Positions 1-64,000 of a DNA stretch of 64,000 nucleotides are shown here, piece by piece. The notes under the pieces were generated by a model, which had not been told where the DNA came from, ran no database searches, and worked only from the letters and a program-made list of their open reading frames with translations. The stretch lies in assembly GCF_030013595.1 (NCBI RefSeq), contig NZ_CP122768.1; one strand, written 5' to 3'. The stretch comes from Escherichia coli (GTDB lineage Bacteria; Pseudomonadota; Gammaproteobacteria; Enterobacterales; Enterobacteriaceae). The translations under genes and the position numbers were made by a program. Within the stretch, counting starts at the first letter, position 1. Each line of letters begins with the position of its first letter.

Positions 1-243
1 GAGTCCATGACCTTATCTGTCTGATTCCGCCACTCTGTGCCGGTTTACTGCACCGGCACATCCCCCCTCCGGCAAAATTTGTCCAACCTGTTGTACTCAA
101 TAAGAAAAAATCCGTGCGCTGATTCACAAATTTGTGCGTAATTTCTCCAGTCCGTTGGACGAGGAGCGGGATTTGATGCGCTTCACAATTTTACTCCCCC
201 TGAGCAACGAGACTGATTCCAGTATCTAAGACTGGAGTCCAGT

Positions 244-1027
244 ATGTTGGAATCAAGCAAAGTTCCCGCCCTAACACGGGCTATTGATATTCTCAATTTG
301 ATTGCCCGCATTGGCCCCTGTAGTGCTGCGACGATCATTGACACATTGGGGATCCCTAAAAGCACGGCCTATTTGCTGCTTAATGAACTCAGGCGTCAGC
401 GTTTTCTTAGCCTTGATCACCAGGAAAATTTTTGTTTGTGGACCAAGCTGGTGGAGCTTTCCGGTCATGCGTTAAGCAAGATGGATCTCCGGGAACTGGC
501 TCGACCGCGTTTGACGCAACTGATGGATACCACCGGGCTGTTATGTCACCTGGGGGATTATTGATAACGGCAGCGCTTATTACATTTTGAAAGTGGAGTC
601 ATCAGCCACTATCAGCGTGCGTTCCCATGAAGGAAAAAGCCTTTCGCTTTATCGCTCCGGAATAGGTAAATGCCTGCTTGCCTGGCAACCTGCAGCTGTA
701 CAGCAAAGTATTATCGAAGAGCTGGTCTGGGAGCAGATGACACCCACCACCATTACCCATCCACAACGGCTCTACGAGGAACTGGCGCGTATTCGCCGTC
801 AGGGCTGGAGTTATGACAACGGCGAAGATTATGCTGATGTCCGTTGTGTCGCTGCGCCGGTGTTTAACGCCAATAACGAGCTTACCGCTGCGATTTCGGT
901 GGTCGGTACCCGCTTACAAATCAATGAAGAATACCGTGATTATCTGGCGGGCAAGGCCATTGCCTGCGCCAGGGATATTTCACGTCTGTTGGGATGGAAA
1001 AGTCCCTTTGACTTACAGGCCTCATAA
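244..1027 (+). pseudogene. rhmR: IclR-family regulator of the L-rhamnonate operon, split by a +1 frameshift
   Basis: ORFs 244..564 (frame 1, HTH part) and 587..1027 (frame 2, effector part) together make a ~260-aa IclR-type protein. Removing one G from the GGGGG run at 552..556 joins them in frame (..LCHLG-IIDNGSAYYILKVESS..). Confidence 0.75.
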
Positions 1028-1041
1028 CAATGGAGAACATT

Positions 1042-2247
1042 ATGACCCTACCAAAAATCAAACAGGTTCGCGCCTGGTTTACTGGCGGTGCGACAGCAGA
1101 AAAAGGCGCTGGCGGCGGTGATTATCACGACCAGGGGGCAAATCACTGGATTGATGATCATATTGCCACCCCGATGAGTAAATACCGCGATTACGAGCAG
1201 TCACGCCAGTCATTTGGCATTAACGTTCTTGGCACGTTGATTGTTGAAGTCGAAGCAGAAAACGGCCAGACCGGATTCGCCGTTTCGACAGCCGGTGAAA
1301 TGGGCTGTTTTATTGTCGAAAAACATCTTAACCGTTTCATTGAGGGTAAATGTGTCAGTGATATCAAACTGATCCACGATCAAATGCTCAATGCCACCCT
1401 GTATTACTCCGGCTCTGGTGGCCTGGTGATGAACACGATTTCCTGTGTCGATCTGGCTCTGTGGGATCTGTTCGGCAAAGTGGTCGGGCTTCCGGTTTAT
1501 AAACTTTTAGGCGGCGCAGTTCGTGATGAGATTCAGTTCTACGCCACAGGTGCGCGTCCGGATCTGGCAAAAGAGATGGGCTTTATCGGTGGCAAAATGC
1601 CGACGCACTGGGGGCCACATGATGGCGATGCGGGGATCCGCAAAGATGCCGCTATGGTCGCGGATATGCGTGAAAAATGCGGTGAGGATTTCTGGTTAAT
1701 GCTCGACTGCTGGATGAGTCAGGACGTGAACTATGCCACCAAACTGGCCCACGCTTGCGCGCCCTATAACCTGAAATGGATCGAAGAGTGCCTGCCGCCA
1801 CAGCAGTATGAAGGTTATCGCGAACTGAAACGCAACGCGCCAGTCGGAATGATGGTCACCAGCGGTGAGCATCACGGCACACTGCAATCTTTCCGTACGC
1901 TTTCAGAAACCGGTATCGACATTATGCAGCCGGATGTTGGCTGGTGCGGTGGCTTAACCACGCTGGTGGAAATTGCCGCAATCGCCAAATCCAGAGGGCA
2001 ACTGGTGGTGCCGCACGGTTCGTCTGTTTACTCTCACCATGCGGTGATCACCTTCACCAATACGCCATTCAGCGAATTCCTGATGACCAGCCCGGATTGT
2101 TCAACGATGCGTCCGCAATTTGATCCGATTCTGCTTAATGAGCCAGTGCCGGTGAATGGTCGTATTCATAAATCAGTGCTTGATAAACCCGGTTTCGGCG
2201 TCGAACTCAATCGTGACTGCAATTTGAAACGCCCCTACAGCTACTAA
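1042..2247 (+). CDS. rhmD: L-rhamnonate dehydratase (enolase superfamily)
   Basis: ORF 1030..2247. The ATG at 1042 gives a ~401-aa product ([13 protein letters not shown]..); the upstream ATG at 1030 is an alternative. Identity from recall of the RhmD sequence. Confidence 0.85.
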
Positions 2248-2303
2248 TCACTCCGGGCGTTGCTGTGACAACGGTAACGCCCACATATTCTAAGGAGCTT
2301 TTT

Positions 2304-3593
2304 ATGAGCACCGCTTTGCTTGACGCCGTGGTGAAGAAAAACCGAGCGCGTATAATTCCGTTTATGTTGGCGCTGTATGTGCTGGCATTTCTCGACCGTT
2401 CGAATATTGGTTTTGCTAAACAGACCTACCAGATTGATACCGGGCTGAGTAATGAAGCTTATGCGCTGGGAGCAGGCATTTTCTTTGTGGTATACGCGTT
2501 TCTGGGGGTTCCGGCGAATCTTTTGATGCGCAAACTGGGGGCCAGAACCTGGATTGGTACGACAACACTGCTGTGGGGATTTCTTTCGGCAGCCATGGCA
2601 TGGGCCGATACTGAAGCGAAATTTCTGATCGTTCGTACTCTGCTTGGTGCTGCGGAGGCCGGGTTCTTCCCTGGTATGATTTATCTCACCTCGCAATGGT
2701 TTCCGCAGCGTAATCGCGCCAGCATTATGGGGTTGTTCTATATGGGCGCACCGCTGGCGTTAACACTGGGATCACCGCTTTCCGGCGCGCTGCTGGAGAT
2801 GCATGGATTTATGGGGCATCCCGGCTGGTTCTGGATGTTTGTGATTGAAGGATTGCTGGCAGTCGGCGCTGGGGTATTCACATTCTTTTGGCTTGATGAC
2901 ACACCGGAGCAGGCACGTTTTCTGAGTAAACAAGAAAAAACGTTGCTTATCAATCAACTGGCAAGTGAAGAACAACAGAAAGTGACTTCTCGATTGAGCG
3001 ATGCGCTGCGTAATGGCCGAGTCTGGCAACTGGCGATTATCTACCTGACCATTCAGGTGGCGGTTTACGGATTAATTTTCTTCCTGCCGACCCAGGTTGC
3101 TGCATTGCTGGGGACAAAAGTGGGCTTTACGGCGTCGGTGGTCACCGCCATTCCGTGGGTTGCGGCCTTGTTTGGGACCTGGCTTATTCCGCGCTATTCC
3201 GATAAAACCGGCGAACGGCGTAATGTCGCAGCGCTGACATTACTGGCGGCGGGCATTGGTATTGGTCTGTCCGGGCTGCTTTCTCCAGTACTGGCGATCG
3301 TAGCACTGTGTGTTGCAGCCATCGGGTTTATTGCCGTGCAGCCGGTGTTCTGGACGATGCCGACACAACTGCTTTCCGGTACGGCGCTGGCGGCGGGGAT
3401 TGGTTTTGTAAACCTGTTTGGTGCAGTGGGTGGGTTTATTGCCCCGATCCTGCGCGTGAAAGCAGAAACGTTGTTTGCCAGCGATGCGGCGGGATTACTG
3501 ACGCTGGCAGCGGTGGCGGTCATCGGTTCGCTGATTATTTTCACTCTGCGTGTAAATCGCACTGTTGCGCAGACCGACGTGGCACATCATTAA
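2304..3593 (+). CDS. rhmT: MFS transporter, putative L-rhamnonate transporter
   Basis: ORF 2265..3593. Start moved to ATG 2304, which is preceded by TAAGGAGC at 2291..2298. Multi-pass hydrophobic MFS-like protein of 429 aa. Confidence 0.85.
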
Positions 3594-3609
3594 TAGGTTA
3601 AGGAACACC

Positions 3610-4413
3610 ATGAACGCATTATTAAGCAATCCTTTTAAAGAACGTTTACGCAAGGGCGAAGTGCAAATTGGTCTGTGGTTAAGCTCGACTACTTCTTATA
3701 TGGCAGAAATTGCCGCCACTTCCGGTTATGACTGGTTACTGATTGACGGGGAGCACGCGCCAAACACCATTCAGGATCTTTATCACCAGCTACAGGCGGT
3801 AGCGCCCTATGCCAGCCAACCCGTGATCCGTCCGGTGGAAGGTAGTAAACCGCTGATTAAACAAGTCCTGGATATTGGCGCGCAAACTCTACTGATCCCG
3901 ATGGTCGATACTGCCGATCAGGCACGTCAGGTGGTGTCTGCCACGCGCTATCCTCCCTACGGTGAGCGTGGTGTCGGGGCCAGTGTGGCACGGGCTGCGC
4001 GCTGGGGACGCATTGAGAATTACATGGCGCAAGTCAACGATTCGCTTTGTCTGTTGGTGCAGGTGGAAAGTAAAACAGCACTGGATAACCTGGACGAAAT
4101 CCTCGACGTCGAAGGGATTGACGGCGTGTTTATTGGACCTGCGGATCTTTCTGCCTCGTTGGGCTACCCGGATAACGCCGGGCACCCGGAAGTGCAGCGA
4201 ATTATTGAAACCAGTATTCGGCGGATCCGTGCTGCGGGTAAAGCGGCTGGTTTTCTGGCTGTGGCTCCTGATATGGCGCAGCAATGCCTGGCGTGGGGAG
4301 CGAACTTTGTCGCTGTTGGCGTTGACACGATGCTCTACAGCGATGCCCTGGATCAACGACTGGCGATGTTTAAATCAGGCAAAAATGGGCCACGCATAAA
4401 AGGTAGTTATTGA
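3610..4413 (+). CDS. rhmA: 2-keto-3-deoxy-L-rhamnonate aldolase (HpcH/HpaI aldolase family)
   Basis: ORF 3565..4413. ATG at 3610 ([13 protein letters not shown]..) is preceded by AGGAACACC and gives 267 aa. Confidence 0.85.
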
Positions 4414-4419
4414 TATCAA

Positions 4420-4447
4420 AGGCCCATGGGGATCGGCTGTGGGCCTG
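4420..4447. terminator. hairpin between convergent rhmA and ypaA
   Basis: Inverted repeat AGGCCCA ... TGGGCCT immediately after the rhmA stop. Confidence 0.4.
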
Positions 4448-4453
4448 TGTTAA

Positions 4454-4675
4454 TTAGTGGTTATTCGCTGCCAGATCGGCTTCGCTTAGCTGGGTGGCCG
4501 CGAGCACCAGGTCACGATCAATGCCCTGTTCCAGCATGCGCAAGGCAATTTTAATGGCTTGTTCACGCATACCTTCCTGCAAACCTTCTAATTTACCCTC
4601 CTGCCAGCCTTCAAGCTTACCTTCCTGCCAGCCAATCTGATGCCCTTCCTGCCTCAGCCGTTCAGCAATAGTCAT
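4454..4675 (-). CDS. ypaA: small protein duplicating the Rpn C-terminal tail (YpaA / RpnS-like)
   Basis: 73-aa ORF ([31 protein letters not shown]..) about 85-90% identical at DNA level to the 3' end of rpnB. AAGGAGAG lies just upstream of the ATG at 4675. Confidence 0.6.
   Translation of the reverse strand: MTIAERLRQEGHQIGWQEGKLEGWQEGKLEGLQEGMREQAIKIALRMLEQGIDRDLVLAATQLSEADLAANNH
4572..4643. repeat. three 24-nt tandem units encoding G-W/L-Q-E-G-K/M-x-E octapeptides inside ypaA
   Basis: Period-24 repeat read directly from the sequence (ccttcctgccagcc...). Confidence 0.7.
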
Positions 4676-4687
4676 CAATCTCTCCTT

Positions 4688-5659
4688 TTAATGACAGTTC
4701 GGAATATCAGCATCAGTGAGTTGGGTTGTCGCCAGCACAATCTCACGTTCAAAGCCCTGCTCCAGCATGCGCAAGGCAATTTTAATGGCTTGTTCATGCA
4801 TGCCTTCCTGCAAACCTTCTAATTTCCCCTCCTGCCAACCTTCAATTTTACCTTCCTGCCAGCCTTCAATCTTACCTTCCTGCCAGCCAATTTGATGCCC
4901 TTCCTGCCGCAGCCGCTCAGCAATAGTCATCAATCTCTCCTTTTGTAGTGGTGAACGTTCGGCAATCTCCTGAATAAAACGGGTGAAACGGGAGGTATCG
5001 CCGCATTGCAGCAGATAATTAAACAGCGTTTGTAGCTGGCTGTCATTAGTGAAGCCTCTAACCAAAAGCGTGGTGATCCTGTCGACCATACCGATTAAAT
5101 CGCGGTCGCGAATATGCTTTTGAATCAGTTCAAGCAGAGCTATACGCCGATGTTGCATGATCTCATCGTCAGGTACGATGGTGATATCCACCAACGGAAA
5201 AGCTTCGGTGTACAACTGCCGGGCAAGTTGCGGATCGTCAAACTCATCCAGCCAGTTGAGTGAGTACGGGTAGGGCGAGGTTTCGCCATGATAAAACAGC
5301 AATGGCACCACCAGCGGAACTCTGTCATAGCCTTTATCCAGGTGACGCTGCATGGCGGCAGTGGCATAGCGCATTAGCCGAAAAGCCATATTCTTTTCTG
5401 CAGAGCTTTGATGTTCAATCACGCAGTAGATATAGCCTTCACTGTCGCTGGTTTCCACAGACCACAAAACATCCGAGTAGTAAGCGCGTAAACTTTTTTC
5501 AATAAAGCTGGTGGGTTCCAGGCGTAAAGTTTGCAGGTTGCAAAGCTTGCGCAGCGGCTCTGGTAGATGTATTTCCAGAAAATCCCGAGCGGTTTCGGGT
5601 GTGAACATAAAGGTTTTAAACACCGCATCATGCGGGGAGGAGGTTGTTGATTCGGTCAT
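4688..5659 (-). CDS. rpnB: Rpn-family (YhgA-like, PD-(D/E)XK) recombination-promoting nuclease
   Basis: 323-aa ORF with an N-terminal D..E-H-Q nuclease-like motif (YIYCVIEHQ) and a C-terminal WQEGKxEG repeat tail. An internal AAAAGGAGAG + ATG (MTIAERL..) near 4930 sits in frame with the tail. Confidence 0.8.
4801..4896. repeat. four 24-nt tandem units encoding the octapeptide repeat tail of RpnB
   Basis: Units at 4801..4824 (degenerate), 4825..4848, 4849..4872 and 4873..4896. Confidence 0.7.
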
Positions 5660-5805
5660 GGTTGTCCGTCACCTGATATTTATGATGACGCGACATTACG
5701 GTTATCCCAGGCCTTTGACATCTGCCAGTTTCAGCCTTTGCGAGACGTTTTCAGAGGAATTTTCACTGCGTTGCAACGCATACATTGGGCACGGAATCGT
5801 GTACG

Positions 5806-5838
5806 CAAAAATGCCCGGTAACAACATGCTTACCGGGC
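5806..5838 (-). terminator. rho-independent terminator after glpC
   Basis: On the minus strand: GCCCGGTAA-loop-TTACCGGGC followed by a T-run. Confidence 0.6.
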
Positions 5839-5851
5839 ATCAGAAAGGAGT

Positions 5852-9916
<4,065 letters not shown>

Positions 9917-10072
9917 TGTTATCCCTCTGAAGTTCGTTTTTTACCATTTAGCCATAGTAAAAACATGAATTGTTTGATTTCGCGCATATTCGCTCATAAT
10001 TCGAAAGTGAAACGTGATTTCATGCGTCATTATGAACATTTAACCCATCGTATTTAATAATGTGTGCGGTAA

Positions 10073-10088
10073 TTCACATTTAATTTAT
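10073..10088. promoter_or_regulatory. CRP-type site TGTGC-N6-TCACA in the divergent glpACB/glpTQ control region
   Basis: Sequence tgtgcggtaattcaca matches the CRP consensus half-sites. Confidence 0.5.
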
Positions 10089-10188
10089 GAATGTTTTCTT
10101 AACATCGCGGCAACTCAAGAAACGGCAGGTTCTCCCACTGAATCAGGCTGTTAATCATAAATAAGACCACGGGCCACGGAGGCTATCA

Positions 10189-11547
10189 ATGTTGAGTATT
10201 TTTAAACCAGCGCCACACAAAGCGCGCTTACCTGCCGCGGAGATCGATCCGACTTATCGTCGATTGCGCTGGCAAATTTTCCTGGGGATATTCTTTGGTT
10301 ATGCTGCTTACTATTTGGTTCGTAAGAACTTTGCCCTCGCTATGCCTTATCTGGTCGAGCAGGGCTTCTCACGCGGTGATTTAGGTTTTGCCCTTTCGGG
10401 GATCTCAATTGCTTATGGATTTTCGAAATTCATCATGGGCTCGGTGTCGGATCGCTCGAATCCGCGCGTTTTCCTGCCCGCAGGTTTGATTCTGGCGGCG
10501 GCAGTGATGTTGTTTATGGGCTTTGTGCCGTGGGCGACGTCGAGCATCGCGGTGATGTTTGTACTGTTGTTCCTCTGCGGTTGGTTCCAGGGGATGGGAT
10601 GGCCGCCGTGCGGTCGTACTATGGTGCACTGGTGGTCGCAGAAAGAACGTGGCGGCATTGTGTCAGTATGGAACTGTGCGCACAACGTCGGTGGTGGTAT
10701 TCCGCCGCTGCTGTTCCTGCTGGGGATGGCCTGGTTCAATGACTGGCACGCCGCGCTCTATATGCCCGCATTCTGCGCCATTCTGGTGGCACTGTTCGCC
10801 TTTGCGATGATGCGCGATACCCCGCAATCCTGTGGCCTGCCGCCGATCGAAGAGTACAAAAATGATTATCCGGACGACTATAACGAAAAAGCGGAACAGG
10901 AGCTGACTGCGAAGCAAATCTTCATGCAGTACGTGCTGCCGAACAAACTGCTGTGGTACATCGCTATCGCCAACGTGTTCGTTTATCTGCTGCGTTACGG
11001 CATCCTCGACTGGTCACCGACTTATCTGAAAGAGGTGAAACACTTCGCGCTGGATAAATCCTCCTGGGCCTACTTCTTCTATGAGTATGCGGGCATTCCG
11101 GGCACCCTGCTGTGCGGCTGGATGTCGGATAAAGTCTTCCGTGGCAACCGTGGGGCCACCGGCGTCTTCTTTATGACACTGGTAACCATCGCGACTATCG
11201 TTTACTGGATGAACCCGGCAGGTAACCCAACCGTAGATATGATTTGTATGATTGTTATCGGCTTCCTGATTTACGGCCCTGTGATGCTGATCGGTCTGCA
11301 TGCGCTGGAACTGGCACCGAAAAAAGCGGCAGGTACGGCAGCGGGCTTTACCGGGCTGTTTGGTTACCTGGGCGGTTCGGTGGCGGCGAGCGCGATTGTT
11401 GGCTACACCGTGGACTTCTTCGGCTGGGATGGCGGCTTTATGGTAATGATTGGCGGCAGCATTCTCGCGGTTATCTTGTTGATTGTTGTGATGATTGGCG
11501 AAAAACGTCGCCATCAGGAATTACTGCAAAAACGCAACGGAGGCTAA
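10189..11547 (+). CDS. glpT: glycerol-3-phosphate:phosphate antiporter (MFS)
   Basis: 452-aa ORF; GGAGG precedes the ATG at 10189. Confidence 0.92.
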
Positions 11548-11551
11548 TGGC

Positions 11552-12628
11552 ATGAAATTGACGCTAAAAAACCTTAGCATGGCGATCATGATGAGTGGAA
11601 TGATCATGGGAAGCAGTGCAATGGCGGCGGATAGCAACGAAAAAATAGTCATCGCCCATCGCGGTGCCAGTGGTTATTTGCCGGAGCATACGCTGCCAGC
11701 AAAAGCGATGGCGTATGCGCAGGGAGCGGATTATCTGGAACAAGATTTGGTGATGACCAAAGACGACCATCTGGTTGTCCTGCATGACCATTATCTCGAT
11801 CGTGTTACTGATGTTGCCGATCGTTTCCCGGCTCGGGCGCGCAAAGACGGTCGTTACTACGCGATAGATTTCACGCTCGATGAAATTAAGTCACTGAAAT
11901 TTACCGAAGGTTTCGATATTGAAAACGGTAAGAAAGTACAGACTTATCCGGGGCGTTTCCCGATGGGTAAGTCCGACTTCCGGGTGCACACCTTTGAAGA
12001 AGAGATTGAATTTGTTCAGGGGTTAAATCACTCTACCGGGAAAAATATCGGTATCTATCCAGAAATTAAAGCGCCGTGGTTCCATCATCAGGAAGGGAAG
12101 GATATTGCGGCAAAAACGCTGGAAGTGCTGAAGAAATATGGTTACACCGATAAGGACGACAAAGTTTATTTGCAATGTTTTGATGCCGATGAACTGAAGC
12201 GTATTAAGAATGAGCTGGAACCTAAAATGGGCATGGACCTCAATCTGGTACAGCTGATTGCCTATACCGACTGGAACGAAACTCAGCAGAAACAACCGGA
12301 CGGAAGCTGGGTTAATTACAACTACGACTGGATGTTTAAGCCGGGGGCCATGAAACAGGTGGCGGAATATGCTGATGGTATTGGTCCGGATTATCATATG
12401 TTGATTGAGGAGACATCGCAGCCAGGTAATATCAAACTCACTGGCATGGTGCAAGATGCTCAGCAGAATAAACTGGTAGTACATCCTTACACCGTGCGGT
12501 CAGATAAGCTGCCTGAATACACTACTGATGTGAATCAGTTATATGATGCTCTGTATAACAAAGCGGGTGTAAATGGGCTGTTTACTGATTTCCCTGATAA
12601 GGCAGTAAAATTCCTAAATAAAGAGTAA
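11552..12628 (+). CDS. glpQ: periplasmic glycerophosphodiester phosphodiesterase
   Basis: ORF 11495..12628 trimmed to the ATG at 11552 (MKLTLKNLSMAIMM.. signal peptide, HRGASGYLPEHT motif); 358 aa. Confidence 0.9.
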   Translation: MKLTLKNLSMAIMMSGMIMGSSAMAADSNEKIVIAHRGASGYLPEHTLPAKAMAYAQGADYLEQDLVMTKDDHLVVLHDHYLDRVTDVADRFPARARKDGRYYAIDFTLDEIKSLKFTEGFDIENGKKVQTYPGRFPMGKSDFRVHTFEEEIEFVQGLNHSTGKNIGIYPEIKAPWFHHQEGKDIAAKTLEVLKKYGYTDKDDKVYLQCFDADELKRIKNELEPKMGMDLNLVQLIAYTDWNETQQKQPDGSWVNYNYDWMFKPGAMKQVAEYADGIGPDYHMLIEETSQPGNIKLTGMVQDAQQNKLVVHPYTVRSDKLPEYTTDVNQLYDALYNKAGVNGLFTDFPDKAVKFLNKE

Positions 12629-12636
12629 TGCTACTG

Positions 12637-12662
12637 CAGGATGGCATTCATGCGCCATCCTG
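12637..12662. terminator. hairpin between convergent glpQ and the LysR gene
   Basis: CAGGATGGC-attcatgc-GCCATCCTG perfect 9-bp stem. Confidence 0.5.
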
Positions 12663-13547
12663 TCTCATATCAAATTTTCCACTCTCCACTAATTGTTCTG
12701 TGCACATTTGTAGTAAAAACAGTGGACTGCCTTCTACCGGCTTTTCTTTAGCCAGCAACGAAATCTGTCGATAGAAGGTTGGTTCGAGAGGAACGGAACA
12801 CAATTCATCTGCAATGGTTTTCAGCGTTAACTCTGGTAATAAGGCGATGCCTAATCCCTGTCGAATAAAACTGATCGCTGTATCCGGGTGATTAAATTCA
12901 TATTTTATCTGTGGGGTAATATTCTTTTCTTTAAATAGTGCCATAATGCTTAATTCATAGCGTCCTTTACTAATAATTAATGGTTCACCCATTAACTCTT
13001 CCACTGTAATAGTGCTGTTTTTTGCCAGAGCATGGTTGGGCGGTAACACTACGGTGAATTTATCCTGATAAATGGGCACGGAGTACATTCCGCTCACCGG
13101 AAAATGAACAAAACCGGCATCAATGGATTCATTCTGAAGGGAATCAATAATCGCTGTGCTATTTTCCTCAAAAGGAATAATTTTTATATTCGGATGATGA
13201 ATTTCAAAGTAGCGAATCACAGCCGGTAAGATACAGGCGCAGACGCTGGGGAAACAACCAAGTCTCAGCGTTCTTTGAGGGTTCTGCTTTTCCTGCTCGG
13301 CTATCTCTTTTACTGCGTTCACTTCCCGATTAATGGCGCGCAGATGATGCATAATGCGGTGACCTGCAGAGGTCAGTTGTATAGCTTTACGGCGATCGCG
13401 TAACAGTATATTCACGCCAAGTTCTTGTTCGAGGGCAGCAATTGCCTGACTTACCGCCGACTGCGTCATGAACAATCGCTTGCTGGCTTCAGTAAAGCCA
13501 CCGTAATCCAGTACGGCGAGTAAAGAATTTATTTGGGTAAGAGTCAT
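12648..13547 (-). CDS. LysR-family transcriptional regulator (intact counterpart of the K-12 yfaH remnant)
   Basis: 299-aa ORF with N-terminal HTH (..FTEASKRLFMTQSAVSQAIAALE..) and a LysR substrate-binding region; AT-rich coding sequence. Confidence 0.8.
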   Translation of the reverse strand: MTLTQINSLLAVLDYGGFTEASKRLFMTQSAVSQAIAALEQELGVNILLRDRRKAIQLTSAGHRIMHHLRAINREVNAVKEIAEQEKQNPQRTLRLGCFPSVCACILPAVIRYFEIHHPNIKIIPFEENSTAIIDSLQNESIDAGFVHFPVSGMYSVPIYQDKFTVVLPPNHALAKNSTITVEELMGEPLIISKGRYELSIMALFKEKNITPQIKYEFNHPDTAISFIRQGLGIALLPELTLKTIADELCSVPLEPTFYRQISLLAKEKPVEGSPLFLLQMCTEQLVESGKFDMRQDGA

Positions 13548-13682
13548 TAGAGTTTGCTAATCAATAATATTAAAACGATTAATTTCTCTAATAGCATGCC
13601 GCCATTTATACTTCTGTTCTGCAAAGTACATCACAATTTGACGCAACCGCAGTAACGGGAGTGTTGTCTGCGAGCGTCATCC

Positions 13683-13701
13683 TGACAGGCGGTAGGGTAT
13701 G
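13683..13701 (+). repeat. 19-bp direct repeat, copy 1 (tgacaggcggtagggtATG), ending at the MFS start codon
   Basis: 18 of 19 nt identical to 14954..14972. Confidence 0.7.
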
Positions 13702-14889
13702 AAAGAGAAGTTATGGACGAAGGATTTTTGGGCAATAACCATCATCAGCTTTATTATTTTCTTCGTCTTTTATGTTTTACTAACATTGTTGCCAATTTAT
13801 ATCTCTGACCGCTTGCATGCCTCTCCTGATAAAGCCGGTTTATTGGTGACTTTATTTTTAATTGCCGCCATTGTTATTCGCCCATTTGCCGGGCAATGGG
13901 TGGGTAAATACTCGAATAAAACTATTCTGGTGCTCTCTTCTCTGGCCTTTTTATTGGTCACAGCGTTGTATCCTTTTTGCCACTCAATTGAATCACTGCT
14001 TTTTATTCGGGTGCTTCATGGTATTACCTTCGGGGTTATCACTACGGTAAAAGGAACGATTTCCGCGCGGCTGATCCCGGCCTCCCGACGTGGGGAGGGC
14101 ATCAGTTTTTTCTCTCTGGCAATGGGGCTGGCAATGGTGGTCGGGCCGTGGATTGGCCTGAATATGGCGCGCTGGGAGGCCTTTAATATGGCTTTCTGGT
14201 TATGCACCGGCGTGGCAGCGGTGGGGATTATTCTGTCGCTGATTATGACAGTGCCGCCGGTTATCAGCCATGCTGATGGTTCAACGCCGAAAATGGGCTT
14301 CGCCGCCATGTTCGATCGCGCGGCGTTGCCATTTGCGATGGTCACCTTTTTTATGACCTTTTCGTATGCCGGGGTTTCTGCTTTTCTGGCGCTTTATGCA
14401 CGCGAACTTAACCTGATGTCGGCAGCCAGTAATTTCCTGCTTTGCTACGCTATCTTCCTGATGATTTGCCGTACCTTTACCGGCAATGTCTGCGACAAAA
14501 AAGGACCGAAATATGTGGTTTACCCTTGCCTTGTGTTCTTTACGGTAGGACTGGTGGTTCTCGGCTACACCCAGGGAAGCATAATGATGGTTGTTTCTGG
14601 CGCATTGATTGGTATCGGGTATGGTTCCGTGACGCCAGTTTTTCAGACGCAGATTATCAGTTCAGTGGAACCGCATAAAATCGGTGTCGCAAACTCCCTC
14701 TTCTTCAATGCGATGGATGCAGGCCTGGCGCTGGGAGCCTGTGTGATGGGGATGATGGTTGCACATACTGGCTACCGAATGATTTATCTGCTGGGTGCAC
14801 TATTAGTGGTAGTGGCTGGTGGAGTCTATGCGCTGCAAATGAAGGGTAAAAGCGGTGTCGCGCTAGTAGTGGCAAAAGAAATTCATTAA
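13699..14889 (+). CDS. MFS transporter, substrate unknown
   Basis: 396-aa ORF with about 12 hydrophobic segments; transcribed divergently from the LysR gene. Confidence 0.8.
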   Translation: MKEKLWTKDFWAITIISFIIFFVFYVLLTLLPIYISDRLHASPDKAGLLVTLFLIAAIVIRPFAGQWVGKYSNKTILVLSSLAFLLVTALYPFCHSIESLLFIRVLHGITFGVITTVKGTISARLIPASRRGEGISFFSLAMGLAMVVGPWIGLNMARWEAFNMAFWLCTGVAAVGIILSLIMTVPPVISHADGSTPKMGFAAMFDRAALPFAMVTFFMTFSYAGVSAFLALYARELNLMSAASNFLLCYAIFLMICRTFTGNVCDKKGPKYVVYPCLVFFTVGLVVLGYTQGSIMMVVSGALIGIGYGSVTPVFQTQIISSVEPHKIGVANSLFFNAMDAGLALGACVMGMMVAHTGYRMIYLLGALLVVVAGGVYALQMKGKSGVALVVAKEIH

Positions 14890-14953
14890 TACGACACGTT
14901 TCATTAAGATTTTTCGCAGGTAACCACCTATAGTCATTGTCGTAAATAAAAAA

Positions 14954-14972
14954 TGACAGGCGATAGGGTATG
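14954..14972 (+). repeat. 19-bp direct repeat, copy 2 (tgacaggcgatagggtATG), ending at the inaA start codon
   Basis: 18 of 19 nt identical to 13683..13701. Confidence 0.7.
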
Positions 14973-15620
14973 GCAGTTTCAGCAAAGCACGACGAATTTA
15001 ATCACTGGTGGGCAACAGAGGGCGACTGGGTTGAAGAGCCTAACTATCGCCGTAATGGTATGAGCGGGGTGCAATGCGTCGAGCGCAACGGCAAAAAGCT
15101 ATATGTAAAGCGCATGACGCATCATCTGTTTCATTCCGTACGTTATCCGTTCGGCCGACCAACGATTGTCCGTGAGGTTGCGGTAATTAAAGAACTGGAA
15201 CGGGCTGGTGTCATCGTGCCGAAGATTGTTTTTGGTGAAGCGGTGAAAATTGAGGGGGAATGGCGCGCGTTGCTGGTGACTGAAGATATGGCGGGGTTCA
15301 TCAGCATTGCTGACTGGTATGCCCGGCATGCAGTAACGCCCTATTCTGACGAAGTACGGCAAGCCATGTTGAAAGCAGTGGCGCTGGCGTTTAAGAAAAT
15401 GCATAGCGTTAATCGTCAGCATGGCTGTTGCTATGTTCGCCATATCTATGTGAAAACAGAAGGTAAGGCAGAAGCTGGATTTCTTGATCTGGAGAAAAGT
15501 CGTCGCCGCTTGCGTCGCGATAAAGCGATTAATCATGACTTCCGCCAGCTGGAAAAATATCTGGAGCCGATCCCCAAAGCGGACTGGGAGCAGGTGAAAG
15601 CGTATTACTACGCCATGTAA
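14970..15620 (+). CDS. inaA: acid-inducible Kdo/WaaP-family kinase-like protein
   Basis: 216-aa ORF recognised by recall of InaA. Confidence 0.85.
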   Translation: MAVSAKHDEFNHWWATEGDWVEEPNYRRNGMSGVQCVERNGKKLYVKRMTHHLFHSVRYPFGRPTIVREVAVIKELERAGVIVPKIVFGEAVKIEGEWRALLVTEDMAGFISIADWYARHAVTPYSDEVRQAMLKAVALAFKKMHSVNRQHGCCYVRHIYVKTEGKAEAGFLDLEKSRRRLRRDKAINHDFRQLEKYLEPIPKADWEQVKAYYYAM

Positions 15621-15623
15621 TCG

Positions 15624-15665
15624 TTGTAGGCCAGATAATACGCGTAAGCGTCGTATCTGGCGCTA
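15624..15665. repeat. REP-like palindromic element
   Basis: gccagataatacgcgtaagcgtcgtatctggc inverted repeat between inaA and yfaE. Confidence 0.5.
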
Positions 15666-15673
15666 GTACCCGA

Positions 15674-15928
15674 TCACAACTCGATTTCAATATCGCCTTT
15701 TGCCCGGCAACAACAGGGCAAAATTTCCCCCGGCTGAATAAAGGCTAACGGTTCGGCAATCCAGTCCACCTGGCCTGCAACAAGGCGCGTGCGACAGGAA
15801 CCGCAGTAACCTTCGCGGCACTGGTACTCAACCGCCACATTGTGGGATTCCAGCGCCGCCAGAAGGGAAGGGTGTTCATCCTGGCACAGCAGTTGTGTGC
15901 CAGTGATGCGCAGGGTAACGCGAGCCAT
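15674..15928 (-). CDS. yfaE: 2Fe-2S ferredoxin associated with ribonucleotide reductase
   Basis: 84-aa ORF with Cys cluster (CREGYCGSC..C); start overlaps the nrdB stop. Confidence 0.88.
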   Translation of the reverse strand: MARVTLRITGTQLLCQDEHPSLLAALESHNVAVEYQCREGYCGSCRTRLVAGQVDWIAEPLAFIQPGEILPCCCRAKGDIEIEL

Positions 15929-17058
15929 CAGAGCTGGAAGTTACTCAAATCGTCGGTGTCCACTTCCGAGTCAATCTGCCCGACCAGATAAGAACTGACT
16001 TCCACTTCCTGCGGAGCAACCTGCACGTTATCAGACACCAGCCAGGTATTGATCCACGGGATCGGGTTGGAGCGAGTCTGGAACGGCAGATCCAAACCGA
16101 CTGCCTGCATGCGGATATTGGTGATGTATTCAACGTACTGGCAGAGAATGTCTTTATTCAGACCAATCATCGAACCGTCACGGAACAGATAATCCGCCCA
16201 GTCTTTCTCTTGCTGTGCCGCCTGGACAAACAGGTCATAGCATTCCTGCTTACATTCTTCGGCAATTTCCGCCATCTCCGGATCATCCGCGCCGCTGCGC
16301 AGCAGATTCAGCATATGCTGAGTACCGGTCAGGTGCAGGGCTTCGTCGCGGGCAATCAGGCGAATAATTTTGGCGTTACCTTCCATCAGCTCACGTTCTG
16401 CAAAGGCAAAGGAACAAGCAAAGCTGACGTAGAAGCGGATCGCTTCCAGCGCGTTAACGCTCATCAGGCAGAGATACAGTTTTTTCTTCAGCTCGCGCAG
16501 GCTAACGGTTACGGTTTTACCGTTAACGGTGTGGGTACCTTCGCCCAGCAGATGCCAGTAGCTGGTCATTTCGATCAGCTCATCGTAATAGCTGGAGATC
16601 CCTTCCGCACGTTTCTGGATCTGCTCGTTGGTGACGATATCATCAAACACAACGGACGGATCGTTAACGATATTACGAATGATATGGGTATAAGAACGAG
16701 AGTGAATGGTTTCTGAGAACGCCCAGGTTTCGACCCAGGTTTCCAGTTCAGGGATCGAGATCAGCGGCAGCAGTGCCACGTTCGGGCTGCGACCCTGAAT
16801 GGAGTCCAGCAACGTCTGATATTTCAGGTTGCTGATAAAGATGTGTTTTTCGTGTTCAGGCAGTGCCTGGTAATCGATACGGTCACGAGAAACGTCAACT
16901 TCTTCCGGACGCCAGAAGAAAGAGAGCTGCTTTTCGATCAGCTTTTCGAAGATGTCATATTTTTGCTGATCGTAGCGAGCCACGTTGACCGGCTGACCAA
17001 AGAACATCGGTTCTTTGAGCTGATCATTTTTCGTCTGTGAAAAGGTGGTATATGCCAT
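15928..17058 (-). CDS. nrdB: ribonucleotide reductase class Ia beta subunit
   Basis: ORF trimmed to the ATG at 17058 ([14 protein letters not shown]..); 376 aa; radical site region [14 protein letters not shown]. Confidence 0.92.
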
Positions 17059-17079
17059 GAATGTGTCCTGTTGGGAGTT

Positions 17080-17198
17080 TAATGCCGGATAAGGCATTTT
17101 ACGCCGCATCCTGTGCCTGATGCGACGCTGGCGCGTCTTATCAGGCCTACAAACCGAGCCGTATGCCGGATAAGGCGTTCACGCCGCATCCGGCATCT
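17080..17198. repeat. REP cluster (BIME) in the nrdA-nrdB spacer
   Basis: Three REP-type palindromes (gccggataaggc..gccgcatcc, gatgcgacgctggcgcgtcttatcaggcctac, gccggataaggcgttcacgccgcatccggc). Confidence 0.8.
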
Positions 17199-17203
17199 CA
17201 ATA

Positions 17204-19489
17204 TCAGATCTTACATGCGCCGCTTTCGCAGCCATCGTCCTGGATTGACGGTACCAGATCGTCCTGCGCGTCTTCAGCGCCGTCACGGGTGTTCTGATAA
17301 TACAGCGTTTTGACCCCGAATTTGTAGGCGGTGAGCAGGTCTTTCAGCAGTTGCTGCATCGGCACTTTTCCTGACGGGAAGCGTGACGGATCGTAGTTGG
17401 TGTTAGCAGAGATCGACTGATCGATAAATTTCTGCATGATACCCACCAGTTGCAGGTAGCCATCGTTACCCGGCATTTCCCACAGCAGCTCATAGGCGTC
17501 GTGCAGATGCTCGTAGTCCGGCACCACCTGGCGCAGAATACCGTCTTTCGACGCTTTGATGCTGACGTAACCGCGCGGCGGTTCAATACCGTTAGTGGCG
17601 TTAGAGATCTGCGAAGAGGTCTCGGACGGCATCAGAGCAGAAAGCGTGGAGTTACGCAGGCCGTGCGTTTTGATTGACTCACGCAGTGCTTCCCAGTCGT
17701 AATGCAGCGGCTCATTAGCGATGGCATCCAGATCTTTCTTATAGGTATCGATCGGCAGGATCCCTTTCGCGTAAGTGGTTTCGTTAAACCACGGGCACGC
17801 GCCTTGCTCTTTCGCCAGCTCATTAGAGGCTTTCAGCAGGTAATACTGAATAGCTTCGAAGGTTTTATGCGTCAGGTTGTTGGCGCTGCCGTCGGAGTAG
17901 CGTTTACCGTGCTTCGCCAGGTAGTAAGCGAAGTTGATCACACCAATACCCAGCGTACGACGACCCATCGCTCCACGTTTGGCGGCCGGGATCGGGTAAT
18001 CCTGATAGTCCAGCAGCGCGTCGAGTGCGCGTACCGCCAGAATCGCCAGCTCTTCCAGTTCATCCAGGCTATTAATTGCGCCCAGGTTGAAAGCAGACAG
18101 CGTACACAGCGCGATTTCACCGTTCTCGTCGTTGACATCATTCAGCGGTTTGGTCGGCAGGGCGATTTCCAGGCACAGGTTAGACTGGCGCACTGGCGCG
18201 ATGGCCGGATCAAACGGGCTATGGGTATTGCAGTGGTCAACGTTCTGAATATAGATACGACCGGTAGACGCACGTTCCTGCATCATCAGCGAGAACAGCT
18301 CAACGGCTTTCACACGCTGCTTGCGGATGCTGTCGTCTTTCTCATATTTGGTGTACAGGCGTTCAAACTCTTCCTGATCGGCGAAGAACGCGTCGTACAG
18401 CCCCGGCACGTCGGACGGGCTGAACAGAGTGATATCTTCACCTTTCAGCAGACGGGTATACATCAGTTTGTTGATTTGTACCCCGTAGTCCATATGACGC
18501 ACGCGGTTGCCTTCAACCCCACGGTTGTTTTTCAACACCAGCAGGCTTTCCACTTCCAGATGCCACATCGGGTAGAACAGCGTAGCCGCACCGCCACGCA
18601 CACCGCCCTGAGAGCAGGATTTCACCGCTGTCTGGAAATGCTTATAGAACGGAATACAACCGGTATGGAACGCTTCGCCACCGCGAATCGGGCTACCCAG
18701 CGCACGAATACGCCCGGCATTGATGCCGATCCCGGCACGCTGGGAAACGTATTTAACAATCGCGCTGGAGGTGGCGTTAATGGAATCCAGGCTGTCACCG
18801 CACTCGATCAGTACGCAGGAGCTGAACTGACGAGTCGGGGTACGCACGCCGGACATGATTGGCGTCGGCAGCGAAATTTTAAATGTGGAAACCGCGTCGT
18901 AAAAACGCTTCACGTATTGCAGGCGCGTTTCACGCGGGTAGTTCGAGAACAGGCACGCGGCAACCAGAATATAAAGGAACTGGGCGCTTTCGTAGATTTC
19001 GCCGGTCACGCGGTTCTGTACCAGATATTTGCCTTCCAGCTGCTTAACGGCAGCATAAGAGAAGGTCATATCACGGTCGTGATCGATAAACGTGTCCATC
19101 TGCTTGAACTCTTCTTCCGTGTAGTCTTCCAGCAGATGATTATCGTATTTGCCCATCTCGACCATTTTCACCACGTGGTCGTACAGCGCAGGCGGCTCAA
19201 ACTGGCCGTAGGCTTTTTTACGCAGGTGGAAGATCGCCAGGCGCGCGGCGAGATACTGATAATCCGGCGCATCACGGGAGATCAGGTCTGCGGCAGCCTT
19301 AATAATGGTTTCGTGGATGTCAGAGGTCTTGATACCGTCATAAAACTGAATGTGGGAGCGCAGTTCGACCTGGGAAATCGAAACGTTATGCAGTCCTTCT
19401 GCCGCCCAATCCAGAACGCGATGGATTTTGTCGAGATTGATGCGCTCTGTGCTACCGTCGCGCTTTGTCACCAGCAGATTCTGATTCAT
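17204..19489 (-). CDS. nrdA: ribonucleotide reductase class Ia alpha subunit
   Basis: 761-aa ORF with N-terminal ATP-cone region; adjacent to nrdB. Confidence 0.93.
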   Translation of the reverse strand: MNQNLLVTKRDGSTERINLDKIHRVLDWAAEGLHNVSISQVELRSHIQFYDGIKTSDIHETIIKAAADLISRDAPDYQYLAARLAIFHLRKKAYGQFEPPALYDHVVKMVEMGKYDNHLLEDYTEEEFKQMDTFIDHDRDMTFSYAAVKQLEGKYLVQNRVTGEIYESAQFLYILVAACLFSNYPRETRLQYVKRFYDAVSTFKISLPTPIMSGVRTPTRQFSSCVLIECGDSLDSINATSSAIVKYVSQRAGIGINAGRIRALGSPIRGGEAFHTGCIPFYKHFQTAVKSCSQGGVRGGAATLFYPMWHLEVESLLVLKNNRGVEGNRVRHMDYGVQINKLMYTRLLKGEDITLFSPSDVPGLYDAFFADQEEFERLYTKYEKDDSIRKQRVKAVELFSLMMQERASTGRIYIQNVDHCNTHSPFDPAIAPVRQSNLCLEIALPTKPLNDVNDENGEIALCTLSAFNLGAINSLDELEELAILAVRALDALLDYQDYPIPAAKRGAMGRRTLGIGVINFAYYLAKHGKRYSDGSANNLTHKTFEAIQYYLLKASNELAKEQGACPWFNETTYAKGILPIDTYKKDLDAIANEPLHYDWEALRESIKTHGLRNSTLSALMPSETSSQISNATNGIEPPRGYVSIKASKDGILRQVVPDYEHLHDAYELLWEMPGNDGYLQLVGIMQKFIDQSISANTNYDPSRFPSGKVPMQQLLKDLLTAYKFGVKTLYYQNTRDGAEDAQDDLVPSIQDDGCESGACKI

Positions 19490-19566
19490 GTATGTCGTAC
19501 CTGTTTTTGGAATTCTTTCCGCAATAGTTTCATGCAGACTACCTGTAGTGAGGGAAGCTGCTTAGA

Positions 19567-19612
19567 ACACTATATATAGGGGGTATGTTTGGGATTCACT
19601 GCAAGATAGTGT
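19567..19612 (-). promoter_or_regulatory. candidate NrdR box pair in the nrdAB control region
   Basis: CCCCTATATATAGTGT (sense, 19567..19582) matches the recalled NrdR box consensus at 14 of 16 positions; a weaker box lies at 19597..19612, about 30 bp centre to centre. Confidence 0.35.
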
Positions 19613-19631
19613 GAAAATGGCCCTCTTGCAA
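19603..19631 (-). promoter_or_regulatory. candidate nrdAB sigma70 promoter (-35 TTGCAA, 17 bp, -10 TATCTT)
   Basis: Hexamers with 17-bp spacing sit about 110 nt upstream of the nrdA ATG. Confidence 0.35.
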
Positions 19632-19642
19632 GTGCATAACTT

Positions 19643-19651
19643 TGTGGATAA
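19643..19651 (-). promoter_or_regulatory. DnaA box TTATCCACA upstream of the nrdAB promoter
   Basis: Perfect 9-mer on the minus strand (plus strand TGTGGATAA). Confidence 0.55.
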
Positions 19652-20184
19652 CTCAGGAAGGAAAAAGTGGCTTTCGCGCACCTTAGGTCAGACAAGGTGT
19701 CCGGGAAAGTCAATGGGAAGAGAAAAATTTGTTAAAAATAACTGTTCGGCGATTTCTTGAACGGAAGAATAGGTTAGATAAATTGATATAGATGGTTTAT
19801 TAATCTTTTGGCTAATGATTGCAAAAATTGATCTAAGCACGAATCATCGCATAATCTGATGTATCAGTTCTGGTCAATATATAAGCGAATGTAAGCGATT
19901 GTTGATATCGAAATGGTTGTTTTCTCTTCGGTTATTGTTAAATGCGAAGCCATTTTGTTAATTTACCTTATATTATAAGAAAATTATTCATTACTTTAAT
20001 TCAGTTTAAATATAACTAATATCCCTTAAGGTGATTAACTTGAATTATGACGCACTGATATTATTCATGAAATAATAACAAAATAGCCATTGCACGGGGT
20101 TGAACAAATTACAAAAGAAAAATAACCCATATCGTATAATGCGATTAAATATGCCGTCTTATAGAAAATGATGGTCAGATTAAT

Positions 20185-23100
20185 ATGCGGATTATTTTTC
20201 TACGCAAGGAGTATTTATCTTTACTCCCGTCAATGATTGCGTCTCTTTTCTCTGCTAACGGTGTCGCGGCGGCCATTGATTTATGCCAGGGATATGATAT
20301 CAAAGCGAGTTGTCACGCCAGCAGGCAAAGCCTTTCAAGCTTTACGCAGGACTGGAGCATCGCCGATGGGCAATGGCTGGTTTTTTCGGATATGACTAAT
20401 AACGCCAGCGGTGGGGCCGTATTTTTGCAACAAGGAGCGGAGTTTTCTCTATCGCCAGAAAATGAAACTGGAATGACTCTGTTTGCCATTAATACTGTCT
20501 CAGGAGAATATAATAACGGCGGGGCAATATTTGCTAAAGAAAACTCAACGCTGAATCTTACTAATGTTATTTTTTCCGATAACGTTGCAGGTGGCTATGG
20601 TGGCGCAATCTATTCTTCTGGTACTAACGATACCGGTGTCGTCGATTTAAGTGTCACTAACGCCGTGTTTCGCAATAACATCGCTAATGACGGCAAAGGT
20701 GGTGCAATTTATACCATCAACAATGACGTCTATTTAAGTGAAGTTATTTTTGACAATAACCAGGCATATACATCAACAAGTTACAGCGATGGCGATGGGG
20801 GCGCAATCGATGTCACCGATAATAATAGCGATATCACGCATCCGTCAGGTTTCACAATAATAAATAACACCGCATTTACAAATAACACTGCCGAAGGTTA
20901 TGGCGGGGCAATTTATACCAATAGCGTGACGGCTCCCTATCTTATTGATATTTCGATTGATGACAGCTACAGCCAGAACGGCGGCGTGTTACTCGATGAG
21001 AACAATAGCGCGGCAGGTTATGGGGATGGTCCTTCCACTGCGGCGGGCGGCTTTATGTATCTCGGCTTAAGTGAAGTTACCTTTGATATTGCCGACGGAA
21101 AAACGCTGGTTATCGGCAATACAGAGAATGACGGAGCTGTTGACTCTATTGCTGGTACCGGGGTAATCACCAAAACAGGTTCCGGCGATCTGGTACTTAA
21201 TGCAGATAACAATGACTTTACTGGCGAGATGCAGATAGAAAACGGTGAAGTTACCCTGGGCCGCAGCAACTCCCTGATGAATGTCGGCGATACGCATTGC
21301 CAGGACGATCCGCAAGACTGCTACGGTCTGACGATAGGGAGTATTGATCAGTATCAGAATCAGGCTGAGCTAAACGTTGGCTCGACCCAACAAACTTTTG
21401 TGCACGCATTGACGGGCTTTCAGAATGGCACTTTAAATATCGATGCTGGTGGCAACGTTACTGTTAATCAGGGCAGTTTTGCTGGCACCATCGAAGGTGC
21501 TGGTCAGCTCACCATTGCGCAAAACGGCAGCTACGTGCTGGCAGGGGCTCAGTCGATGGCGCTAACTGGCGATATAGTCGTTGATGATGGTGCGGTGCTT
21601 TCACTGGAAGGCGACGCGACAGATCTCGCCGCTCTCCAGGACGATCCGCAGTCGATTGTGGTAAACGGCGGTGTGCTCGATCTCTCTGATTTCTCCACCT
21701 GGCAGAGCGGTACATCATACAACGATGGCCTTGAAGTCAGCGGCAGCGGCGGTACGGTTATCGGCAGTCAGGATGTGGTGGATCTCGCAGGTGGCGACAA
21801 TTTGCATATCGGCGGCGACGGTAAAGATGGCGTCTACGTGGTGATCGATGCGGGCGACGGGCTGGTTAGCCTGGCAAACAATAATAGTTACCTGGGCACC
21901 ACGCAAATCGCTTCCGGTACGCTGGTGGTGAGTGACAACTCGCAGCTTGGCAATACCGACGAAAACCGTCAGCTCATCTTTACTGATAGCCAACAACAAA
22001 GTGAGATGGAAATTACCGCTGACGTTGATACTCGTTCAGAGGCAGCAGGTCACGGGCGTGATATTGAAATGCGCGCCGACGGTGAAGTGGCGGTTGATGC
22101 GGGGGTAGACACGCAGTGGGGCGCACTGATGGCTGACAGCAGCGGGCAGCATCAGGATGAGGGTAGCACATTGACGAAAACGGGGGCGGGTACGCTGGAA
22201 CTGACCGCCAGCGGTACAACGCAGTCGGCGGTACGTGTCGAAGAAGGCACCCTGCAAGGTGATGTTGCGGATATCTTCCCTTATGCTTCGTCGCTGTGGG
22301 TCGGTGACGGGGCAACGTTCAAGACTGGCGCGGATCAGGATATTCAGTCAATTGATGCTACTTCCAGCGGCACTATCGACATCAGCGATGGTACGGTTTT
22401 GCGCCTGACCGGGCAGGATACTTCCGTCGCCCTTAATGCCTCACTGTTTAACGGCAATGGGACGCTGGTGAATGCCACCGATGGCGTGACGTTGACAGGC
22501 GAGCTTAATACCAACCTTGAAACTGACAGCCTGACCTATCTTGCCGACGTGACGGTTAATGGTGATCTGACCAATACGTCCGGTGCGGTTAGCCTGCAAA
22601 ATGGCGTCGCTGGCGATACGCTGACGGTAAACGGTGATTATACCGGCGGCGGTACGCTACTGCTCGATAGCGAATTAAACGGCGATGACTCGGCAAGTGA
22701 CCAACTGGTGTTGAACGGTAATACTGCTGGCAACACGACCGTGGTAATTAATCCCATTACGGGTATTGGTGAGCCGACATCTACAGGTATTAAAGTGGTT
22801 GATTTCGCAGCCGATCCAACGCAATTTCAAAACAATGCGCAGTTCAGTCTGGCGGGCAGCGGCTACGTCAATATGGGCGCGTATGACTACACGCTGGTGG
22901 AAGATAACAACGACTGGTATCTGCGATCGCAAGAAGTAACGCCACCATCGCCACCTGATCCAGACCCGACTCCCGATCCTGATCCCACGCCGGATCCTGA
23001 TCCAACACCCGACCCGGCCCCGGACCCTACGCCTGCCTACCAGCCGGTGTTGAATGCCAAAGTTGGTGGATATTTTAATAACCTGCGGGCGGCAAATCAG

Positions 23101-23943
23101 GCGTTTGTGATGGAGCGACACGATCACGCTGGTGGCGATGGTCAGACGCTGAATTTACGTGTTATCGGCGGACGTTATCATTACACAGCAGCGGGGCAAC
23201 TGGCTCAGCATGAAGACACTTCTACGGTGCAGCTTAGCGGCGACTTGTTTAGCGGGCGCTGGGGCGCGGATGGCGAGTGGATGCTTGGGGCGGTTGGTGG
23301 CTACAGTGATAACCAGGGCGACAGCCGCTCGAATATGACCGGAACTCGCGCCGATAACCAGAACCACGGTTATGCCGTTGGTCTGACCTCAAGCTGGTTT
23401 CAGCACGGTAATCAGAAGCAGGGGGCCTGGCTGGATAGCTGGCTGCAATACGCGTGGTTTAACAATGATGTTTCCGAACAAGACGATGGCACAGATCATT
23501 ACCATTCGTCGGGGATTATCGCCTCGCTGGAAGCGGGGTATCAGTGGTTACCGGGGCGTGGTGTGGTGATTGAACCGCAGGCGCAGGTGATTTATCAGGG
23601 CGTGCAGCAGGATGATTTTACCGCCGCTAACCATGCGCGCGTGTCACAATCGCAGGGTGATGATATTCAAACGCGGCTGGGTTTACACAGCGAATGGCGT
23701 ACCGCTGTTCATGTCATACCAACATTAGATCTGAATTATTATCACGATCCCCATGCGACGGAAATTGAAGAAGATGGCAGCACTATCAGTGACGATGCGG
23801 TGAAGCAACGGGGGGAAATAAAAGTGGGAGTAACGGGCAATATCAGCCAGCGAGTGTCCCTGCGCGGCAGCGTGGCGTGGCAGAAAGGGAGTGATGATTT
23901 TGCCCAGACGGCAGGGTTTTTGTCGATGACGGTGAAATGGTAG
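20185..23943 (+). CDS. yfaL: type V autotransporter adhesin
   Basis: 1252-aa ORF: signal peptide, G/N/T-rich beta-helix passenger repeats, proline-rich linker, C-terminal beta-barrel ending in W. Confidence 0.88.
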   Translation: MRIIFLRKEYLSLLPSMIASLFSANGVAAAIDLCQGYDIKASCHASRQSLSSFTQDWSIADGQWLVFSDMTNNASGGAVFLQQGAEFSLSPENETGMTLFAINTVSGEYNNGGAIFAKENSTLNLTNVIFSDNVAGGYGGAIYSSGTNDTGVVDLSVTNAVFRNNIANDGKGGAIYTINNDVYLSEVIFDNNQAYTSTSYSDGDGGAIDVTDNNSDITHPSGFTIINNTAFTNNTAEGYGGAIYTNSVTAPYLIDISIDDSYSQNGGVLLDENNSAAGYGDGPSTAAGGFMYLGLSEVTFDIADGKTLVIGNTENDGAVDSIAGTGVITKTGSGDLVLNADNNDFTGEMQIENGEVTLGRSNSLMNVGDTHCQDDPQDCYGLTIGSIDQYQNQAELNVGSTQQTFVHALTGFQNGTLNIDAGGNVTVNQGSFAGTIEGAGQLTIAQNGSYVLAGAQSMALTGDIVVDDGAVLSLEGDATDLAALQDDPQSIVVNGGVLDLSDFSTWQSGTSYNDGLEVSGSGGTVIGSQDVVDLAGGDNLHIGGDGKDGVYVVIDAGDGLVSLANNNSYLGTTQIASGTLVVSDNSQLGNTDENRQLIFTDSQQQSEMEITADVDTRSEAAGHGRDIEMRADGEVAVDAGVDTQWGALMADSSGQHQDEGSTLTKTGAGTLELTASGTTQSAVRVEEGTLQGDVADIFPYASSLWVGDGATFKTGADQDIQSIDATSSGTIDISDGTVLRLTGQDTSVALNASLFNGNGTLVNATDGVTLTGELNTNLETDSLTYLADVTVNGDLTNTSGAVSLQNGVAGDTLTVNGDYTGGGTLLLDSELNGDDSASDQLVLNGNTAGNTTVVINPITGIGEPTSTGIKVVDFAADPTQFQNNAQFSLAGSGYVNMGAYDYTLVEDNNDWYLRSQEVTPPSPPDPDPTPDPDPTPDPDPTPDPAPDPTPAYQPVLNAKVGGYFNNLRAANQAFVMERHDHAGGDGQTLNLRVIGGRYHYTAAGQLAQHEDTSTVQLSGDLFSGRWGADGEWMLGAVGGYSDNQGDSRSNMTGTRADNQNHGYAVGLTSSWFQHGNQKQGAWLDSWLQYAWFNNDVSEQDDGTDHYHSSGIIASLEAGYQWLPGRGVVIEPQAQVIYQGVQQDDFTAANHARVSQSQGDDIQTRLGLHSEWRTAVHVIPTLDLNYYHDPHATEIEEDGSTISDDAVKQRGEIKVGVTGNISQRVSLRGSVAWQKGSDDFAQTAGFLSMTVKW
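22941..23037 (+). repeat. proline-rich PDPT repeat linker in yfaL
   Basis: Encodes PPSPPDPDPTPDPDPTPDPDPTPDPAPDPTP; about three 18-nt units. Confidence 0.7.
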
Positions 23944-23949
23944 CTGCTT

Positions 23950-23998
23950 TGCGCCCGGCATTGTAGCCGGATGTGGTGCGAGCACCTTATCCGGCTAA
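23950..23998. repeat. REP-like palindromic element
   Basis: gccggatgtggtgcgagcaccttatccggc between the yfaL and ubiG 3' ends. Confidence 0.5.
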
Positions 23999-24003
23999 CA
24001 ATT

Positions 24004-24726
24004 TTATTTATTCTGCGTGTGCAGCATATAGTTCACATCCACGCCGGGGCCGAGCTTAAAGGAATTAGTGATCGGGTTGTAATGCAGCCCAGTCATATGC
24101 CGCTCTTTAAGGCTTGTCTGATCCACCCAGCCCAGCAGTTCTGCCGGTTTAATAAACTTCTTCACATCATGTGTACCTTTAGGCACCATGCGCAAAATAT
24201 ATTCCGCGCCGACTACCGCCATCAGCCATGACTTGCCGTTGCGGTTAAGCGTCGAGAAAAAGACATCGCCGCCCGGTTTCACCAGTTGCGCACAGGCTCT
24301 TACCACTGACTGCGGATCGGGCACGTGCTCCAGCATCTCCATGCAGGTCACCACATCATACTGCTCGGCATGTTTTGCCGCGTGCTCTTCCACGGTTTCC
24401 TGCACGTAATCCACCTGAATGCCGCTTTCCAGCGCGTGCAGCTTTGCCACCTGCAATGGCTCAAAGCCCATATCCAGACCGGTCACCGTCGCGCCTTCGC
24501 GCGCCATACTCTCGGCCAGAATGCCGCCGCCACAACCGACATCGAGTACCTTTTTGCCAAATAAACCGCCAGCACGCTCGGCAATATAGCCCAGACGCAG
24601 CGGGTTAATGCGGTGCAGCGGTTTGAACTCACCTTCAAGATCCCACCAGCGGGAGGCGACAGCTTCAAATTTAGCGATCTCTTCGTGGTCTACGTTATGG
24701 TTTACCGGCGATTTTTCGGCATTCAT
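24004..24726 (-). CDS. ubiG: ubiquinone biosynthesis O-methyltransferase
   Basis: ORF trimmed to the ATG at 24726 ([11 protein letters not shown]..); SAM-binding motif [12 protein letters not shown]; 240 aa. Confidence 0.9.
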
Positions 24727-24872
24727 TGGCACTTCTACTCCGTAATTGGCAAGACAAACGAGTATATCAGGCATTGGATGTGAATAAAGCGTATAGGTTT
24801 ACCTCAAACTGCGCGGCTGTGTTATAATTTGCGACCTTTGAATCCGGGATACAGTAGAGGGATAGCGGTTAG

Positions 24873-27500
24873 ATGAGCGACCTTGCGAGAGAAATTACAC
24901 CGGTCAACATTGAGGAAGAGCTGAAGAGCTCCTATCTGGATTATGCGATGTCGGTCATTGTTGGCCGTGCGCTGCCAGATGTCCGAGATGGCCTGAAGCC
25001 GGTACACCGTCGCGTACTTTACGCCATGAACGTACTAGGCAATGACTGGAACAAAGCCTATAAAAAATCTGCCCGTGTCGTTGGTGACGTAATCGGTAAA
25101 TACCATCCCCATGGTGACTCGGCGGTTTATGATACGATCGTCCGTATGGCGCAGCCATTCTCGCTGCGTTACATGCTGGTAGACGGTCAGGGTAACTTCG
25201 GTTCCATCGACGGCGACTCTGCGGCGGCAATGCGTTATACGGAAATCCGTCTGGCGAAAATTGCCCATGAACTGATGGCCGATCTCGAAAAAGAGACGGT
25301 CGATTTCGTTGATAACTATGACGGCACGGAAAAAATTCCCGACGTCATGCCAACCAAAATTCCTAACCTGCTGGTGAACGGTTCTTCCGGTATCGCCGTA
25401 GGTATGGCAACCAACATCCCGCCGCACAACCTGACGGAAGTCATCAACGGTTGTCTGGCGTATATCGATGATGAAGACATCAGCATTGAAGGGCTGATGG
25501 AACACATCCCGGGGCCGGACTTCCCGACGGCGGCAATCATTAACGGTCGTCGCGGTATTGAAGAAGCTTACCGTACCGGTCGTGGCAAGGTATATATCCG
25601 CGCCCGTGCCGAAGTGGAAGTTGACGCCAAAACCGGACGTGAAACCATTATCGTCCACGAAATTCCGTATCAGGTAAACAAAGCGCGCCTGATCGAGAAG
25701 ATTGCGGAACTGGTAAAAGAAAAACGCGTGGAAGGCATCAGCGCGCTGCGTGACGAGTCTGACAAAGACGGTATGCGCATCGTGATTGAAGTTAAACGCG
25801 ATGCGGTCGGTGAAGTTGTGCTTAACAACCTCTACTCCCAGACCCAGTTGCAGGTTTCTTTCGGTATCAACATGGTGGCATTGCATCATGGTCAGCCGAA
25901 GATCATGAACCTGAAAGACATCATCGCGGCGTTTGTTCGTCACCGCCGCGAAGTGGTGACTCGTCGTACTATTTTCGAACTGCGTAAAGCTCGCGATCGT
26001 GCTCATATCCTTGAAGCATTAGCCGTGGCACTGGCGAACATCGACCCGATCATCGAACTGATCCGTCATGCGCCGACGCCTGCAGAAGCGAAAACTGCGC
26101 TGGTTGCTAATCCGTGGCAGCTGGGCAACGTTGCCGCGATGCTCGAACGAGCGGGCGATGATGCTGCGCGTCCGGAATGGCTGGAGCCAGAGTTCGGCGT
26201 GCGTGATGGTCTGTACTACCTGACCGAACAGCAAGCTCAGGCGATTCTGGATCTGCGTTTGCAGAAACTGACCGGCCTTGAGCATGAAAAACTGCTCGAC
26301 GAATACAAAGAGCTGCTGGATCAGATCGCAGAACTGCTGCGTATTCTTGGCAGTGCCGATCGTCTGATGGAAGTGATCCGCGAAGAGCTGGAACTGGTTC
26401 GTGAACAGTTCGGTGACAAACGTCGTACTGAAATTACTGCCAACAGCGCCGACATCAACCTGGAAGATCTGATCACCCAGGAAGATGTGGTTGTGACGCT
26501 CTCTCACCAGGGCTACGTGAAGTATCAGCCGCTTTCTGAATACGAAGCGCAGCGTCGTGGCGGGAAAGGTAAATCTGCCGCACGTATTAAAGAAGAAGAC
26601 TTTATTGACCGACTGCTGGTGGCGAACACCCACGACCATATTCTGTGCTTCTCCAGCCGTGGTCGCGTCTATTCGATGAAAGTCTATCAGTTGCCGGAAG
26701 CCACTCGTGGCGCGCGTGGTCGTCCGATCGTCAACCTGCTGCCGCTGGAGCAGGACGAACGTATCACTGCGATCCTGCCGGTGACCGAGTTTGAAGAAGG
26801 CGTGAAAGTCTTCATGGCGACCGCTAACGGTACCGTGAAGAAAACTGTCCTCACCGAATTCAACCGTCTGCGTACCGCCGGTAAAGTGGCGATCAAACTG
26901 GTTGACGGCGATGAGCTGATCGGCGTTGACCTGACCAGCGGCGAAGACGAAGTAATGCTGTTCTCCGCTGAAGGTAAAGTGGTGCGCTTTAAAGAGTCTT
27001 CTGTCCGTGCGATGGGCTGCAACACCACCGGTGTTCGTGGTATTCGTTTAGGCGAAGGCGATAAAGTCGTCTCTCTGATCGTGCCTCGTGGCGATGGCGC
27101 AATCCTCACCGCAACGCAGAACGGTTATGGTAAACGTACCGCAGTGGCGGAATACCCGACTAAGTCGCGTGCGACGAAAGGGGTTATCTCCATCAAGGTT
27201 ACCGAACGTAACGGTTTAGTGGTTGGCGCGGTGCAGGTAGATGACTGCGACCAGATCATGATGATCACCGATGCCGGTACGCTGGTACGTACTCGCGTTT
27301 CGGAAATCAGCATCGTGGGCCGTAACACCCAGGGCGTGATCCTCATCCGTACTGCGGAAGATGAAAACGTAGTGGGTCTGCAACGTGTTGCTGAACCGGT
27401 TGACGAGGAAGATCTGGATACCATCGACGGCAGTGCCGCGGAAGGGGACGATGAAATCGCTCCGGAAGTGGACGTTGACGACGAGCCAGAAGAAGAATAA
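24873..27500 (+). CDS. gyrA: DNA gyrase subunit A
   Basis: 875-aa ORF; active-site region AAMRYTEIR; QRDR GDSAVYD with Ser83 and Asp87; acidic C-terminal tail. Confidence 0.95.
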
Positions 27501-27521
27501 TTTTACTTCTTCATGCCAAAA

Positions 27522-27541
27522 GGGAGCTATCTCCCTTGTTT
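27522..27541 (+). terminator. candidate terminator after gyrA
   Basis: GGGAG-ctat-CTCCC hairpin followed by TTGTTT. Confidence 0.4.
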
Positions 27542-27648
27542 GAATTGAAAAGTCCAGGCTGCAAAGTCTGGGCTTTTGTCGTATTAGGGCGCGGTAAAGT
27601 TTTGCTGTGCTCATAAAAAATGGCTGGCTTTACACAAGGAATGTGGCA

Positions 27649-34495
<6,847 letters not shown>

Positions 34496-36145
34496 GTGAA
34501 CTGGCGCAGAATCGTCTGGCTATTGGCGTTGGTTACTCTGCCAACGCTTGCGGAGGAGACGCCGTTACAACTGGTGCTGCGCGGTGCGCAGCACGATCAA
34601 CTGTATCAGCTGTCGTCATCAGGCGTGACCAAAGTCTCAGCATTACCTGACATGCTCACCACGCCGTTAGGGAGTTTGTGGAAACTGTATGTTTACGCCT
34701 GGCTGGAGGATACCCATCAACCGGAGCAGGCCTACCAGTGTCGTGGAAACTCCCCGGAAGAGGTTTATTGTTGTCAGGCTGGGGAGAGCATAACGCGCGA
34801 TACCGCGCTGGTACGTTCCTGTGGGCTCTATTTTGCGCCGCAGCGGTTGCATATTGGCGCAGATGTGTGGGGGCAATACTGGCAACAGCGTCAGGCACCT
34901 GCGTGGTTAGCGTCTCTTACTACGCTGAAGCCAGAAACCTCGGTAACGGTTAAATCACTGCTTGATTCATTAGCGACGTTACCCGCGCAAAACAAAGCTC
35001 AGGAAGTCTTACTGGATGTGGTGCTGGACGAGGCGAAAATCGGTGTCGCATCTATGCTCGGTAGTCGGGTACGGGTGAAAACCTGGAGCTGGTTTGCCGA
35101 TAATAAACAGGAAATCCGTCAGGGTGGTTTTGCTGGCTGGTTAACCGATGGTACACCGCTGTGGGCTACTGGCAGTGGCACCAGCAAAACGGTACTAACC
35201 CGTTATGCGACGGTGCTTAATCGAGTTTTGCCAGTGCCGACGCAGGTTGCCAGTGGGCAATGTGTAGAGGTGGAACTGTTTGCCCGCTATCCGCTGAAGA
35301 AAATCACAGCGGAAAAGAGTACGACGGCAGTAAAACCCGGCGTACTTAATGGGCGCTATCGTGTGACGTTTACTAATGGTAACCACATTACGTTTGTCAG
35401 CCACGGTGAGACGACCTTACTGAGCGAAAAGGGCAAACTGAAATTGCAGTCGCATCTTGATCGTGAAGAGTACGTTGCCAGAGTTCTGGATCGCGAGGCG
35501 AAAAGTACGCCCCCTGAGGCAGCGAAAGCCATGACCGTGGCGATTCGCACTTTTTTACAGCAAAACGCCAATCGGGAAGGCGATTGCCTGACCATCCCCG
35601 ACAGTAGCGCCACGCAGCGTGTTTCTGCTTCGCCAGCGACCACGGGGGCGCGAACGATGACCGCCTGGACGCAGGATCTCATCTATGCGGGCGATCCGGT
35701 TCATTATCACGGCAGTCGCGCTACCGAAGGGACGCTTTCCTGGCGGCAAGCCATGGCCCAGGCGGGGCAGGGGGAGCGTTACGACCAGATACTCGCGTTT
35801 GCTTATCCCGACAACAGCCTTAGCCGCTGGGGAGCGCCACGCTCAACCTGCCAGTTATTACCCAAAGCGAAAGCCTGGCTGGCGAAAAAAATGCCGCAGT
35901 GGCGGCGTATATTACAAGGTGAGACGGGGTACAACGAACCAGACGTGTTTGCGGTTTGCCGTTTAGTCTCAGGTTTCCCCTATACCGATCGGCAGCAGAA
36001 ACGGCTGTTTATTCGTAACTTCTTTACGCTTCAGGATCGGCTCGATTTAACCCATGAGTATCTGCATCTGGCCTTTGATGGTTATCCCACCGGGCTTGAT
36101 GAGAACTATATCGAAACGCTGACCCGACAATTATTAATGGACTAA
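34496..36145 (+). CDS. yfaQ: exported protein of unknown function
   Basis: 549-aa ORF with a GTG start directly abutting the yfaS TAA; signal peptide. Confidence 0.8.
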   Translation: MNWRRIVWLLALVTLPTLAEETPLQLVLRGAQHDQLYQLSSSGVTKVSALPDMLTTPLGSLWKLYVYAWLEDTHQPEQAYQCRGNSPEEVYCCQAGESITRDTALVRSCGLYFAPQRLHIGADVWGQYWQQRQAPAWLASLTTLKPETSVTVKSLLDSLATLPAQNKAQEVLLDVVLDEAKIGVASMLGSRVRVKTWSWFADNKQEIRQGGFAGWLTDGTPLWATGSGTSKTVLTRYATVLNRVLPVPTQVASGQCVEVELFARYPLKKITAEKSTTAVKPGVLNGRYRVTFTNGNHITFVSHGETTLLSEKGKLKLQSHLDREEYVARVLDREAKSTPPEAAKAMTVAIRTFLQQNANREGDCLTIPDSSATQRVSASPATTGARTMTAWTQDLIYAGDPVHYHGSRATEGTLSWRQAMAQAGQGERYDQILAFAYPDNSLSRWGAPRSTCQLLPKAKAWLAKKMPQWRRILQGETGYNEPDVFAVCRLVSGFPYTDRQQKRLFIRNFFTLQDRLDLTHEYLHLAFDGYPTGLDENYIETLTRQLLMD

Positions 36146-36149
36146 TGCT

Positions 36150-36926
36150 ATGCGAAAGATTTTTCTTCCGTTGTTACTGGTGGCGCTTTCGCCTGTTGCC
36201 CATGGCGAAGGTGTGCAGGAAGTCGAGATTGATGCACCGCTCTCTGGCTGGCATCAGGCAGAGGGCGAAGATGCCAGTTTTTCACAATCGATCAATTACC
36301 CGGCGTCGTCCGTCAACATGGCAGATGATCAAAATATCTCAGCGCAGATCCGCGGCAAAATAAAGAATTATGCTGCGGCGGGTAAAGTTCAGCAGGGCCG
36401 GCTGGTGGTCAACGGTGCCAGTATGCCGCAGAGAATTGAATCCGATGGTTCATTTGCACGCCCTTATATTTTCACTGAAGGCAGCAACAGCGTGCAGGTC
36501 ATCAGCCCGGATGGGCAAAGCCGACAAAAAATGCAGTTTTACTCAACGCCGGGCGCTGGAGCGATCCGCGCGCGTTTACGGCTGGTTCTCTCCTGGGACA
36601 CGGACAATACCGATCTCGACCTTCACGTTGTTACGCCCGATGGCGAACACGCCTGGTACGGTAACACCGTGCTGAAAAACAGTGGTGCACTGGATATGGA
36701 TGTCACGACGGGGTACGGACCCGAGATCTTCGCCATGCCAGCGCCAGTTCACGGACGTTATCAGGTGTATATCAACTACTATGGCGGACGCAGCGAAACG
36801 GAATTGACGACCGCCCAACTGACGCTGATCACCGATGAAGGATCGGTCAATGAGAAACAGGAAACATTTATTGTACCGATGCGTAATGCTGGCGAGCTGA
36901 CGCTGGTGAAAAGTTTTGACTGGTGA
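36150..36926 (+). CDS. yfaP: exported protein of unknown function
   Basis: 258-aa ORF; ATG 4 nt after the yfaQ stop; signal peptide MRKIFLPLLLVALSPVAHG. Confidence 0.8.
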   Translation: MRKIFLPLLLVALSPVAHGEGVQEVEIDAPLSGWHQAEGEDASFSQSINYPASSVNMADDQNISAQIRGKIKNYAAAGKVQQGRLVVNGASMPQRIESDGSFARPYIFTEGSNSVQVISPDGQSRQKMQFYSTPGAGAIRARLRLVLSWDTDNTDLDLHVVTPDGEHAWYGNTVLKNSGALDMDVTTGYGPEIFAMPAPVHGRYQVYINYYGGRSETELTTAQLTLITDEGSVNEKQETFIVPMRNAGELTLVKSFDW

Positions 36927-36963
36927 TTAATGGGGTTACCTTCGCCGTCGATGTTCAAGAAAA

Positions 36964-36995
36964 CGCCCGATAACTTTCGCTATCGGGTGTTTTTA
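36964..36995. terminator. bidirectional terminator between yfaP and atoB
   Basis: CCCGATA-loop-TATCGGG hairpin followed by TGTTTTT. Confidence 0.6.
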
Positions 36996-36999
36996 TTGA

Positions 37000-38184
37000 T
37001 TAATTCAACCGTTCAATCACCATCGCAATTCCCTGGCCGCCACCAATGCACAGTGTTGCCAGCCCCAGCGTTTTATCGTGTGCCTGCATGGCATGTAATA
37101 GTGTGACCAGAATACGAGCACCACTGGCACCGATAGGATGCCCGAGCGCGATGGCCCCGCCGTTGACATTCACTTTCTCAGAATCAAAGCCCAGGGTTTT
37201 CCCAACGGCAAGGAACTGTGCAGCAAATGCTTCATTAGCCTCAATGAGATCAATATCCGCCAGTTGCAGCCCCGCCAGTTGTAACGCTTTTTGCGTGGCA
37301 GGTACTGGCCCCATACCCATCAATGCGGGGGGCACGCCACCGCTGGCATAACTTTTAATGCGAGCCAGGGGGGTAAGGCCTGCTGCCAGCGCCGCAGATT
37401 CTTCCATAATCACCAGAGCGGCAGCACCGTCGTTAATACCAGACGCGTTCCCGGCGGTGACTGTTCCTGCTTTATCGAAGGCCGGGCGCAATGCGCCTAA
37501 CGCTTCAGTCGTAGAATCCGCTTTCGGGAATTCGTCTTGACTGAAGACGAAGGTTTTCTTCCGGGTGACAACATTTACCGGGACGATTTCGGCTGTAAAA
37601 GCACCGGACTCAATTGCGGCTGCCGCTTTACGCTGTGAATGTAGCGCCAGTTCATCCTGCATTTCTCGGGTAATTCCGTACTCTTTGGCCACGTTCTCGG
37701 CGGTAATCCCCATATGATAACCATGGGTGGCGCACATCAGACCATCGCGCAGGATTACGTCATAAACCTGTCCGTCTCCAAGACGATAACCAGCGCGTGC
37801 TTTTGCATCGAGTAAGTAGGGCGCTAAACTCATATTTTCCATACCCCCCGCCACAATGCTTTGCGCCTGACCTGCCTGAATTGCCTGGGCGGCAAGCGCC
37901 ACACTTTTAAGACCCGAACCACACACTTTATTGACCGTGAATCCGCATACCGTTTCTGCCAGCCCGCTTTTTAACAGTGCCTGACGTGCCGGATTTTGCC
38001 CCAACCCGGCTTGCAACACGTTACCCATAATCACTTCATCAATGTGTAGTGAATCGATTTTTGCACGTTCAATGGCGGCTTTAATTACTGTCGCCCCCAG
38101 GTCGATGGCGCTGGTGGAAGCGAGTGAACCGTTAAAACTACCGATAGCAGTACGTACCGCACTGACGATGACACAATTTTTCAT
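37000..38184 (-). CDS. atoB: acetyl-CoA acetyltransferase (thiolase II)
   Basis: 394-aa ORF with thiolase active-site regions (VNKVCGSG, C-terminal GGGQG). Confidence 0.92.
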
Positions 38185-38214
38185 TTTTTATTCCTTCTGT
38201 CTGTAGGGTTGCCG

Positions 38215-39537
38215 TCAGAACAGCGTTAAACCAATGACGAAAATGACGCCGGAGAAGAGCAGGGCAGTGATGCAATAGCCCATGATGTCGCGGACACCGA
38301 GTCCGGCGATTGCCAGTGCTGGCAGCGCCCAGAATGGTTGTGCCATGTTCATCCATTGCTCGCCGTAGGCGATCGCCATTACCGATTTACCGAGATCAGC
38401 GCCCAGCGCCTGGGCTGCGGGTATCACGAAAGGTCCCTGAATAACCCAGTGACCGCCGCCAGACGGAACGGCGAAGTTAATCAGTGCAGAACTAAAAAAG
38501 GTCATTACCGGGAAGGTGTCTTTGTTCGCAACATTGATGAAGAATTCGGTAATGAGTCCGCCCAGACCGGAATGCTCCATCATCAGTTGGATGCCAGCGT
38601 AGAAGGGGAATTGCACCAGAATACCGGCAGTACTGCGTGCTGCCGCGCTGATAGCACGCATATAAGCCATTGGCGTTTTATGTAGCAGCAGACCCGCAAT
38701 CATAAACATCAGGTTGACGGTATTGATGGTGATGTTGAAGCCATGTTCGCTGAAGTACATCGCAAGGTAAGCGATACCGAGTGCGCCGATGATCAACGTC
38801 AGAATGCGGCTTTCTTCCAGTCGCTCGGATGGTGGGGCATCTTTCGGTAGCTGCTTTTGGAAATCAGCCTCTTCCATGAGTAGTTTCGGATCGATACTCA
38901 CCACGTCAGACGGTTTTGGCATCATCATGCGGGTGATAAATGGCATCACCACAATCAACGCCACAGTGATGAAAATGTTAAAACCACTGAACAGAGTATC
39001 GCCCACCGGGATCAGCCCGGCGATATGCTCAACCGGGTTGCCCGGTGTTGCAGCCAACAGAGGCATTGAGCCAGAGAAACCGCCACCCCAGGTGAGAAAA
39101 CCAATGTAGGCGCAGGCAATGAGCAACGGATAATCAGAACCGGGTACTCGGCGGGCGACTTCACGGGCAAACATTGCGCCGACAACCAAACCAAATCCCC
39201 AGTTGATGACACAAGCGACTGAACCGAAGAAAGTAACCAGCATGACGCCCTGTACGGGCGTCTTTGCGGCGGAGGCGGCAGTACGCAGCAAACTTTTTAC
39301 CGGAGCAGAGCTGGCAAGGGCATGACCGGTAACGATGATAAGCGCCATCTGCATACCAAACGCCAGCAAGTTCCAGAAACCGTCACCCCACATTTTCACC
39401 ATGCTGATCGGCGTTTGTGGTGTTAACCAAAGCGCGATCACGAAAGTTAGCAATGTCAGCAACATGGCAAAGATCAGTGGATCGGGAAGCCACCGGCTGA
39501 CAAAACGCGTCATAAAACGCGATATGCGACCAATCAT
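38215..39537 (-). CDS. atoE: short-chain fatty acid transporter
   Basis: 440-aa multi-pass membrane ORF in the ato operon. Confidence 0.9.
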   Translation of the reverse strand: MIGRISRFMTRFVSRWLPDPLIFAMLLTLLTFVIALWLTPQTPISMVKMWGDGFWNLLAFGMQMALIIVTGHALASSAPVKSLLRTAASAAKTPVQGVMLVTFFGSVACVINWGFGLVVGAMFAREVARRVPGSDYPLLIACAYIGFLTWGGGFSGSMPLLAATPGNPVEHIAGLIPVGDTLFSGFNIFITVALIVVMPFITRMMMPKPSDVVSIDPKLLMEEADFQKQLPKDAPPSERLEESRILTLIIGALGIAYLAMYFSEHGFNITINTVNLMFMIAGLLLHKTPMAYMRAISAAARSTAGILVQFPFYAGIQLMMEHSGLGGLITEFFINVANKDTFPVMTFFSSALINFAVPSGGGHWVIQGPFVIPAAQALGADLGKSVMAIAYGEQWMNMAQPFWALPALAIAGLGVRDIMGYCITALLFSGVIFVIGLTLF

Positions 39538-40184
39538 AAATCACCCCGTTGCGTATTCAGATCGGCGGCGACTTCAAACCGAGCTTCTGTTTTGGCACGC
39601 ACGGTGGCTAAATCACACCCGTCGGCAATTTCGGTGAGCCACATTTTGCCGTCAATAAAACGAAAGACAGCCAGTTCAGTAACCAGCATATGCACCGCAT
39701 GTTGCGCAGTGAGTGGCATGGTGCAGCGGCGCAAAATTTTTGCTGAACCATCTTTGGCACAATGTTCCATGGCGATGATCACTTTGCGCGACCCGGTCAC
39801 CAGATCCATCGCGCCACCCATACCGGGCACCATTTTCCCAGGCACTACCCAGTTCGCGAGGTTTGCTTCTTCGTCTACTTGCAAACCGCCGAGCACGCAG
39901 GCATCAATATGACCGCCGCGGATTAGCGCAAATGACATGGCGCTATCAAACATGGCTGCACCGGGTAAAACACCGCACGGTTGCCCGCCAGCGTTCACCA
40001 GATCTGGATGCGCTGTCGTGACCGGGCCTAAACCGAGGAAGCCGTTTTCCGATTGCAGAGTGATATGAATACCCTCCGGTAAATAATTGGCGACCATTGT
40101 GGGTAAACCGATCCCTAAGTTAACGATGTCACCATCACGAAGCTCTTGCGCCACACGGCGCGCAATACGTTGTTTCGCATCCAT
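39534..40184 (-). CDS. atoA: acetate CoA-transferase beta subunit
   Basis: 216-aa ORF; overlaps atoE by 4 nt. Confidence 0.92.
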   Translation of the reverse strand: MDAKQRIARRVAQELRDGDIVNLGIGLPTMVANYLPEGIHITLQSENGFLGLGPVTTAHPDLVNAGGQPCGVLPGAAMFDSAMSFALIRGGHIDACVLGGLQVDEEANLANWVVPGKMVPGMGGAMDLVTGSRKVIIAMEHCAKDGSAKILRRCTMPLTAQHAVHMLVTELAVFRFIDGKMWLTEIADGCDLATVRAKTEARFEVAADLNTQRGDL

Positions 40185-40846
40185 TATTTGCTCTCCTGTG
40201 AAACGATGATGTGGTCGATAACGGCACCAGGGGTGACAATATGGTCAGGTTGCAGCTCGCCGGTTTCGACCAGTTCATCCGGCTCTACCAGCGTGATATC
40301 AGCCGCAAGGGCTATCAGGGGGTTAAAGTTGCGGGCGCTAAGGTGATAGGTCAGGTTGCCAAGTGTGTCGCAACGATGAGCGCGAATTAGCGCCAGGTCG
40401 GCGCGCAGCGGGCGTTCGAGCAGCCAGGTTTTACCGTCGAGTGTCAGTGTCTGTTTGCCTTCCTCTACGACGGTGCCGACACCCGTTGGTGTGAGAAAAC
40501 CACCAAGTCCAGCTCCACCACAGCGAATTTGCTCGATTAGCGTACCTTGCGGCACCAGAACGACGTCCATCTCACCAGATATCATGCGCCGACCTGTTTC
40601 CGGGTTGGTGCCGATATGTGAAGCAATCACTTTGCGGACTCGACCATTGACGATGAGCGGACCGATGCCAGTATCAACAAACGCGGTATCATTGGCTATC
40701 AATGTCAGGTCGCGAACACCAGATTCCAGTAATGCTTCAACCAGGCGGGATGGAGTGCCAATCCCCATAAATCCGCCCACCATGATGGTCATGCCGTCAC
40801 GAAAGAAGCCGGTGGCATCTTGTAATGTCATCAATTTTGTTTTCAT
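40184..40846 (-). CDS. atoD: acetate CoA-transferase alpha subunit
   Basis: 220-aa ORF; overlaps atoA by 1 nt. Confidence 0.92.
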
Positions 40847-41041
40847 TTTTTATCCCTCTTGCATACACCGTTGTGGGTACAGTCAGGGAATAGCAAGGGG
40901 AGTGCCAGAATGAGATTATTGGATTTTGTTATTTAACTAATTGAATATGAAGGGATAAATTGGATGGGGATTTATAAGGAGAATGAGCGGCTATGCAGAA
41001 AATTGCGCACTGTGCAAATTTCTGCATAGCAAGTTTTGGCG

Positions 41042-42427
41042 TTATACATCCGCCGGATCGATACCGTATTCCTGCAGTTTATACATCAATGCACGGCGAC
41101 TGATGCCCAGCATTAAAGCAGTGCGGGTTCGGTTTCCTTCTTGTTGTTCCAGCACTTCCATAATGATGCGTTTTTCGACGCGTTTAATTTCCTCTTTTAA
41201 ATTACGCTCACCGACAGGGGCTGTTTTTGCCTCACCAGCATTACAGACTGGCTGACGAATCTGTGGCGGAAGATCCTCAGAAAAAATGATCGGGCCTGAG
41301 TTCATCACGACGGCGCGTTCAATAACGTTGGAAAGCTCTCGAATATTTCCCGGCCATGACCAGGCGGTAAGCAGTGACATTGCCATCGGATCGATGTCGA
41401 TAATATCGCGCTGATTCTCACTACTGAATTTTTGCAAAAAGTGATTAGCTAACAGGGAAATATCTTCCCGGCGATCGCGCAGAGGCGGCAGTATTAAATG
41501 AATAACGTTAAGGCGATAAAAGAGATCTTCACGGAAGGTGCCTTCTTTTACCATTGCCTGCAAGTCACGGTTGGTGGCAGCAATGATGCGGATATCAACT
41601 TTTATGGTCTGATGGCCGCCAATCCGTTCAAATTCCCGTTCCTGCAGAATGCGTAGTAATTTGGCTTGCAGTACGAGCGGCATTTCGCCAATTTCGTCGA
41701 GGAGCAGAGTACCTTCGTTGGCACGTTCAAATAATCCCTGACGCAAGGTTTGTGCACCAGTAAATGCACCTTTTTCATGACCAAACAGTTCACTTTCGAG
41801 CAACGATTCCGGCAGCGCCGCGCAGTTGACTTTAATGAACGGCCCCTTTGCCCGCCGCGAATTGTAGTGAATCGCTCTGGCAATCAACTCTTTCCCGGTG
41901 CCGCTTTCACCGCTAATCAAGACGCTGGCCTGAGAAAGGGCAATTTTGGCGGTGTCTTTGCAGATGTCCATCATCGCCGGGCTGTTGGTGAGAATGTGCC
42001 CCCATTGCCAGCTGGTGCTCAGTGCCTGGTGCAGATGGCGGATCTCTTTTTTCATTGACTGGAGTTGTAAAGCGCGCTGAACGATTAAATTCAACTCATC
42101 GAGATCAAACGGTTTGATAACATAGTCGAAGGCTCCGCAGCGTAGCGCTTCGACGGCGTTTTCCACTTCAGCATAGGCCGTCATCAGAATAACGGGTGTC
42201 CGGGTCTCATTACTGCGCATCTCCTTGAGTGCCTTGATGCCGTCCATCTCTGGCATGCGGATATCCATCAACACCACGTCAGGGTGAATATCAGCAAACA
42301 GGTGTAATGCTGTGCGTCCGTTGTTCGCACAATGTGTTTCGAAACCTTGTAGTGCAAAAGCGGTGCTCAGCATACGGCGAACATTATCTTCATCATCCAC
42401 AATAAGGATGCGATTAATAGCAGTCAT
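41042..42427 (-). CDS. atoC: sigma54-dependent response regulator
   Basis: 461-aa ORF: receiver domain, AAA+ Walker A GESGTGKE, GAFTGA motif, C-terminal HTH. Confidence 0.93.
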   Translation of the reverse strand: MTAINRILIVDDEDNVRRMLSTAFALQGFETHCANNGRTALHLFADIHPDVVLMDIRMPEMDGIKALKEMRSNETRTPVILMTAYAEVENAVEALRCGAFDYVIKPFDLDELNLIVQRALQLQSMKKEIRHLHQALSTSWQWGHILTNSPAMMDICKDTAKIALSQASVLISGESGTGKELIARAIHYNSRRAKGPFIKVNCAALPESLLESELFGHEKGAFTGAQTLRQGLFERANEGTLLLDEIGEMPLVLQAKLLRILQEREFERIGGHQTIKVDIRIIAATNRDLQAMVKEGTFREDLFYRLNVIHLILPPLRDRREDISLLANHFLQKFSSENQRDIIDIDPMAMSLLTAWSWPGNIRELSNVIERAVVMNSGPIIFSEDLPPQIRQPVCNAGEAKTAPVGERNLKEEIKRVEKRIIMEVLEQQEGNRTRTALMLGISRRALMYKLQEYGIDPADV

Positions 42428-44250
42428 ACAGTCTGATTTCCCTGCGGGTTGATCGGTAAAATAAGGGTGAAGGTTGCGCCGTAGCCCGGCAAACTGGCGA
42501 CGCGAATATCACCCTGATGGGCATTAATGATGCGTTGACTTAACGCCAGACCAAGCCCGGTTCCTGAGGCTTTGGTGGTGAAAAAGGGATCGAAGATCTT
42601 TTTTTGCAGCGAGAGATCAATGCCACAGCCGTTGTCCTCTATCGAAATGGCCTGTTGTGAGTCGCTGTATTGCCAGGTTTGAATGCGAATTTTCCCTCGT
42701 GCGCTGATAGCCTGGACGGCATTGATCAGGATATTCAGTAGTACCTGTTTGAGCAGTTCACGATCGGCGTTAATCGGGTTTAATTCATTATCCAGTTCGC
42801 TTATGAAGTCGACCCGCGCTTGTACGCCGGCGGTTTGTACCAGTACCAGAGTTTCTTCAACCAATGCATTGAGACTGACTTGTTGCCATTGACTGTGGCG
42901 TGGACGTGAAAATTCGAGCAATTGCTGAATAACTTTGTTAATTGAATCGATTTCTTTGAGTACTACGGACAGATATTCCTGATGTATTAGGTCGCTGGTT
43001 TGTTGGCGCAAGATCTGTACATAACCACGAATAGCCGTTAGCGGATTACGTACTTCATGCGCGACGCCAGCCATCAGCTCACCCAGTGTAGCGAGGCGTT
43101 CTGCTTGCGCCATGCGGCGCTGGGTTTCTTTGCGGGCAGTTAAATCAGAGAAAATCACCAAAGCACCTATCATTTCACCATGCGTGTTATGAATACGACT
43201 GGTAGTGACACTGAGTTCAATGGTGCGGTCACGGCCTGGAAAACTGATCTCCAGCGCCACATGTTCGGTGCCATGTTCCAGCGTATCCAGTACGGGACTG
43301 TAGAACTGAGTATTGTCGAATAACATGGAGTAAGGCTGCCCTACCAGTTCATGACGTTGATAGCCAGTGATGACTTCTGCTGCCGGGTTCATGGTGGTTA
43401 CATCACCCTGGCGGTCAATGGCAATGACGCCATCGGCAGCGTTTTCAATAATCAGATCGTTAAGTGTCCGCGTTTCACGCAGTGCCTGGGCGAGGTTGTT
43501 AACACTCTGACTGATTTGCCCCATTTCACCGGGCAATTGTGGTAATCGAGTGGGAATATTTTGCGCCAGAGTCGAGAGGCCATCGGTGATGATATCAATA
43601 TTGGCGCTCAGGCGACGGGAGAAAAGGACAATCAACAGCAGGCTTATCAGCAAACCGGCGGTGAGCACAATGATAATCCTCACATCCATTTTCCAGGCCT
43701 GGCGGCGAATATCTTCGGTTAATTCATTGGCCCAGATATAGCCGAGGATTTCACCATTACGCTCAATGGGGATCATTGAATTCAAAATATCGCCGCGCAC
43801 CTGCCTGCCTGAATAAACCAAAGGGGTATTTGTACGCATGACTTCGCGACCAGGATGATCTGCGGCAATGGTAACGCCGACATTATTTTGATATAGCGCT
43901 GAAGGCGCGTAGGTGATTATCGCATCCAGCGTTTTGTTGTAATAACCAGCGCCGATGCCAGGGAAGGCGTGAGTGATATTTTCGGTAATGGGGGCAAGTT
44001 CTGCATTTAATGCGCGGATACGCTCCTCACGTGGTAAGTCGATGTAGAGATCATAGCGATCGCCTAGTGCCTGATTAAGCAGGTTGACCACGGCAGAAAG
44101 TTTTTTCTCTTTTTCAGATAAGACTGCTGAACGTCCTTCCGTTTCTACGATATAACCAATAGTAAGCGTTGGGACAATGACCATCAGGATTGCCATCAGG
44201 ATCATTTGATTGCGTAAGCGGCGTGGATAAATCCACTTCATATAATGCAT
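42424..44250 (-). CDS. atoS: sensor histidine kinase
   Basis: ORF trimmed to the ATG at 44250 (MHYMKWIYPRRL..); H-box HEVRNPL; 608 aa; overlaps atoC by 4 nt. Confidence 0.9.
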   Translation of the reverse strand: MHYMKWIYPRRLRNQMILMAILMVIVPTLTIGYIVETEGRSAVLSEKEKKLSAVVNLLNQALGDRYDLYIDLPREERIRALNAELAPITENITHAFPGIGAGYYNKTLDAIITYAPSALYQNNVGVTIAADHPGREVMRTNTPLVYSGRQVRGDILNSMIPIERNGEILGYIWANELTEDIRRQAWKMDVRIIIVLTAGLLISLLLIVLFSRRLSANIDIITDGLSTLAQNIPTRLPQLPGEMGQISQSVNNLAQALRETRTLNDLIIENAADGVIAIDRQGDVTTMNPAAEVITGYQRHELVGQPYSMLFDNTQFYSPVLDTLEHGTEHVALEISFPGRDRTIELSVTTSRIHNTHGEMIGALVIFSDLTARKETQRRMAQAERLATLGELMAGVAHEVRNPLTAIRGYVQILRQQTSDLIHQEYLSVVLKEIDSINKVIQQLLEFSRPRHSQWQQVSLNALVEETLVLVQTAGVQARVDFISELDNELNPINADRELLKQVLLNILINAVQAISARGKIRIQTWQYSDSQQAISIEDNGCGIDLSLQKKIFDPFFTTKASGTGLGLALSQRIINAHQGDIRVASLPGYGATFTLILPINPQGNQTV

Positions 44251-44416
44251 GCTGAAATCCACTAGTCTTGTCCGGTATATGACGATTATCAGAGGTTAAG
44301 GTGATGATTTCTCGGCGGTGTATCATATTCCAGAGAAGAGAGAACATTGCGGTAACACGCTTTTACCGCTACCTTAACCACACTCCATCGGTCACCTGAG
44401 GCGGAGCTTCGCCCCT

Positions 44417-47266
44417 TTGAAATACCTTGCTTCTTTTCGTACAACCCTGAAAGCCTCGCGCTACATGTTCAGAGCATTGGCGTTAGTGCTCTGGCTGTTG
44501 ATTGCTTTTTCATCCGTTTTTTACATCGTTAATGCGTTACATCAGCGAGAATCGGAAATTCGTCAGGAATTTAATCTGAGTTCCGATCAGGCTCAGCGCT
44601 TTATTCAACGTACCTCTGATGTGATGAAAGAGCTGAAGTACATCGCTGAAAATCGCTTATCGGCAGAAAACGGTGTGCTTTCCCCGCGTGGACGAGAAAC
44701 GCAGGCGGATGTGCCTGCGTTTGAACCGCTGTTTGCCGACTCCGATTGTTCCGCAATGAGTAACACCTGGCGAGGCTCTCTGGAGTCATTGGCGTGGTTT
44801 ATGCGCTACTGGCGCGATAATTTTTCTGCGGCTTACGATCTCAACCGGGTATTTTTAATCGGCAGCGATAACCTCTGCATGGCCAATTTCGGTCTGCGTG
44901 ATATGCCAGTGGAACGCGATACCGCGTTGAAAGCGTTGCATGAACGCATCAATAAATATCGAAATGCACCACAAGATGATAGCGGCAGTAACCTCTACTG
45001 GATCAGCGAAGGTCCGCGCCCTGGCGTCGGGTATTTTTACGCGTTGACGCCAGTTTATCTGGCGAACCGGTTGCAGGCGCTTTTGGGTGTCGAGCAGACC
45101 ATCCGGATGGAGAACTTTTTCTTACCTGGTACGTTGCCGATGGGGGTTACCATTCTTGATGAAAATGGTCATACCCTGATTTCGCTTACCGGACCAGAAA
45201 GCAAAATTAAGGGCGATCCTCGCTGGATGCAGGAACGCTCCTGGTTTGGCTATACGGAAGGGTTCCGGGAGCTGGTGCTGAAGAAAAATCTGCCACCCTC
45301 ATCGCTAAGCATCGTGTATTCGGTGCCGGTTGATAAGGTGCTGGAACGCATTCGCATGTTGATCCTTAACGCAATTTTGCTGAATGTGCTTGCCGGAGCT
45401 GCATTGTTTACTCTCGCGCGGATGTACGAGCGACGTATTTTCATTCCGGCGGAAAGCGACGCCCTGCGACTGGAAGAACATGAGCAGTTTAATCGCAAGA
45501 TTGTCGCCTCCGCGCCAGTGGGTATCTGCATTTTGCGTACCGCTGATGGCGTCAATATTTTAAGTAACGAACTGGCGCATACCTATCTCAATATGCTTAC
45601 GCATGAGGATCGCCAACGACTGACGCAAATTATCTGTGGGCAGCAGGTCAATTTTGTTGATGTCCTGACCAGCAACAATACCAATCTGCAAATCAGCTTC
45701 GTCCATTCGCGCTATCGTAATGAAAACGTGGCCATTTGTGTGCTGGTGGATGTTTCTTCGCGCGTGAAGATGGAAGAGTCGTTGCAGGAGATGGCACAAG
45801 CAGCGGAACAGGCGAGCCAGTCAAAATCGATGTTCCTTGCCACCGTCAGTCATGAGCTGCGAACGCCGCTGTATGGCATTATCGGTAACCTGGATCTGTT
45901 GCAAACCAAAGAGTTACCGAAAGGCGTCGATCGTCTGGTGACGGCAATGAACAACTCTTCCAGCCTGTTGTTGAAAATTATCAGCGATATTCTCGATTTC
46001 TCGAAAATTGAATCAGAACAGTTGAAGATCGAACTGCGTGAGTTTTCACCGCGTGAAGTGATGAACCATATCACCGCCAACTATTTACCGCTGGTGGTAC
46101 GCAAGCAGCTAGGCTTGTACTGCTTTATTGAACCGGATGTGCCAGTGGCCTTAAATGGCGACCCGATGCGTTTACAGCAGGTCATCTCCAACCTGTTGAG
46201 TAACGCCATAAAATTCACCGATACCGGCTGTATAGTTTTGCATGTTCGCGCTGATGGCGATTATCTCTCTATCCGCGTTCGCGATACCGGCGTGGGGATT
46301 CCGGCGAAAGAAGTGGTGCGCTTGTTTGATCCCTTCTTCCAGGTCGGAACGGGCGTACAGCGTAACTTCCAGGGGACCGGTCTGGGGCTGGCGATTTGTG
46401 AAAAACTGATCAGCATGATGGACGGCGACATCTCGGTAGATTCAGAACCGGGAATGGGCAGCCAGTTTACCGTGCGTATTCCGTTGTACGGCGCTCAGTA
46501 CCCGCAGAAAAAAGGCGTGGAAGGGTTGAGTGGTAAACGCTGCTGGCTGGCGGTCCGCAATGCGTCGCTCTGTCAGTTCCTGGAAACCAGTTTGCAGCGC
46601 AGCGGCATCGTCGTTACAACATACGAAGGGCAGGAACCGACTCCCGAAGATGTGTTAATCACTGACGAGGTAGTGAGTAAAAAATGGCAGGGCAGAGCGG
46701 TAGTGACCTTCTGTCGTCGCCATATTGGTATTCCGCTGGAGAAAGCGCCAGGGGAGTGGGTACACAGTGTGGCTGCCCCGCATGAGCTACCGGCATTGTT
46801 GGCGCGTATTTATTTGATCGAGATGGAGAGCGACGATCCTGCTAACGCTCTGCCGTTAACGGACAAAGCGGTCAGCGATAATGACGATATGATGATTCTG
46901 GTCGTGGATGATCATCCGATTAACCGACGTCTGCTGGCAGATCAGTTGGGATCGTTGGGTTATCAATGTAAAACCGCGAATGATGGCGTCGATGCGCTTA
47001 ATGTACTTAGCAAGAATCATATTGATATCGTGCTTAGCGACGTCAACATGCCAAATATGGATGGTTACCGCTTGACGCAACGCATTCGTCAGTTGGGACT
47101 GACGTTGCCGGTAATCGGAGTAACTGCTAATGCGTTGGCTGAAGAGAAGCAGCGGTGTCTGGAGTCCGGTATGGACAGCTGCCTGTCGAAGCCGGTAACG
47201 CTGGATGTGATAAAACAGACGCTAACGGTATATGCCGAGAGGGTCAGGAAATCGCGGGATTCGTAG
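44417..47266 (+). CDS. rcsC: hybrid sensor kinase of the Rcs phosphorelay
   Basis: 949-aa ORF with H-box SHELRTPL and C-terminal receiver domain; the ORF start at 44417 is a TTG. Confidence 0.9.
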   Translation: MKYLASFRTTLKASRYMFRALALVLWLLIAFSSVFYIVNALHQRESEIRQEFNLSSDQAQRFIQRTSDVMKELKYIAENRLSAENGVLSPRGRETQADVPAFEPLFADSDCSAMSNTWRGSLESLAWFMRYWRDNFSAAYDLNRVFLIGSDNLCMANFGLRDMPVERDTALKALHERINKYRNAPQDDSGSNLYWISEGPRPGVGYFYALTPVYLANRLQALLGVEQTIRMENFFLPGTLPMGVTILDENGHTLISLTGPESKIKGDPRWMQERSWFGYTEGFRELVLKKNLPPSSLSIVYSVPVDKVLERIRMLILNAILLNVLAGAALFTLARMYERRIFIPAESDALRLEEHEQFNRKIVASAPVGICILRTADGVNILSNELAHTYLNMLTHEDRQRLTQIICGQQVNFVDVLTSNNTNLQISFVHSRYRNENVAICVLVDVSSRVKMEESLQEMAQAAEQASQSKSMFLATVSHELRTPLYGIIGNLDLLQTKELPKGVDRLVTAMNNSSSLLLKIISDILDFSKIESEQLKIELREFSPREVMNHITANYLPLVVRKQLGLYCFIEPDVPVALNGDPMRLQQVISNLLSNAIKFTDTGCIVLHVRADGDYLSIRVRDTGVGIPAKEVVRLFDPFFQVGTGVQRNFQGTGLGLAICEKLISMMDGDISVDSEPGMGSQFTVRIPLYGAQYPQKKGVEGLSGKRCWLAVRNASLCQFLETSLQRSGIVVTTYEGQEPTPEDVLITDEVVSKKWQGRAVVTFCRRHIGIPLEKAPGEWVHSVAAPHELPALLARIYLIEMESDDPANALPLTDKAVSDNDDMMILVVDDHPINRRLLADQLGSLGYQCKTANDGVDALNVLSKNHIDIVLSDVNMPNMDGYRLTQRIRQLGLTLPVIGVTANALAEEKQRCLESGMDSCLSKPVTLDVIKQTLTVYAERVRKSRDS

Positions 47267-47347
47267 GACGGATAAGGCGTTTACGCCGCATCTGGCATTC
47301 AGTGCAAATGCCAGATGCGACGCTGACGCGTCTTATCTGGCCTACAG
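47266..47347. repeat. REP pair (BIME) between convergent rcsC and rcsB
   Basis: ggacggataaggcgtttacgccgcatctggca and gccagatgcgacgctgacgcgtcttatctggcctac. Confidence 0.8.
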
Positions 47348-47351
47348 ATGA

Positions 47352-48002
47352 TTAGTCTTTATCTGCCGGACTTAAGGTCACAGAAGAGAGATAATTCAGC
47401 AGGGCGATATCGTTCTCGACACCCAGCTTCATCATCGCAGATTTCTTCTGGCTACTGATGGTTTTAATACTGCGGTTCAGCTTTTTAGCGATCTCGGTCA
47501 CCAGGAAGCCTTCCGCAAACAGGCGCAGAACTTCACTCTCTTTTGGCGAGAGACGCTTGTCACCGTAACCACCAGCACTGATTTTTTCCAACAGGCGAGA
47601 AACGCTTTCCGGGGTAAATTTCTTCCCTTTCTGCAGCGCGGCGAGAGCTTTCGGCAGATCGGTCGGTGCACCTTGTTTCAGCACGATCCCTTCGATATCC
47701 AGATCCAATACCGCACTAAGAATCGCCGGGTTGTTGTTCATGGTCAGAACGATGATCGACAGGCTTGGGAAATGGCGCTTGATGTACTTGATTAAGGTAA
47801 TGCCATCGCCGTACTTATCGCCAGGCATGGAGAGATCGGTAATCAACACATGCGCATCCAGTTTCGGCAGGTTGTTGATCAGTGCTGTAGAGTCTTCAAA
47901 TTCGCCGACAACATTCACCCACTCAATTTGCTCAAGTGATTTGCGAATACCGAACAAGACTATCGGATGGTCATCGGCAATAATTACGTTCATATTGTTC
48001 AT
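47352..48002 (-). CDS. rcsB: Rcs response regulator (LuxR/FixJ type)
   Basis: ORF trimmed to the ATG at 48002 (MNNMNVIIADDHPIVLFG..); 216 aa. Confidence 0.92.
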   Translation of the reverse strand: MNNMNVIIADDHPIVLFGIRKSLEQIEWVNVVGEFEDSTALINNLPKLDAHVLITDLSMPGDKYGDGITLIKYIKRHFPSLSIIVLTMNNNPAILSAVLDLDIEGIVLKQGAPTDLPKALAALQKGKKFTPESVSRLLEKISAGGYGDKRLSPKESEVLRLFAEGFLVTEIAKKLNRSIKTISSQKKSAMMKLGVENDIALLNYLSSVTLSPADKD

Positions 48003-48018
48003 GTAATAGGCTACCTTG

Positions 48019-50691
48019 CTACAGCAAGCTCTTGACATAACTGTCAATGTCGCTGATGTATTTTTCTATTCCTGGAACATCCTTTTCACGAATCAGATGT
48101 TCCAGCGTTTCACATAACTGCTTGCCGGGTACCAGATTTAGCATGGCAAACACGCCTTTAAGACGATGAGCCGTTTGGGCTAACGCAGCAAAGTCACTGG
48201 TTGCTGCTTCAGTATACAGCCTCTTAACATCATCCGGTACTGTGTCTACAAAGAGCGCATAATAGCCGCTGGCATGGAGTTGCGCATTTTCATCTCCGCC
48301 CAGAGGCGATTCTGTCACCTCTTCCTGCGCCAGTTGCACTTCAATTAATTGTAAGACCGCTTCCTGCATAGCGTTGCTCATATTGAAGTTGACGCACAAT
48401 TGACCAGGCCCAATTTCCCGTACGCCAGACTCATCATCGCTTAAAAGCAAGCCAGAGGCAGTAAGATTAGACGGATTATCCGTTAAAAAGATATCATAAT
48501 CTTGACTAATTAATCTTTCATCGGGTGTGATACAGGTTGCACCCCAATTTTCTAACTGGCGAGTGACAATATTCCGAATTTCTGCCGAAGTAACATCCAC
48601 CATTACGCAGACATCATCCAGTAATCGCTCTTCTTCCTCTTCAACTTCCGGGTCAGCTGCGAGCATTTTGATATGCACAGAGTAGCGTGTACCAAGCCCA
48701 TCCCGCGTTTTGATGTTTAAATGACCGCCCAGTTTACGCGCCAGTTGATCGCTCAGCCAGAATGCCAGCGGGTCCGCCTTGCCATAGCGATCGTTTTGGG
48801 TCTGGTTGATAAACGGGAAGTGCAAATTATCCATTTCATGAATGCTTACGCCTTCTCCGGTGTCCAGAATGCGGAACGTCAGGCGGTCTTCGGAGGACTC
48901 ATCCTGATCAACCTCAAGGGTGATTTTTCCCAATTGCGTTGAGGTCACGGCATATTGCATCAGTAGCAGCAAAATACGTCGTAAGGCATCGCGATCGCCG
49001 CGGCGCATATCGTGTGCTTTCAGATGATTGTTAATCAGCAGTTGCAGACCTTTACGCTTGATGGCAGGCAACACTGAAGGCACAACTTCATCAATCAAAT
49101 CCTGCACGGAGAACAGCACCGTCTCACTTTTCCAGCTATCGTCCGCAAGCATGTTCGCTAACTGTATTTCATCGACCAGCCGCACCAGCACATCAGCCTG
49201 ATTCGCCAGTTGTTTGCTTTCCGGGGCGTTGAGTTTAGCCGCGCTCTCCGCCAGGGACTGTGCGGGTTCTTTCAGCGCATCGCCAATGTTTTTCATAAAG
49301 GTCATCCGCCCCTGCTGGTTTTTCTCATACAGACGCTGCGCCTGCTTGAGTTTCTTGTTTACCAGCACTTCGCGATCCTGATCGCGAATAATGAAAATTT
49401 GTGTGCGCGGCGCGACCTGGCTGCGGAACATGCGGATCTCATACAGCTCGTTATTGATCGTCGCCTGAATAATCCCCTGATGCTGTTCCGCCATGGTGGT
49501 GATGTTTTGCAGATTCAAATGCGGCAGCAAATGATCGGCAATTTTGTTACTTATGACAGTGCGGTTCGATTCCTGATCGTGAACCAGCAGGCCGAGCGGC
49601 AGCAGTGAGACTATCTCTTCATTGATTGCCCGTAAAATGCGCAATTCGTTATTGACCGCCGTGTTGGGTAGACTTTCTGTACTGCGACTGGAGAAATGGC
49701 GGAATGTGGTATAGCCAAATAACGCCAGCGCCAGCAAACCGATGTTCAGCAGCAGTGGCAGCAGAATGTTTTGCAACGTATCTAGCAATAAGGTGCCATA
49801 AGGAACCTGCCAGACCAGGCGCATATCGGTAGAGTTGAGTGCCGAGGAGATTTCAATCTTCGTACTGTTAAAGTGGATACTGACGCTATCCGTCCCTTCT
49901 TTCTCATTATCATTGTTTCCCGTTGCCGTCGCGTCTGGCTCAAGGCGGAAACTGTCCAGCGGCATACCCGGTGGGATCAAATCATTAATCGGCAGATCAA
50001 AAGCCACGACCGTTGCCAGATGTCCTGGCTGGTTAAAGGTAGTACGCAAGGTAAAGTAATGACCGTTCTGCCAGGCCAGGCGGCGCATGTTAGAAAAGCT
50101 TTCGCGTTCATCGAGGGCGTTGGCCTGTTGCAACATCTCTGCACGACGTGAATCAACAATGTCGCTGACGGTCGATTCTTTAAATCCGGAGGTGAGATCT
50201 TTGAGGGGCAGGGTTGAGATCAGCACCAGACTGTTATCCTGACCATTCAGGTAATACATCGACCATGGTACATTTTCTGCGCCCCACAACGTGTCAAGAT
50301 AAGTGGACATCCGTTGAGTCATCTCAAGCGTTGAGTTGTCGTGAGAGCCAAAGATTAACGCTTCCGTTTTGCGACGAGGTTTTTCCAGATAGTAGACATC
50401 CTGTTTCAGGCGCGTCTCTTGTAAACCTTCGCCGGAGGAGGGGGAGGTCGTCGCGGCAATGTTGTCGTAGATCTGCCAGGTCACGTAACGCCAGGTATCG
50501 ACGCGCTTTTGGATAGCGTGGGTAATGTCGACAATCTGGTAACTTTTATCTTTCAGCCAGGCGTTAACGGCGCTTTGTACCATTACCCCCATCGTCACCA
50601 GTAACACAATGATCAACAGTAAAAAGAAGCGGGTAATGCTCCCCGGTAGGAGTGAAAAGCGGGTCGTGGCCGTTGTCTCTTTCTGACGCAT
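48019..50691 (-). CDS. rcsD: Rcs phosphotransfer protein (Hpt)
   Basis: 890-aa ORF with N-terminal membrane anchor and C-terminal Hpt region. Confidence 0.9.
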   Translation of the reverse strand: MRQKETTATTRFSLLPGSITRFFLLLIIVLLVTMGVMVQSAVNAWLKDKSYQIVDITHAIQKRVDTWRYVTWQIYDNIAATTSPSSGEGLQETRLKQDVYYLEKPRRKTEALIFGSHDNSTLEMTQRMSTYLDTLWGAENVPWSMYYLNGQDNSLVLISTLPLKDLTSGFKESTVSDIVDSRRAEMLQQANALDERESFSNMRRLAWQNGHYFTLRTTFNQPGHLATVVAFDLPINDLIPPGMPLDSFRLEPDATATGNNDNEKEGTDSVSIHFNSTKIEISSALNSTDMRLVWQVPYGTLLLDTLQNILLPLLLNIGLLALALFGYTTFRHFSSRSTESLPNTAVNNELRILRAINEEIVSLLPLGLLVHDQESNRTVISNKIADHLLPHLNLQNITTMAEQHQGIIQATINNELYEIRMFRSQVAPRTQIFIIRDQDREVLVNKKLKQAQRLYEKNQQGRMTFMKNIGDALKEPAQSLAESAAKLNAPESKQLANQADVLVRLVDEIQLANMLADDSWKSETVLFSVQDLIDEVVPSVLPAIKRKGLQLLINNHLKAHDMRRGDRDALRRILLLLMQYAVTSTQLGKITLEVDQDESSEDRLTFRILDTGEGVSIHEMDNLHFPFINQTQNDRYGKADPLAFWLSDQLARKLGGHLNIKTRDGLGTRYSVHIKMLAADPEVEEEEERLLDDVCVMVDVTSAEIRNIVTRQLENWGATCITPDERLISQDYDIFLTDNPSNLTASGLLLSDDESGVREIGPGQLCVNFNMSNAMQEAVLQLIEVQLAQEEVTESPLGGDENAQLHASGYYALFVDTVPDDVKRLYTEAATSDFAALAQTAHRLKGVFAMLNLVPGKQLCETLEHLIREKDVPGIEKYISDIDSYVKSLL

Positions 50692-51002
50692 TCGTGTTTA
50701 TGACCTGTTAAAACTTCGCGAAGTGATAGGGCAGTATAAAGGGTACAGTGTGAAATTCCAGACTCTTACCTGATTGATGATTCTCTATTCTCCCGTGATA
50801 TTTATCATCCTGCATTGGGGAAAATAGATGTACAAGCGCCATTTTGCTGTACAAATAACCTACAAAAAGCCCAACGAAATTAATTGCAAATAAACGAAGA
50901 TTGCTGGAAATTATGCTGATGTTAATTGTTTGTGAAATAGTTAACAAGCGTTATAGTTTTTCTGTGGTAGCACAGAATAATGAAAAGTGTGTAAAGAAGG
51001 GT

Positions 51003-51095
51003 AAAAAAAACCGGATGCGAAGCATCCGGTTGAAATAGGGGTAAACAGACATTCAGAAATGAATGACGGTAATAAATAAAGTTAATGATGATAGC
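51003..51095 (-). ncRNA. micF: MicF antisense sRNA, divergent from ompC
   Basis: Minus strand reads GCTATCATCATTAACTTTATTTATTACCGTCATTCATTTCTGAATGTCTGTTTACCCCTATTTCAACCGGATGC..GCATCCGGTTTTTTTT with a terminal hairpin and T-run. Confidence 0.85.
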
Positions 51096-51259
51096 GGGAG
51101 TTATTCTAGTTGCGAGTGAAGGTTTTGTTTTGACATTCAGTGCTGTCAAATACTTAAGAATAAGTTATTGATTTTAACCTTGAATTATTATTGCTTGATG
51201 TTAGGTGCTTATTTCGCCATTCCGCAACAATCTTAAAAAGTTCCCTTCTATTTACATTT

Positions 51260-51290
51260 TGAAACATCTATAGCGATAAATGAAACATCT
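51260..51290 (+). promoter_or_regulatory. OmpR-binding region of the ompC promoter (TGAAACATCT direct repeats)
   Basis: The 10-mer TGAAACATCT occurs twice (51260..51269 and 51281..51290) about 140 nt upstream of the ompC ATG. Confidence 0.55.
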
Positions 51291-51414
51291 TAAAAGTTTT
51301 AGTATCATATTCGTGTTGGATTATTCTGCATTTTTGGGGAGAATGGACTTGCCGACTGATTAATGAGGGTTAATCAGTATGCAGTGGCATAAAAAAGCAA
51401 ATAAAGGCATATAA

Positions 51415-52557
<1,143 letters not shown>

Positions 52558-52576
52558 TCTCGATGGATATCGAACA

Positions 52577-52598
52577 AAGGGCCTGCGGGCCCTTTTTT
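52577..52598 (+). terminator. rho-independent terminator of ompC
   Basis: AGGGCC-tgcg-GGCCCT hairpin followed by TTTTTT. Confidence 0.8.
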
Positions 52599-52668
52599 CA
52601 TTGTTTTCAGCGTACAAACACAGTTTTTTGGTGTACTCTTGCGACCGTTCGCATGAGGATAATCACGT

Positions 52669-53724
52669 ATGGAAATAAGCTTTACCCGCGTGGCACTGCT
52701 GGCTGCCGCGCTCTTCTTTGTTGGTTGCGATCAAAAACCACAACCCGCCAAAACCCACGCTACTGAAGTTACCGTCCTTGAAGGCAAAACTATGGGTACC
52801 TTCTGGCGTGCCAGCATTCCGGGCATTGACGCCAAACGCAGTGCCGAACTTAAAGAAAAGATTCAAACCCAGCTGGACGCCGACGATCAGCTGCTTTCGA
52901 CCTATAAAAAAGATTCCGCGCTGATGCGATTTAACGACTCGCAAAGTTTATCGCCGTGGCCGGTAAGTGAAGCGATGGCCGATATCGTCACTACCTCGCT
53001 ACGCATTGGCGCGAAGACCGATGGCGCGATGGATATAACCGTCGGGCCGCTGGTGAATCTGTGGGGTTTCGGTCCGGAACAACAGCCGGTTCAAATTCCG
53101 AGCCAGGAACAGATCGATGCGATGAAAGCCAAAACCGGCTTACAGCACCTGACGGTGATTAATCAGTCCCACCAGCAATATCTGCAAAAAGACCTGCCGG
53201 ATTTATATGTCGATCTCTCTACCGTCGGTGAAGGTTATGCGGCGGATCACCTGGCACGCTTGATGGAGCAGGAAGGGATTTCCCGCTATCTGGTGTCGGT
53301 GGGCGGCGCGCTGAACAGCCGTGGTATGAACGGTGCAGGCCAGCCGTGGCGGGTAGCGATTCAAAAACCAACCGCTCAGGAAAATGCGGTTCAGGCGGTG
53401 GTGGATATCAACGGTCATGGCATTAGCACCTCTGGCAGCTACCGTAACTATTACGAACTGGACGGCAAACGTCTTTCCCATGTTATCGATCCGCAAACCG
53501 GGCGTCCCATCGAACACAATCTGGTATCCGTGACGGTGATTGCTCCGACGGCGCTGGAAGCCGATGCCTGGGATACTGGCTTGATGGTACTCGGGCCGGA
53601 GAAAGCCAAAGAGGTTGTTCGCCGGGAAGGGCTGGCGGTTTATATGATCACCAAAGAAGACGATAGCTTTAAAACCTGGATGTCACCACAGTTTAAAAGC
53701 TTCCTTGTCAGCGAAAAAAATTAA
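52669..53724 (+). CDS. apbE: FAD:protein FMN transferase lipoprotein
   Basis: 351-aa ORF with lipobox FFVGC; GAGGA upstream of the ATG. Confidence 0.9.
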   Translation: MEISFTRVALLAAALFFVGCDQKPQPAKTHATEVTVLEGKTMGTFWRASIPGIDAKRSAELKEKIQTQLDADDQLLSTYKKDSALMRFNDSQSLSPWPVSEAMADIVTTSLRIGAKTDGAMDITVGPLVNLWGFGPEQQPVQIPSQEQIDAMKAKTGLQHLTVINQSHQQYLQKDLPDLYVDLSTVGEGYAADHLARLMEQEGISRYLVSVGGALNSRGMNGAGQPWRVAIQKPTAQENAVQAVVDINGHGISTSGSYRNYYELDGKRLSHVIDPQTGRPIEHNLVSVTVIAPTALEADAWDTGLMVLGPEKAKEVVRREGLAVYMITKEDDSFKTWMSPQFKSFLVSEKN

Positions 53725-53731
53725 AGCGCAA
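53719..53731 (+). promoter_or_regulatory. Ada box (AAT-N6-GCAA / AAAGCGCA) upstream of ada
   Basis: aattaaagcgcaa lies about 70 nt upstream of the ada ATG and overlaps the apbE stop. Confidence 0.5.
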
Positions 53732-53797
53732 GATTGTTGGTTTTTGCGTGATGGTGACCGGGCAGACTAAAGGCTATCCTTAACCAAGGAGCTGATT

Positions 53798-54862
53798 ATG
53801 AAAAACGCCACATGCTTAACTGACGATCAACGCTGGCAATCTGTCTTAGCCCGCGACCCGAATGCCGACGGCGAATTCGTTTTCGCCGTGCGCACCACGG
53901 GTATCTTTTGCCGTCCGTCTTGCCGCGCCAGACATGCCTTGCGGGAAAATGTCTCCTTCTACGCAAATGCCAGCGAGGCACTCGCCGCCGGATTTCGCCC
54001 CTGCAAACGTTGTCAGCCAGACAAAGCCAATCCCCGGCAACATCGCCTTGATAAAATTACCCACGCCTGCCGACTGCTGGAACAGGAAACGCCTGTAACG
54101 CTGGAGGCCTTAGCCGATCAGGTGGCGATGAGTCCGTTCCATCTGCATCGATTGTTTAAAGCCACCACCGGGATGACACCGAAAGCCTGGCAACAGGCCT
54201 GGCGCGCTCGCCGTTTGCGCGAGTCGTTAGCGAAAGGGGAGAGCGTGACTACATCTATTCTTAACGCCGGATTCCCCGACAGCAGCAGTTACTACCGCAA
54301 AGCCGACGAAACGCTGGGCATGACGGCTAAACAATTCCGTCACGGTGGCGAAAATCTGGCGGTGCGTTACGCGCTGGCTGATTGTGAGCTGGGCCGTTGC
54401 CTGGTGGCAGAAAGCGAGCGGGGGATTTGCGCGATATTGCTGGGCGATGATGACGCGACACTAATCAGCGAGTTGCAGCAGATGTTTCCCGCTGCCGACA
54501 AAGCGCCTGCCGATCTGACGTTTCAGCAACATGTGCGTGAAGTGATCGCCAGCCTCAATCAACGCGATACGCCGCTGACGTTACCGCTGGATATTCGCGG
54601 CACTGCTTTTCAGCAACAAGTCTGGCAGGCACTGCGCACGATACCTTGTGGTGAAACCGTCAGTTATCAGCAACTGGCGAACGCCATCGGCAAACCGAAA
54701 GCGGTACGTGCCGTTGCCAGCGCCTGTGCCGCCAACAAGCTGGCTATCATAATACCCTGTCATCGGGTGGTCCGTGGTGATGGCACACTTTCCGGTTACC
54801 GCTGGGGCGTGTCGCGCAAAGCGCAACTGCTGCGCCGCGAAGTTGAAAATGAGGAGAGGTAA
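53798..54862 (+). CDS. ada: bifunctional Ada regulator / O6-methylguanine-DNA methyltransferase
   Basis: 354-aa ORF: N-terminal Cys cluster (CRPSCRARH..C..C), C-terminal active site PCHRV. Confidence 0.93.
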   Translation: MKNATCLTDDQRWQSVLARDPNADGEFVFAVRTTGIFCRPSCRARHALRENVSFYANASEALAAGFRPCKRCQPDKANPRQHRLDKITHACRLLEQETPVTLEALADQVAMSPFHLHRLFKATTGMTPKAWQQAWRARRLRESLAKGESVTTSILNAGFPDSSSYYRKADETLGMTAKQFRHGGENLAVRYALADCELGRCLVAESERGICAILLGDDDATLISELQQMFPAADKAPADLTFQQHVREVIASLNQRDTPLTLPLDIRGTAFQQQVWQALRTIPCGETVSYQQLANAIGKPKAVRAVASACAANKLAIIIPCHRVVRGDGTLSGYRWGVSRKAQLLRREVENEER

Positions 54863-55512
54863 TGTTGGATCTGTTTGCCGATGCTGAACCGTGGCAAGAG
54901 CCACTGGCGGCTGGAGCGGTGATTTTACGGCGTTTTGCTTTTAACGCTGCGGAGCAACTGATCCGCGATATTAATGATGTTGCCAGCCAGTCGCCGTTTC
55001 GCCAGATGGTCACTCCAGGCGGATATACCATGTCGGTGGCGATGACCAACTGTGGGCATCTGGGCTGGACGACCCATCGGCAAGGTTATCTCTATTCGCC
55101 CATTGATCCGCAAACAAATAAACCGTGGCCCGCCATGCCACAAAGCTTTCATGATTTATGTCAACGTGCGGCTACGGCGGCGGGCTATCCAGATTTCCAG
55201 CCAGATGCTTGTCTTATCAACCGCTACGCTCCTGGCGCGAAACTGTCGCTGCATCAGGATAAAGACGAACCGGATCTGCGCGCGCCGATTGTTTCTGTTT
55301 CTCTGGGCTTACCCGCGATTTTTCAATTTGGCGGCCTGAAACGAAATGATCCGCTAAAACGTTTGTTGTTGGAACATGGCGATGTGGTGGTATGGGGCGG
55401 TGAATCGCGGCTGTTTTATCATGGCATTCAACCGTTGAAAGCGGGGTTTCATCCACTCGCCGGCGACTGCCGCTACAACCTGACATTCCGGCAGGCAGGT
55501 AAAAAAGAATAA
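54862..55512 (+). CDS. alkB: Fe(II)/2-oxoglutarate-dependent DNA/RNA demethylase
   Basis: 216-aa ORF with HQDKDE (His-x-Asp) motif; ATG overlaps the ada stop by 1 nt. Confidence 0.93.
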   Translation: MLDLFADAEPWQEPLAAGAVILRRFAFNAAEQLIRDINDVASQSPFRQMVTPGGYTMSVAMTNCGHLGWTTHRQGYLYSPIDPQTNKPWPAMPQSFHDLCQRAATAAGYPDFQPDACLINRYAPGAKLSLHQDKDEPDLRAPIVSVSLGLPAIFQFGGLKRNDPLKRLLLEHGDVVVWGGESRLFYHGIQPLKAGFHPLAGDCRYNLTFRQAGKKE

Positions 55513-55587
55513 AAATAAGAATTATTATTGCTGTGTGCGCGAAGATGTTTAAACTGCGGGCTGTAATTCATTGTCCGGGTTTTCTGC

Positions 55588-57231
55588 ATGGAACTTCTTG
55601 TACTTGTCTGGCGGCAGTATCGCTGGCCATTTATCAGTGTGATGGCGCTAAGCCTCGCCAGTGCGGCTTTAGGCATTGGCTTAATTGCTTTTATCAATCA
55701 GCGCCTTATCGAAACGGCGGATACCAGTCTGCTGGTGTTGCCGGAGTTTCTGGGATTATTGCTGCTGTTGATGGCAGTCACTCTCGGATCGCAACTGGCG
55801 CTCACCACTTTGGGGCATCACTTCGTTTACCGACTGCGTAGTGAATTTATCAAGCGGATTCTCGATACTCACGTTGAGCGCATTGAACAACTCGGTAGCG
55901 CCTCGTTGCTGGCGGGATTAACCAGCGATGTGCGCAATATCACCATTGCTTTTGTGCGTCTGCCGGAACTGGTGCAGGGGATCATCCTCACTATCGGTTC
56001 CGCGGCGTACTTGTGGATGCTGTCGGGCAAAATGTTGCTGGTAACGGCTATCTGGATGGCAGTCACCATCTGGGGCGGTTTTATACTGGTGGCGCGGGTG
56101 TACAAACATATGGCGACCCTGCGTGAAACCGAAGATAAGCTGTACACGGATTTTCAAACCGTACTCGAAGGGCGCAAAGAGCTGACTCTGAACCGTGAAC
56201 GCGCCGAGTATGTGTTTAACAACCTCTACATTCCTGATGCGCAAGAATATCGCCATCATATTATCCGCGCAGACACCTTCCATCTTAGTGCCGTGAACTG
56301 GTCAAACATCATGATGCTGGGCGCAATCGGTCTGGTGTTCTGGATGGCGAACAGTCTCGGTTGGGCTGATACCAACGTTGCCGCGACCTATTCGTTGACG
56401 CTGTTATTCCTGCGTACGCCGCTGCTTTCGGCGGTTGGTGCATTACCGACGCTGCTGACGGCGCAGGTGGCGTTTAACAAGCTGAACAAATTCGCACTCG
56501 CGCCTTTCAAAGCAGAGTTTCCGCGCCCACAGGCGTTTCCCAACTGGCAAACGCTGGAGCTGCGTAACGTGACGTTTGCTTATCAGGATAACGCGTTTTC
56601 CGTTGGGCCGATTAACCTCACCATCAAACGTGGCGAGCTGCTGTTTCTGATTGGCGGCAACGGTAGCGGAAAATCGACGCTGGCGATGTTGCTGACGGGC
56701 TTGTATCAGCCACAAAGCGGCGAAATCTTGCTGGATGGCAACCCTGTCAGCGGCGAACAACCGGAAGATTATCGCAAACTGTTTTCGGCAGTGTTTACCG
56801 ATGTCTGGCTGTTCGATCAACTGTTGGGGCCGGAGGGTCAACCCGCTAACCCGCAACTGATTGAGAAGTGGCTGGTGCAGCTGAAAATGGCTCATAAGCT
56901 TGAGTTAAGCAACGGGCGTATTGTTAACCTGAAGTTATCAAAAGGGCAGAAAAAACGCGTCGCGCTGTTGCTGGCGCTGGCAGAAGAACGCGATATTATC
57001 CTGCTGGATGAATGGGCGGCGGATCAGGATCCACACTTCCGTCGTGAGTTTTATCAGGTGTTGCTGCCGCTGATGCAGGAGATGGGTAAAACTATTTTCG
57101 CCATCAGTCATGATGATCATTACTTTATCCACGCCGACCGCCTGCTGGAAATGCGCAACGGGCAACTTAGCGAGCTGACGGGCGAAGAGCGCGATGCCGC
57201 TTCGCGTGATGCTATTGCCCGGACGGCATAA
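55588..57231 (+). CDS. yojI: ABC transporter (fused permease and ATPase), peptide/microcin exporter type
   Basis: 547-aa ORF: N-terminal transmembrane half, Walker [10 protein letters not shown], signature region LSKGQKKR, Walker B ILLLDE. Confidence 0.88.
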
Positions 57232-57436
57232 TATTACGACGCTGACCTGGCGGACTGCTGCCGCCAGGTCAATATGCTAAAAATCCCTTCATTTCTAATA
57301 ACCCTATAATTAATCAACGAAATTATAATGTTTCTAAAATTAGAATATAATTTATAAACATTATTTAAATGTTGTTACTTAAGTGTTACCGTTGATGCCG
57401 CGCAAATCTCACCTGCAATAAAGCGACTAAAAGTAA

Positions 57437-59095
<1,659 letters not shown>

Positions 59096-59099
59096 TGAT

Positions 59100-59226
59100 A
59101 TGCCACATCCGGCATGGTATGCCGGATGTGGCTTATGCTGATAAGACGCGCCATCGTCGCATCAGTCAACCGGCTCGGGCGTTAGATGTCGGATGCGGCG
59201 TGACCGCCTTATCCGACCTACGGGGT
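59100..59226. repeat. REP cluster (BIME) between mqo and eco
   Basis: Several REP palindromes (tgccacatccggcatggtatgccggatgtggc; gataagacgcgcc..; ggatgcggcgtgaccgccttatccgacctac). Confidence 0.8.
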
Positions 59227-59244
59227 GCCGCACTTCACAGCAGT

Positions 59245-59733
59245 TTAGCGAACTACCGCGTTGTCAATTTTCTCTTCCGCCTTCCAGATGCGGTATTTCA
59301 CATCCACATTGTCTGGCGTATACACCACGATCGGCAGCTTGCTGTTGTAACGCAGCATTCCAGCATCGCCCAGATACGCGGTGACAAATTTCTTCTCTTT
59401 TTTGCCATCCGGGCAGGCCATCATCGTGGAAACCGGGGAACTGACTTTATCAAAGACATAATAATCATAGCCCCAGCCTTCCAGCGTTTTGCTTTCCAGC
59501 TTCCCGCCGAGACGATGCAAATTGCAATCGACTTCCAGCGTCTGACCGATTAACAGTTCTACTTTCAGGGTAGATTCATCTTTTTGCGGGGTTAACTGAA
59601 TCACCTGACGCTTCATGCCTTTTTCAGCTTGTGGATAAGGCGCGATTTTTTCCAGTGGCTGGACACTCTCTGCCGCCCAGGCGGAAGTGGTGGCGAAAGC
59701 GGCAAACAATACTGCAGGTAGAATGGTCTTCAT
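59245..59733 (-). CDS. eco: ecotin, periplasmic serine protease inhibitor
   Basis: 162-aa ORF with signal peptide [20 protein letters not shown]. Confidence 0.92.
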
Positions 59734-59992
59734 TTTTTTGCTTTCCTTCTTTATTTATAGGTTTTCACCGATGATGTCGCTGAAGGTTAACATATTCATC
59801 AGATTTATTAATTTGCTTTATGAATAACTTAAAGAACATTCAGACAATTTTACCTGCTCTTTTAGTGTTAAATTCTGATGAGGGAGCAAACCGACATAAA
59901 TATCTCTGGTGAATTAATCGCTATATAAATATGTTTATAACCATTTGAAATGTGAGCAAAAGCCAGTTTTTGCCACGCTTCCCGCCACTCTT

Positions 59993-60028
59993 TTGATCCT
60001 GCTACAGGTTTTACCCCGATCGGGGTAT
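59993..60028 (+). promoter_or_regulatory. napF control region: candidate FNR site and NarP/NarL 7-2-7 palindrome
   Basis: TTGATcctgCTACA at 59993..60006 is a degenerate FNR site; TACCCCG-AT-CGGGGTA at 60013..60028 is a perfect palindrome; centres are 20 bp apart. Confidence 0.6.
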
Positions 60029-60140
60029 GCATCTTTGACACATCCTTTAATATCTTAGCGGCTATAAAAATGGCTTATTAATTATGCGGTTTATTTGGTC
60101 GCTCTCAATTTTCAGAGCGCGTTAATGATGGAAGGTCAAT

Positions 60141-60635
60141 GTGAAGATTGATGCATCCCGTCGGGGCATACTCACTGGTCGCTGGCGCAAAGCCAGTAAC
60201 GGTATCCGTCCGCCCTGGTCCGGTGATGAATCTCATTTTCTGACCCATTGCACCCGCTGCGACGCCTGTATTAATGCTTGTGAAAACAACATTCTGCAAC
60301 GCGGCGCGGGCGGCTATCCGAGCGTTAACTTCAAAAATAACGAGTGCAGCTTCTGTTACGCCTGCGCGCAGGCTTGCCCCGAATCGCTATTTTCTCCGCG
60401 CCACACCAGGGCCTGGGATTTGCAGTTCACCATTGGGGACGCGTGCCTGGCGTATCAGTCAGTTGAATGCCGCCGCTGTCAGGATAGCTGTGAGCCAATG
60501 GCAATTATCTTTCGCCCGACGCTCTCCGGGATCTACCAGCCGCAACTTAATAGCCAACTTTGCAACGGATGTGGAGCATGTGCAGCCAGCTGTCCGGTAT
60601 CAGCCATAACTGCGGAGTATCTCCATGCACACTAA
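60141..60635 (+). CDS. napF: ferredoxin-type protein of the periplasmic nitrate reductase system
   Basis: 164-aa ORF with GTG start and multiple CxxCxxCxxxCP clusters. Confidence 0.9.
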   Translation: MKIDASRRGILTGRWRKASNGIRPPWSGDESHFLTHCTRCDACINACENNILQRGAGGYPSVNFKNNECSFCYACAQACPESLFSPRHTRAWDLQFTIGDACLAYQSVECRRCQDSCEPMAIIFRPTLSGIYQPQLNSQLCNGCGACAASCPVSAITAEYLHAH

Positions 60636-60888
60636 CTGGCAAGTTTGCAGCCTGGTCGTGCAGGCCAAAAGCGAACGAATTTCAGACATCAGCACCCAAC
60701 TGAACGCCTTTCCCGGCTGTGAAGTTGCTGTCAGCGACGCGCCGAGCGGTCAGTTGATTGTGGTGGTGGAAGCAGAAGACAGCGAAACGCTGATTCAAAC
60801 CATTGAGTCAGTACGCAACGTAGAGGGCGTGCTGGCGGTGTCGCTGGTTTATCACCAGCAGGAAGAGCAAGGTGAGGAAACACCATGA
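60625..60888 (+). CDS. napD: NapA maturation chaperone
   Basis: 87-aa ORF overlapping napF by 11 nt and napA by 4 nt. Confidence 0.9.
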
Positions 60889-63371
60889 AACTCAGTCGTC
60901 GTAGCTTTATGAAAGCTAACGCCGTTGCGGCCGCTGCGGCGGCTGCCGGTCTCAGCGTGCCGGGCGTTGCCCGCGCCGTTGTTGGTCAGCAGGAAGCCAT
61001 TAAATGGGATAAAGCGCCGTGCCGTTTCTGCGGTACTGGTTGCGGCGTTCTGGTCGGAACGCAGCAGGGGCGTGTGGTGGCCTGTCAGGGCGACCCGGAC
61101 GCACCGGTTAACCGTGGTCTGAACTGCATTAAGGGCTATTTCCTGCCCAAAATCATGTACGGTAAAGACCGTTTGACGCAGCCGCTTCTGCGTATGAAAA
61201 ACGGTAAATATGACAAAGAAGGCGAATTTACCCCAATCACCTGGGATCAGGCCTTCGATGTGATGGAAGAGAAATTCAAAACCGCCCTGAAAGAAAAAGG
61301 GCCGGAATCGATCGGTATGTTCGGTTCTGGTCAGTGGACTATCTGGGAAGGTTATGCCGCGTCCAAGCTGTTTAAAGCGGGATTCCGTTCGAACAACATC
61401 GACCCGAACGCGCGTCACTGTATGGCGTCGGCGGTAGTTGGCTTTATGCGTACCTTTGGTATGGATGAGCCGATGGGCTGCTATGACGACATCGAGCAGG
61501 CTGATGCGTTTGTGCTGTGGGGCGCGAACATGGCGGAGATGCACCCGATCCTCTGGTCGCGCATCACTAACCGTCGTCTCTCCAACCAGAACGTCACCGT
61601 GGCGGTGCTTTCTACCTACCAGCATCGTAGCTTCGAGCTGGCGGATAACGGCATCATCTTTACGCCGCAATCAGACCTGGTGATCCTGAACTACATCGCC
61701 AACTATATCATTCAAAACAATGCGATAAATCAGGACTTCTTTAGCAAACACGTTAACCTGCGCAAAGGGGCGACGGACATCGGCTACGGTTTACGTCCGA
61801 CCCATCCGCTGGAAAAAGCAGCGAAGAATCCGGGTTCTGATGCTTCCGAACCGATGAGCTTTGAAGATTACAAAGCCTTCGTTGCTGAGTATACGCTGGA
61901 AAAAACCGCTGAAATGACCGGCGTGCCGAAAGACCAGTTAGAACAACTGGCGCAGCTGTATGCCGATCCGAACAAGAAAGTCATCTCCTACTGGACGATG
62001 GGCTTCAACCAGCATACTCGTGGCGTGTGGGCCAACAACCTGGTCTACAACCTGCACCTGCTGACCGGCAAAATTTCCCAGCCGGGTTGCGGTCCGTTCT
62101 CCCTGACCGGGCAGCCTTCCGCGTGTGGTACTGCGCGTGAAGTGGGCACCTTTGCTCACCGTCTGCCTGCGGACATGGTGGTAACTAACGAGAAACATCG
62201 TGATATCTGCGAGAAGAAGTGGAATATCCCGAGCGGCACCATTCCGGCGAAAATCGGTCTGCATGCGGTAGCACAAGACCGTGCGCTGAAAGACGGCAAG
62301 CTGAATGTTTACTGGACCATGTGTACCAACAACATGCAGGCCGGGCCGAACATCAATGAAGAGCGTATGCCGGGCTGGCGCGATCCGCGCAACTTCATCA
62401 TCGTCTCCGATCCGTATCCGACAGTCAGTGCGCTGGCCGCCGACTTGATCCTGCCGACCGCAATGTGGGTAGAGAAAGAGGGGGCTTACGGTAACGCCGA
62501 ACGCCGTACTCAGTTCTGGCGTCAGCAGGTACAGGCACCGGGCGAAGCGAAATCGGATCTCTGGCAGTTAGTCCAGTTCTCCCGCCGCTTCAAAACAGAA
62601 GAAGTATGGCCGGAAGAGCTGCTGGCGAAGAAACCGGAACTGCGTGGCAAAACGCTGTACGAAGTGCTGTATGCCACCCCCGAAGTGAGCAAATACCCGG
62701 TATCCGAACTGGCGGAAGATCAGCTGAACGATGAATCCCGCGAGCTGGGCTTCTATCTGCAAAAAGGGCTGTTCGAAGAGTACGCATGGTTTGGTCGCGG
62801 TCACGGTCACGATCTCGCGCCGTTCGATGACTACCACAAAGCGCGCGGTCTGCGCTGGCCGGTGGTGAACGGTAAAGAAACGCAGTGGCGTTACAGCGAA
62901 GGTAACGACCCGTACGTGAAAGCGGGCGAAGGCTACAAGTTCTACGGTAAACCGGATGGCAAAGCGGTGATCTTCGCACTGCCATTCGAACCGGCGGCGG
63001 AAGCACCGGATGAAGAGTACGACCTGTGGCTCTCTACCGGACGCGTTCTGGAGCACTGGCACACCGGCAGTATGACTCGCCGTGTACCGGAACTGCACCG
63101 CGCCTTCCCGGAAGCGGTCCTGTTTATTCACCCGCTGGATGCGAAAGCGCGCGATCTGCGTCGTGGCGACAAAGTGAAAGTGGTTTCTCGCCGTGGCGAA
63201 GTGATCTCGATTGTCGAAACGCGCGGTCGTAACCGTCCGCCGCAGGGCCTGGTATACATGCCGTTCTTCGACGCCGCACAGCTGGTTAACAAACTGACGC
63301 TGGACGCGACCGATCCGCTCTCGAAAGAGACGGACTTCAAGAAGTGCGCGGTCAAACTGGAGAAGGTGTAA
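60885..63371 (+). CDS. napA: periplasmic nitrate reductase catalytic subunit
   Basis: 828-aa ORF: Tat signal [19 protein letters not shown], 4Fe-4S motif CRFCGTGC, molybdopterin oxidoreductase body. Confidence 0.95.
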
Positions 63372-63377
63372 GCCATT

Positions 63378-64000
63378 ATGTCCCGGTCAGCGAAACCTCA
63401 AAATGGTCGCCGCCGCTTTCTGCGCGATGTCGTTCGCACAGCAGGCGGGCTGGCTGCCGTGGGTGTGGCGCTGGGGTTACAACAGCAAACCGCACGCGCA
63501 TCTGGCGTGCGGTTGCGCCCGCCCGGAGCCATAAACGAGAACGCCTTTGCCAGTGCCTGTGTGCGTTGCGGTCAGTGTGTTCAGGCTTGCCCTTACGACA
63601 CCTTAAAACTGGCGACGCTGGCCTCTGGCCTGTCGGCGGGCACGCCATATTTTGTTGCACGGGATATTCCTTGCGAAATGTGTGAGGACATTCCGTGCGC
63701 CAAAGTGTGCCCGAGCGGTGCGCTGGATCGTGAGATCGAATCGATCGACGACGCGCGGATGGGGCTGGCGGTGCTGGTGGATCAGGAAAACTGTCTCAAC
63801 TTTCAGGGGCTGCGCTGCGATGTTTGTTATCGCGAATGCCCGAAAATTGATGAGGCCATCACCCTGGAGCTGGAGCGCAACACGCGTACCGGTAAGCACG
63901 CCCGCTTTCTGCCGACGGTTCACAGCGACGCCTGTACCGGTTGCGGTAAGTGCGAAAAAGTGTGCGTGCTGGAACAACCGGCAATCAAGGTGTTACCGCT
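63378..64000 (+). CDS. napG: ferredoxin-type subunit NapG, truncated by the window end
   Basis: Open frame from ATG 63378 to the window edge ([18 protein letters not shown].. Tat-like RRxFLR, CxxCxxCxxxCP clusters); no stop inside the window. Confidence 0.85.

Follow-up and report, generated by a model that had tools for sequence, protein, structure and literature searches.

Among the described systems closest to the proline-rich tract of the Escherichia coli autotransporter YfaL (EhaC), TibA, the self-associating autotransporter of enterotoxigenic E. coli, has a "proline-rich domain" (residues 627-677) between its junction region and its membrane domain (PMC3835316). The two tracts hold the same position, run to tens of residues, and are rich in proline; however, the TibA domain has another sequence, is longer (about 50 aa), and sits in a glycosylated protein of another passenger subgroup, the linkers being compared here by description. 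The AIDA-I-type relatives, including MisL, ShdA, and IcsA of Group 8, have transport units homologous to that of YfaL. Several of them (P0085, P0128, P0178, and P0209, among others) carry near-identical PDPDPT/PEPTP motifs, but length and motif are free to vary across these relatives, as in PEPEP, PVDPVD, TPVDPDDGGSDV, and KPEIKP; AIDA-I has about 11 residues at the linker position, and some homologues have almost no linker there. In pertactin of Bordetella, the copy number of the proline-rich repeat regions R1 and R2 varies between alleles (PMC8931430). Like the YfaL tract, these are proline-rich passenger repeats whose number differs within the species, with allele-dependent copy number and a slow evolutionary timescale. 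Unlike it, R1 and R2 are described as variable beta-helix loops rather than as a tether that follows the autochaperone, their motifs are different, and the pertactin passenger is cleaved off the porin domain. The proline-rich linker of TonB is described as a polyproline II rod, extended and bridging a defined distance (PMC5413942, citing Kohler 2010). The (Glu-Pro)n(Lys-Pro)n repeats of TonB likewise belong to an E. coli envelope protein and lead from a membrane anchor to a distal domain, and the X-Pro dipeptide periodicity that marks them is present in the YfaL tract, but TonB is unrelated, and its linker is periplasmic, of mixed acidic and basic character, and much longer. The Ala-Pro hinge of OmpA, again unrelated and periplasmic, is a further X-Pro repeat of an E. 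coli envelope protein that runs from the membrane part to a distal domain. Against this background, the YfaL tract belongs to a familiar and unremarkable class of autotransporter spacers.

We analyzed the tract in a window of 64,000 nucleotides of E. coli DNA. The first-pass annotation, made from the sequence alone, had named the gene as yfaL, and the name held: the translation scores 2767 bits on the NCBIfam equivalog profile NF007285 (curated cut-off, 1459), over residues 1-1252 of the protein and positions 1-1250 of the profile and thus at full length, and the locus is annotated as yfaL, in single copy, in 5,419 of 5,426 complete E. coli genomes. The annotated CDS of strain CFSAN018748 is identical to the yfaL of the window. 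The gene lies at the conserved nrdA / ubiG-gyrA position, flanked by nrdA (17204-19489, minus strand), ubiG (24004-24726, minus strand), and gyrA (24873-27500, plus strand). CFSAN018748, a 100% match, also has a private duplication of ~770 bp in nrdB-nrdA that is absent from the window, so that its annotation does not carry over to the window left of ~16617. NCBIfam profiles for MisL, ShdA, and the TIGR01414 barrel domain (E 1e-111) match YfaL as well, and Pfam places PATR and PMP repeats upstream of the AC_1 domain. The N-terminus, MRIIFLRKEYLSLLPSMIASLFSANGVAA, looks like a typical Sec signal peptide, and display kits employ a 28-aa YfaL signal peptide (PMC13101318). With a barrel, a predicted pore-plugging helix, and an autochaperone domain, YfaL/EhaC has the features of the classical type and is an AIDA-I-family classical (type Va) autotransporter adhesin of E. 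coli. The parts of the gene that concern us are as follows.

20185..23943, plus strand: yfaL/ehaC CDS, 1252 aa plus stop (ORF list, translation, NCBIfam NF007285)
22564..22896, plus strand: autochaperone domain (aa 794-904), which closes the beta-helical passenger at its C-terminal end (Pfam PF18883 AC_1, E 2.7e-18)
22939..23034, plus strand: proline-rich acidic linker, aa 919-950, TPPSPPDPDPTPDPDPTPDPDPTPDPAPDPTP (32 residues, 53% Pro, net charge -8)
23056..23100, plus strand: predicted alpha-helix plugging the barrel pore, aa 958-972 (AlphaFold2, pLDDT above 90)
23146..23937, plus strand: C-terminal beta-barrel translocator, aa 988-1251 (Pfam PF03797 at aa 991-1230, E 4.2e-34; AlphaFold2 strands)

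The annotation had put the tract between the passenger and barrel regions, and that placement holds. The tract begins downstream of the conserved WYLRS motif, which ends at residue 915, and separates the autochaperone from the pore helix and the barrel. An AlphaFold2 model of a 472-aa fragment (mean pLDDT 93.5) has the helix at fragment positions 178-192 and a C-terminal antiparallel run of strands at 208-471. DSSP assigned neither helix nor strand to aa 920-950 of this model, and pLDDT over the tract was 76-87, which is above what would be expected of a freely extended tether. In Foldseek comparisons, the barrel of the model superimposed on the AIDA-I structure 4MEE with a TMt of 0.93 and an rmsd of 1.5 Å, and the model matched the IcsA autochaperone structures 3ML3 (TMt 0.70) and 5KE1. 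The YfaL autochaperone aligns to residues 29-138 of 4MEE and to 3ML3, and the pore-helix region aligns with the 4MEE helix from chain residue 150. The alignment to 4MEE covers the sequence to either side of the tract but breaks off over aa 918-959, where 11 AIDA-I residues face 42 residues of YfaL. By this alignment, YfaL carries the tract as an insertion that the solved AIDA-I transport unit lacks.

The annotation had further described about three 18-nt repeat units encoding PDPDPT, and its peptide PPSPPDPDPTPDPDPTPDPDPTPDPAPDPTP matches residues 920-950 of the 1252-aa ORF. Its limits of 22941-23037 contain the right sequence but are out of codon register: the start sits 2 nt inside codon 919 and the end takes in A951, the tract itself running from T919 to P950. 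Tandem Repeats Finder reported 22957-23012 with a period of 18, 3.1 copies, 78% matches, and a score of 63, and a separate repeat search found three copies at 18 nt spacing. The units, together with the degenerate one that follows them, are these.

22957..22974, plus strand: repeat unit 1, GATCCAGACCCGACTCCC, encoding DPDPTP (repeat searches, codon comparison)
22975..22992, plus strand: repeat unit 2, GATCCTGATCCCACGCCG, encoding DPDPTP, the unit missing from allele L018 (repeat searches, allele alignment)
22993..23010, plus strand: repeat unit 3, GATCCTGATCCAACACCC, encoding DPDPTP (repeat searches, codon comparison)
23011..23034, plus strand: degenerate fourth unit, encoding DPAPDPTP (allele comparison, codon comparison)

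The fourth unit holds an excess of 6 nt (2 aa) over the common K-12-type allele, which has DPEPTP there. At the DNA level, units 1-3 are 72-83% identical, and all of the differences between them (3-5) fall at synonymous third codon positions. The tract accounts for 17 of the 33 prolines of YfaL within its 32 residues, the remaining protein being 1.3% Pro, and the X positions of its (X-Pro)n are mostly Asp or Thr. Fourteen consecutive prolines occupy alternate positions; when the protein was shuffled 5,000 times, such runs averaged 1.6 and never exceeded 4, so that the pattern is far beyond chance. We also considered and rejected a noncoding or antisense feature, since the differences between units follow the codon phase of the sense strand. 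No Rfam family was found in 19500-24900 on either strand, and the antisense ORF at 22675-23127, whose translation is of low complexity and rich in Arg, Ile, and Trp, is unsupported.

To follow the tract among E. coli alleles, we sampled the 5,419 complete genomes systematically in two rounds, one of 40 and one of 60 rows. The annotation had held such repeats to be prone to length variation, with an invariant linker as the outcome that would speak against it. Linker length is not invariant: seven lengths occur (18, 22, 24, 26, 30, 32, and 34 aa), the indels all fall in the tract, and they recur between near-identical flanks. However, a single length dominates, with 30 aa in ~64% of the sampled genomes, 24 aa in 22%, and the 32 aa of the window in 7%; the steps are mostly multiples of 6 nt, one X-Pro pair, rather than whole 18-nt units; and there is no sign of rapid switching. 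Among the sampled alleles, 99 span the tract, and for each of them the length difference from the window is a multiple of 6 nt. In an alignment of 20 alleles, 51 of 51 gap columns lie inside the tract and 0 in the 405 nt of flanks, and nucleotide diversity rises from 0.06 in the flanks to 0.112 in the tract, about 1.8-fold. Alleles with 0, 1-2, and 4 differences in the 405 nt flank can differ by 6 aa in the linker. Whole units are also gained or lost: L018 has the linker of the window type but lacks exactly one unit of 18 nt, and a whole-unit difference separates L020 from L013. These in-frame gains and losses of repeats make the tract an indel hotspot of this part of yfaL. The proline pattern is largely kept. 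Among 14 different linker peptides from E. coli, only three single substitutions touch the alternating prolines (positions aligned to P924-P950), and the X positions are variously D, T, E, A, I, N, or S. One allele, L014, has lost part of the tract together with the end of the autochaperone, and its CDS is still annotated as intact.

An initial protein search had returned mostly truncated fragments from Shigella sonnei and E. coli, along with few distant relatives, and many yfaL contigs in draft assemblies stop in or beside the tract. An expanded repeat in S. sonnei, suspected from contigs that end in the tract, is probably not the cause. Fragments end at stepwise positions from residue 869 to 938, with none past 938, one contig starts on the C side at residue 948, and another break, a sharp one, occurs at residue 303. 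Insertions or assembly breaks in a pseudogene would account for this pattern better than an expansion would.

For the wider family, we used an exhaustive search of representatives, which gave 120 relatives of pairwise identity <=50%, and delimited the linker in each by two anchor motifs. At the equivalent position, the 120 relatives have a linker of 20-113 aa (median, 39 aa) with a median Pro content of 28%. It reaches at least 20% Pro in 102 of the 120, is net negative in 115, and has runs of at least four alternate prolines in 57. The linker sequences are mutually unrelated despite this shared composition, and their X positions are Glu, Val, or Thr as often as Asp. Judged from these alignments, composition is conserved family-wide, and sequence and length are not.

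Taken together, we favor, as the probable reading, that the tract is a semirigid, extended, proline-rich spacer between the domains of YfaL/EhaC; both the extended conformation and the spacer function are what we infer from the observations above. In mature YfaL, the tract would leave the barrel at its extracellular mouth, after the autochaperone cap and directly before the pore helix. Proline at alternate residues would block helix or sheet, and eight negative charges would add repulsion, so that the tract would most likely form a polyproline-II-like, semirigid tether. At 3.1 Å per residue, such a tether would measure about 10 nm in the window and about 5.6-10.5 nm across the E. coli alleles. 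It would keep the passenger clear of the barrel and of the inner lipopolysaccharide layer, and during secretion it would stay slim and unfolded as the passenger's C-terminal end is threaded across the outer membrane. The imperfect 6-nt and 18-nt repeats could undergo slippage or microhomology recombination, and this would produce the in-frame gain or loss of X-Pro pairs or of whole units. That tract length sets the reach of the passenger from the cell is plausible, on the strength of the (X-Pro)n composition and of the analogy with TonB and TibA.

The same observations can be read in other ways. The tract could be chiefly an aid to biogenesis, acting as the static limb of the hairpin in the barrel-BamA pore or as a block on premature folding in the periplasm, with its length outside the cell incidental. 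We hold this to be credible but unlikely, and it overlaps with the spacer reading. In the hairpin model of type Va secretion, the passenger enters the pore beginning with the segment beside the pore helix, and the YfaL tract is immediately N-terminal to that helix; the retention of composition, and not of sequence or length, in the 120 relatives would suit such a role, as would the fact that surface-display scaffolds retain residues 786-1250 and with them the linker (PMC13101318). Yet a very short or nonproline junction is enough for AIDA-I and some homologues to be secreted, which indicates that the secretion mechanism does not require a long spacer. Alternatively, the tract could be neutral, low-complexity filler at a domain boundary, its length driven by slippage and selection acting only on reading frame and solubility. 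The spread of lengths within E. coli and in the family, the elevated nucleotide diversity, and the intact annotation of L014 all lean that way. We nevertheless regard it as doubtful, because the alternate prolines and the acidic character persist both between alleles and in relatives of <=50% identity, nearly all representatives have a linker, with a minimum of 20 aa between the anchor motifs, and the three units differ at synonymous sites only. Identical unit peptides with synonymous differences, together with the kept prolines, argue for selection on the peptide pattern. The variation in length is another matter: with 30 aa dominant and lengths spanning only 18-34 aa, it may be neutral in E. 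coli. Expression of yfaL is poor under laboratory conditions, which complicates any reading of the selective context.

A surface-exposed, immunodominant variable epitope, with polymorphism driven by host antibody, would resemble the R1 and R2 regions of pertactin and their variable repeat number (PMC8931430), and the tract is indeed more diverse than its flanks. One report counts yfaL among the positively selected genes of E. coli but places no selected sites in the linker (PMC9110714); the variation is limited, one length being found in about 64% of genomes, and a unit peptide that is kept while its DNA drifts is the opposite of diversifying selection, so we consider this very improbable. Equally far-fetched, or slightly more so, are the ideas that seven or eight serial Asp-Pro bonds serve as an acid-labile fuse that sheds the passenger in the stomach or that linker length is matched to the thickness of the O-antigen or capsule of the strain. 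Asp-Pro is the peptide bond most prone to acid hydrolysis, but the frequency of Glu, Val, or Thr at the X positions of the relatives argues against a family-wide role specific to Asp-Pro. As for a contingency locus, in which repeat slippage would switch yfaL on and off by phase variation, the only point in its favor is the presence of a tandem repeat in a surface-adhesin gene. Slippage in an 18-nt unit or its 6-nt subunit preserves the frame, the copies are imperfect (just 72-83% identical), and every sampled allele that spans the tract is in frame; we rejected such a switch as having next to no chance of being correct.

The main value of these results is one of careful annotation, in that they describe a genuine, composition-conserved spacer and a local indel hotspot of yfaL. 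For users of the YfaL 786-1250 display scaffold, natural linkers of 18-34 aa are available to try. Strain typing should expect length differences in yfaL in 6-nt steps, and analyses of draft assemblies should expect trouble at the tract, because many yfaL contigs end in or next to it. If it is true that linker length tunes exposure through the lipopolysaccharide layer, YfaL would be a straightforward natural case of an adhesin tuned through the length of its spacer.

The open reading frame carrying the repeat scored 2767 bits against the NCBIfam equivalog NF007285 (cut-off 1459), confirming the first-pass naming of the gene as YfaL. It shows every testable feature of YfaL/EhaC, and likewise of the AIDA-type classical autotransporters, and is flanked by nrdA on one side and ubiG-gyrA on the other. 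The annotation "AIDA-I family autotransporter adhesin YfaL/EhaC" occurs at the same locus, in single copy, in 5,419 of 5,426 complete E. coli genomes, and reviews count YfaL, MisL, ShdA, IcsA and EhaA among the outer-membrane-anchored adhesins (PMC9289746). The gene and its proline-rich tract were delimited as follows.

20185-23943, + strand: yfaL/ehaC open reading frame, 1252 residues (NCBIfam NF007285 equivalog)
22939-23034, + strand: proline-rich linker TPPSPPDPDPTPDPDPTPDPDPTPDPAPDPTP, residues 919-950 (translation of the open reading frame 20185-23943)
22957-22974, + strand: repeat unit 1, DPDPTP (codon-level reading)
22975-22992, + strand: repeat unit 2, DPDPTP (codon-level reading)
22993-23010, + strand: repeat unit 3, DPDPTP (codon-level reading)
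23011-23034, + strand: degenerate fourth unit, DPAPDPTP (codon-level reading)

Tandem Repeats Finder reported 3.1 copies of period 18 at 22957-23012, and a repeat search found three copies at 18-nt spacing. The peptide originally read as PDPDPT repeats corresponds exactly to residues 920-950, its coordinates lying within 2-3 nt of the codon boundaries. Proline occupies 14 successive alternate positions in the tract, where shuffling the protein 5,000 times gave at most 4, and these 32 residues hold 17 of the 33 prolines of the whole of YfaL; the repeat is therefore genuine and far from chance. At the DNA level the three DPDPTP units are just 72-83% identical, with all differences at third codon positions. 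On the opposite strand, a 150-residue open reading frame with a GTG start (22675-23127, -) crosses the linker and translates into a low-complexity string rich in Arg, Ile, Trp and Gly, as expected from the complement of Pro and Asp codons; it is unsupported as a gene. A search for RNA families in and around yfaL found none.

Domain prediction bore out the proposal that the tract links passenger and barrel, and refined it. Pfam assigns residues 794-904 to the autochaperone domain AC_1 and 991-1230 to the autotransporter barrel, and the solved AIDA-I transport unit (PDB 4MEE) aligns to residues 808-917 and 960-1246, with 11 residues between the aligned blocks in AIDA-I versus 42 in YfaL. An AlphaFold2 model of residues 781-1252 (72 input sequences, mean pLDDT 93.5) showed neither helix nor strand at 920-950, then a helix (958-972) and the strands of the barrel (988-1251); the modelled barrel superposed on 4MEE with a TMt of 0.93 and an rmsd of 1.5 Å, and the N-terminal part matched the autochaperone of IcsA. 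Taken together, the domains, the alignment and the model identify the tract as the tether joining the C-terminal passenger cap to the barrel-plugging helix.

To compare linker lengths within the species, we sampled the 5,419 genomes systematically, once for 40 rows using a 601-nt query and once for 60 rows using a 301-nt query, and read 20 alleles directly. Linkers of 18, 22, 24, 26, 30, 32 and 34 residues were found. Among the 59 tract-spanning alleles of the second sample, the K-12-type length of 30 residues accounted for ~64%, 24 residues for 22%, the window's 32 residues for 7%, and 22, 26 and 34 residues for 2-3% each. Lengths differed by multiples of 6 nt in 99 of 99 sampled tract-spanning alleles. 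When the 20 alleles were aligned, all 51 gap columns fell within the tract and none in the 405 nt of flanks, and nucleotide diversity, about 0.06 in each flank, reached 0.112 in the tract. Length change recurred among close relatives: alleles of 24 and 18 residues (L013 and L020) have identical flanks, one of 24 residues (L011) differs at 1-2 flank sites from two of 30 (L015, L004), and one of 26 (L018) differs at 4 flank sites from one of 32 (L001), relative to which it lacks exactly one 18-nt unit. Since gaps are confined to the tract and length change is recurrent, the tract is an indel hotspot, as the first-pass annotation had guessed. We rejected a contingency (phase-variable) locus: gain or loss of a unit is frame-preserving, its copies are imperfect and a single length predominates, and a check for the hallmark of phase-variable repeats was negative.

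Several individual alleles and assemblies deserve separate mention. In E. coli VTB97022v (NZ_CP178670.1 1606199-1607314), roughly 60 codons have been lost in frame (window ~22811-23005). The deletion fuses FAADPT (window GCCGATCCAACG, near 22811) to repeat unit 3 (GATCCAACA), apparently by recombination at GATCCAAC microhomology; the last part of the autochaperone domain is gone, together with half of the linker on its N-terminal side, and the 3585-nt yfaL is still annotated as an intact CDS. The partial YfaL set (loci L021-L025; proteins P0013 and P0024-P0116) comes from short-read drafts of S. sonnei and E. coli. Many of these proteins, mostly from S. sonnei, have ends laddered over residues 869-938, with none past 938; a C-side fragment (P0013) begins at residue 948, and a second, sharp break lies at residue 303. 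In S. sonnei the allele starts PPNPNPTPDPDPTPDP. The breaks could reflect a pseudogene insertion or a failure of assembly or coverage in the repeat. Because fragments end at the tract, draft assemblies are unreliable for counting the repeat. E. coli CFSAN018748 (L026) matches the window at 100% over the yfaL linker region and at just 98.2-99.3% overall. That strain carries a ~770 bp tandem duplication of the nrdA 3' end and nrdB 5' end (L026 15159-17058; compared window span 15928-17402), where the annotation shows two RNR pseudogene fragments; the duplication is absent from the window, which has a single intact nrdB (about 15928-17058, -) and is not colinear with CFSAN018748 left of about 16617. 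The yfaP gene, annotated as frameshifted there, maps from L026 to 36150-36925 (+) in the window. Between yfaU and glpC, a 323-residue open reading frame (4688-5659, -), annotated as an ISNCY-family transposase in the related strain, bears a short tandem peptide repeat, EGWQEGKI x3, near its C-terminus; it corresponds to yfaD of K-12.

A comparison of 14 distinct E. coli linker peptides showed that the alternating prolines (aligned to P924-P950) are kept, barring three single substitutions (P to Q in L015; P to S in L017 and in P0001). The intervening residues are D, T, E, A, I, N or S, and net charge ranges from -4 to -8. CCG predominates in the rest of yfaL, whereas the linker uses the four Pro codons almost evenly (5, 5, 4, 3), which keeps the DNA repeat imperfect. 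The kept prolines, the same unit peptide despite synonymous differences and the even codon use argue for constraint on the pattern itself. The substitutions break the periodicity in L015 (strain 132, from cattle; DPDPTQDP) and L017 (strain E200086; DSDP). The latter has the longest linker, 34 residues, in a yfaL annotated as a pseudogene without its C-terminus; the same linker occurs in fragments P0002 and P0003 of Escherichia sp. KS167_9B with linker and C-terminal region intact.

A first protein search returned mostly contig-end fragments. When 1.84 billion representative proteins were searched exhaustively using residues 781-1252 as query, 637 relatives emerged at E <= 1e-30, and the linker, taken from the conserved W-Y-L motif to the helix start, was delimited in 120 of the best 150. 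Its length ranged from 20 to 113 residues (median 39); median Pro content was 28%, with at least 20% in 102 of 120; alternate-Pro runs reached at least 4 in 57 and at least 10 in 19; and 115 linkers carried a net negative charge. Beyond this the sequences are unrelated, with motifs including PEPEP, PVDPVD, KPEIKP and TPVDPDDGGSDV, some near-identical to PDPDPT. The family thus keeps linker composition, but neither sequence nor length, which is the hallmark of a spacer on which selection acts through physical properties.

Its alternating prolines and many acidic side chains would preclude helix or sheet, and the tract is expected to be extended and polyproline-II-like. We liken it in this respect to the X-Pro region of TonB, described in PMC5413942 (citing Kohler 2010) as an extended polyproline II rod whose length suffices to cross the periplasm. 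Among described systems, TibA offers the nearest parallel: its "proline-rich domain" (residues 627-677) sets the junction region apart from the membrane-embedded domain (PMC3835316). The two agree in architecture and position and differ in sequence and length, and the YfaL linker shows every testable feature of a TibA-type spacer. We consider a semi-rigid acidic tether the probable role, against which stand the almost absent linkers of AIDA-I and some relatives and a pLDDT of 76-87 in the tract, above expectation for a free tether.

The same properties would also keep the first-translocated segment unfolded during secretion. This is the leading rival role, compatible with tethering, and we regard it as rather unlikely to be the main one. 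Purely neutral filler is a little less plausible still, as conserved periodicity and charge speak against it. Antibody-driven variation, for which pertactin is the precedent (PMC8931430), could draw on the listing of yfaL under positive selection (PMC9110714), but seems very improbable. Scarcely any weight falls on an acid-labile release site formed by the serial Asp-Pro bonds or on length alleles matched to surface-glycan thickness.

Earlier work already covers yfaL, its architecture and linkers of this class; the catalogue of natural YfaL linker length alleles and their recurrence is the one, modest addition. At 3.1 Å per residue, the linkers of the E. coli alleles would measure ~5.6-10.5 nm, and that of the window ~10 nm, and such a tether would keep the passenger clear of the barrel mouth and the inner lipopolysaccharide layer.

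Follow-up and report, generated by a model that had tools for sequence, protein, structure and literature searches.

A wild-type quinolone-binding region in gyrA of an Escherichia coli chromosome from a lineage seen mostly in pigs

The window, that is, the whole stretch of 64,000 nucleotides analysed here, carries a run of chromosomal genes that leads from yfaX-rhmD through the glp genes, nrdAB, yfaL, ubiG, gyrA and the yfaA-yfaP cluster, and continues with the ato genes, rcsCBD, ompC, ada-alkB, yojI, mqo and eco to napA. When a 25-kb query around gyrA was compared with other genomes, the best matches were the pig faecal isolates HCP5S3_I2 and LCP30S3_I5 (99.9%). The gyrA gene is the sole long open reading frame in its frame and strand according to the ORF list, and it measures 2628 bases both in the window and in K-12. 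Its neighbourhood is K-12-like (yfaL, then ubiG divergent from gyrA, then yfaA-yfaT-yfaS-yfaQ-yfaP), and the gene order yfaL-ubiG-gyrA-yfaA-yfaT is conserved relative to K-12 together with the orientations. The features of the gene, its flanks and the remainder of the window are the following.

~4688..5659, minus strand: ISNCY-family transposase beside a truncated hypothetical gene, placed by collinearity with HCP5S3_I2
~12648..14889: pair of a LysR regulator and an MFS transporter between glpQ and inaA, placed by collinearity with HCP5S3_I2
24727..24872, plus strand: ubiG-gyrA intergenic region with the 5' leader and putative gyrA promoter; 146 bases, all identical to K-12
~24822..24830, plus strand: extended -10 motif of the form TG-n-TATAAT, TGTTATAAT, read directly in the sequence
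24873..27500, plus strand: gyrA coding sequence, encoding DNA gyrase subunit A; ATG start, 875 codons plus stop
25071..25190, plus strand: codons 67-106, the quinolone-resistance determining region (QRDR); 40 residues, amino acids identical to K-12
25119..25121, plus strand: codon 83, TCG (Ser), wild type; read directly, counting from 24873
25131..25133, plus strand: codon 87, GAT (Asp), the wild-type residue in a synonymous variant of the reference GAC
25236..25238, plus strand: codon TAT of the catalytic Tyr122, which forms the covalent link to DNA; codon read from the sequence
26550..26570, plus strand: GyrA box QRRGGKG in the C-terminal domain, residues 560-566; motif located at residue 560
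about 27520..27547, plus strand: terminator-like hairpin with a 7-pair stem from a consensus scan, 20 nt past the gyrA stop; identical to K-12
29876..34495, plus strand: yfaS, alpha-2-macroglobulin gene, a single intact open reading frame of about 1500 aa
47266..47342, plus strand: naRNA4 / CssrE (Rfam RF02564, 73.8 bits), at or immediately after the 3' end of rcsC
51003..51096, minus strand: MicF antisense sRNA (Rfam RF00033, 118.7 bits), upstream of ompC
51430..52557: ompC, an intact 375-aa open reading frame

Two of the outlying features call for a brief comment: the naRNA4 / CssrE family is, on our assumption, derived from REP repeats, and yfaS, intact in the window, is presumably a pseudogene in K-12.

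A sequence-only reading of this DNA had called the QRDR of gyrA wild type on the strength of codons 83 and 87, and both codons were recovered at the same positions by our direct count from 24873; the 13-residue peptide that it quoted is likewise present in the gyrA translation. The plus strand at 25110..25142 reads CAT GGT GAC TCG GCG GTT TAT GAT ACG ATC GTC, in which one base change at codon 83 (TCG to TTG) would yield Ser83Leu. The HinfI site GACTC that overlies codons 82-83, and classically serves for the detection of codon-83 changes, is intact at 25116. The reference codon 87 is GAC, a point on which the earlier reading was silent, and the GAT found here is synonymous. The wild-type call extends to the QRDR as a whole, defined as residues 67-106 (PMC3869551), all of which are identical to the K-12 reference.

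To place these codons among E. coli genomes, we searched 5426 complete RefSeq genomes with 30-base queries by megablast, which needed an exact 28-base word, such that a mismatch abolishes the match except at the two outermost bases of each end. The wild-type sequence of codons 75-84 was detected in 3068 of the 5426 genomes, so most genomes are wild type here and the observation is nothing unusual. The same stretch with TTG, which corresponds to Ser83Leu, was present in 2303 (~42%), and about 55 genomes remained for the other states. Within this genome set one of the 5426 "complete" genomes lacked a megablast match to gyrA, and one Ser83Leu-type gyrA copy lay on a plasmid-typed record; each is probably an assembly or labelling oddity.

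GyrA is the gyrase subunit that breaks and rejoins DNA, and fluoroquinolones intercalate where the DNA gate has been cleaved. In E. coli gyrase the water-metal ion (Mg2+) bridge is anchored by both a serine (Ser83) and an acidic residue (Asp87) (PMC9917921), and Ser83 substitutions dominate among selected mutants (PMC3869551). The mechanism follows this scheme: Ser83 and Asp87 adjoin Tyr122, whose role as the catalytic, DNA-linking residue is described in PMC3869551 and is established knowledge, and anchor the bridge that seats fluoroquinolones in the cleavage complex. Since the gene product keeps both anchors and equals K-12 GyrA, it would be expected to be fully quinolone-sensitive. We regard it as virtually certain that gyrA in the window, its quinolone-binding part included, is fully wild type and belongs to an E. 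coli chromosome of a lineage seen mostly in pigs, that the enzyme should be as drug-sensitive as the reference, because both anchors are retained and the entire protein matches K-12, and that gyrA makes no contribution to resistance. The identity of the gene, the codon numbering, the residues, the reference-like upstream region and the population frequencies are shown directly; the sensitivity of enzyme and cell is what we infer from sequence identity, and by the same identity (100%) to the characterised E. coli protein (6rks and others) the subunit is predicted to have supercoiling activity with GyrB. Nothing in the data speaks against the genotype call.

Resistance substitutions outside the QRDR were considered as well. 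We take GyrA position 196 to be one further resistance-linked site. Positions 50, 51 and 119, also outside the QRDR, have been linked to resistance (PMC3869551). Tyr50, Ala51, Ala119 and Ala196 are all reference residues here because the whole protein equals that of K-12, and none of these sites carries a resistance substitution.

The gyrA genotype by itself does not establish the fluoroquinolone susceptibility of the strain, because the window does not include gyrB, parC, parE or any plasmid-borne determinant. The strain could be resistant or less susceptible through qnr, aac(6')-Ib-cr, oqxAB, qepA, up-regulated efflux, or changes in gyrB, parC or parE, in which case "wild type" would mislead about phenotype. 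This alternative is consistent with the content of the 64-kb chromosomal window, which holds none of gyrB, parC, parE, the regulators of AcrAB-TolC efflux or plasmid genes, with the strong selection in the species to which the ~42% of Ser83Leu genomes points, and with the near-identical pig strain K_EC180, which gained Ser83Leu on the same allele. However, no resistance gene is listed for this stretch in the annotated genome with which the window is collinear, and the window's ompC (375-aa open reading frame) is intact and micF is present; a search of the window for acquired quinolone-resistance genes, by this collinearity and by Rfam, returned none, and only the intact ompC and micF were noted. 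Moreover, it is established that E. coli nearly always reaches high-level chromosomal resistance by way of an initial change in gyrA, and low-level resistance at most would be expected. We consider resistance from outside gyrA unlikely, albeit a real minority chance.

Far less probable is an error of numbering, in which the residues called 83 and 87 would not be the reference positions. The sequence-only reading had itself proposed a check of its numbering against a reference GyrA. We found that the ATG at 24873 opens an 875-aa product which matches E. coli K-12 MG1655 GyrA (b2231, NP_416734.1 / WP_001281242.1) at every residue and without gaps (875/875), and which aligns over 1-875 to 1-875 of PDB 6rks_A, the full-length E. 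coli gyrase subunit A, with identity throughout. Misnumbering is excluded because of this gapless identity to both references, and we give it a negligible probability.

The GyrA box sets gyrase apart from topoisomerase IV, and ParC is without it. The least credible reading, for practical purposes nil, is that the gene is the paralogue parC with the equivalent positions Ser80/Glu84: parC models do match the protein partially, as paralogues should, but they remain under their cut-offs (parC_Gneg, TIGR01062, topoisomerase IV subunit A, 580.3 bits against 628.9), whereas the protein reaches 1310 bits with the NCBIfam gyrA equivalog TIGR01063 (cut-off 877) and 1258.6 bits with NF004043 (cut-off 902), and parC identity was rejected on these cut-offs and on the GyrA box at residues 560-566, with identity to K-12 GyrA and a location in the gyrA neighbourhood also against it. 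The interval 24873..27500 is thus gyrA of the E. coli chromosome, not parC. Identical DNA has been annotated by PGAP as gyrA, WP_001281242.1, in at least 20 complete genomes.

Expression signals around the gene were inspected in the same way. Regulatory changes relative to K-12 were sought in the 146 bp upstream of gyrA and none was found. The TGTTATAAT motif is the putative gyrA promoter, assigned by comparison with the K-12 gyrA promoter and by the identity to K-12; a simple consensus promoter scan did not call this site, and the scan was uninformative. Judging by the sequence of the gene and its flanks, nothing suggests that gyrA would be altered or silenced.

The wild-type protein is encoded by a rare synonymous haplotype. 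The exact 30-mer of codons 80-89 with GTT85 and GAT87 (25110..25139) occurred in only 25 of the 5426 genomes, which are mostly pig isolates, including O139:H1 strains and an ETEC-named series, the remainder being a few other genomes and the three ST2747 records. One additional genome, K_EC180, combines this haplotype with Ser83Leu. In the full-gene search, 24 genomes were listed at 100.0% identity, four of which score slightly lower. At the level of the entire DNA allele, 60 of 5425 genomes shared at least 99% identity, and the other 5365 fell in the 95-99% band.

We considered whether GAT in place of GAC alters the substitutions accessible at codon 87, and rejected this, as the one-step amino-acid neighbours of the two codons are the same (Asn, Gly, Tyr, His, Ala, Val and Glu). 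Evolvability through single mutations is thus unchanged by GAT87. Since GTT85/GAT87 is rare and lineage-restricted, nucleotide assays should translate codons rather than match the K-12 DNA string. It is conceivable, although we hold it only tentatively, that GTT85 with GAT87 could be a lineage marker and could upset QRDR probe or allele-specific assays based on K-12 GAC87, with false "mutant" or failed calls as the outcome. A literature search on a silent polymorphism at codon 85 found nothing specific.

The wild-type gyrA allele is an ordinary, already known allele of a fully characterised gene, and its use is confined to routine resistance-genotype annotation; the label "genotype note, not novelty" given in the sequence-only reading is apt, in keeping with a textbook wild-type allele. 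What it records is a chromosome without the usual first step to fluoroquinolone resistance, a step taken by ~42% of complete RefSeq E. coli.

We finally compared the locus with its known counterparts. A base-by-base comparison with gyrA of E. coli K-12 MG1655 (b2231, NC_000913.3 2336793..2339420, minus strand) gave 50 differences (98.10% identity), of which 50 are synonymous and 0 nonsynonymous, and amino-acid changes were sought across all 875 residues of GyrA and none was found. The synonymous changes in or beside the QRDR include codons 85 (GTC to GTT), 87 (GAC to GAT), 91, 100 and 111. This ratio of 50 synonymous to 0 nonsynonymous sites indicates very strong purifying selection on gyrA. 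Compared with the pig faecal strain HCP5S3_I2, the window is collinear at about 99.93% identity over the part compared (1..63337), apart from an IS3-family element of 1.3 kb that lies between atoS and rcsC in HCP5S3_I2 and is missing from the window (~44306..44310). CFSAN018748 differs in a partial tandem duplication of nrdB of ~0.77 kb, with two annotated pseudogene fragments (L002 11563..12186), which is absent from the window (16617..17402). The window thus derives from a strain that is related to these genomes but distinct from each of them. Over the 2628 bases of gyrA, the DNA is 100% identical to that of the pig-associated W13-16, P15-25 (O139:H1), the ETEC series, CFSAN018748 and HCP5S3_I2. 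The pig isolate K_EC180 (WP_001281218.1), which sits among the 24 genomes listed at 100.0% yet differs by one base, has the same synonymous background and a gene identical to that of the window except at codon 83, which is TTG (Leu) in K_EC180 and TCG (Ser) in the window. A single base, TCG or TTG, separates wild type from the first-step resistance genotype, and in K_EC180 the expected first step towards resistance has occurred on the gyrA allele of the window itself.

Follow-up and report, generated by a model that had tools for sequence, protein, structure and literature searches.

A canonical micF-ompC regulatory locus in an Escherichia coli chromosomal stretch, with a CpxR-type direct repeat at the micF 3' end

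The DNA analyzed here, a stretch of 64,000 nucleotides from Escherichia coli (GCF_030013595.1, NZ_CP122768.1; hereafter the window), carries the canonical and already known E. coli micF-ompC regulatory locus. We give this reading a probability of about 0.97, and none of the observations contradicted it. Regulation by trans-acting antisense RNA and reciprocal porin control through OmpR both have their founding example in this locus, and the copy described here does not depart from the textbook description. Shown in this work are the identity of the locus, its coordinates and strand, its structure and target complementarity, and its synteny and conservation; binding of proteins, dependence on Hfq, and the logic of the osmotic response are taken from the literature. 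The features of the locus are listed in Table 1.

Identification of micF in the rcsD-ompC spacer

A search with the Rfam covariance models (cmscan) matched the MicF family RF00033 at positions 51003..51096 of the minus strand, with a score of 118.7 bits against a gathering threshold of 79 and an E value of 3.7e-19. The match covers model positions 1 to 94 of 94 and is not truncated. It was the sole above-threshold MicF match, both when positions 48000-54000 were searched and when the search was extended to the whole 64-kb window, and no other porin sRNA family was matched by the Rfam covariance models in the 64 kb. Furthermore, in an alignment of the rcsD-ompC spacers, K-12 micF (b4439; NC_000913.3 2313084..2313176) mapped exactly to the interval and strand given for the gene in Table 1. 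The spacer is 738 bp long in both chromosomes and shows 12 substitutions and no gaps; within micF, 91 of the 93 bases are identical. The sequence is a member of RF00033 by every feature that could be tested.

A sequence-only reading of the window had placed a 93-nt micF-like sequence, ending in a hairpin and a T-run, on the minus strand at 51003..51095, in the spacer between rcsD and ompC and divergent from the latter. The two checks that it had proposed, a covariance-model search and an alignment to K-12 micF, were run: the MicF model matched, and the alignment agreed with the predicted coordinates base for base. A terminator scan recovered the 3' hairpin (10-bp stem, 3-nt loop) and a run of 8 T, and profile searches identified the flanking open reading frames (ORFs) as RcsD on the minus strand and OmpC on the plus strand. 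The low interest and the label of positive control that this reading had assigned are fitting, since the locus is already known. Its value is that of a calibration point, at which coordinates, strand, and orientation were right to the base for the 93-nt RNA gene and for the 10-bp repeat described below.

The spacer was found in 5376 of 5426 complete E. coli genomes. PGAP records have no feature annotated beneath the micF match. Because micF is unannotated in the RefSeq PGAP records, annotation-based scans will miss it.

Table 1. Features of the micF-ompC locus in the window. Mean conservation was calculated per block on 111 distinct control regions (among the matches listed)
Feature	Coordinates	Strand	Mean conservation	Evidence or remarks
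rcsD, downstream of micF on the same strand	48019..50691	-		NCBIfam NF007907 RcsD, 1569.9 bits
micF gene (93-nt MicF sRNA)	51003..51095	-	0.93	Rfam RF00033 and alignment to K-12 b4439; nt 1-28 fixed by the search pattern
MicF Rho-independent terminator	51003..51031 (stem 51009-51031 plus U-run)	-		Terminator scan
MicF stem-loop 1, RNA nt 31-46	51050..51065	-		MFE fold and Rfam consensus
MicF nt 1-32, unpaired 5' antisense (seed) region	51064..51095	-		Rfam consensus, MFE fold
Putative micF -10 hexamer, TAGAAT	51103..51108	-		Read from sequence, 7 nt upstream of +1
Candidate mar/sox/rob box	51128..51146	-	0.85	18/19 match to AYNGCACNNWNNRYYAAAY
Spacer between candidate marbox and C1	51147-51249		0.52
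OmpR site C1	51251..51270	+	0.87	Half-sites TTTACAT (51251) and GAAACAT (51261); repeat copy 1 inside
Repeat copy 1, TGAAACATCT	51260-51269	+	0.90
OmpR site C2	51272..51291	+	0.77	Half-site GAAACAT (51282); repeat copy 2 inside; identical to K-12
Repeat copy 2, TGAAACATCT	51281-51290	+	0.95	Distal half of C2 weakly conserved
OmpR site C3, abuts ompC -35	51293..51312	+	0.92	Diverged half-site GTATCAT (51302); identical to K-12
Putative ompC core promoter	51316..51344	+	0.83	-35 TTGGAT (51316-21), 17-bp spacer, -10 GAGAAT (51339-44)
ompC, 375-aa allele	51430..52557	+		NCBIfam NF007841 porin OmpC, 759.6 bits

Fold of MicF and differences from K-12

The minimum free energy (MFE) of the 93-nt RNA is -21.4 kcal/mol (z = -6.25), and none of 200 shuffled sequences was equally stable. 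In the Rfam consensus, nucleotides 1-32 are free of pairing, and in the MFE fold most of them are; their sequence is that of K-12. They are followed by stem-loop 1, and the RNA ends in the Rho-independent terminator, in which 6 of the 10 stem pairs are G-C.

For comparison across species, at least 120 Enterobacteriaceae loci from species-representative genomes of many genera were collected by scanning with a MicF 5' pattern. MicF nt 1-28 are fixed by this pattern, so their conservation across species is circular. When the structure was imposed on 101 distinct homologs (among the matches listed), 98.2% of the cells were paired, compared to 17-37% in slid controls. Seven pairs showed double-sided compensatory changes in these homologs, six of them in the terminator, in which 6 of 10 pairs thus covary across genera. 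In stem-loop 1, 99.7% of the cells were paired in the same 101 listed homologs; five of its six pairs were invariant and one had a double-sided change. Being nearly invariant, stem-loop 1 provides no covariation evidence.

These data also bear on the idea that positions 50922..51149 of the minus strand hold a small protein gene, instead of or besides a noncoding RNA. The ORF listing does contain a 75-aa ORF with a TTG start that runs across micF and, directly downstream of the gene, another one of 79 aa. Neither of them, however, has an above-threshold Pfam match, and no CDS is annotated here in the curated K-12 record or in the PGAP record. Moreover, the 75-aa ORF would traverse the micF promoter, the entire RNA, and the terminator. 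Conservation is RNA-like, with stems maintained by compensatory changes, and among the homologs, the MicF linker and the terminator loop vary by small indels, which would break a reading frame. For lack of a family match and of annotation, and because of its extension over promoter, RNA, and terminator, the coding interpretation was rejected; we consider it almost certainly wrong.

Relative to K-12 micF, the length of 93 nt, the position, the strand relationship, and the flanking genes are all alike, and no base differs in the 5' antisense region, in stem-loop 1, in the putative -10 hexamer, or in the candidate marbox. The two substitutions within the gene lie at nt 75 (window position 51021, terminator loop), which is U here and C in K-12, and at nt 82 (window position 51014, terminator stem), which is C here and U in K-12. 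By the latter change, a G.U pair of K-12 becomes a G-C pair, and the calculated stability of the terminator hairpin is -15.8 kcal/mol instead of the -12.9 kcal/mol of K-12, a gain of 2.9.

Two substitutions in 93 nt could be taken as a sign of a decaying or nonfunctional micF variant. Yet both fall into the terminator hairpin, one as a loop base and the other as a strengthening of the stem, and at both positions the window agrees with the Rfam consensus. G-C is also the commonest state of the pair containing nt 82 across genera (GC 51, AU 32, GU 18, among the matches listed). The seed, the -10 hexamer, and the marbox are those of K-12. Since both substitutions are neutral or stabilizing, we rejected decay, to which we attach hardly any probability. 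No functional difference from K-12 MicF is to be expected from the sequence.

Pairing of the MicF 5' end with the ompF leader

The gene for the target, ompF, lies outside the window, and therefore the K-12 ompF leader was used, which is at least 99% identical in 5074 of 5426 E. coli genomes. MicF nt 1-32 were predicted to pair with ompF positions -16 to +11, which include the Shine-Dalgarno sequence and the AUG, by 24 base pairs and with an energy of -26.0 kcal/mol. This energy was matched by none of 2000 dinucleotide shuffles and by none of 48 mock translation-initiation regions taken from the window. The longest contiguous pairing, 12 bp, was marginal, as 48 of the 2000 shuffles had one at least as long.

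The positive result depends on restricting MicF to nt 1-32, which are independently predicted to be unpaired. With full-length MicF, the calculation failed to discriminate: z was -1.4 for the duplex with ompF, 92 of 1000 shuffles did equally well, and the score was -42.2 with the ompC leader compared to -40.8 with the ompF leader. The full-length calculation disregards intramolecular structure and permits huge loops between AT-rich RNAs. The predicted duplex of nt 1-32 with ompF is the classical MicF-ompF interaction.

In the literature, MicF is expressed as an RNA of approximately 93 nt that binds Hfq and lowers OmpF (PMC12152304, PMC9988348, 10.1101/2024.08.26.609649). Its conserved 5' end acts as the seed in an Hfq-dependent manner, with lrp, cpxR, phoE, and oppA as further targets (PMC12152304, PMC9988348). 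In the corresponding mechanism, the 5' part of the RNA (approximately 32 nt) would pair, dependent on Hfq, with ompF mRNA around the Shine-Dalgarno sequence and the AUG, block translation, and thereby lower OmpF. MicC (target ompC) and MicA (target ompA) share this mechanism class, in which an unpaired 5' seed pairs with a porin translation-initiation region, and in them, too, a Rho-independent terminator ending in a U-tail comes after the seed. They are, however, separate families with other sequences and loci.

The micF promoter and a candidate marbox

The position of micF +1 was taken from the K-12 annotation. Upstream of it, the putative -10 hexamer fits a TAnAAT pattern that is conserved to at least 0.9 in five of six columns across genera (among the matches listed). 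A simple sigma-70 scan missed the promoters of both micF and ompC, with 2 matches in total compared to 3.6 in shuffled sequences. For micF, this is consistent with an activator-dependent promoter with a poor -35 region; for such promoters the scan is uninformative.

The candidate mar/sox/rob box spans positions -51 to -33 from micF +1 and thus overlaps the -35 region. The 20-bp marbox consensus is degenerate, with 4 matches in the window where 1.14 are expected, and the match is insignificant by itself. Its mean conservation is 0.85, compared to 0.52 over the next 100 bp (among the matches listed). Control of micFp by MarA, SoxS, and Rob is documented (bioRxiv 10.1101/2024.08.26.609649). From micF as far as 51227, the control region is identical to that of K-12.

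Beyond the candidate marbox, AATCAATAACTTA at 51161-51173 of the minus strand fits the IHF consensus WATCAANNNNTTR and lies within an island of moderate conservation in the micF-ompC spacer. This consensus has 2 matches in the window where 2.37 are expected, so the fit is insignificant alone. Action of IHF at ompC is known from older literature.

Tandem OmpR sites and the ompC promoter

The sequence-only reading had also noted a direct repeat upstream of ompC, at 51260..51290. Indeed, TGAAACATCT occurs exactly twice in the 64 kb, on the plus strand and 21 bp apart from start to start, and both copies sit in this interval. By chance 0.12 copies are expected, and none of 100 shuffled sequences contained two or more.

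The ompC strand carries four OmpR-like heptamers here (51251, 51261, 51282, and 51302), a density far above the 0.92 per kb of the window. The C3 heptamer follows the C2 heptamer by 20 bp, and C3 ends 3 bp before the TTGGAT of the -35 region. The exact 20-bp boundaries of C1, C2, and C3 in Table 1 are what we take to be those of Harlocker 1995 and Yoshida 2006. Placed by the sequence and these boundaries, the TGAAACATCT copies make up those 10-bp halves of C1 and C2 that are nearer to the promoter. The two 10-mers are, judged by this placement, part of an OmpR element with three tandem sites in all. Tandem sites of approximately 20 bp with two half-sites each have been described as C1-C2-C3 (PMC3050692). 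That architecture (sites of approximately 20 bp, 10-bp half-sites with an ACAT-type core, the last site ending beside the -35 region) is present in the window.

Published material on single sites fits this placement. Positions 51242-51277 correspond to an oligonucleotide with the K-12 sequence that served in experiments as the C1 site for OmpR in the ompC promoter (PMC2586830). The two mismatches, at 51248-49, are both in the 5' flank of the oligonucleotide. The OmpR consensus from ChIP-exo, GTTACATTTTGTTACAT, has its only match in the window at 51251-51267, which is insignificant alone; micF is listed in the OmpR regulon by the same study (PMC5438342). The micF-ompC linkage region has been described as 253 bp long, with OmpR sites that serve both genes (PMC1489923).

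From 51250 to the ompC ATG, the upstream region shows no difference from K-12; this part holds the two TGAAACATCT copies, the C3 half-site, and the putative core promoter. Upstream of C1, three substitutions were found, namely, C at 51228 (T in K-12) and CT at 51248-49 (GC in K-12). At least one of the two columns 51248-49 is poorly conserved across genera (among the matches listed), and we expect the effect of the three changes on OmpR binding to be negligible. In the putative core promoter, all six columns of TTGGAT are conserved to at least 0.97, and the pattern nAnAAT is kept in the -10 hexamer (among the matches listed). The implied ompC transcription start, approximately 51349-51352, agrees with the 253-bp interval (PMC1489923).

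It could be argued that the repeat is a chance or historical duplication devoid of a regulatory role, or that it serves ompC only and not micF. Exact copies of the 10-mer are not universal: among the 111 distinct regions (of the matches listed), 29 have two, 56 have one, and 26 have none. The repeat centers are 170-190 bp from micF +1, which is far for a classical activator, and the connection between the repeat and micF comes from the literature only. Against this stand the excess of copies over chance and their conservation, which reaches 0.90 and 0.95 in the repeat columns compared to 0.52 in the nearby spacer (among the matches listed). Furthermore, copy 1 lies inside the experimentally used C1 site (PMC2586830), the sites are reported to serve both micF and ompC (PMC1489923), and micF belongs to the ChIP-exo regulon of OmpR (PMC5438342). 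Based on conservation and the published C1 site, we rejected a repeat without function, and we regard the alternative as a whole as very unlikely, although the sites may still serve ompC only.

Binding of OmpR~P and osmotic activation of ompC (and micF) are known from the literature (PMC3050692, PMC1489923, PMC5438342, PMC2586830). Together with the element described above, this suggests a model in which the approximately 250 bp between the micF and ompC transcription starts would act as a shared control region. On the micF side, the putative marbox would overlap the -35 region; on the ompC side, the tandem OmpR~P sites C1-C2-C3 (approximately 51251-51312) would abut the -35 region. Because the repeat copies are two helical turns apart, we propose that dimers of OmpR~P stack along a single face of the helix. 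When osmolarity is high, OmpR~P would occupy C1 to C3 and activate ompC and, according to the literature, micF. OmpC would then rise, and OmpF would be repressed both transcriptionally and posttranscriptionally.

Immediately 5' of C1, AAAAGTTCCCTT at 51236-51247 of the plus strand is a strongly conserved block (among the matches listed). The hexamer GTTCCC is exact in 80 of 112 loci among the matches listed and usually lies 11 bp before the first OmpR half-site. A CpxR-like reading of positions 51241-51255 on the minus strand (GTAAA-N5-GKRAA or GTAAA-N5-GGGAA) was given no weight, as the pattern had been fitted post hoc and is circular.

A CpxR-type box at the micF 3' end

One element of the locus had not been raised by the sequence-only reading. 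Positions 50991-51005 of the plus strand, which correspond to K-12 2313174-2313188, read GTAAA-GAAGG-GTAAA, a perfect direct repeat of the CpxR type (GTAAA-N5-GTAAA). The box overlaps the last three T of the T-run of the micF terminator. It was found at the same offset in 102 of 118 Enterobacteriaceae species loci, and the motif had one other occurrence in the 2.04 Mb of these loci (among the matches listed). In an anchored profile, conservation was at least 0.9 over TTTAC..TTCTTTAC (micF sense) and then 0.4-0.7 (among the matches listed).

In the literature searched, to which De Wulf 2002 and Batchelor 2005, reportedly assigning a CpxR site to ompC, did not belong, we found no description of a CpxR-type box at the micF/ompC locus. 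An identical 15-mer at another gene was bound by CpxR in an electrophoretic mobility shift assay in Lonsdalea populi (PMC11568244). Judged by motif and conservation, the box at 50991-51005 might be a functional site, undescribed here, for CpxR~P or another regulator of the OmpR family, a tentative proposal that is more probably wrong than right by a clear distance. Just as well, the box could be the site for CpxR that earlier papers assigned to ompC, or simply a -35-like element (TTTACA) of an rcsD promoter.

As MicF represses cpxR mRNA (PMC9988348), a functional CpxR site could close a feedback loop between Cpx and MicF. If functional, the box could instead couple Cpx envelope stress to transcription of rcsD or ompC; the RcsD protein level was reported to be unchanged on Cpx activation (PMC4985592). 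The box is the only item of the locus with forward value, and through it Cpx could become a further input to this intensively studied node.

Flanking genes and synteny

Beyond RcsD lies RcsB, and beyond OmpC lies ApbE, which is the gene order of K-12 in the opposite orientation. The closest complete genome, that of a pig isolate, has the same gene order and a spacer that is 99.9% identical. We conclude that the window is ordinary E. coli chromosome, reversed relative to the K-12 numbering.

The arrangement is retained across species. An ompC-like gene is divergent from micF, at 321-344 bp from micF +1, in all 108 loci with enough flanking sequence, and rcsD comes after micF in 103 of 103 loci (among the matches listed in both cases). 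The micF-ompC distance is tight across genera (321-344 bp), whereas the micF-rcsD distance is wide (305-551 bp; among the matches listed).

The OmpC of the window has 375 aa and is 92% identical to the 367-aa K-12 OmpC, with a promoter and a leader identical to those of K-12. The differences are concentrated in three indel patches (approximately residues 176-184, 228-236, and 311-314), which presumably are surface loops showing the usual OmpC antigenic variation between E. coli lineages.

A match to the sR32 snoRNA inside rcsD (50218-50278) scored 18.9 bits against a threshold of 40 and was dismissed as chance. The mechanically called rcsB ORF at 47352-48047 of the minus strand has a TTG start and 231 aa. 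The RcsB profile begins at residue 16 of this ORF, and the closest genome annotates rcsB as 651 nt (216 aa), so that the real rcsB start is the ATG at 48002. Finally, Rfam matched naRNA4 (CssrE, nucleoid-associated RNA) at 47266-47342 of the plus strand, with 73.8 bits against a gathering threshold of 59.5. This match, which we take to be a REP-type element, sits where the 3' ends of rcsC and rcsB converge, in the short interval between the two genes.

Follow-up and report, generated by a model that had tools for sequence, protein, structure and literature searches.

The intergenic region upstream of napF in this Escherichia coli genome carries a perfect palindrome a short distance downstream of a degenerate FNR-like sequence. 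The question raised by this arrangement is whether the two elements are the sites through which FNR and the nitrate-responsive regulators NarP and NarL control the operon, whether they are conserved for some other reason, or whether they are accidents of sequence. A stretch of 64,000 nt was analysed, and is referred to throughout as the window. In what follows, identity to K-12, positions, conservation and spacing were computed, binding and regulatory logic are taken from published papers, and the transcription start and −10 assignments are predictions. The region is almost certainly the control region of the periplasmic nitrate reductase operon, napFDAGHBC, with the published architecture of FNR and NarP/NarL sites.

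Genomic Context of the eco-napF Intergenic Region

The open reading frames between 57449 and 63371 are, in order, mqo (+), eco (−), napF (+), napD and napA, and comparison with the K-12 annotation showed the same order at its nap locus. The NapF product scores 248 bits against the NCBIfam equivalog model TIGR00402 (cut-off 102). The features of the region are collected in Table 1. The spacer between eco and napF is 407 bp long and occurs as a single copy in 5421 of 5426 complete E. coli genomes. It had been described in the first-pass annotation as AT-rich, and the composition bears this out, with 35% G+C (59734..60140) compared to 52% for the whole window.

The window departs from MG1655 at nine single bases of the intergenic region, each of them located before 59966. 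The remainder, as far as the napF start codon (59966..60140), is identical in the two sequences, so that promoter mapping performed in K-12 transfers to the window base for base. The neighbouring genes, the site sequences and the 20 bp spacing between the sites are also the same in K-12. Eight of the nine differences fall inside the yojO ORF. One of the nine (59933; G in the window, A in K-12) changes the central spacer of the ModE-type repeat. The 80 bp haplotype at 59868..59947 is rare, being found in the same form in only five of the 5426 E. coli genomes; its closest match is in the O169:H41 strain Res13-Lact-PER13-34.

An Rfam scan of 59100..60700 gave no RNA family match in the intergenic region. 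On the far side of eco, where mqo and eco converge at their 3′ ends, lies a REP/naRNA4-like element (RF02564, 59136..59218) with a score of 54.8 bits, compared to a gathering score of 59.5.

Table 1. Coordinates of genes, regulatory sites and promoter elements in the eco-napF region of the window.
Feature	Position	Strand	Description
eco (ecotin) CDS	59245..59733	−	Upstream divergent neighbour of napF; from the ORF list and K-12 annotation
eco promoter-like hexamers, GCGACA-15-TATAAA	59754..59780	−	Found by reading the sequence; hexamers on record for eco (PMC3946193)
yojO ORF, 54 codons	59868..60032	−	K-12 b4604; antisense over the NarP, FNR and ModE sites
ModE-type inverted repeat, CGCTATATAA-N-TTTATAACC	59919..59942		Predicted centre −133.5; two mismatches to the ModE consensus
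Degenerate FNR site, TTGAT-cctg-CTACA	59993..60006		Centre 59999.5, predicted −64.5; left half invariant; ChIP peak nearby
NarP/NarL 7-2-7 site, TACCCCG-AT-CGGGGTA	60012..60027		Exact single match; same as K-12; published 7-2-7 site; conserved
Putative overlapping −10 hexamers, TAATAT (P2, 60048..60053) and TATCTT (P1, 60051..60056)	60048..60056	+	Read from the sequence; in a conserved block
napF 5′ leader	60064..60140	+	Predicted P1 start (A60064) to start codon; includes GGAAGG ribosome-binding site
Sigma-70-like promoter, TTGAGA-16-CATAAT	60081..60108	−	From a promoter scan; inside the napF leader, directed towards yojO
napF CDS	60141..60635	+	GTG start, 164 aa; K-12 b2208

The NarP/NarL Palindrome and the FNR Site

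The perfect 16 bp palindrome TACCCCGATCGGGGTA is present in one copy in the window; measured back from the napF start codon, its first base is at 129 bp and its centre (60019.5) at 121.5 bp. It is made up of the inverted heptamers TACCCCG and CGGGGTA on either side of an AT spacer, a 7-2-7 arrangement. The first-pass annotation had recognised the palindrome, its length and its heptamer arrangement correctly, but placed it at 60013..60028, one base too high. Each heptamer agrees with the TACYYMT consensus at six of seven positions, the sole departure being position 7 (G, where the consensus has T). The pair of inverted TACYYMT-type heptamers, separated by exactly 2 bp, belongs to the control region of an operon regulated by nitrate and nitrite, and its position would allow activation.

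A 7-2-7′ site has been reported for four genes, napF among them, and NarP binds only sites of this kind (PMC2718512). The napF site is located at −40 to −49 (PMC4549865). Transcription of napF is induced by FNR and phosphorylated NarP, while phosphorylated NarL competes and blocks binding of NarP-P, and a fusion carrying −85 to +19 is sufficient and NarP-responsive (PMC9262595). A full-text literature search for site sequences did not find the letters of the napF site in print. The proposal that the palindrome is the NarP/NarL site agrees with its identity to K-12, the published 7-2-7 site, its conservation across genera and its spacing from the FNR site, and the comparison with mapped napF elements turned up no mapped sites at other coordinates.

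The FNR-like sequence TTGATcctgCTACA (equivalent to TTGATCCTGCTACA) was found exactly where it had been placed before. Measured against TTGAT-N4-ATCAA, its left half matches at 5/5 and its right half at 2/5 positions, and with three mismatches it is, taken alone, a match at the level of chance. An FNR peak by ChIP-seq and ChIP-chip is listed for napF/yojO with its centre at 2301669 (U00096.2) and a weak motif score (ln p = −5.37; PMC3688515, Table S5). The low score suits the earlier description of the site as degenerate. Taking the offset between U00096.2 and U00096.3 as 1978 bp, the peak centre maps to about 59991 in the window, 8.5 bp from the centre of the FNR site, in line with occupancy of the site by FNR in vivo. 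The centres of the two sites, 59999.5 and 60019.5, are 20 bp apart, as the first-pass annotation had stated, although its own coordinates would give 21. FNR-dependent transcription of napF requires co-activation by NarP (PMC3688515).

Dam GATC sequences are present at 59995..59998, within the left half of the FNR site, and at 60018..60021, the exact centre of the palindrome; they are 23 bp apart.

Core Promoter, Transcription Start and Leader

Two −10-like hexamers, offset by 3 bp, lie inside the conserved block 60036..60059. Stewart and colleagues reportedly described, in 2003, dual overlapping promoters at napF, and a pair of hexamers 3 bp apart fits that description. Their assignment to P1 and P2 is provisional, and draws on the −44.5 anchor together with the 2003 work. 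If the palindrome is set at −40 to −49, P1 would begin at A60064, with the FNR motif falling at −64.5 and the ModE-type repeat at −133.5. The P1 start would then be at about 60064, with the FNR and NarP/NarL sites at −64.5 and −44.5.

FNR activates from about −41.5 at class II promoters, and from about −61.5 and further upstream at class I promoters. A position of −64.5, which is counted from a predicted rather than a mapped start, is unconventional, and is consistent with napF being described in print as an atypical promoter. The published napF architecture reportedly has an FNR site at −64.5 and a NarP/NarL 7-2-7 site at −44.5, spaced by 20 bp (Stewart et al. 2003; Darwin et al. 1998), and the ModE site of nap is reported to be at −133.5 (McNicholas and Gunsalus 2002).

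Within the leader, a terminator-like hairpin (60086..60102) is within chance expectation. The only other FNR-like motif of the region, TTGGTCGCTCTCAA (60095..60108), also occurs here, at about +32 to +45, where it overlaps the −35 hexamer of the antisense promoter. It has two mismatches to the consensus, a better match than the −64.5 site. Neither E. albertii nor Citrobacter preserves its right half, and it lies 110 bp from the centre of the published ChIP peak.

Conservation across Genera and within E. coli

A NapF scan of species-representative genomes provided seven informative loci, from a divergent Escherichia, E. albertii, four Citrobacter and Leclercia. When conservation was ranked by block over eight sequences from three genera (Escherichia, Citrobacter and Leclercia), the most conserved parts of the napF upstream alignment were 60010..60034 (NarP site), 60036..60059 (core promoter) and 60125..60138 (ribosome-binding site). 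Within the intergenic region, conservation is highest at the NarP block and the core promoter, and their flanks diverge. The stretch from the FNR site through the NarP site to the −10 region is free of indels, and the 20 bp spacing is fixed.

The left half of the FNR site, TTGAT, is invariant in 9/9 sequences. The right half is poorly kept: E. coli proper has CTACA, and other Escherichia and Citrobacter have CAACA. In the palindrome, the outer bases are likewise unchanged in all nine sequences, and changes in the heptamers are confined to position 5, where C or T is found, and position 7, while the centre reads GATC, AATT, GATT or CATT. Two Citrobacter genomes have TACCCCAATTGGGGTA, in which a symmetric double change (G>A and C>T) leaves the palindrome perfect, exactly what a symmetric dimer site predicts. 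Variation is therefore seen at degenerate positions, with symmetry maintained. The napF promoters of Citrobacter, Leclercia and E. albertii share with the window the TTGAT half-site, the 7-2-7 site, the spacing and the −10 block, but differ in the palindrome centre and heptamer position 5; Leclercia, in addition, is without the ModE-type site. The GATC in the FNR half-site is kept in all relatives, and most Citrobacter, as well as Leclercia, have lost the one at the palindrome centre. The Leclercia sequence aligned upstream of the napF promoter (about 2201..2240 of the extracted locus, L008) contains a tRNA T-arm-like motif, GGTTCGAATCC, which suggests that the neighbour on that side is a tRNA gene in place of eco/yojO.

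Within E. coli, 4948 of 5421 genomes share an identical 80 bp core (−76 to +4). A 30-mer around the FNR site is matched exactly in 5414 of 5426 genomes and one around the NarP site in 4968, about 8% of complete genomes differing at the latter. Five genomes with a single mismatch in the NarP 30-mer were sampled, and all were O157:H7-type or O169:H41 strains. The two variant genomes that were aligned (O157:H7 and one O169:H41) carry TACCTCGATCGGGGTA, the most frequent variant encountered, an imperfect palindrome in which the heptamer TACCTCG (changed at 60016) still fits TACYYMT; E. albertii has the same variant base at this heptamer position (position 5). These natural variants, like the symmetric change in Citrobacter, behave as the heptamer consensus predicts. 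In Salmonella Typhimurium, the napF promoter is similarly NarP-dependent, and NarP was found there by ChIP (PMC12421874).

Alternative Explanations for the Conserved Block

The palindrome might be primarily the target of another factor, such as IscR, or act through its central Dam/PvuI-type GATC, with NarP and NarL in a secondary role. IscR has been reported to repress nap (PMC8139620) and is listed for napF (PMC3688515), and GATC is found both in the FNR left half and at the centre of the palindrome. However, the central GATC is replaced (by AATT, GATT or CATT) in three of the four Citrobacter and in Leclercia, and it is the outer heptamer bases, TACC..GGGGTA, that are invariant, as the NarL/NarP consensus predicts. 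This explanation is considered very improbable, and a NarP/NarL site is the preferred reading of the palindrome.

Coding constraint on an antisense gene is another potential cause of the conservation. The first-pass annotation had allowed for a small unannotated ORF between eco and napF; a 54-codon ORF is indeed present on the minus strand, but is already annotated in K-12 as yojO (b4604), and the palindrome and the FNR site lie beneath its first 15 codons. It also appears in most PGAP annotations, as 'protein YojO' or 'hypothetical protein'. A sigma-70-like promoter is directed at it, and the start of the predicted peptide, MHTPIGVKPVAGSKE, is similar between genera. Against this, the frame is stopped at codon 16–21 in five lineages (E. 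albertii, divergent Escherichia, E. coli MFDS1006657, Citrobacter and Leclercia) in which the DNA block is still conserved, and conservation runs past the yojO start codon into the ORF-free segment 60036..60059. Substitutions relative to MFDS1006657 are spread evenly over the three codon positions (18/19/14), and the codon changes relative to K-12 are mostly non-synonymous (five, and two synonymous). No family model for YojO was found in NCBIfam. With a frame that is not maintained and no synonymous excess, YojO lacks the pattern of a conserved small protein and, judged from sequence, is probably not one; the ORF may be spurious or very young. The similarity of its first 15 codons is accounted for by the regulator sites beneath them, and it is highly unlikely that coding constraint explains the conserved block.

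The hexamers of the promoter facing yojO, TTGAGA and CATAAT, are listed as a yojO-side constitutive promoter in the napF/yojO spacer, identified by in vitro RNA polymerase SELEX (Shimada et al. 2014, PMC3946193). Antisense transcription from this promoter would cross P1/P2 and the NarP and FNR sites, and could conceivably modulate nap by transcriptional interference, with TTGGTCGCTCTCAA perhaps shutting the antisense promoter under anaerobic conditions. This is a speculative proposal and an unlikely one. If true, yojO would be a regulatory by-product or a young gene specific to E. coli, not a conserved protein.

Judged from this 64 kb sequence alone, the palindrome and the FNR-like motif do not exceed chance. 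One perfect 16 bp palindrome was observed, compared to a mean of 1.05 in block shuffles, and TACYYMT-NN-AKRRGTA with up to two mismatches was matched 3 times (2.5 expected). Matches to TTGAT-N4-ATCAA at three mismatches are abundant (354 in the window, 243 expected). The case for the sites is accordingly built on position, conservation and published experiments, and not on motif statistics. Chance features without a regulatory role would hardly form the most conserved part of the intergenic region over three genera while their flanks diverge, show a symmetric compensatory change in Citrobacter, and coincide with a published 7-2-7 site and FNR ChIP peak at the napF promoter, and this explanation can be dismissed with near certainty.

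ModE and CRP Inputs

The candidate ModE repeat, CGCTATATAAATATGTTTATAACC, has two mismatches to the consensus, an inverted repeat of the type CGNTATATA-N6-TATATANCG. An inverted repeat of the right type is present upstream of a molybdoenzyme operon. Citrobacter carries the repeat as CGTTATATAAT..TATATAAC, which is closer to the consensus, while in Leclercia the site is absent and the aligned upstream sequence is unrelated. Activation of nap by ModE has been reported (PMC8139620).

A scan for CRP sites (TGTGA-N6-TCACA, up to three mismatches) found no match in the intergenic region. Between the ModE and FNR sites, the block TTGAAATGTGAGCAAAAGC (59946..59964) is conserved in Escherichia and Citrobacter, and the segment AAATGTGAGCAAAAGC (59948..59963) has a good left half of a CRP site only (AAATGTGA), the right half being poor. 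Stewart and co-workers are said to have described a Crp site at nap in 2009, and this block could be that site.

A Model for Control of napF

Under anaerobic conditions, FNR would occupy the weak site upstream of napF. At low nitrate, or in the presence of nitrite, NarQ would phosphorylate NarP, and a NarP-P dimer would bind the palindrome, 20 bp downstream of the FNR site and adjoining the −35 region. FNR and NarP-P would then jointly activate P1, an intrinsically poor promoter with TATCTT as its putative −10 hexamer and a start at about 60064. At high nitrate, NarL-P would compete for the 7-2-7 site and displace NarP-P while activating poorly itself, so that nap expression would peak at low nitrate. 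The ModE-type site would couple expression to molybdate, and IscR would repress nap aerobically.

At nirB and nrfA, FNR binds at the conventional −41.5 and the 7-2-7 site is upstream. At napF this order is reversed, with FNR upstream and NarP adjoining the −35 region. The pairing of FNR with NarL/NarP, and the inverted-heptamer 7-2-7 type of site, are shared with nrfA, nirB and fdnG (PMC2718512), but at napF, NarL is an antagonist instead of an activator (PMC9262595).

The palindrome and FNR site are already known, as the published elements of the napF promoter, and their recognition here is correct but ordinary. As a classic, well-dissected promoter of anaerobic respiration, the region has little value as a discovery. 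It does serve as a positive control, in that a reader given the raw sequence arrived at the FNR/NarP architecture known from the literature with an error of no more than one base.
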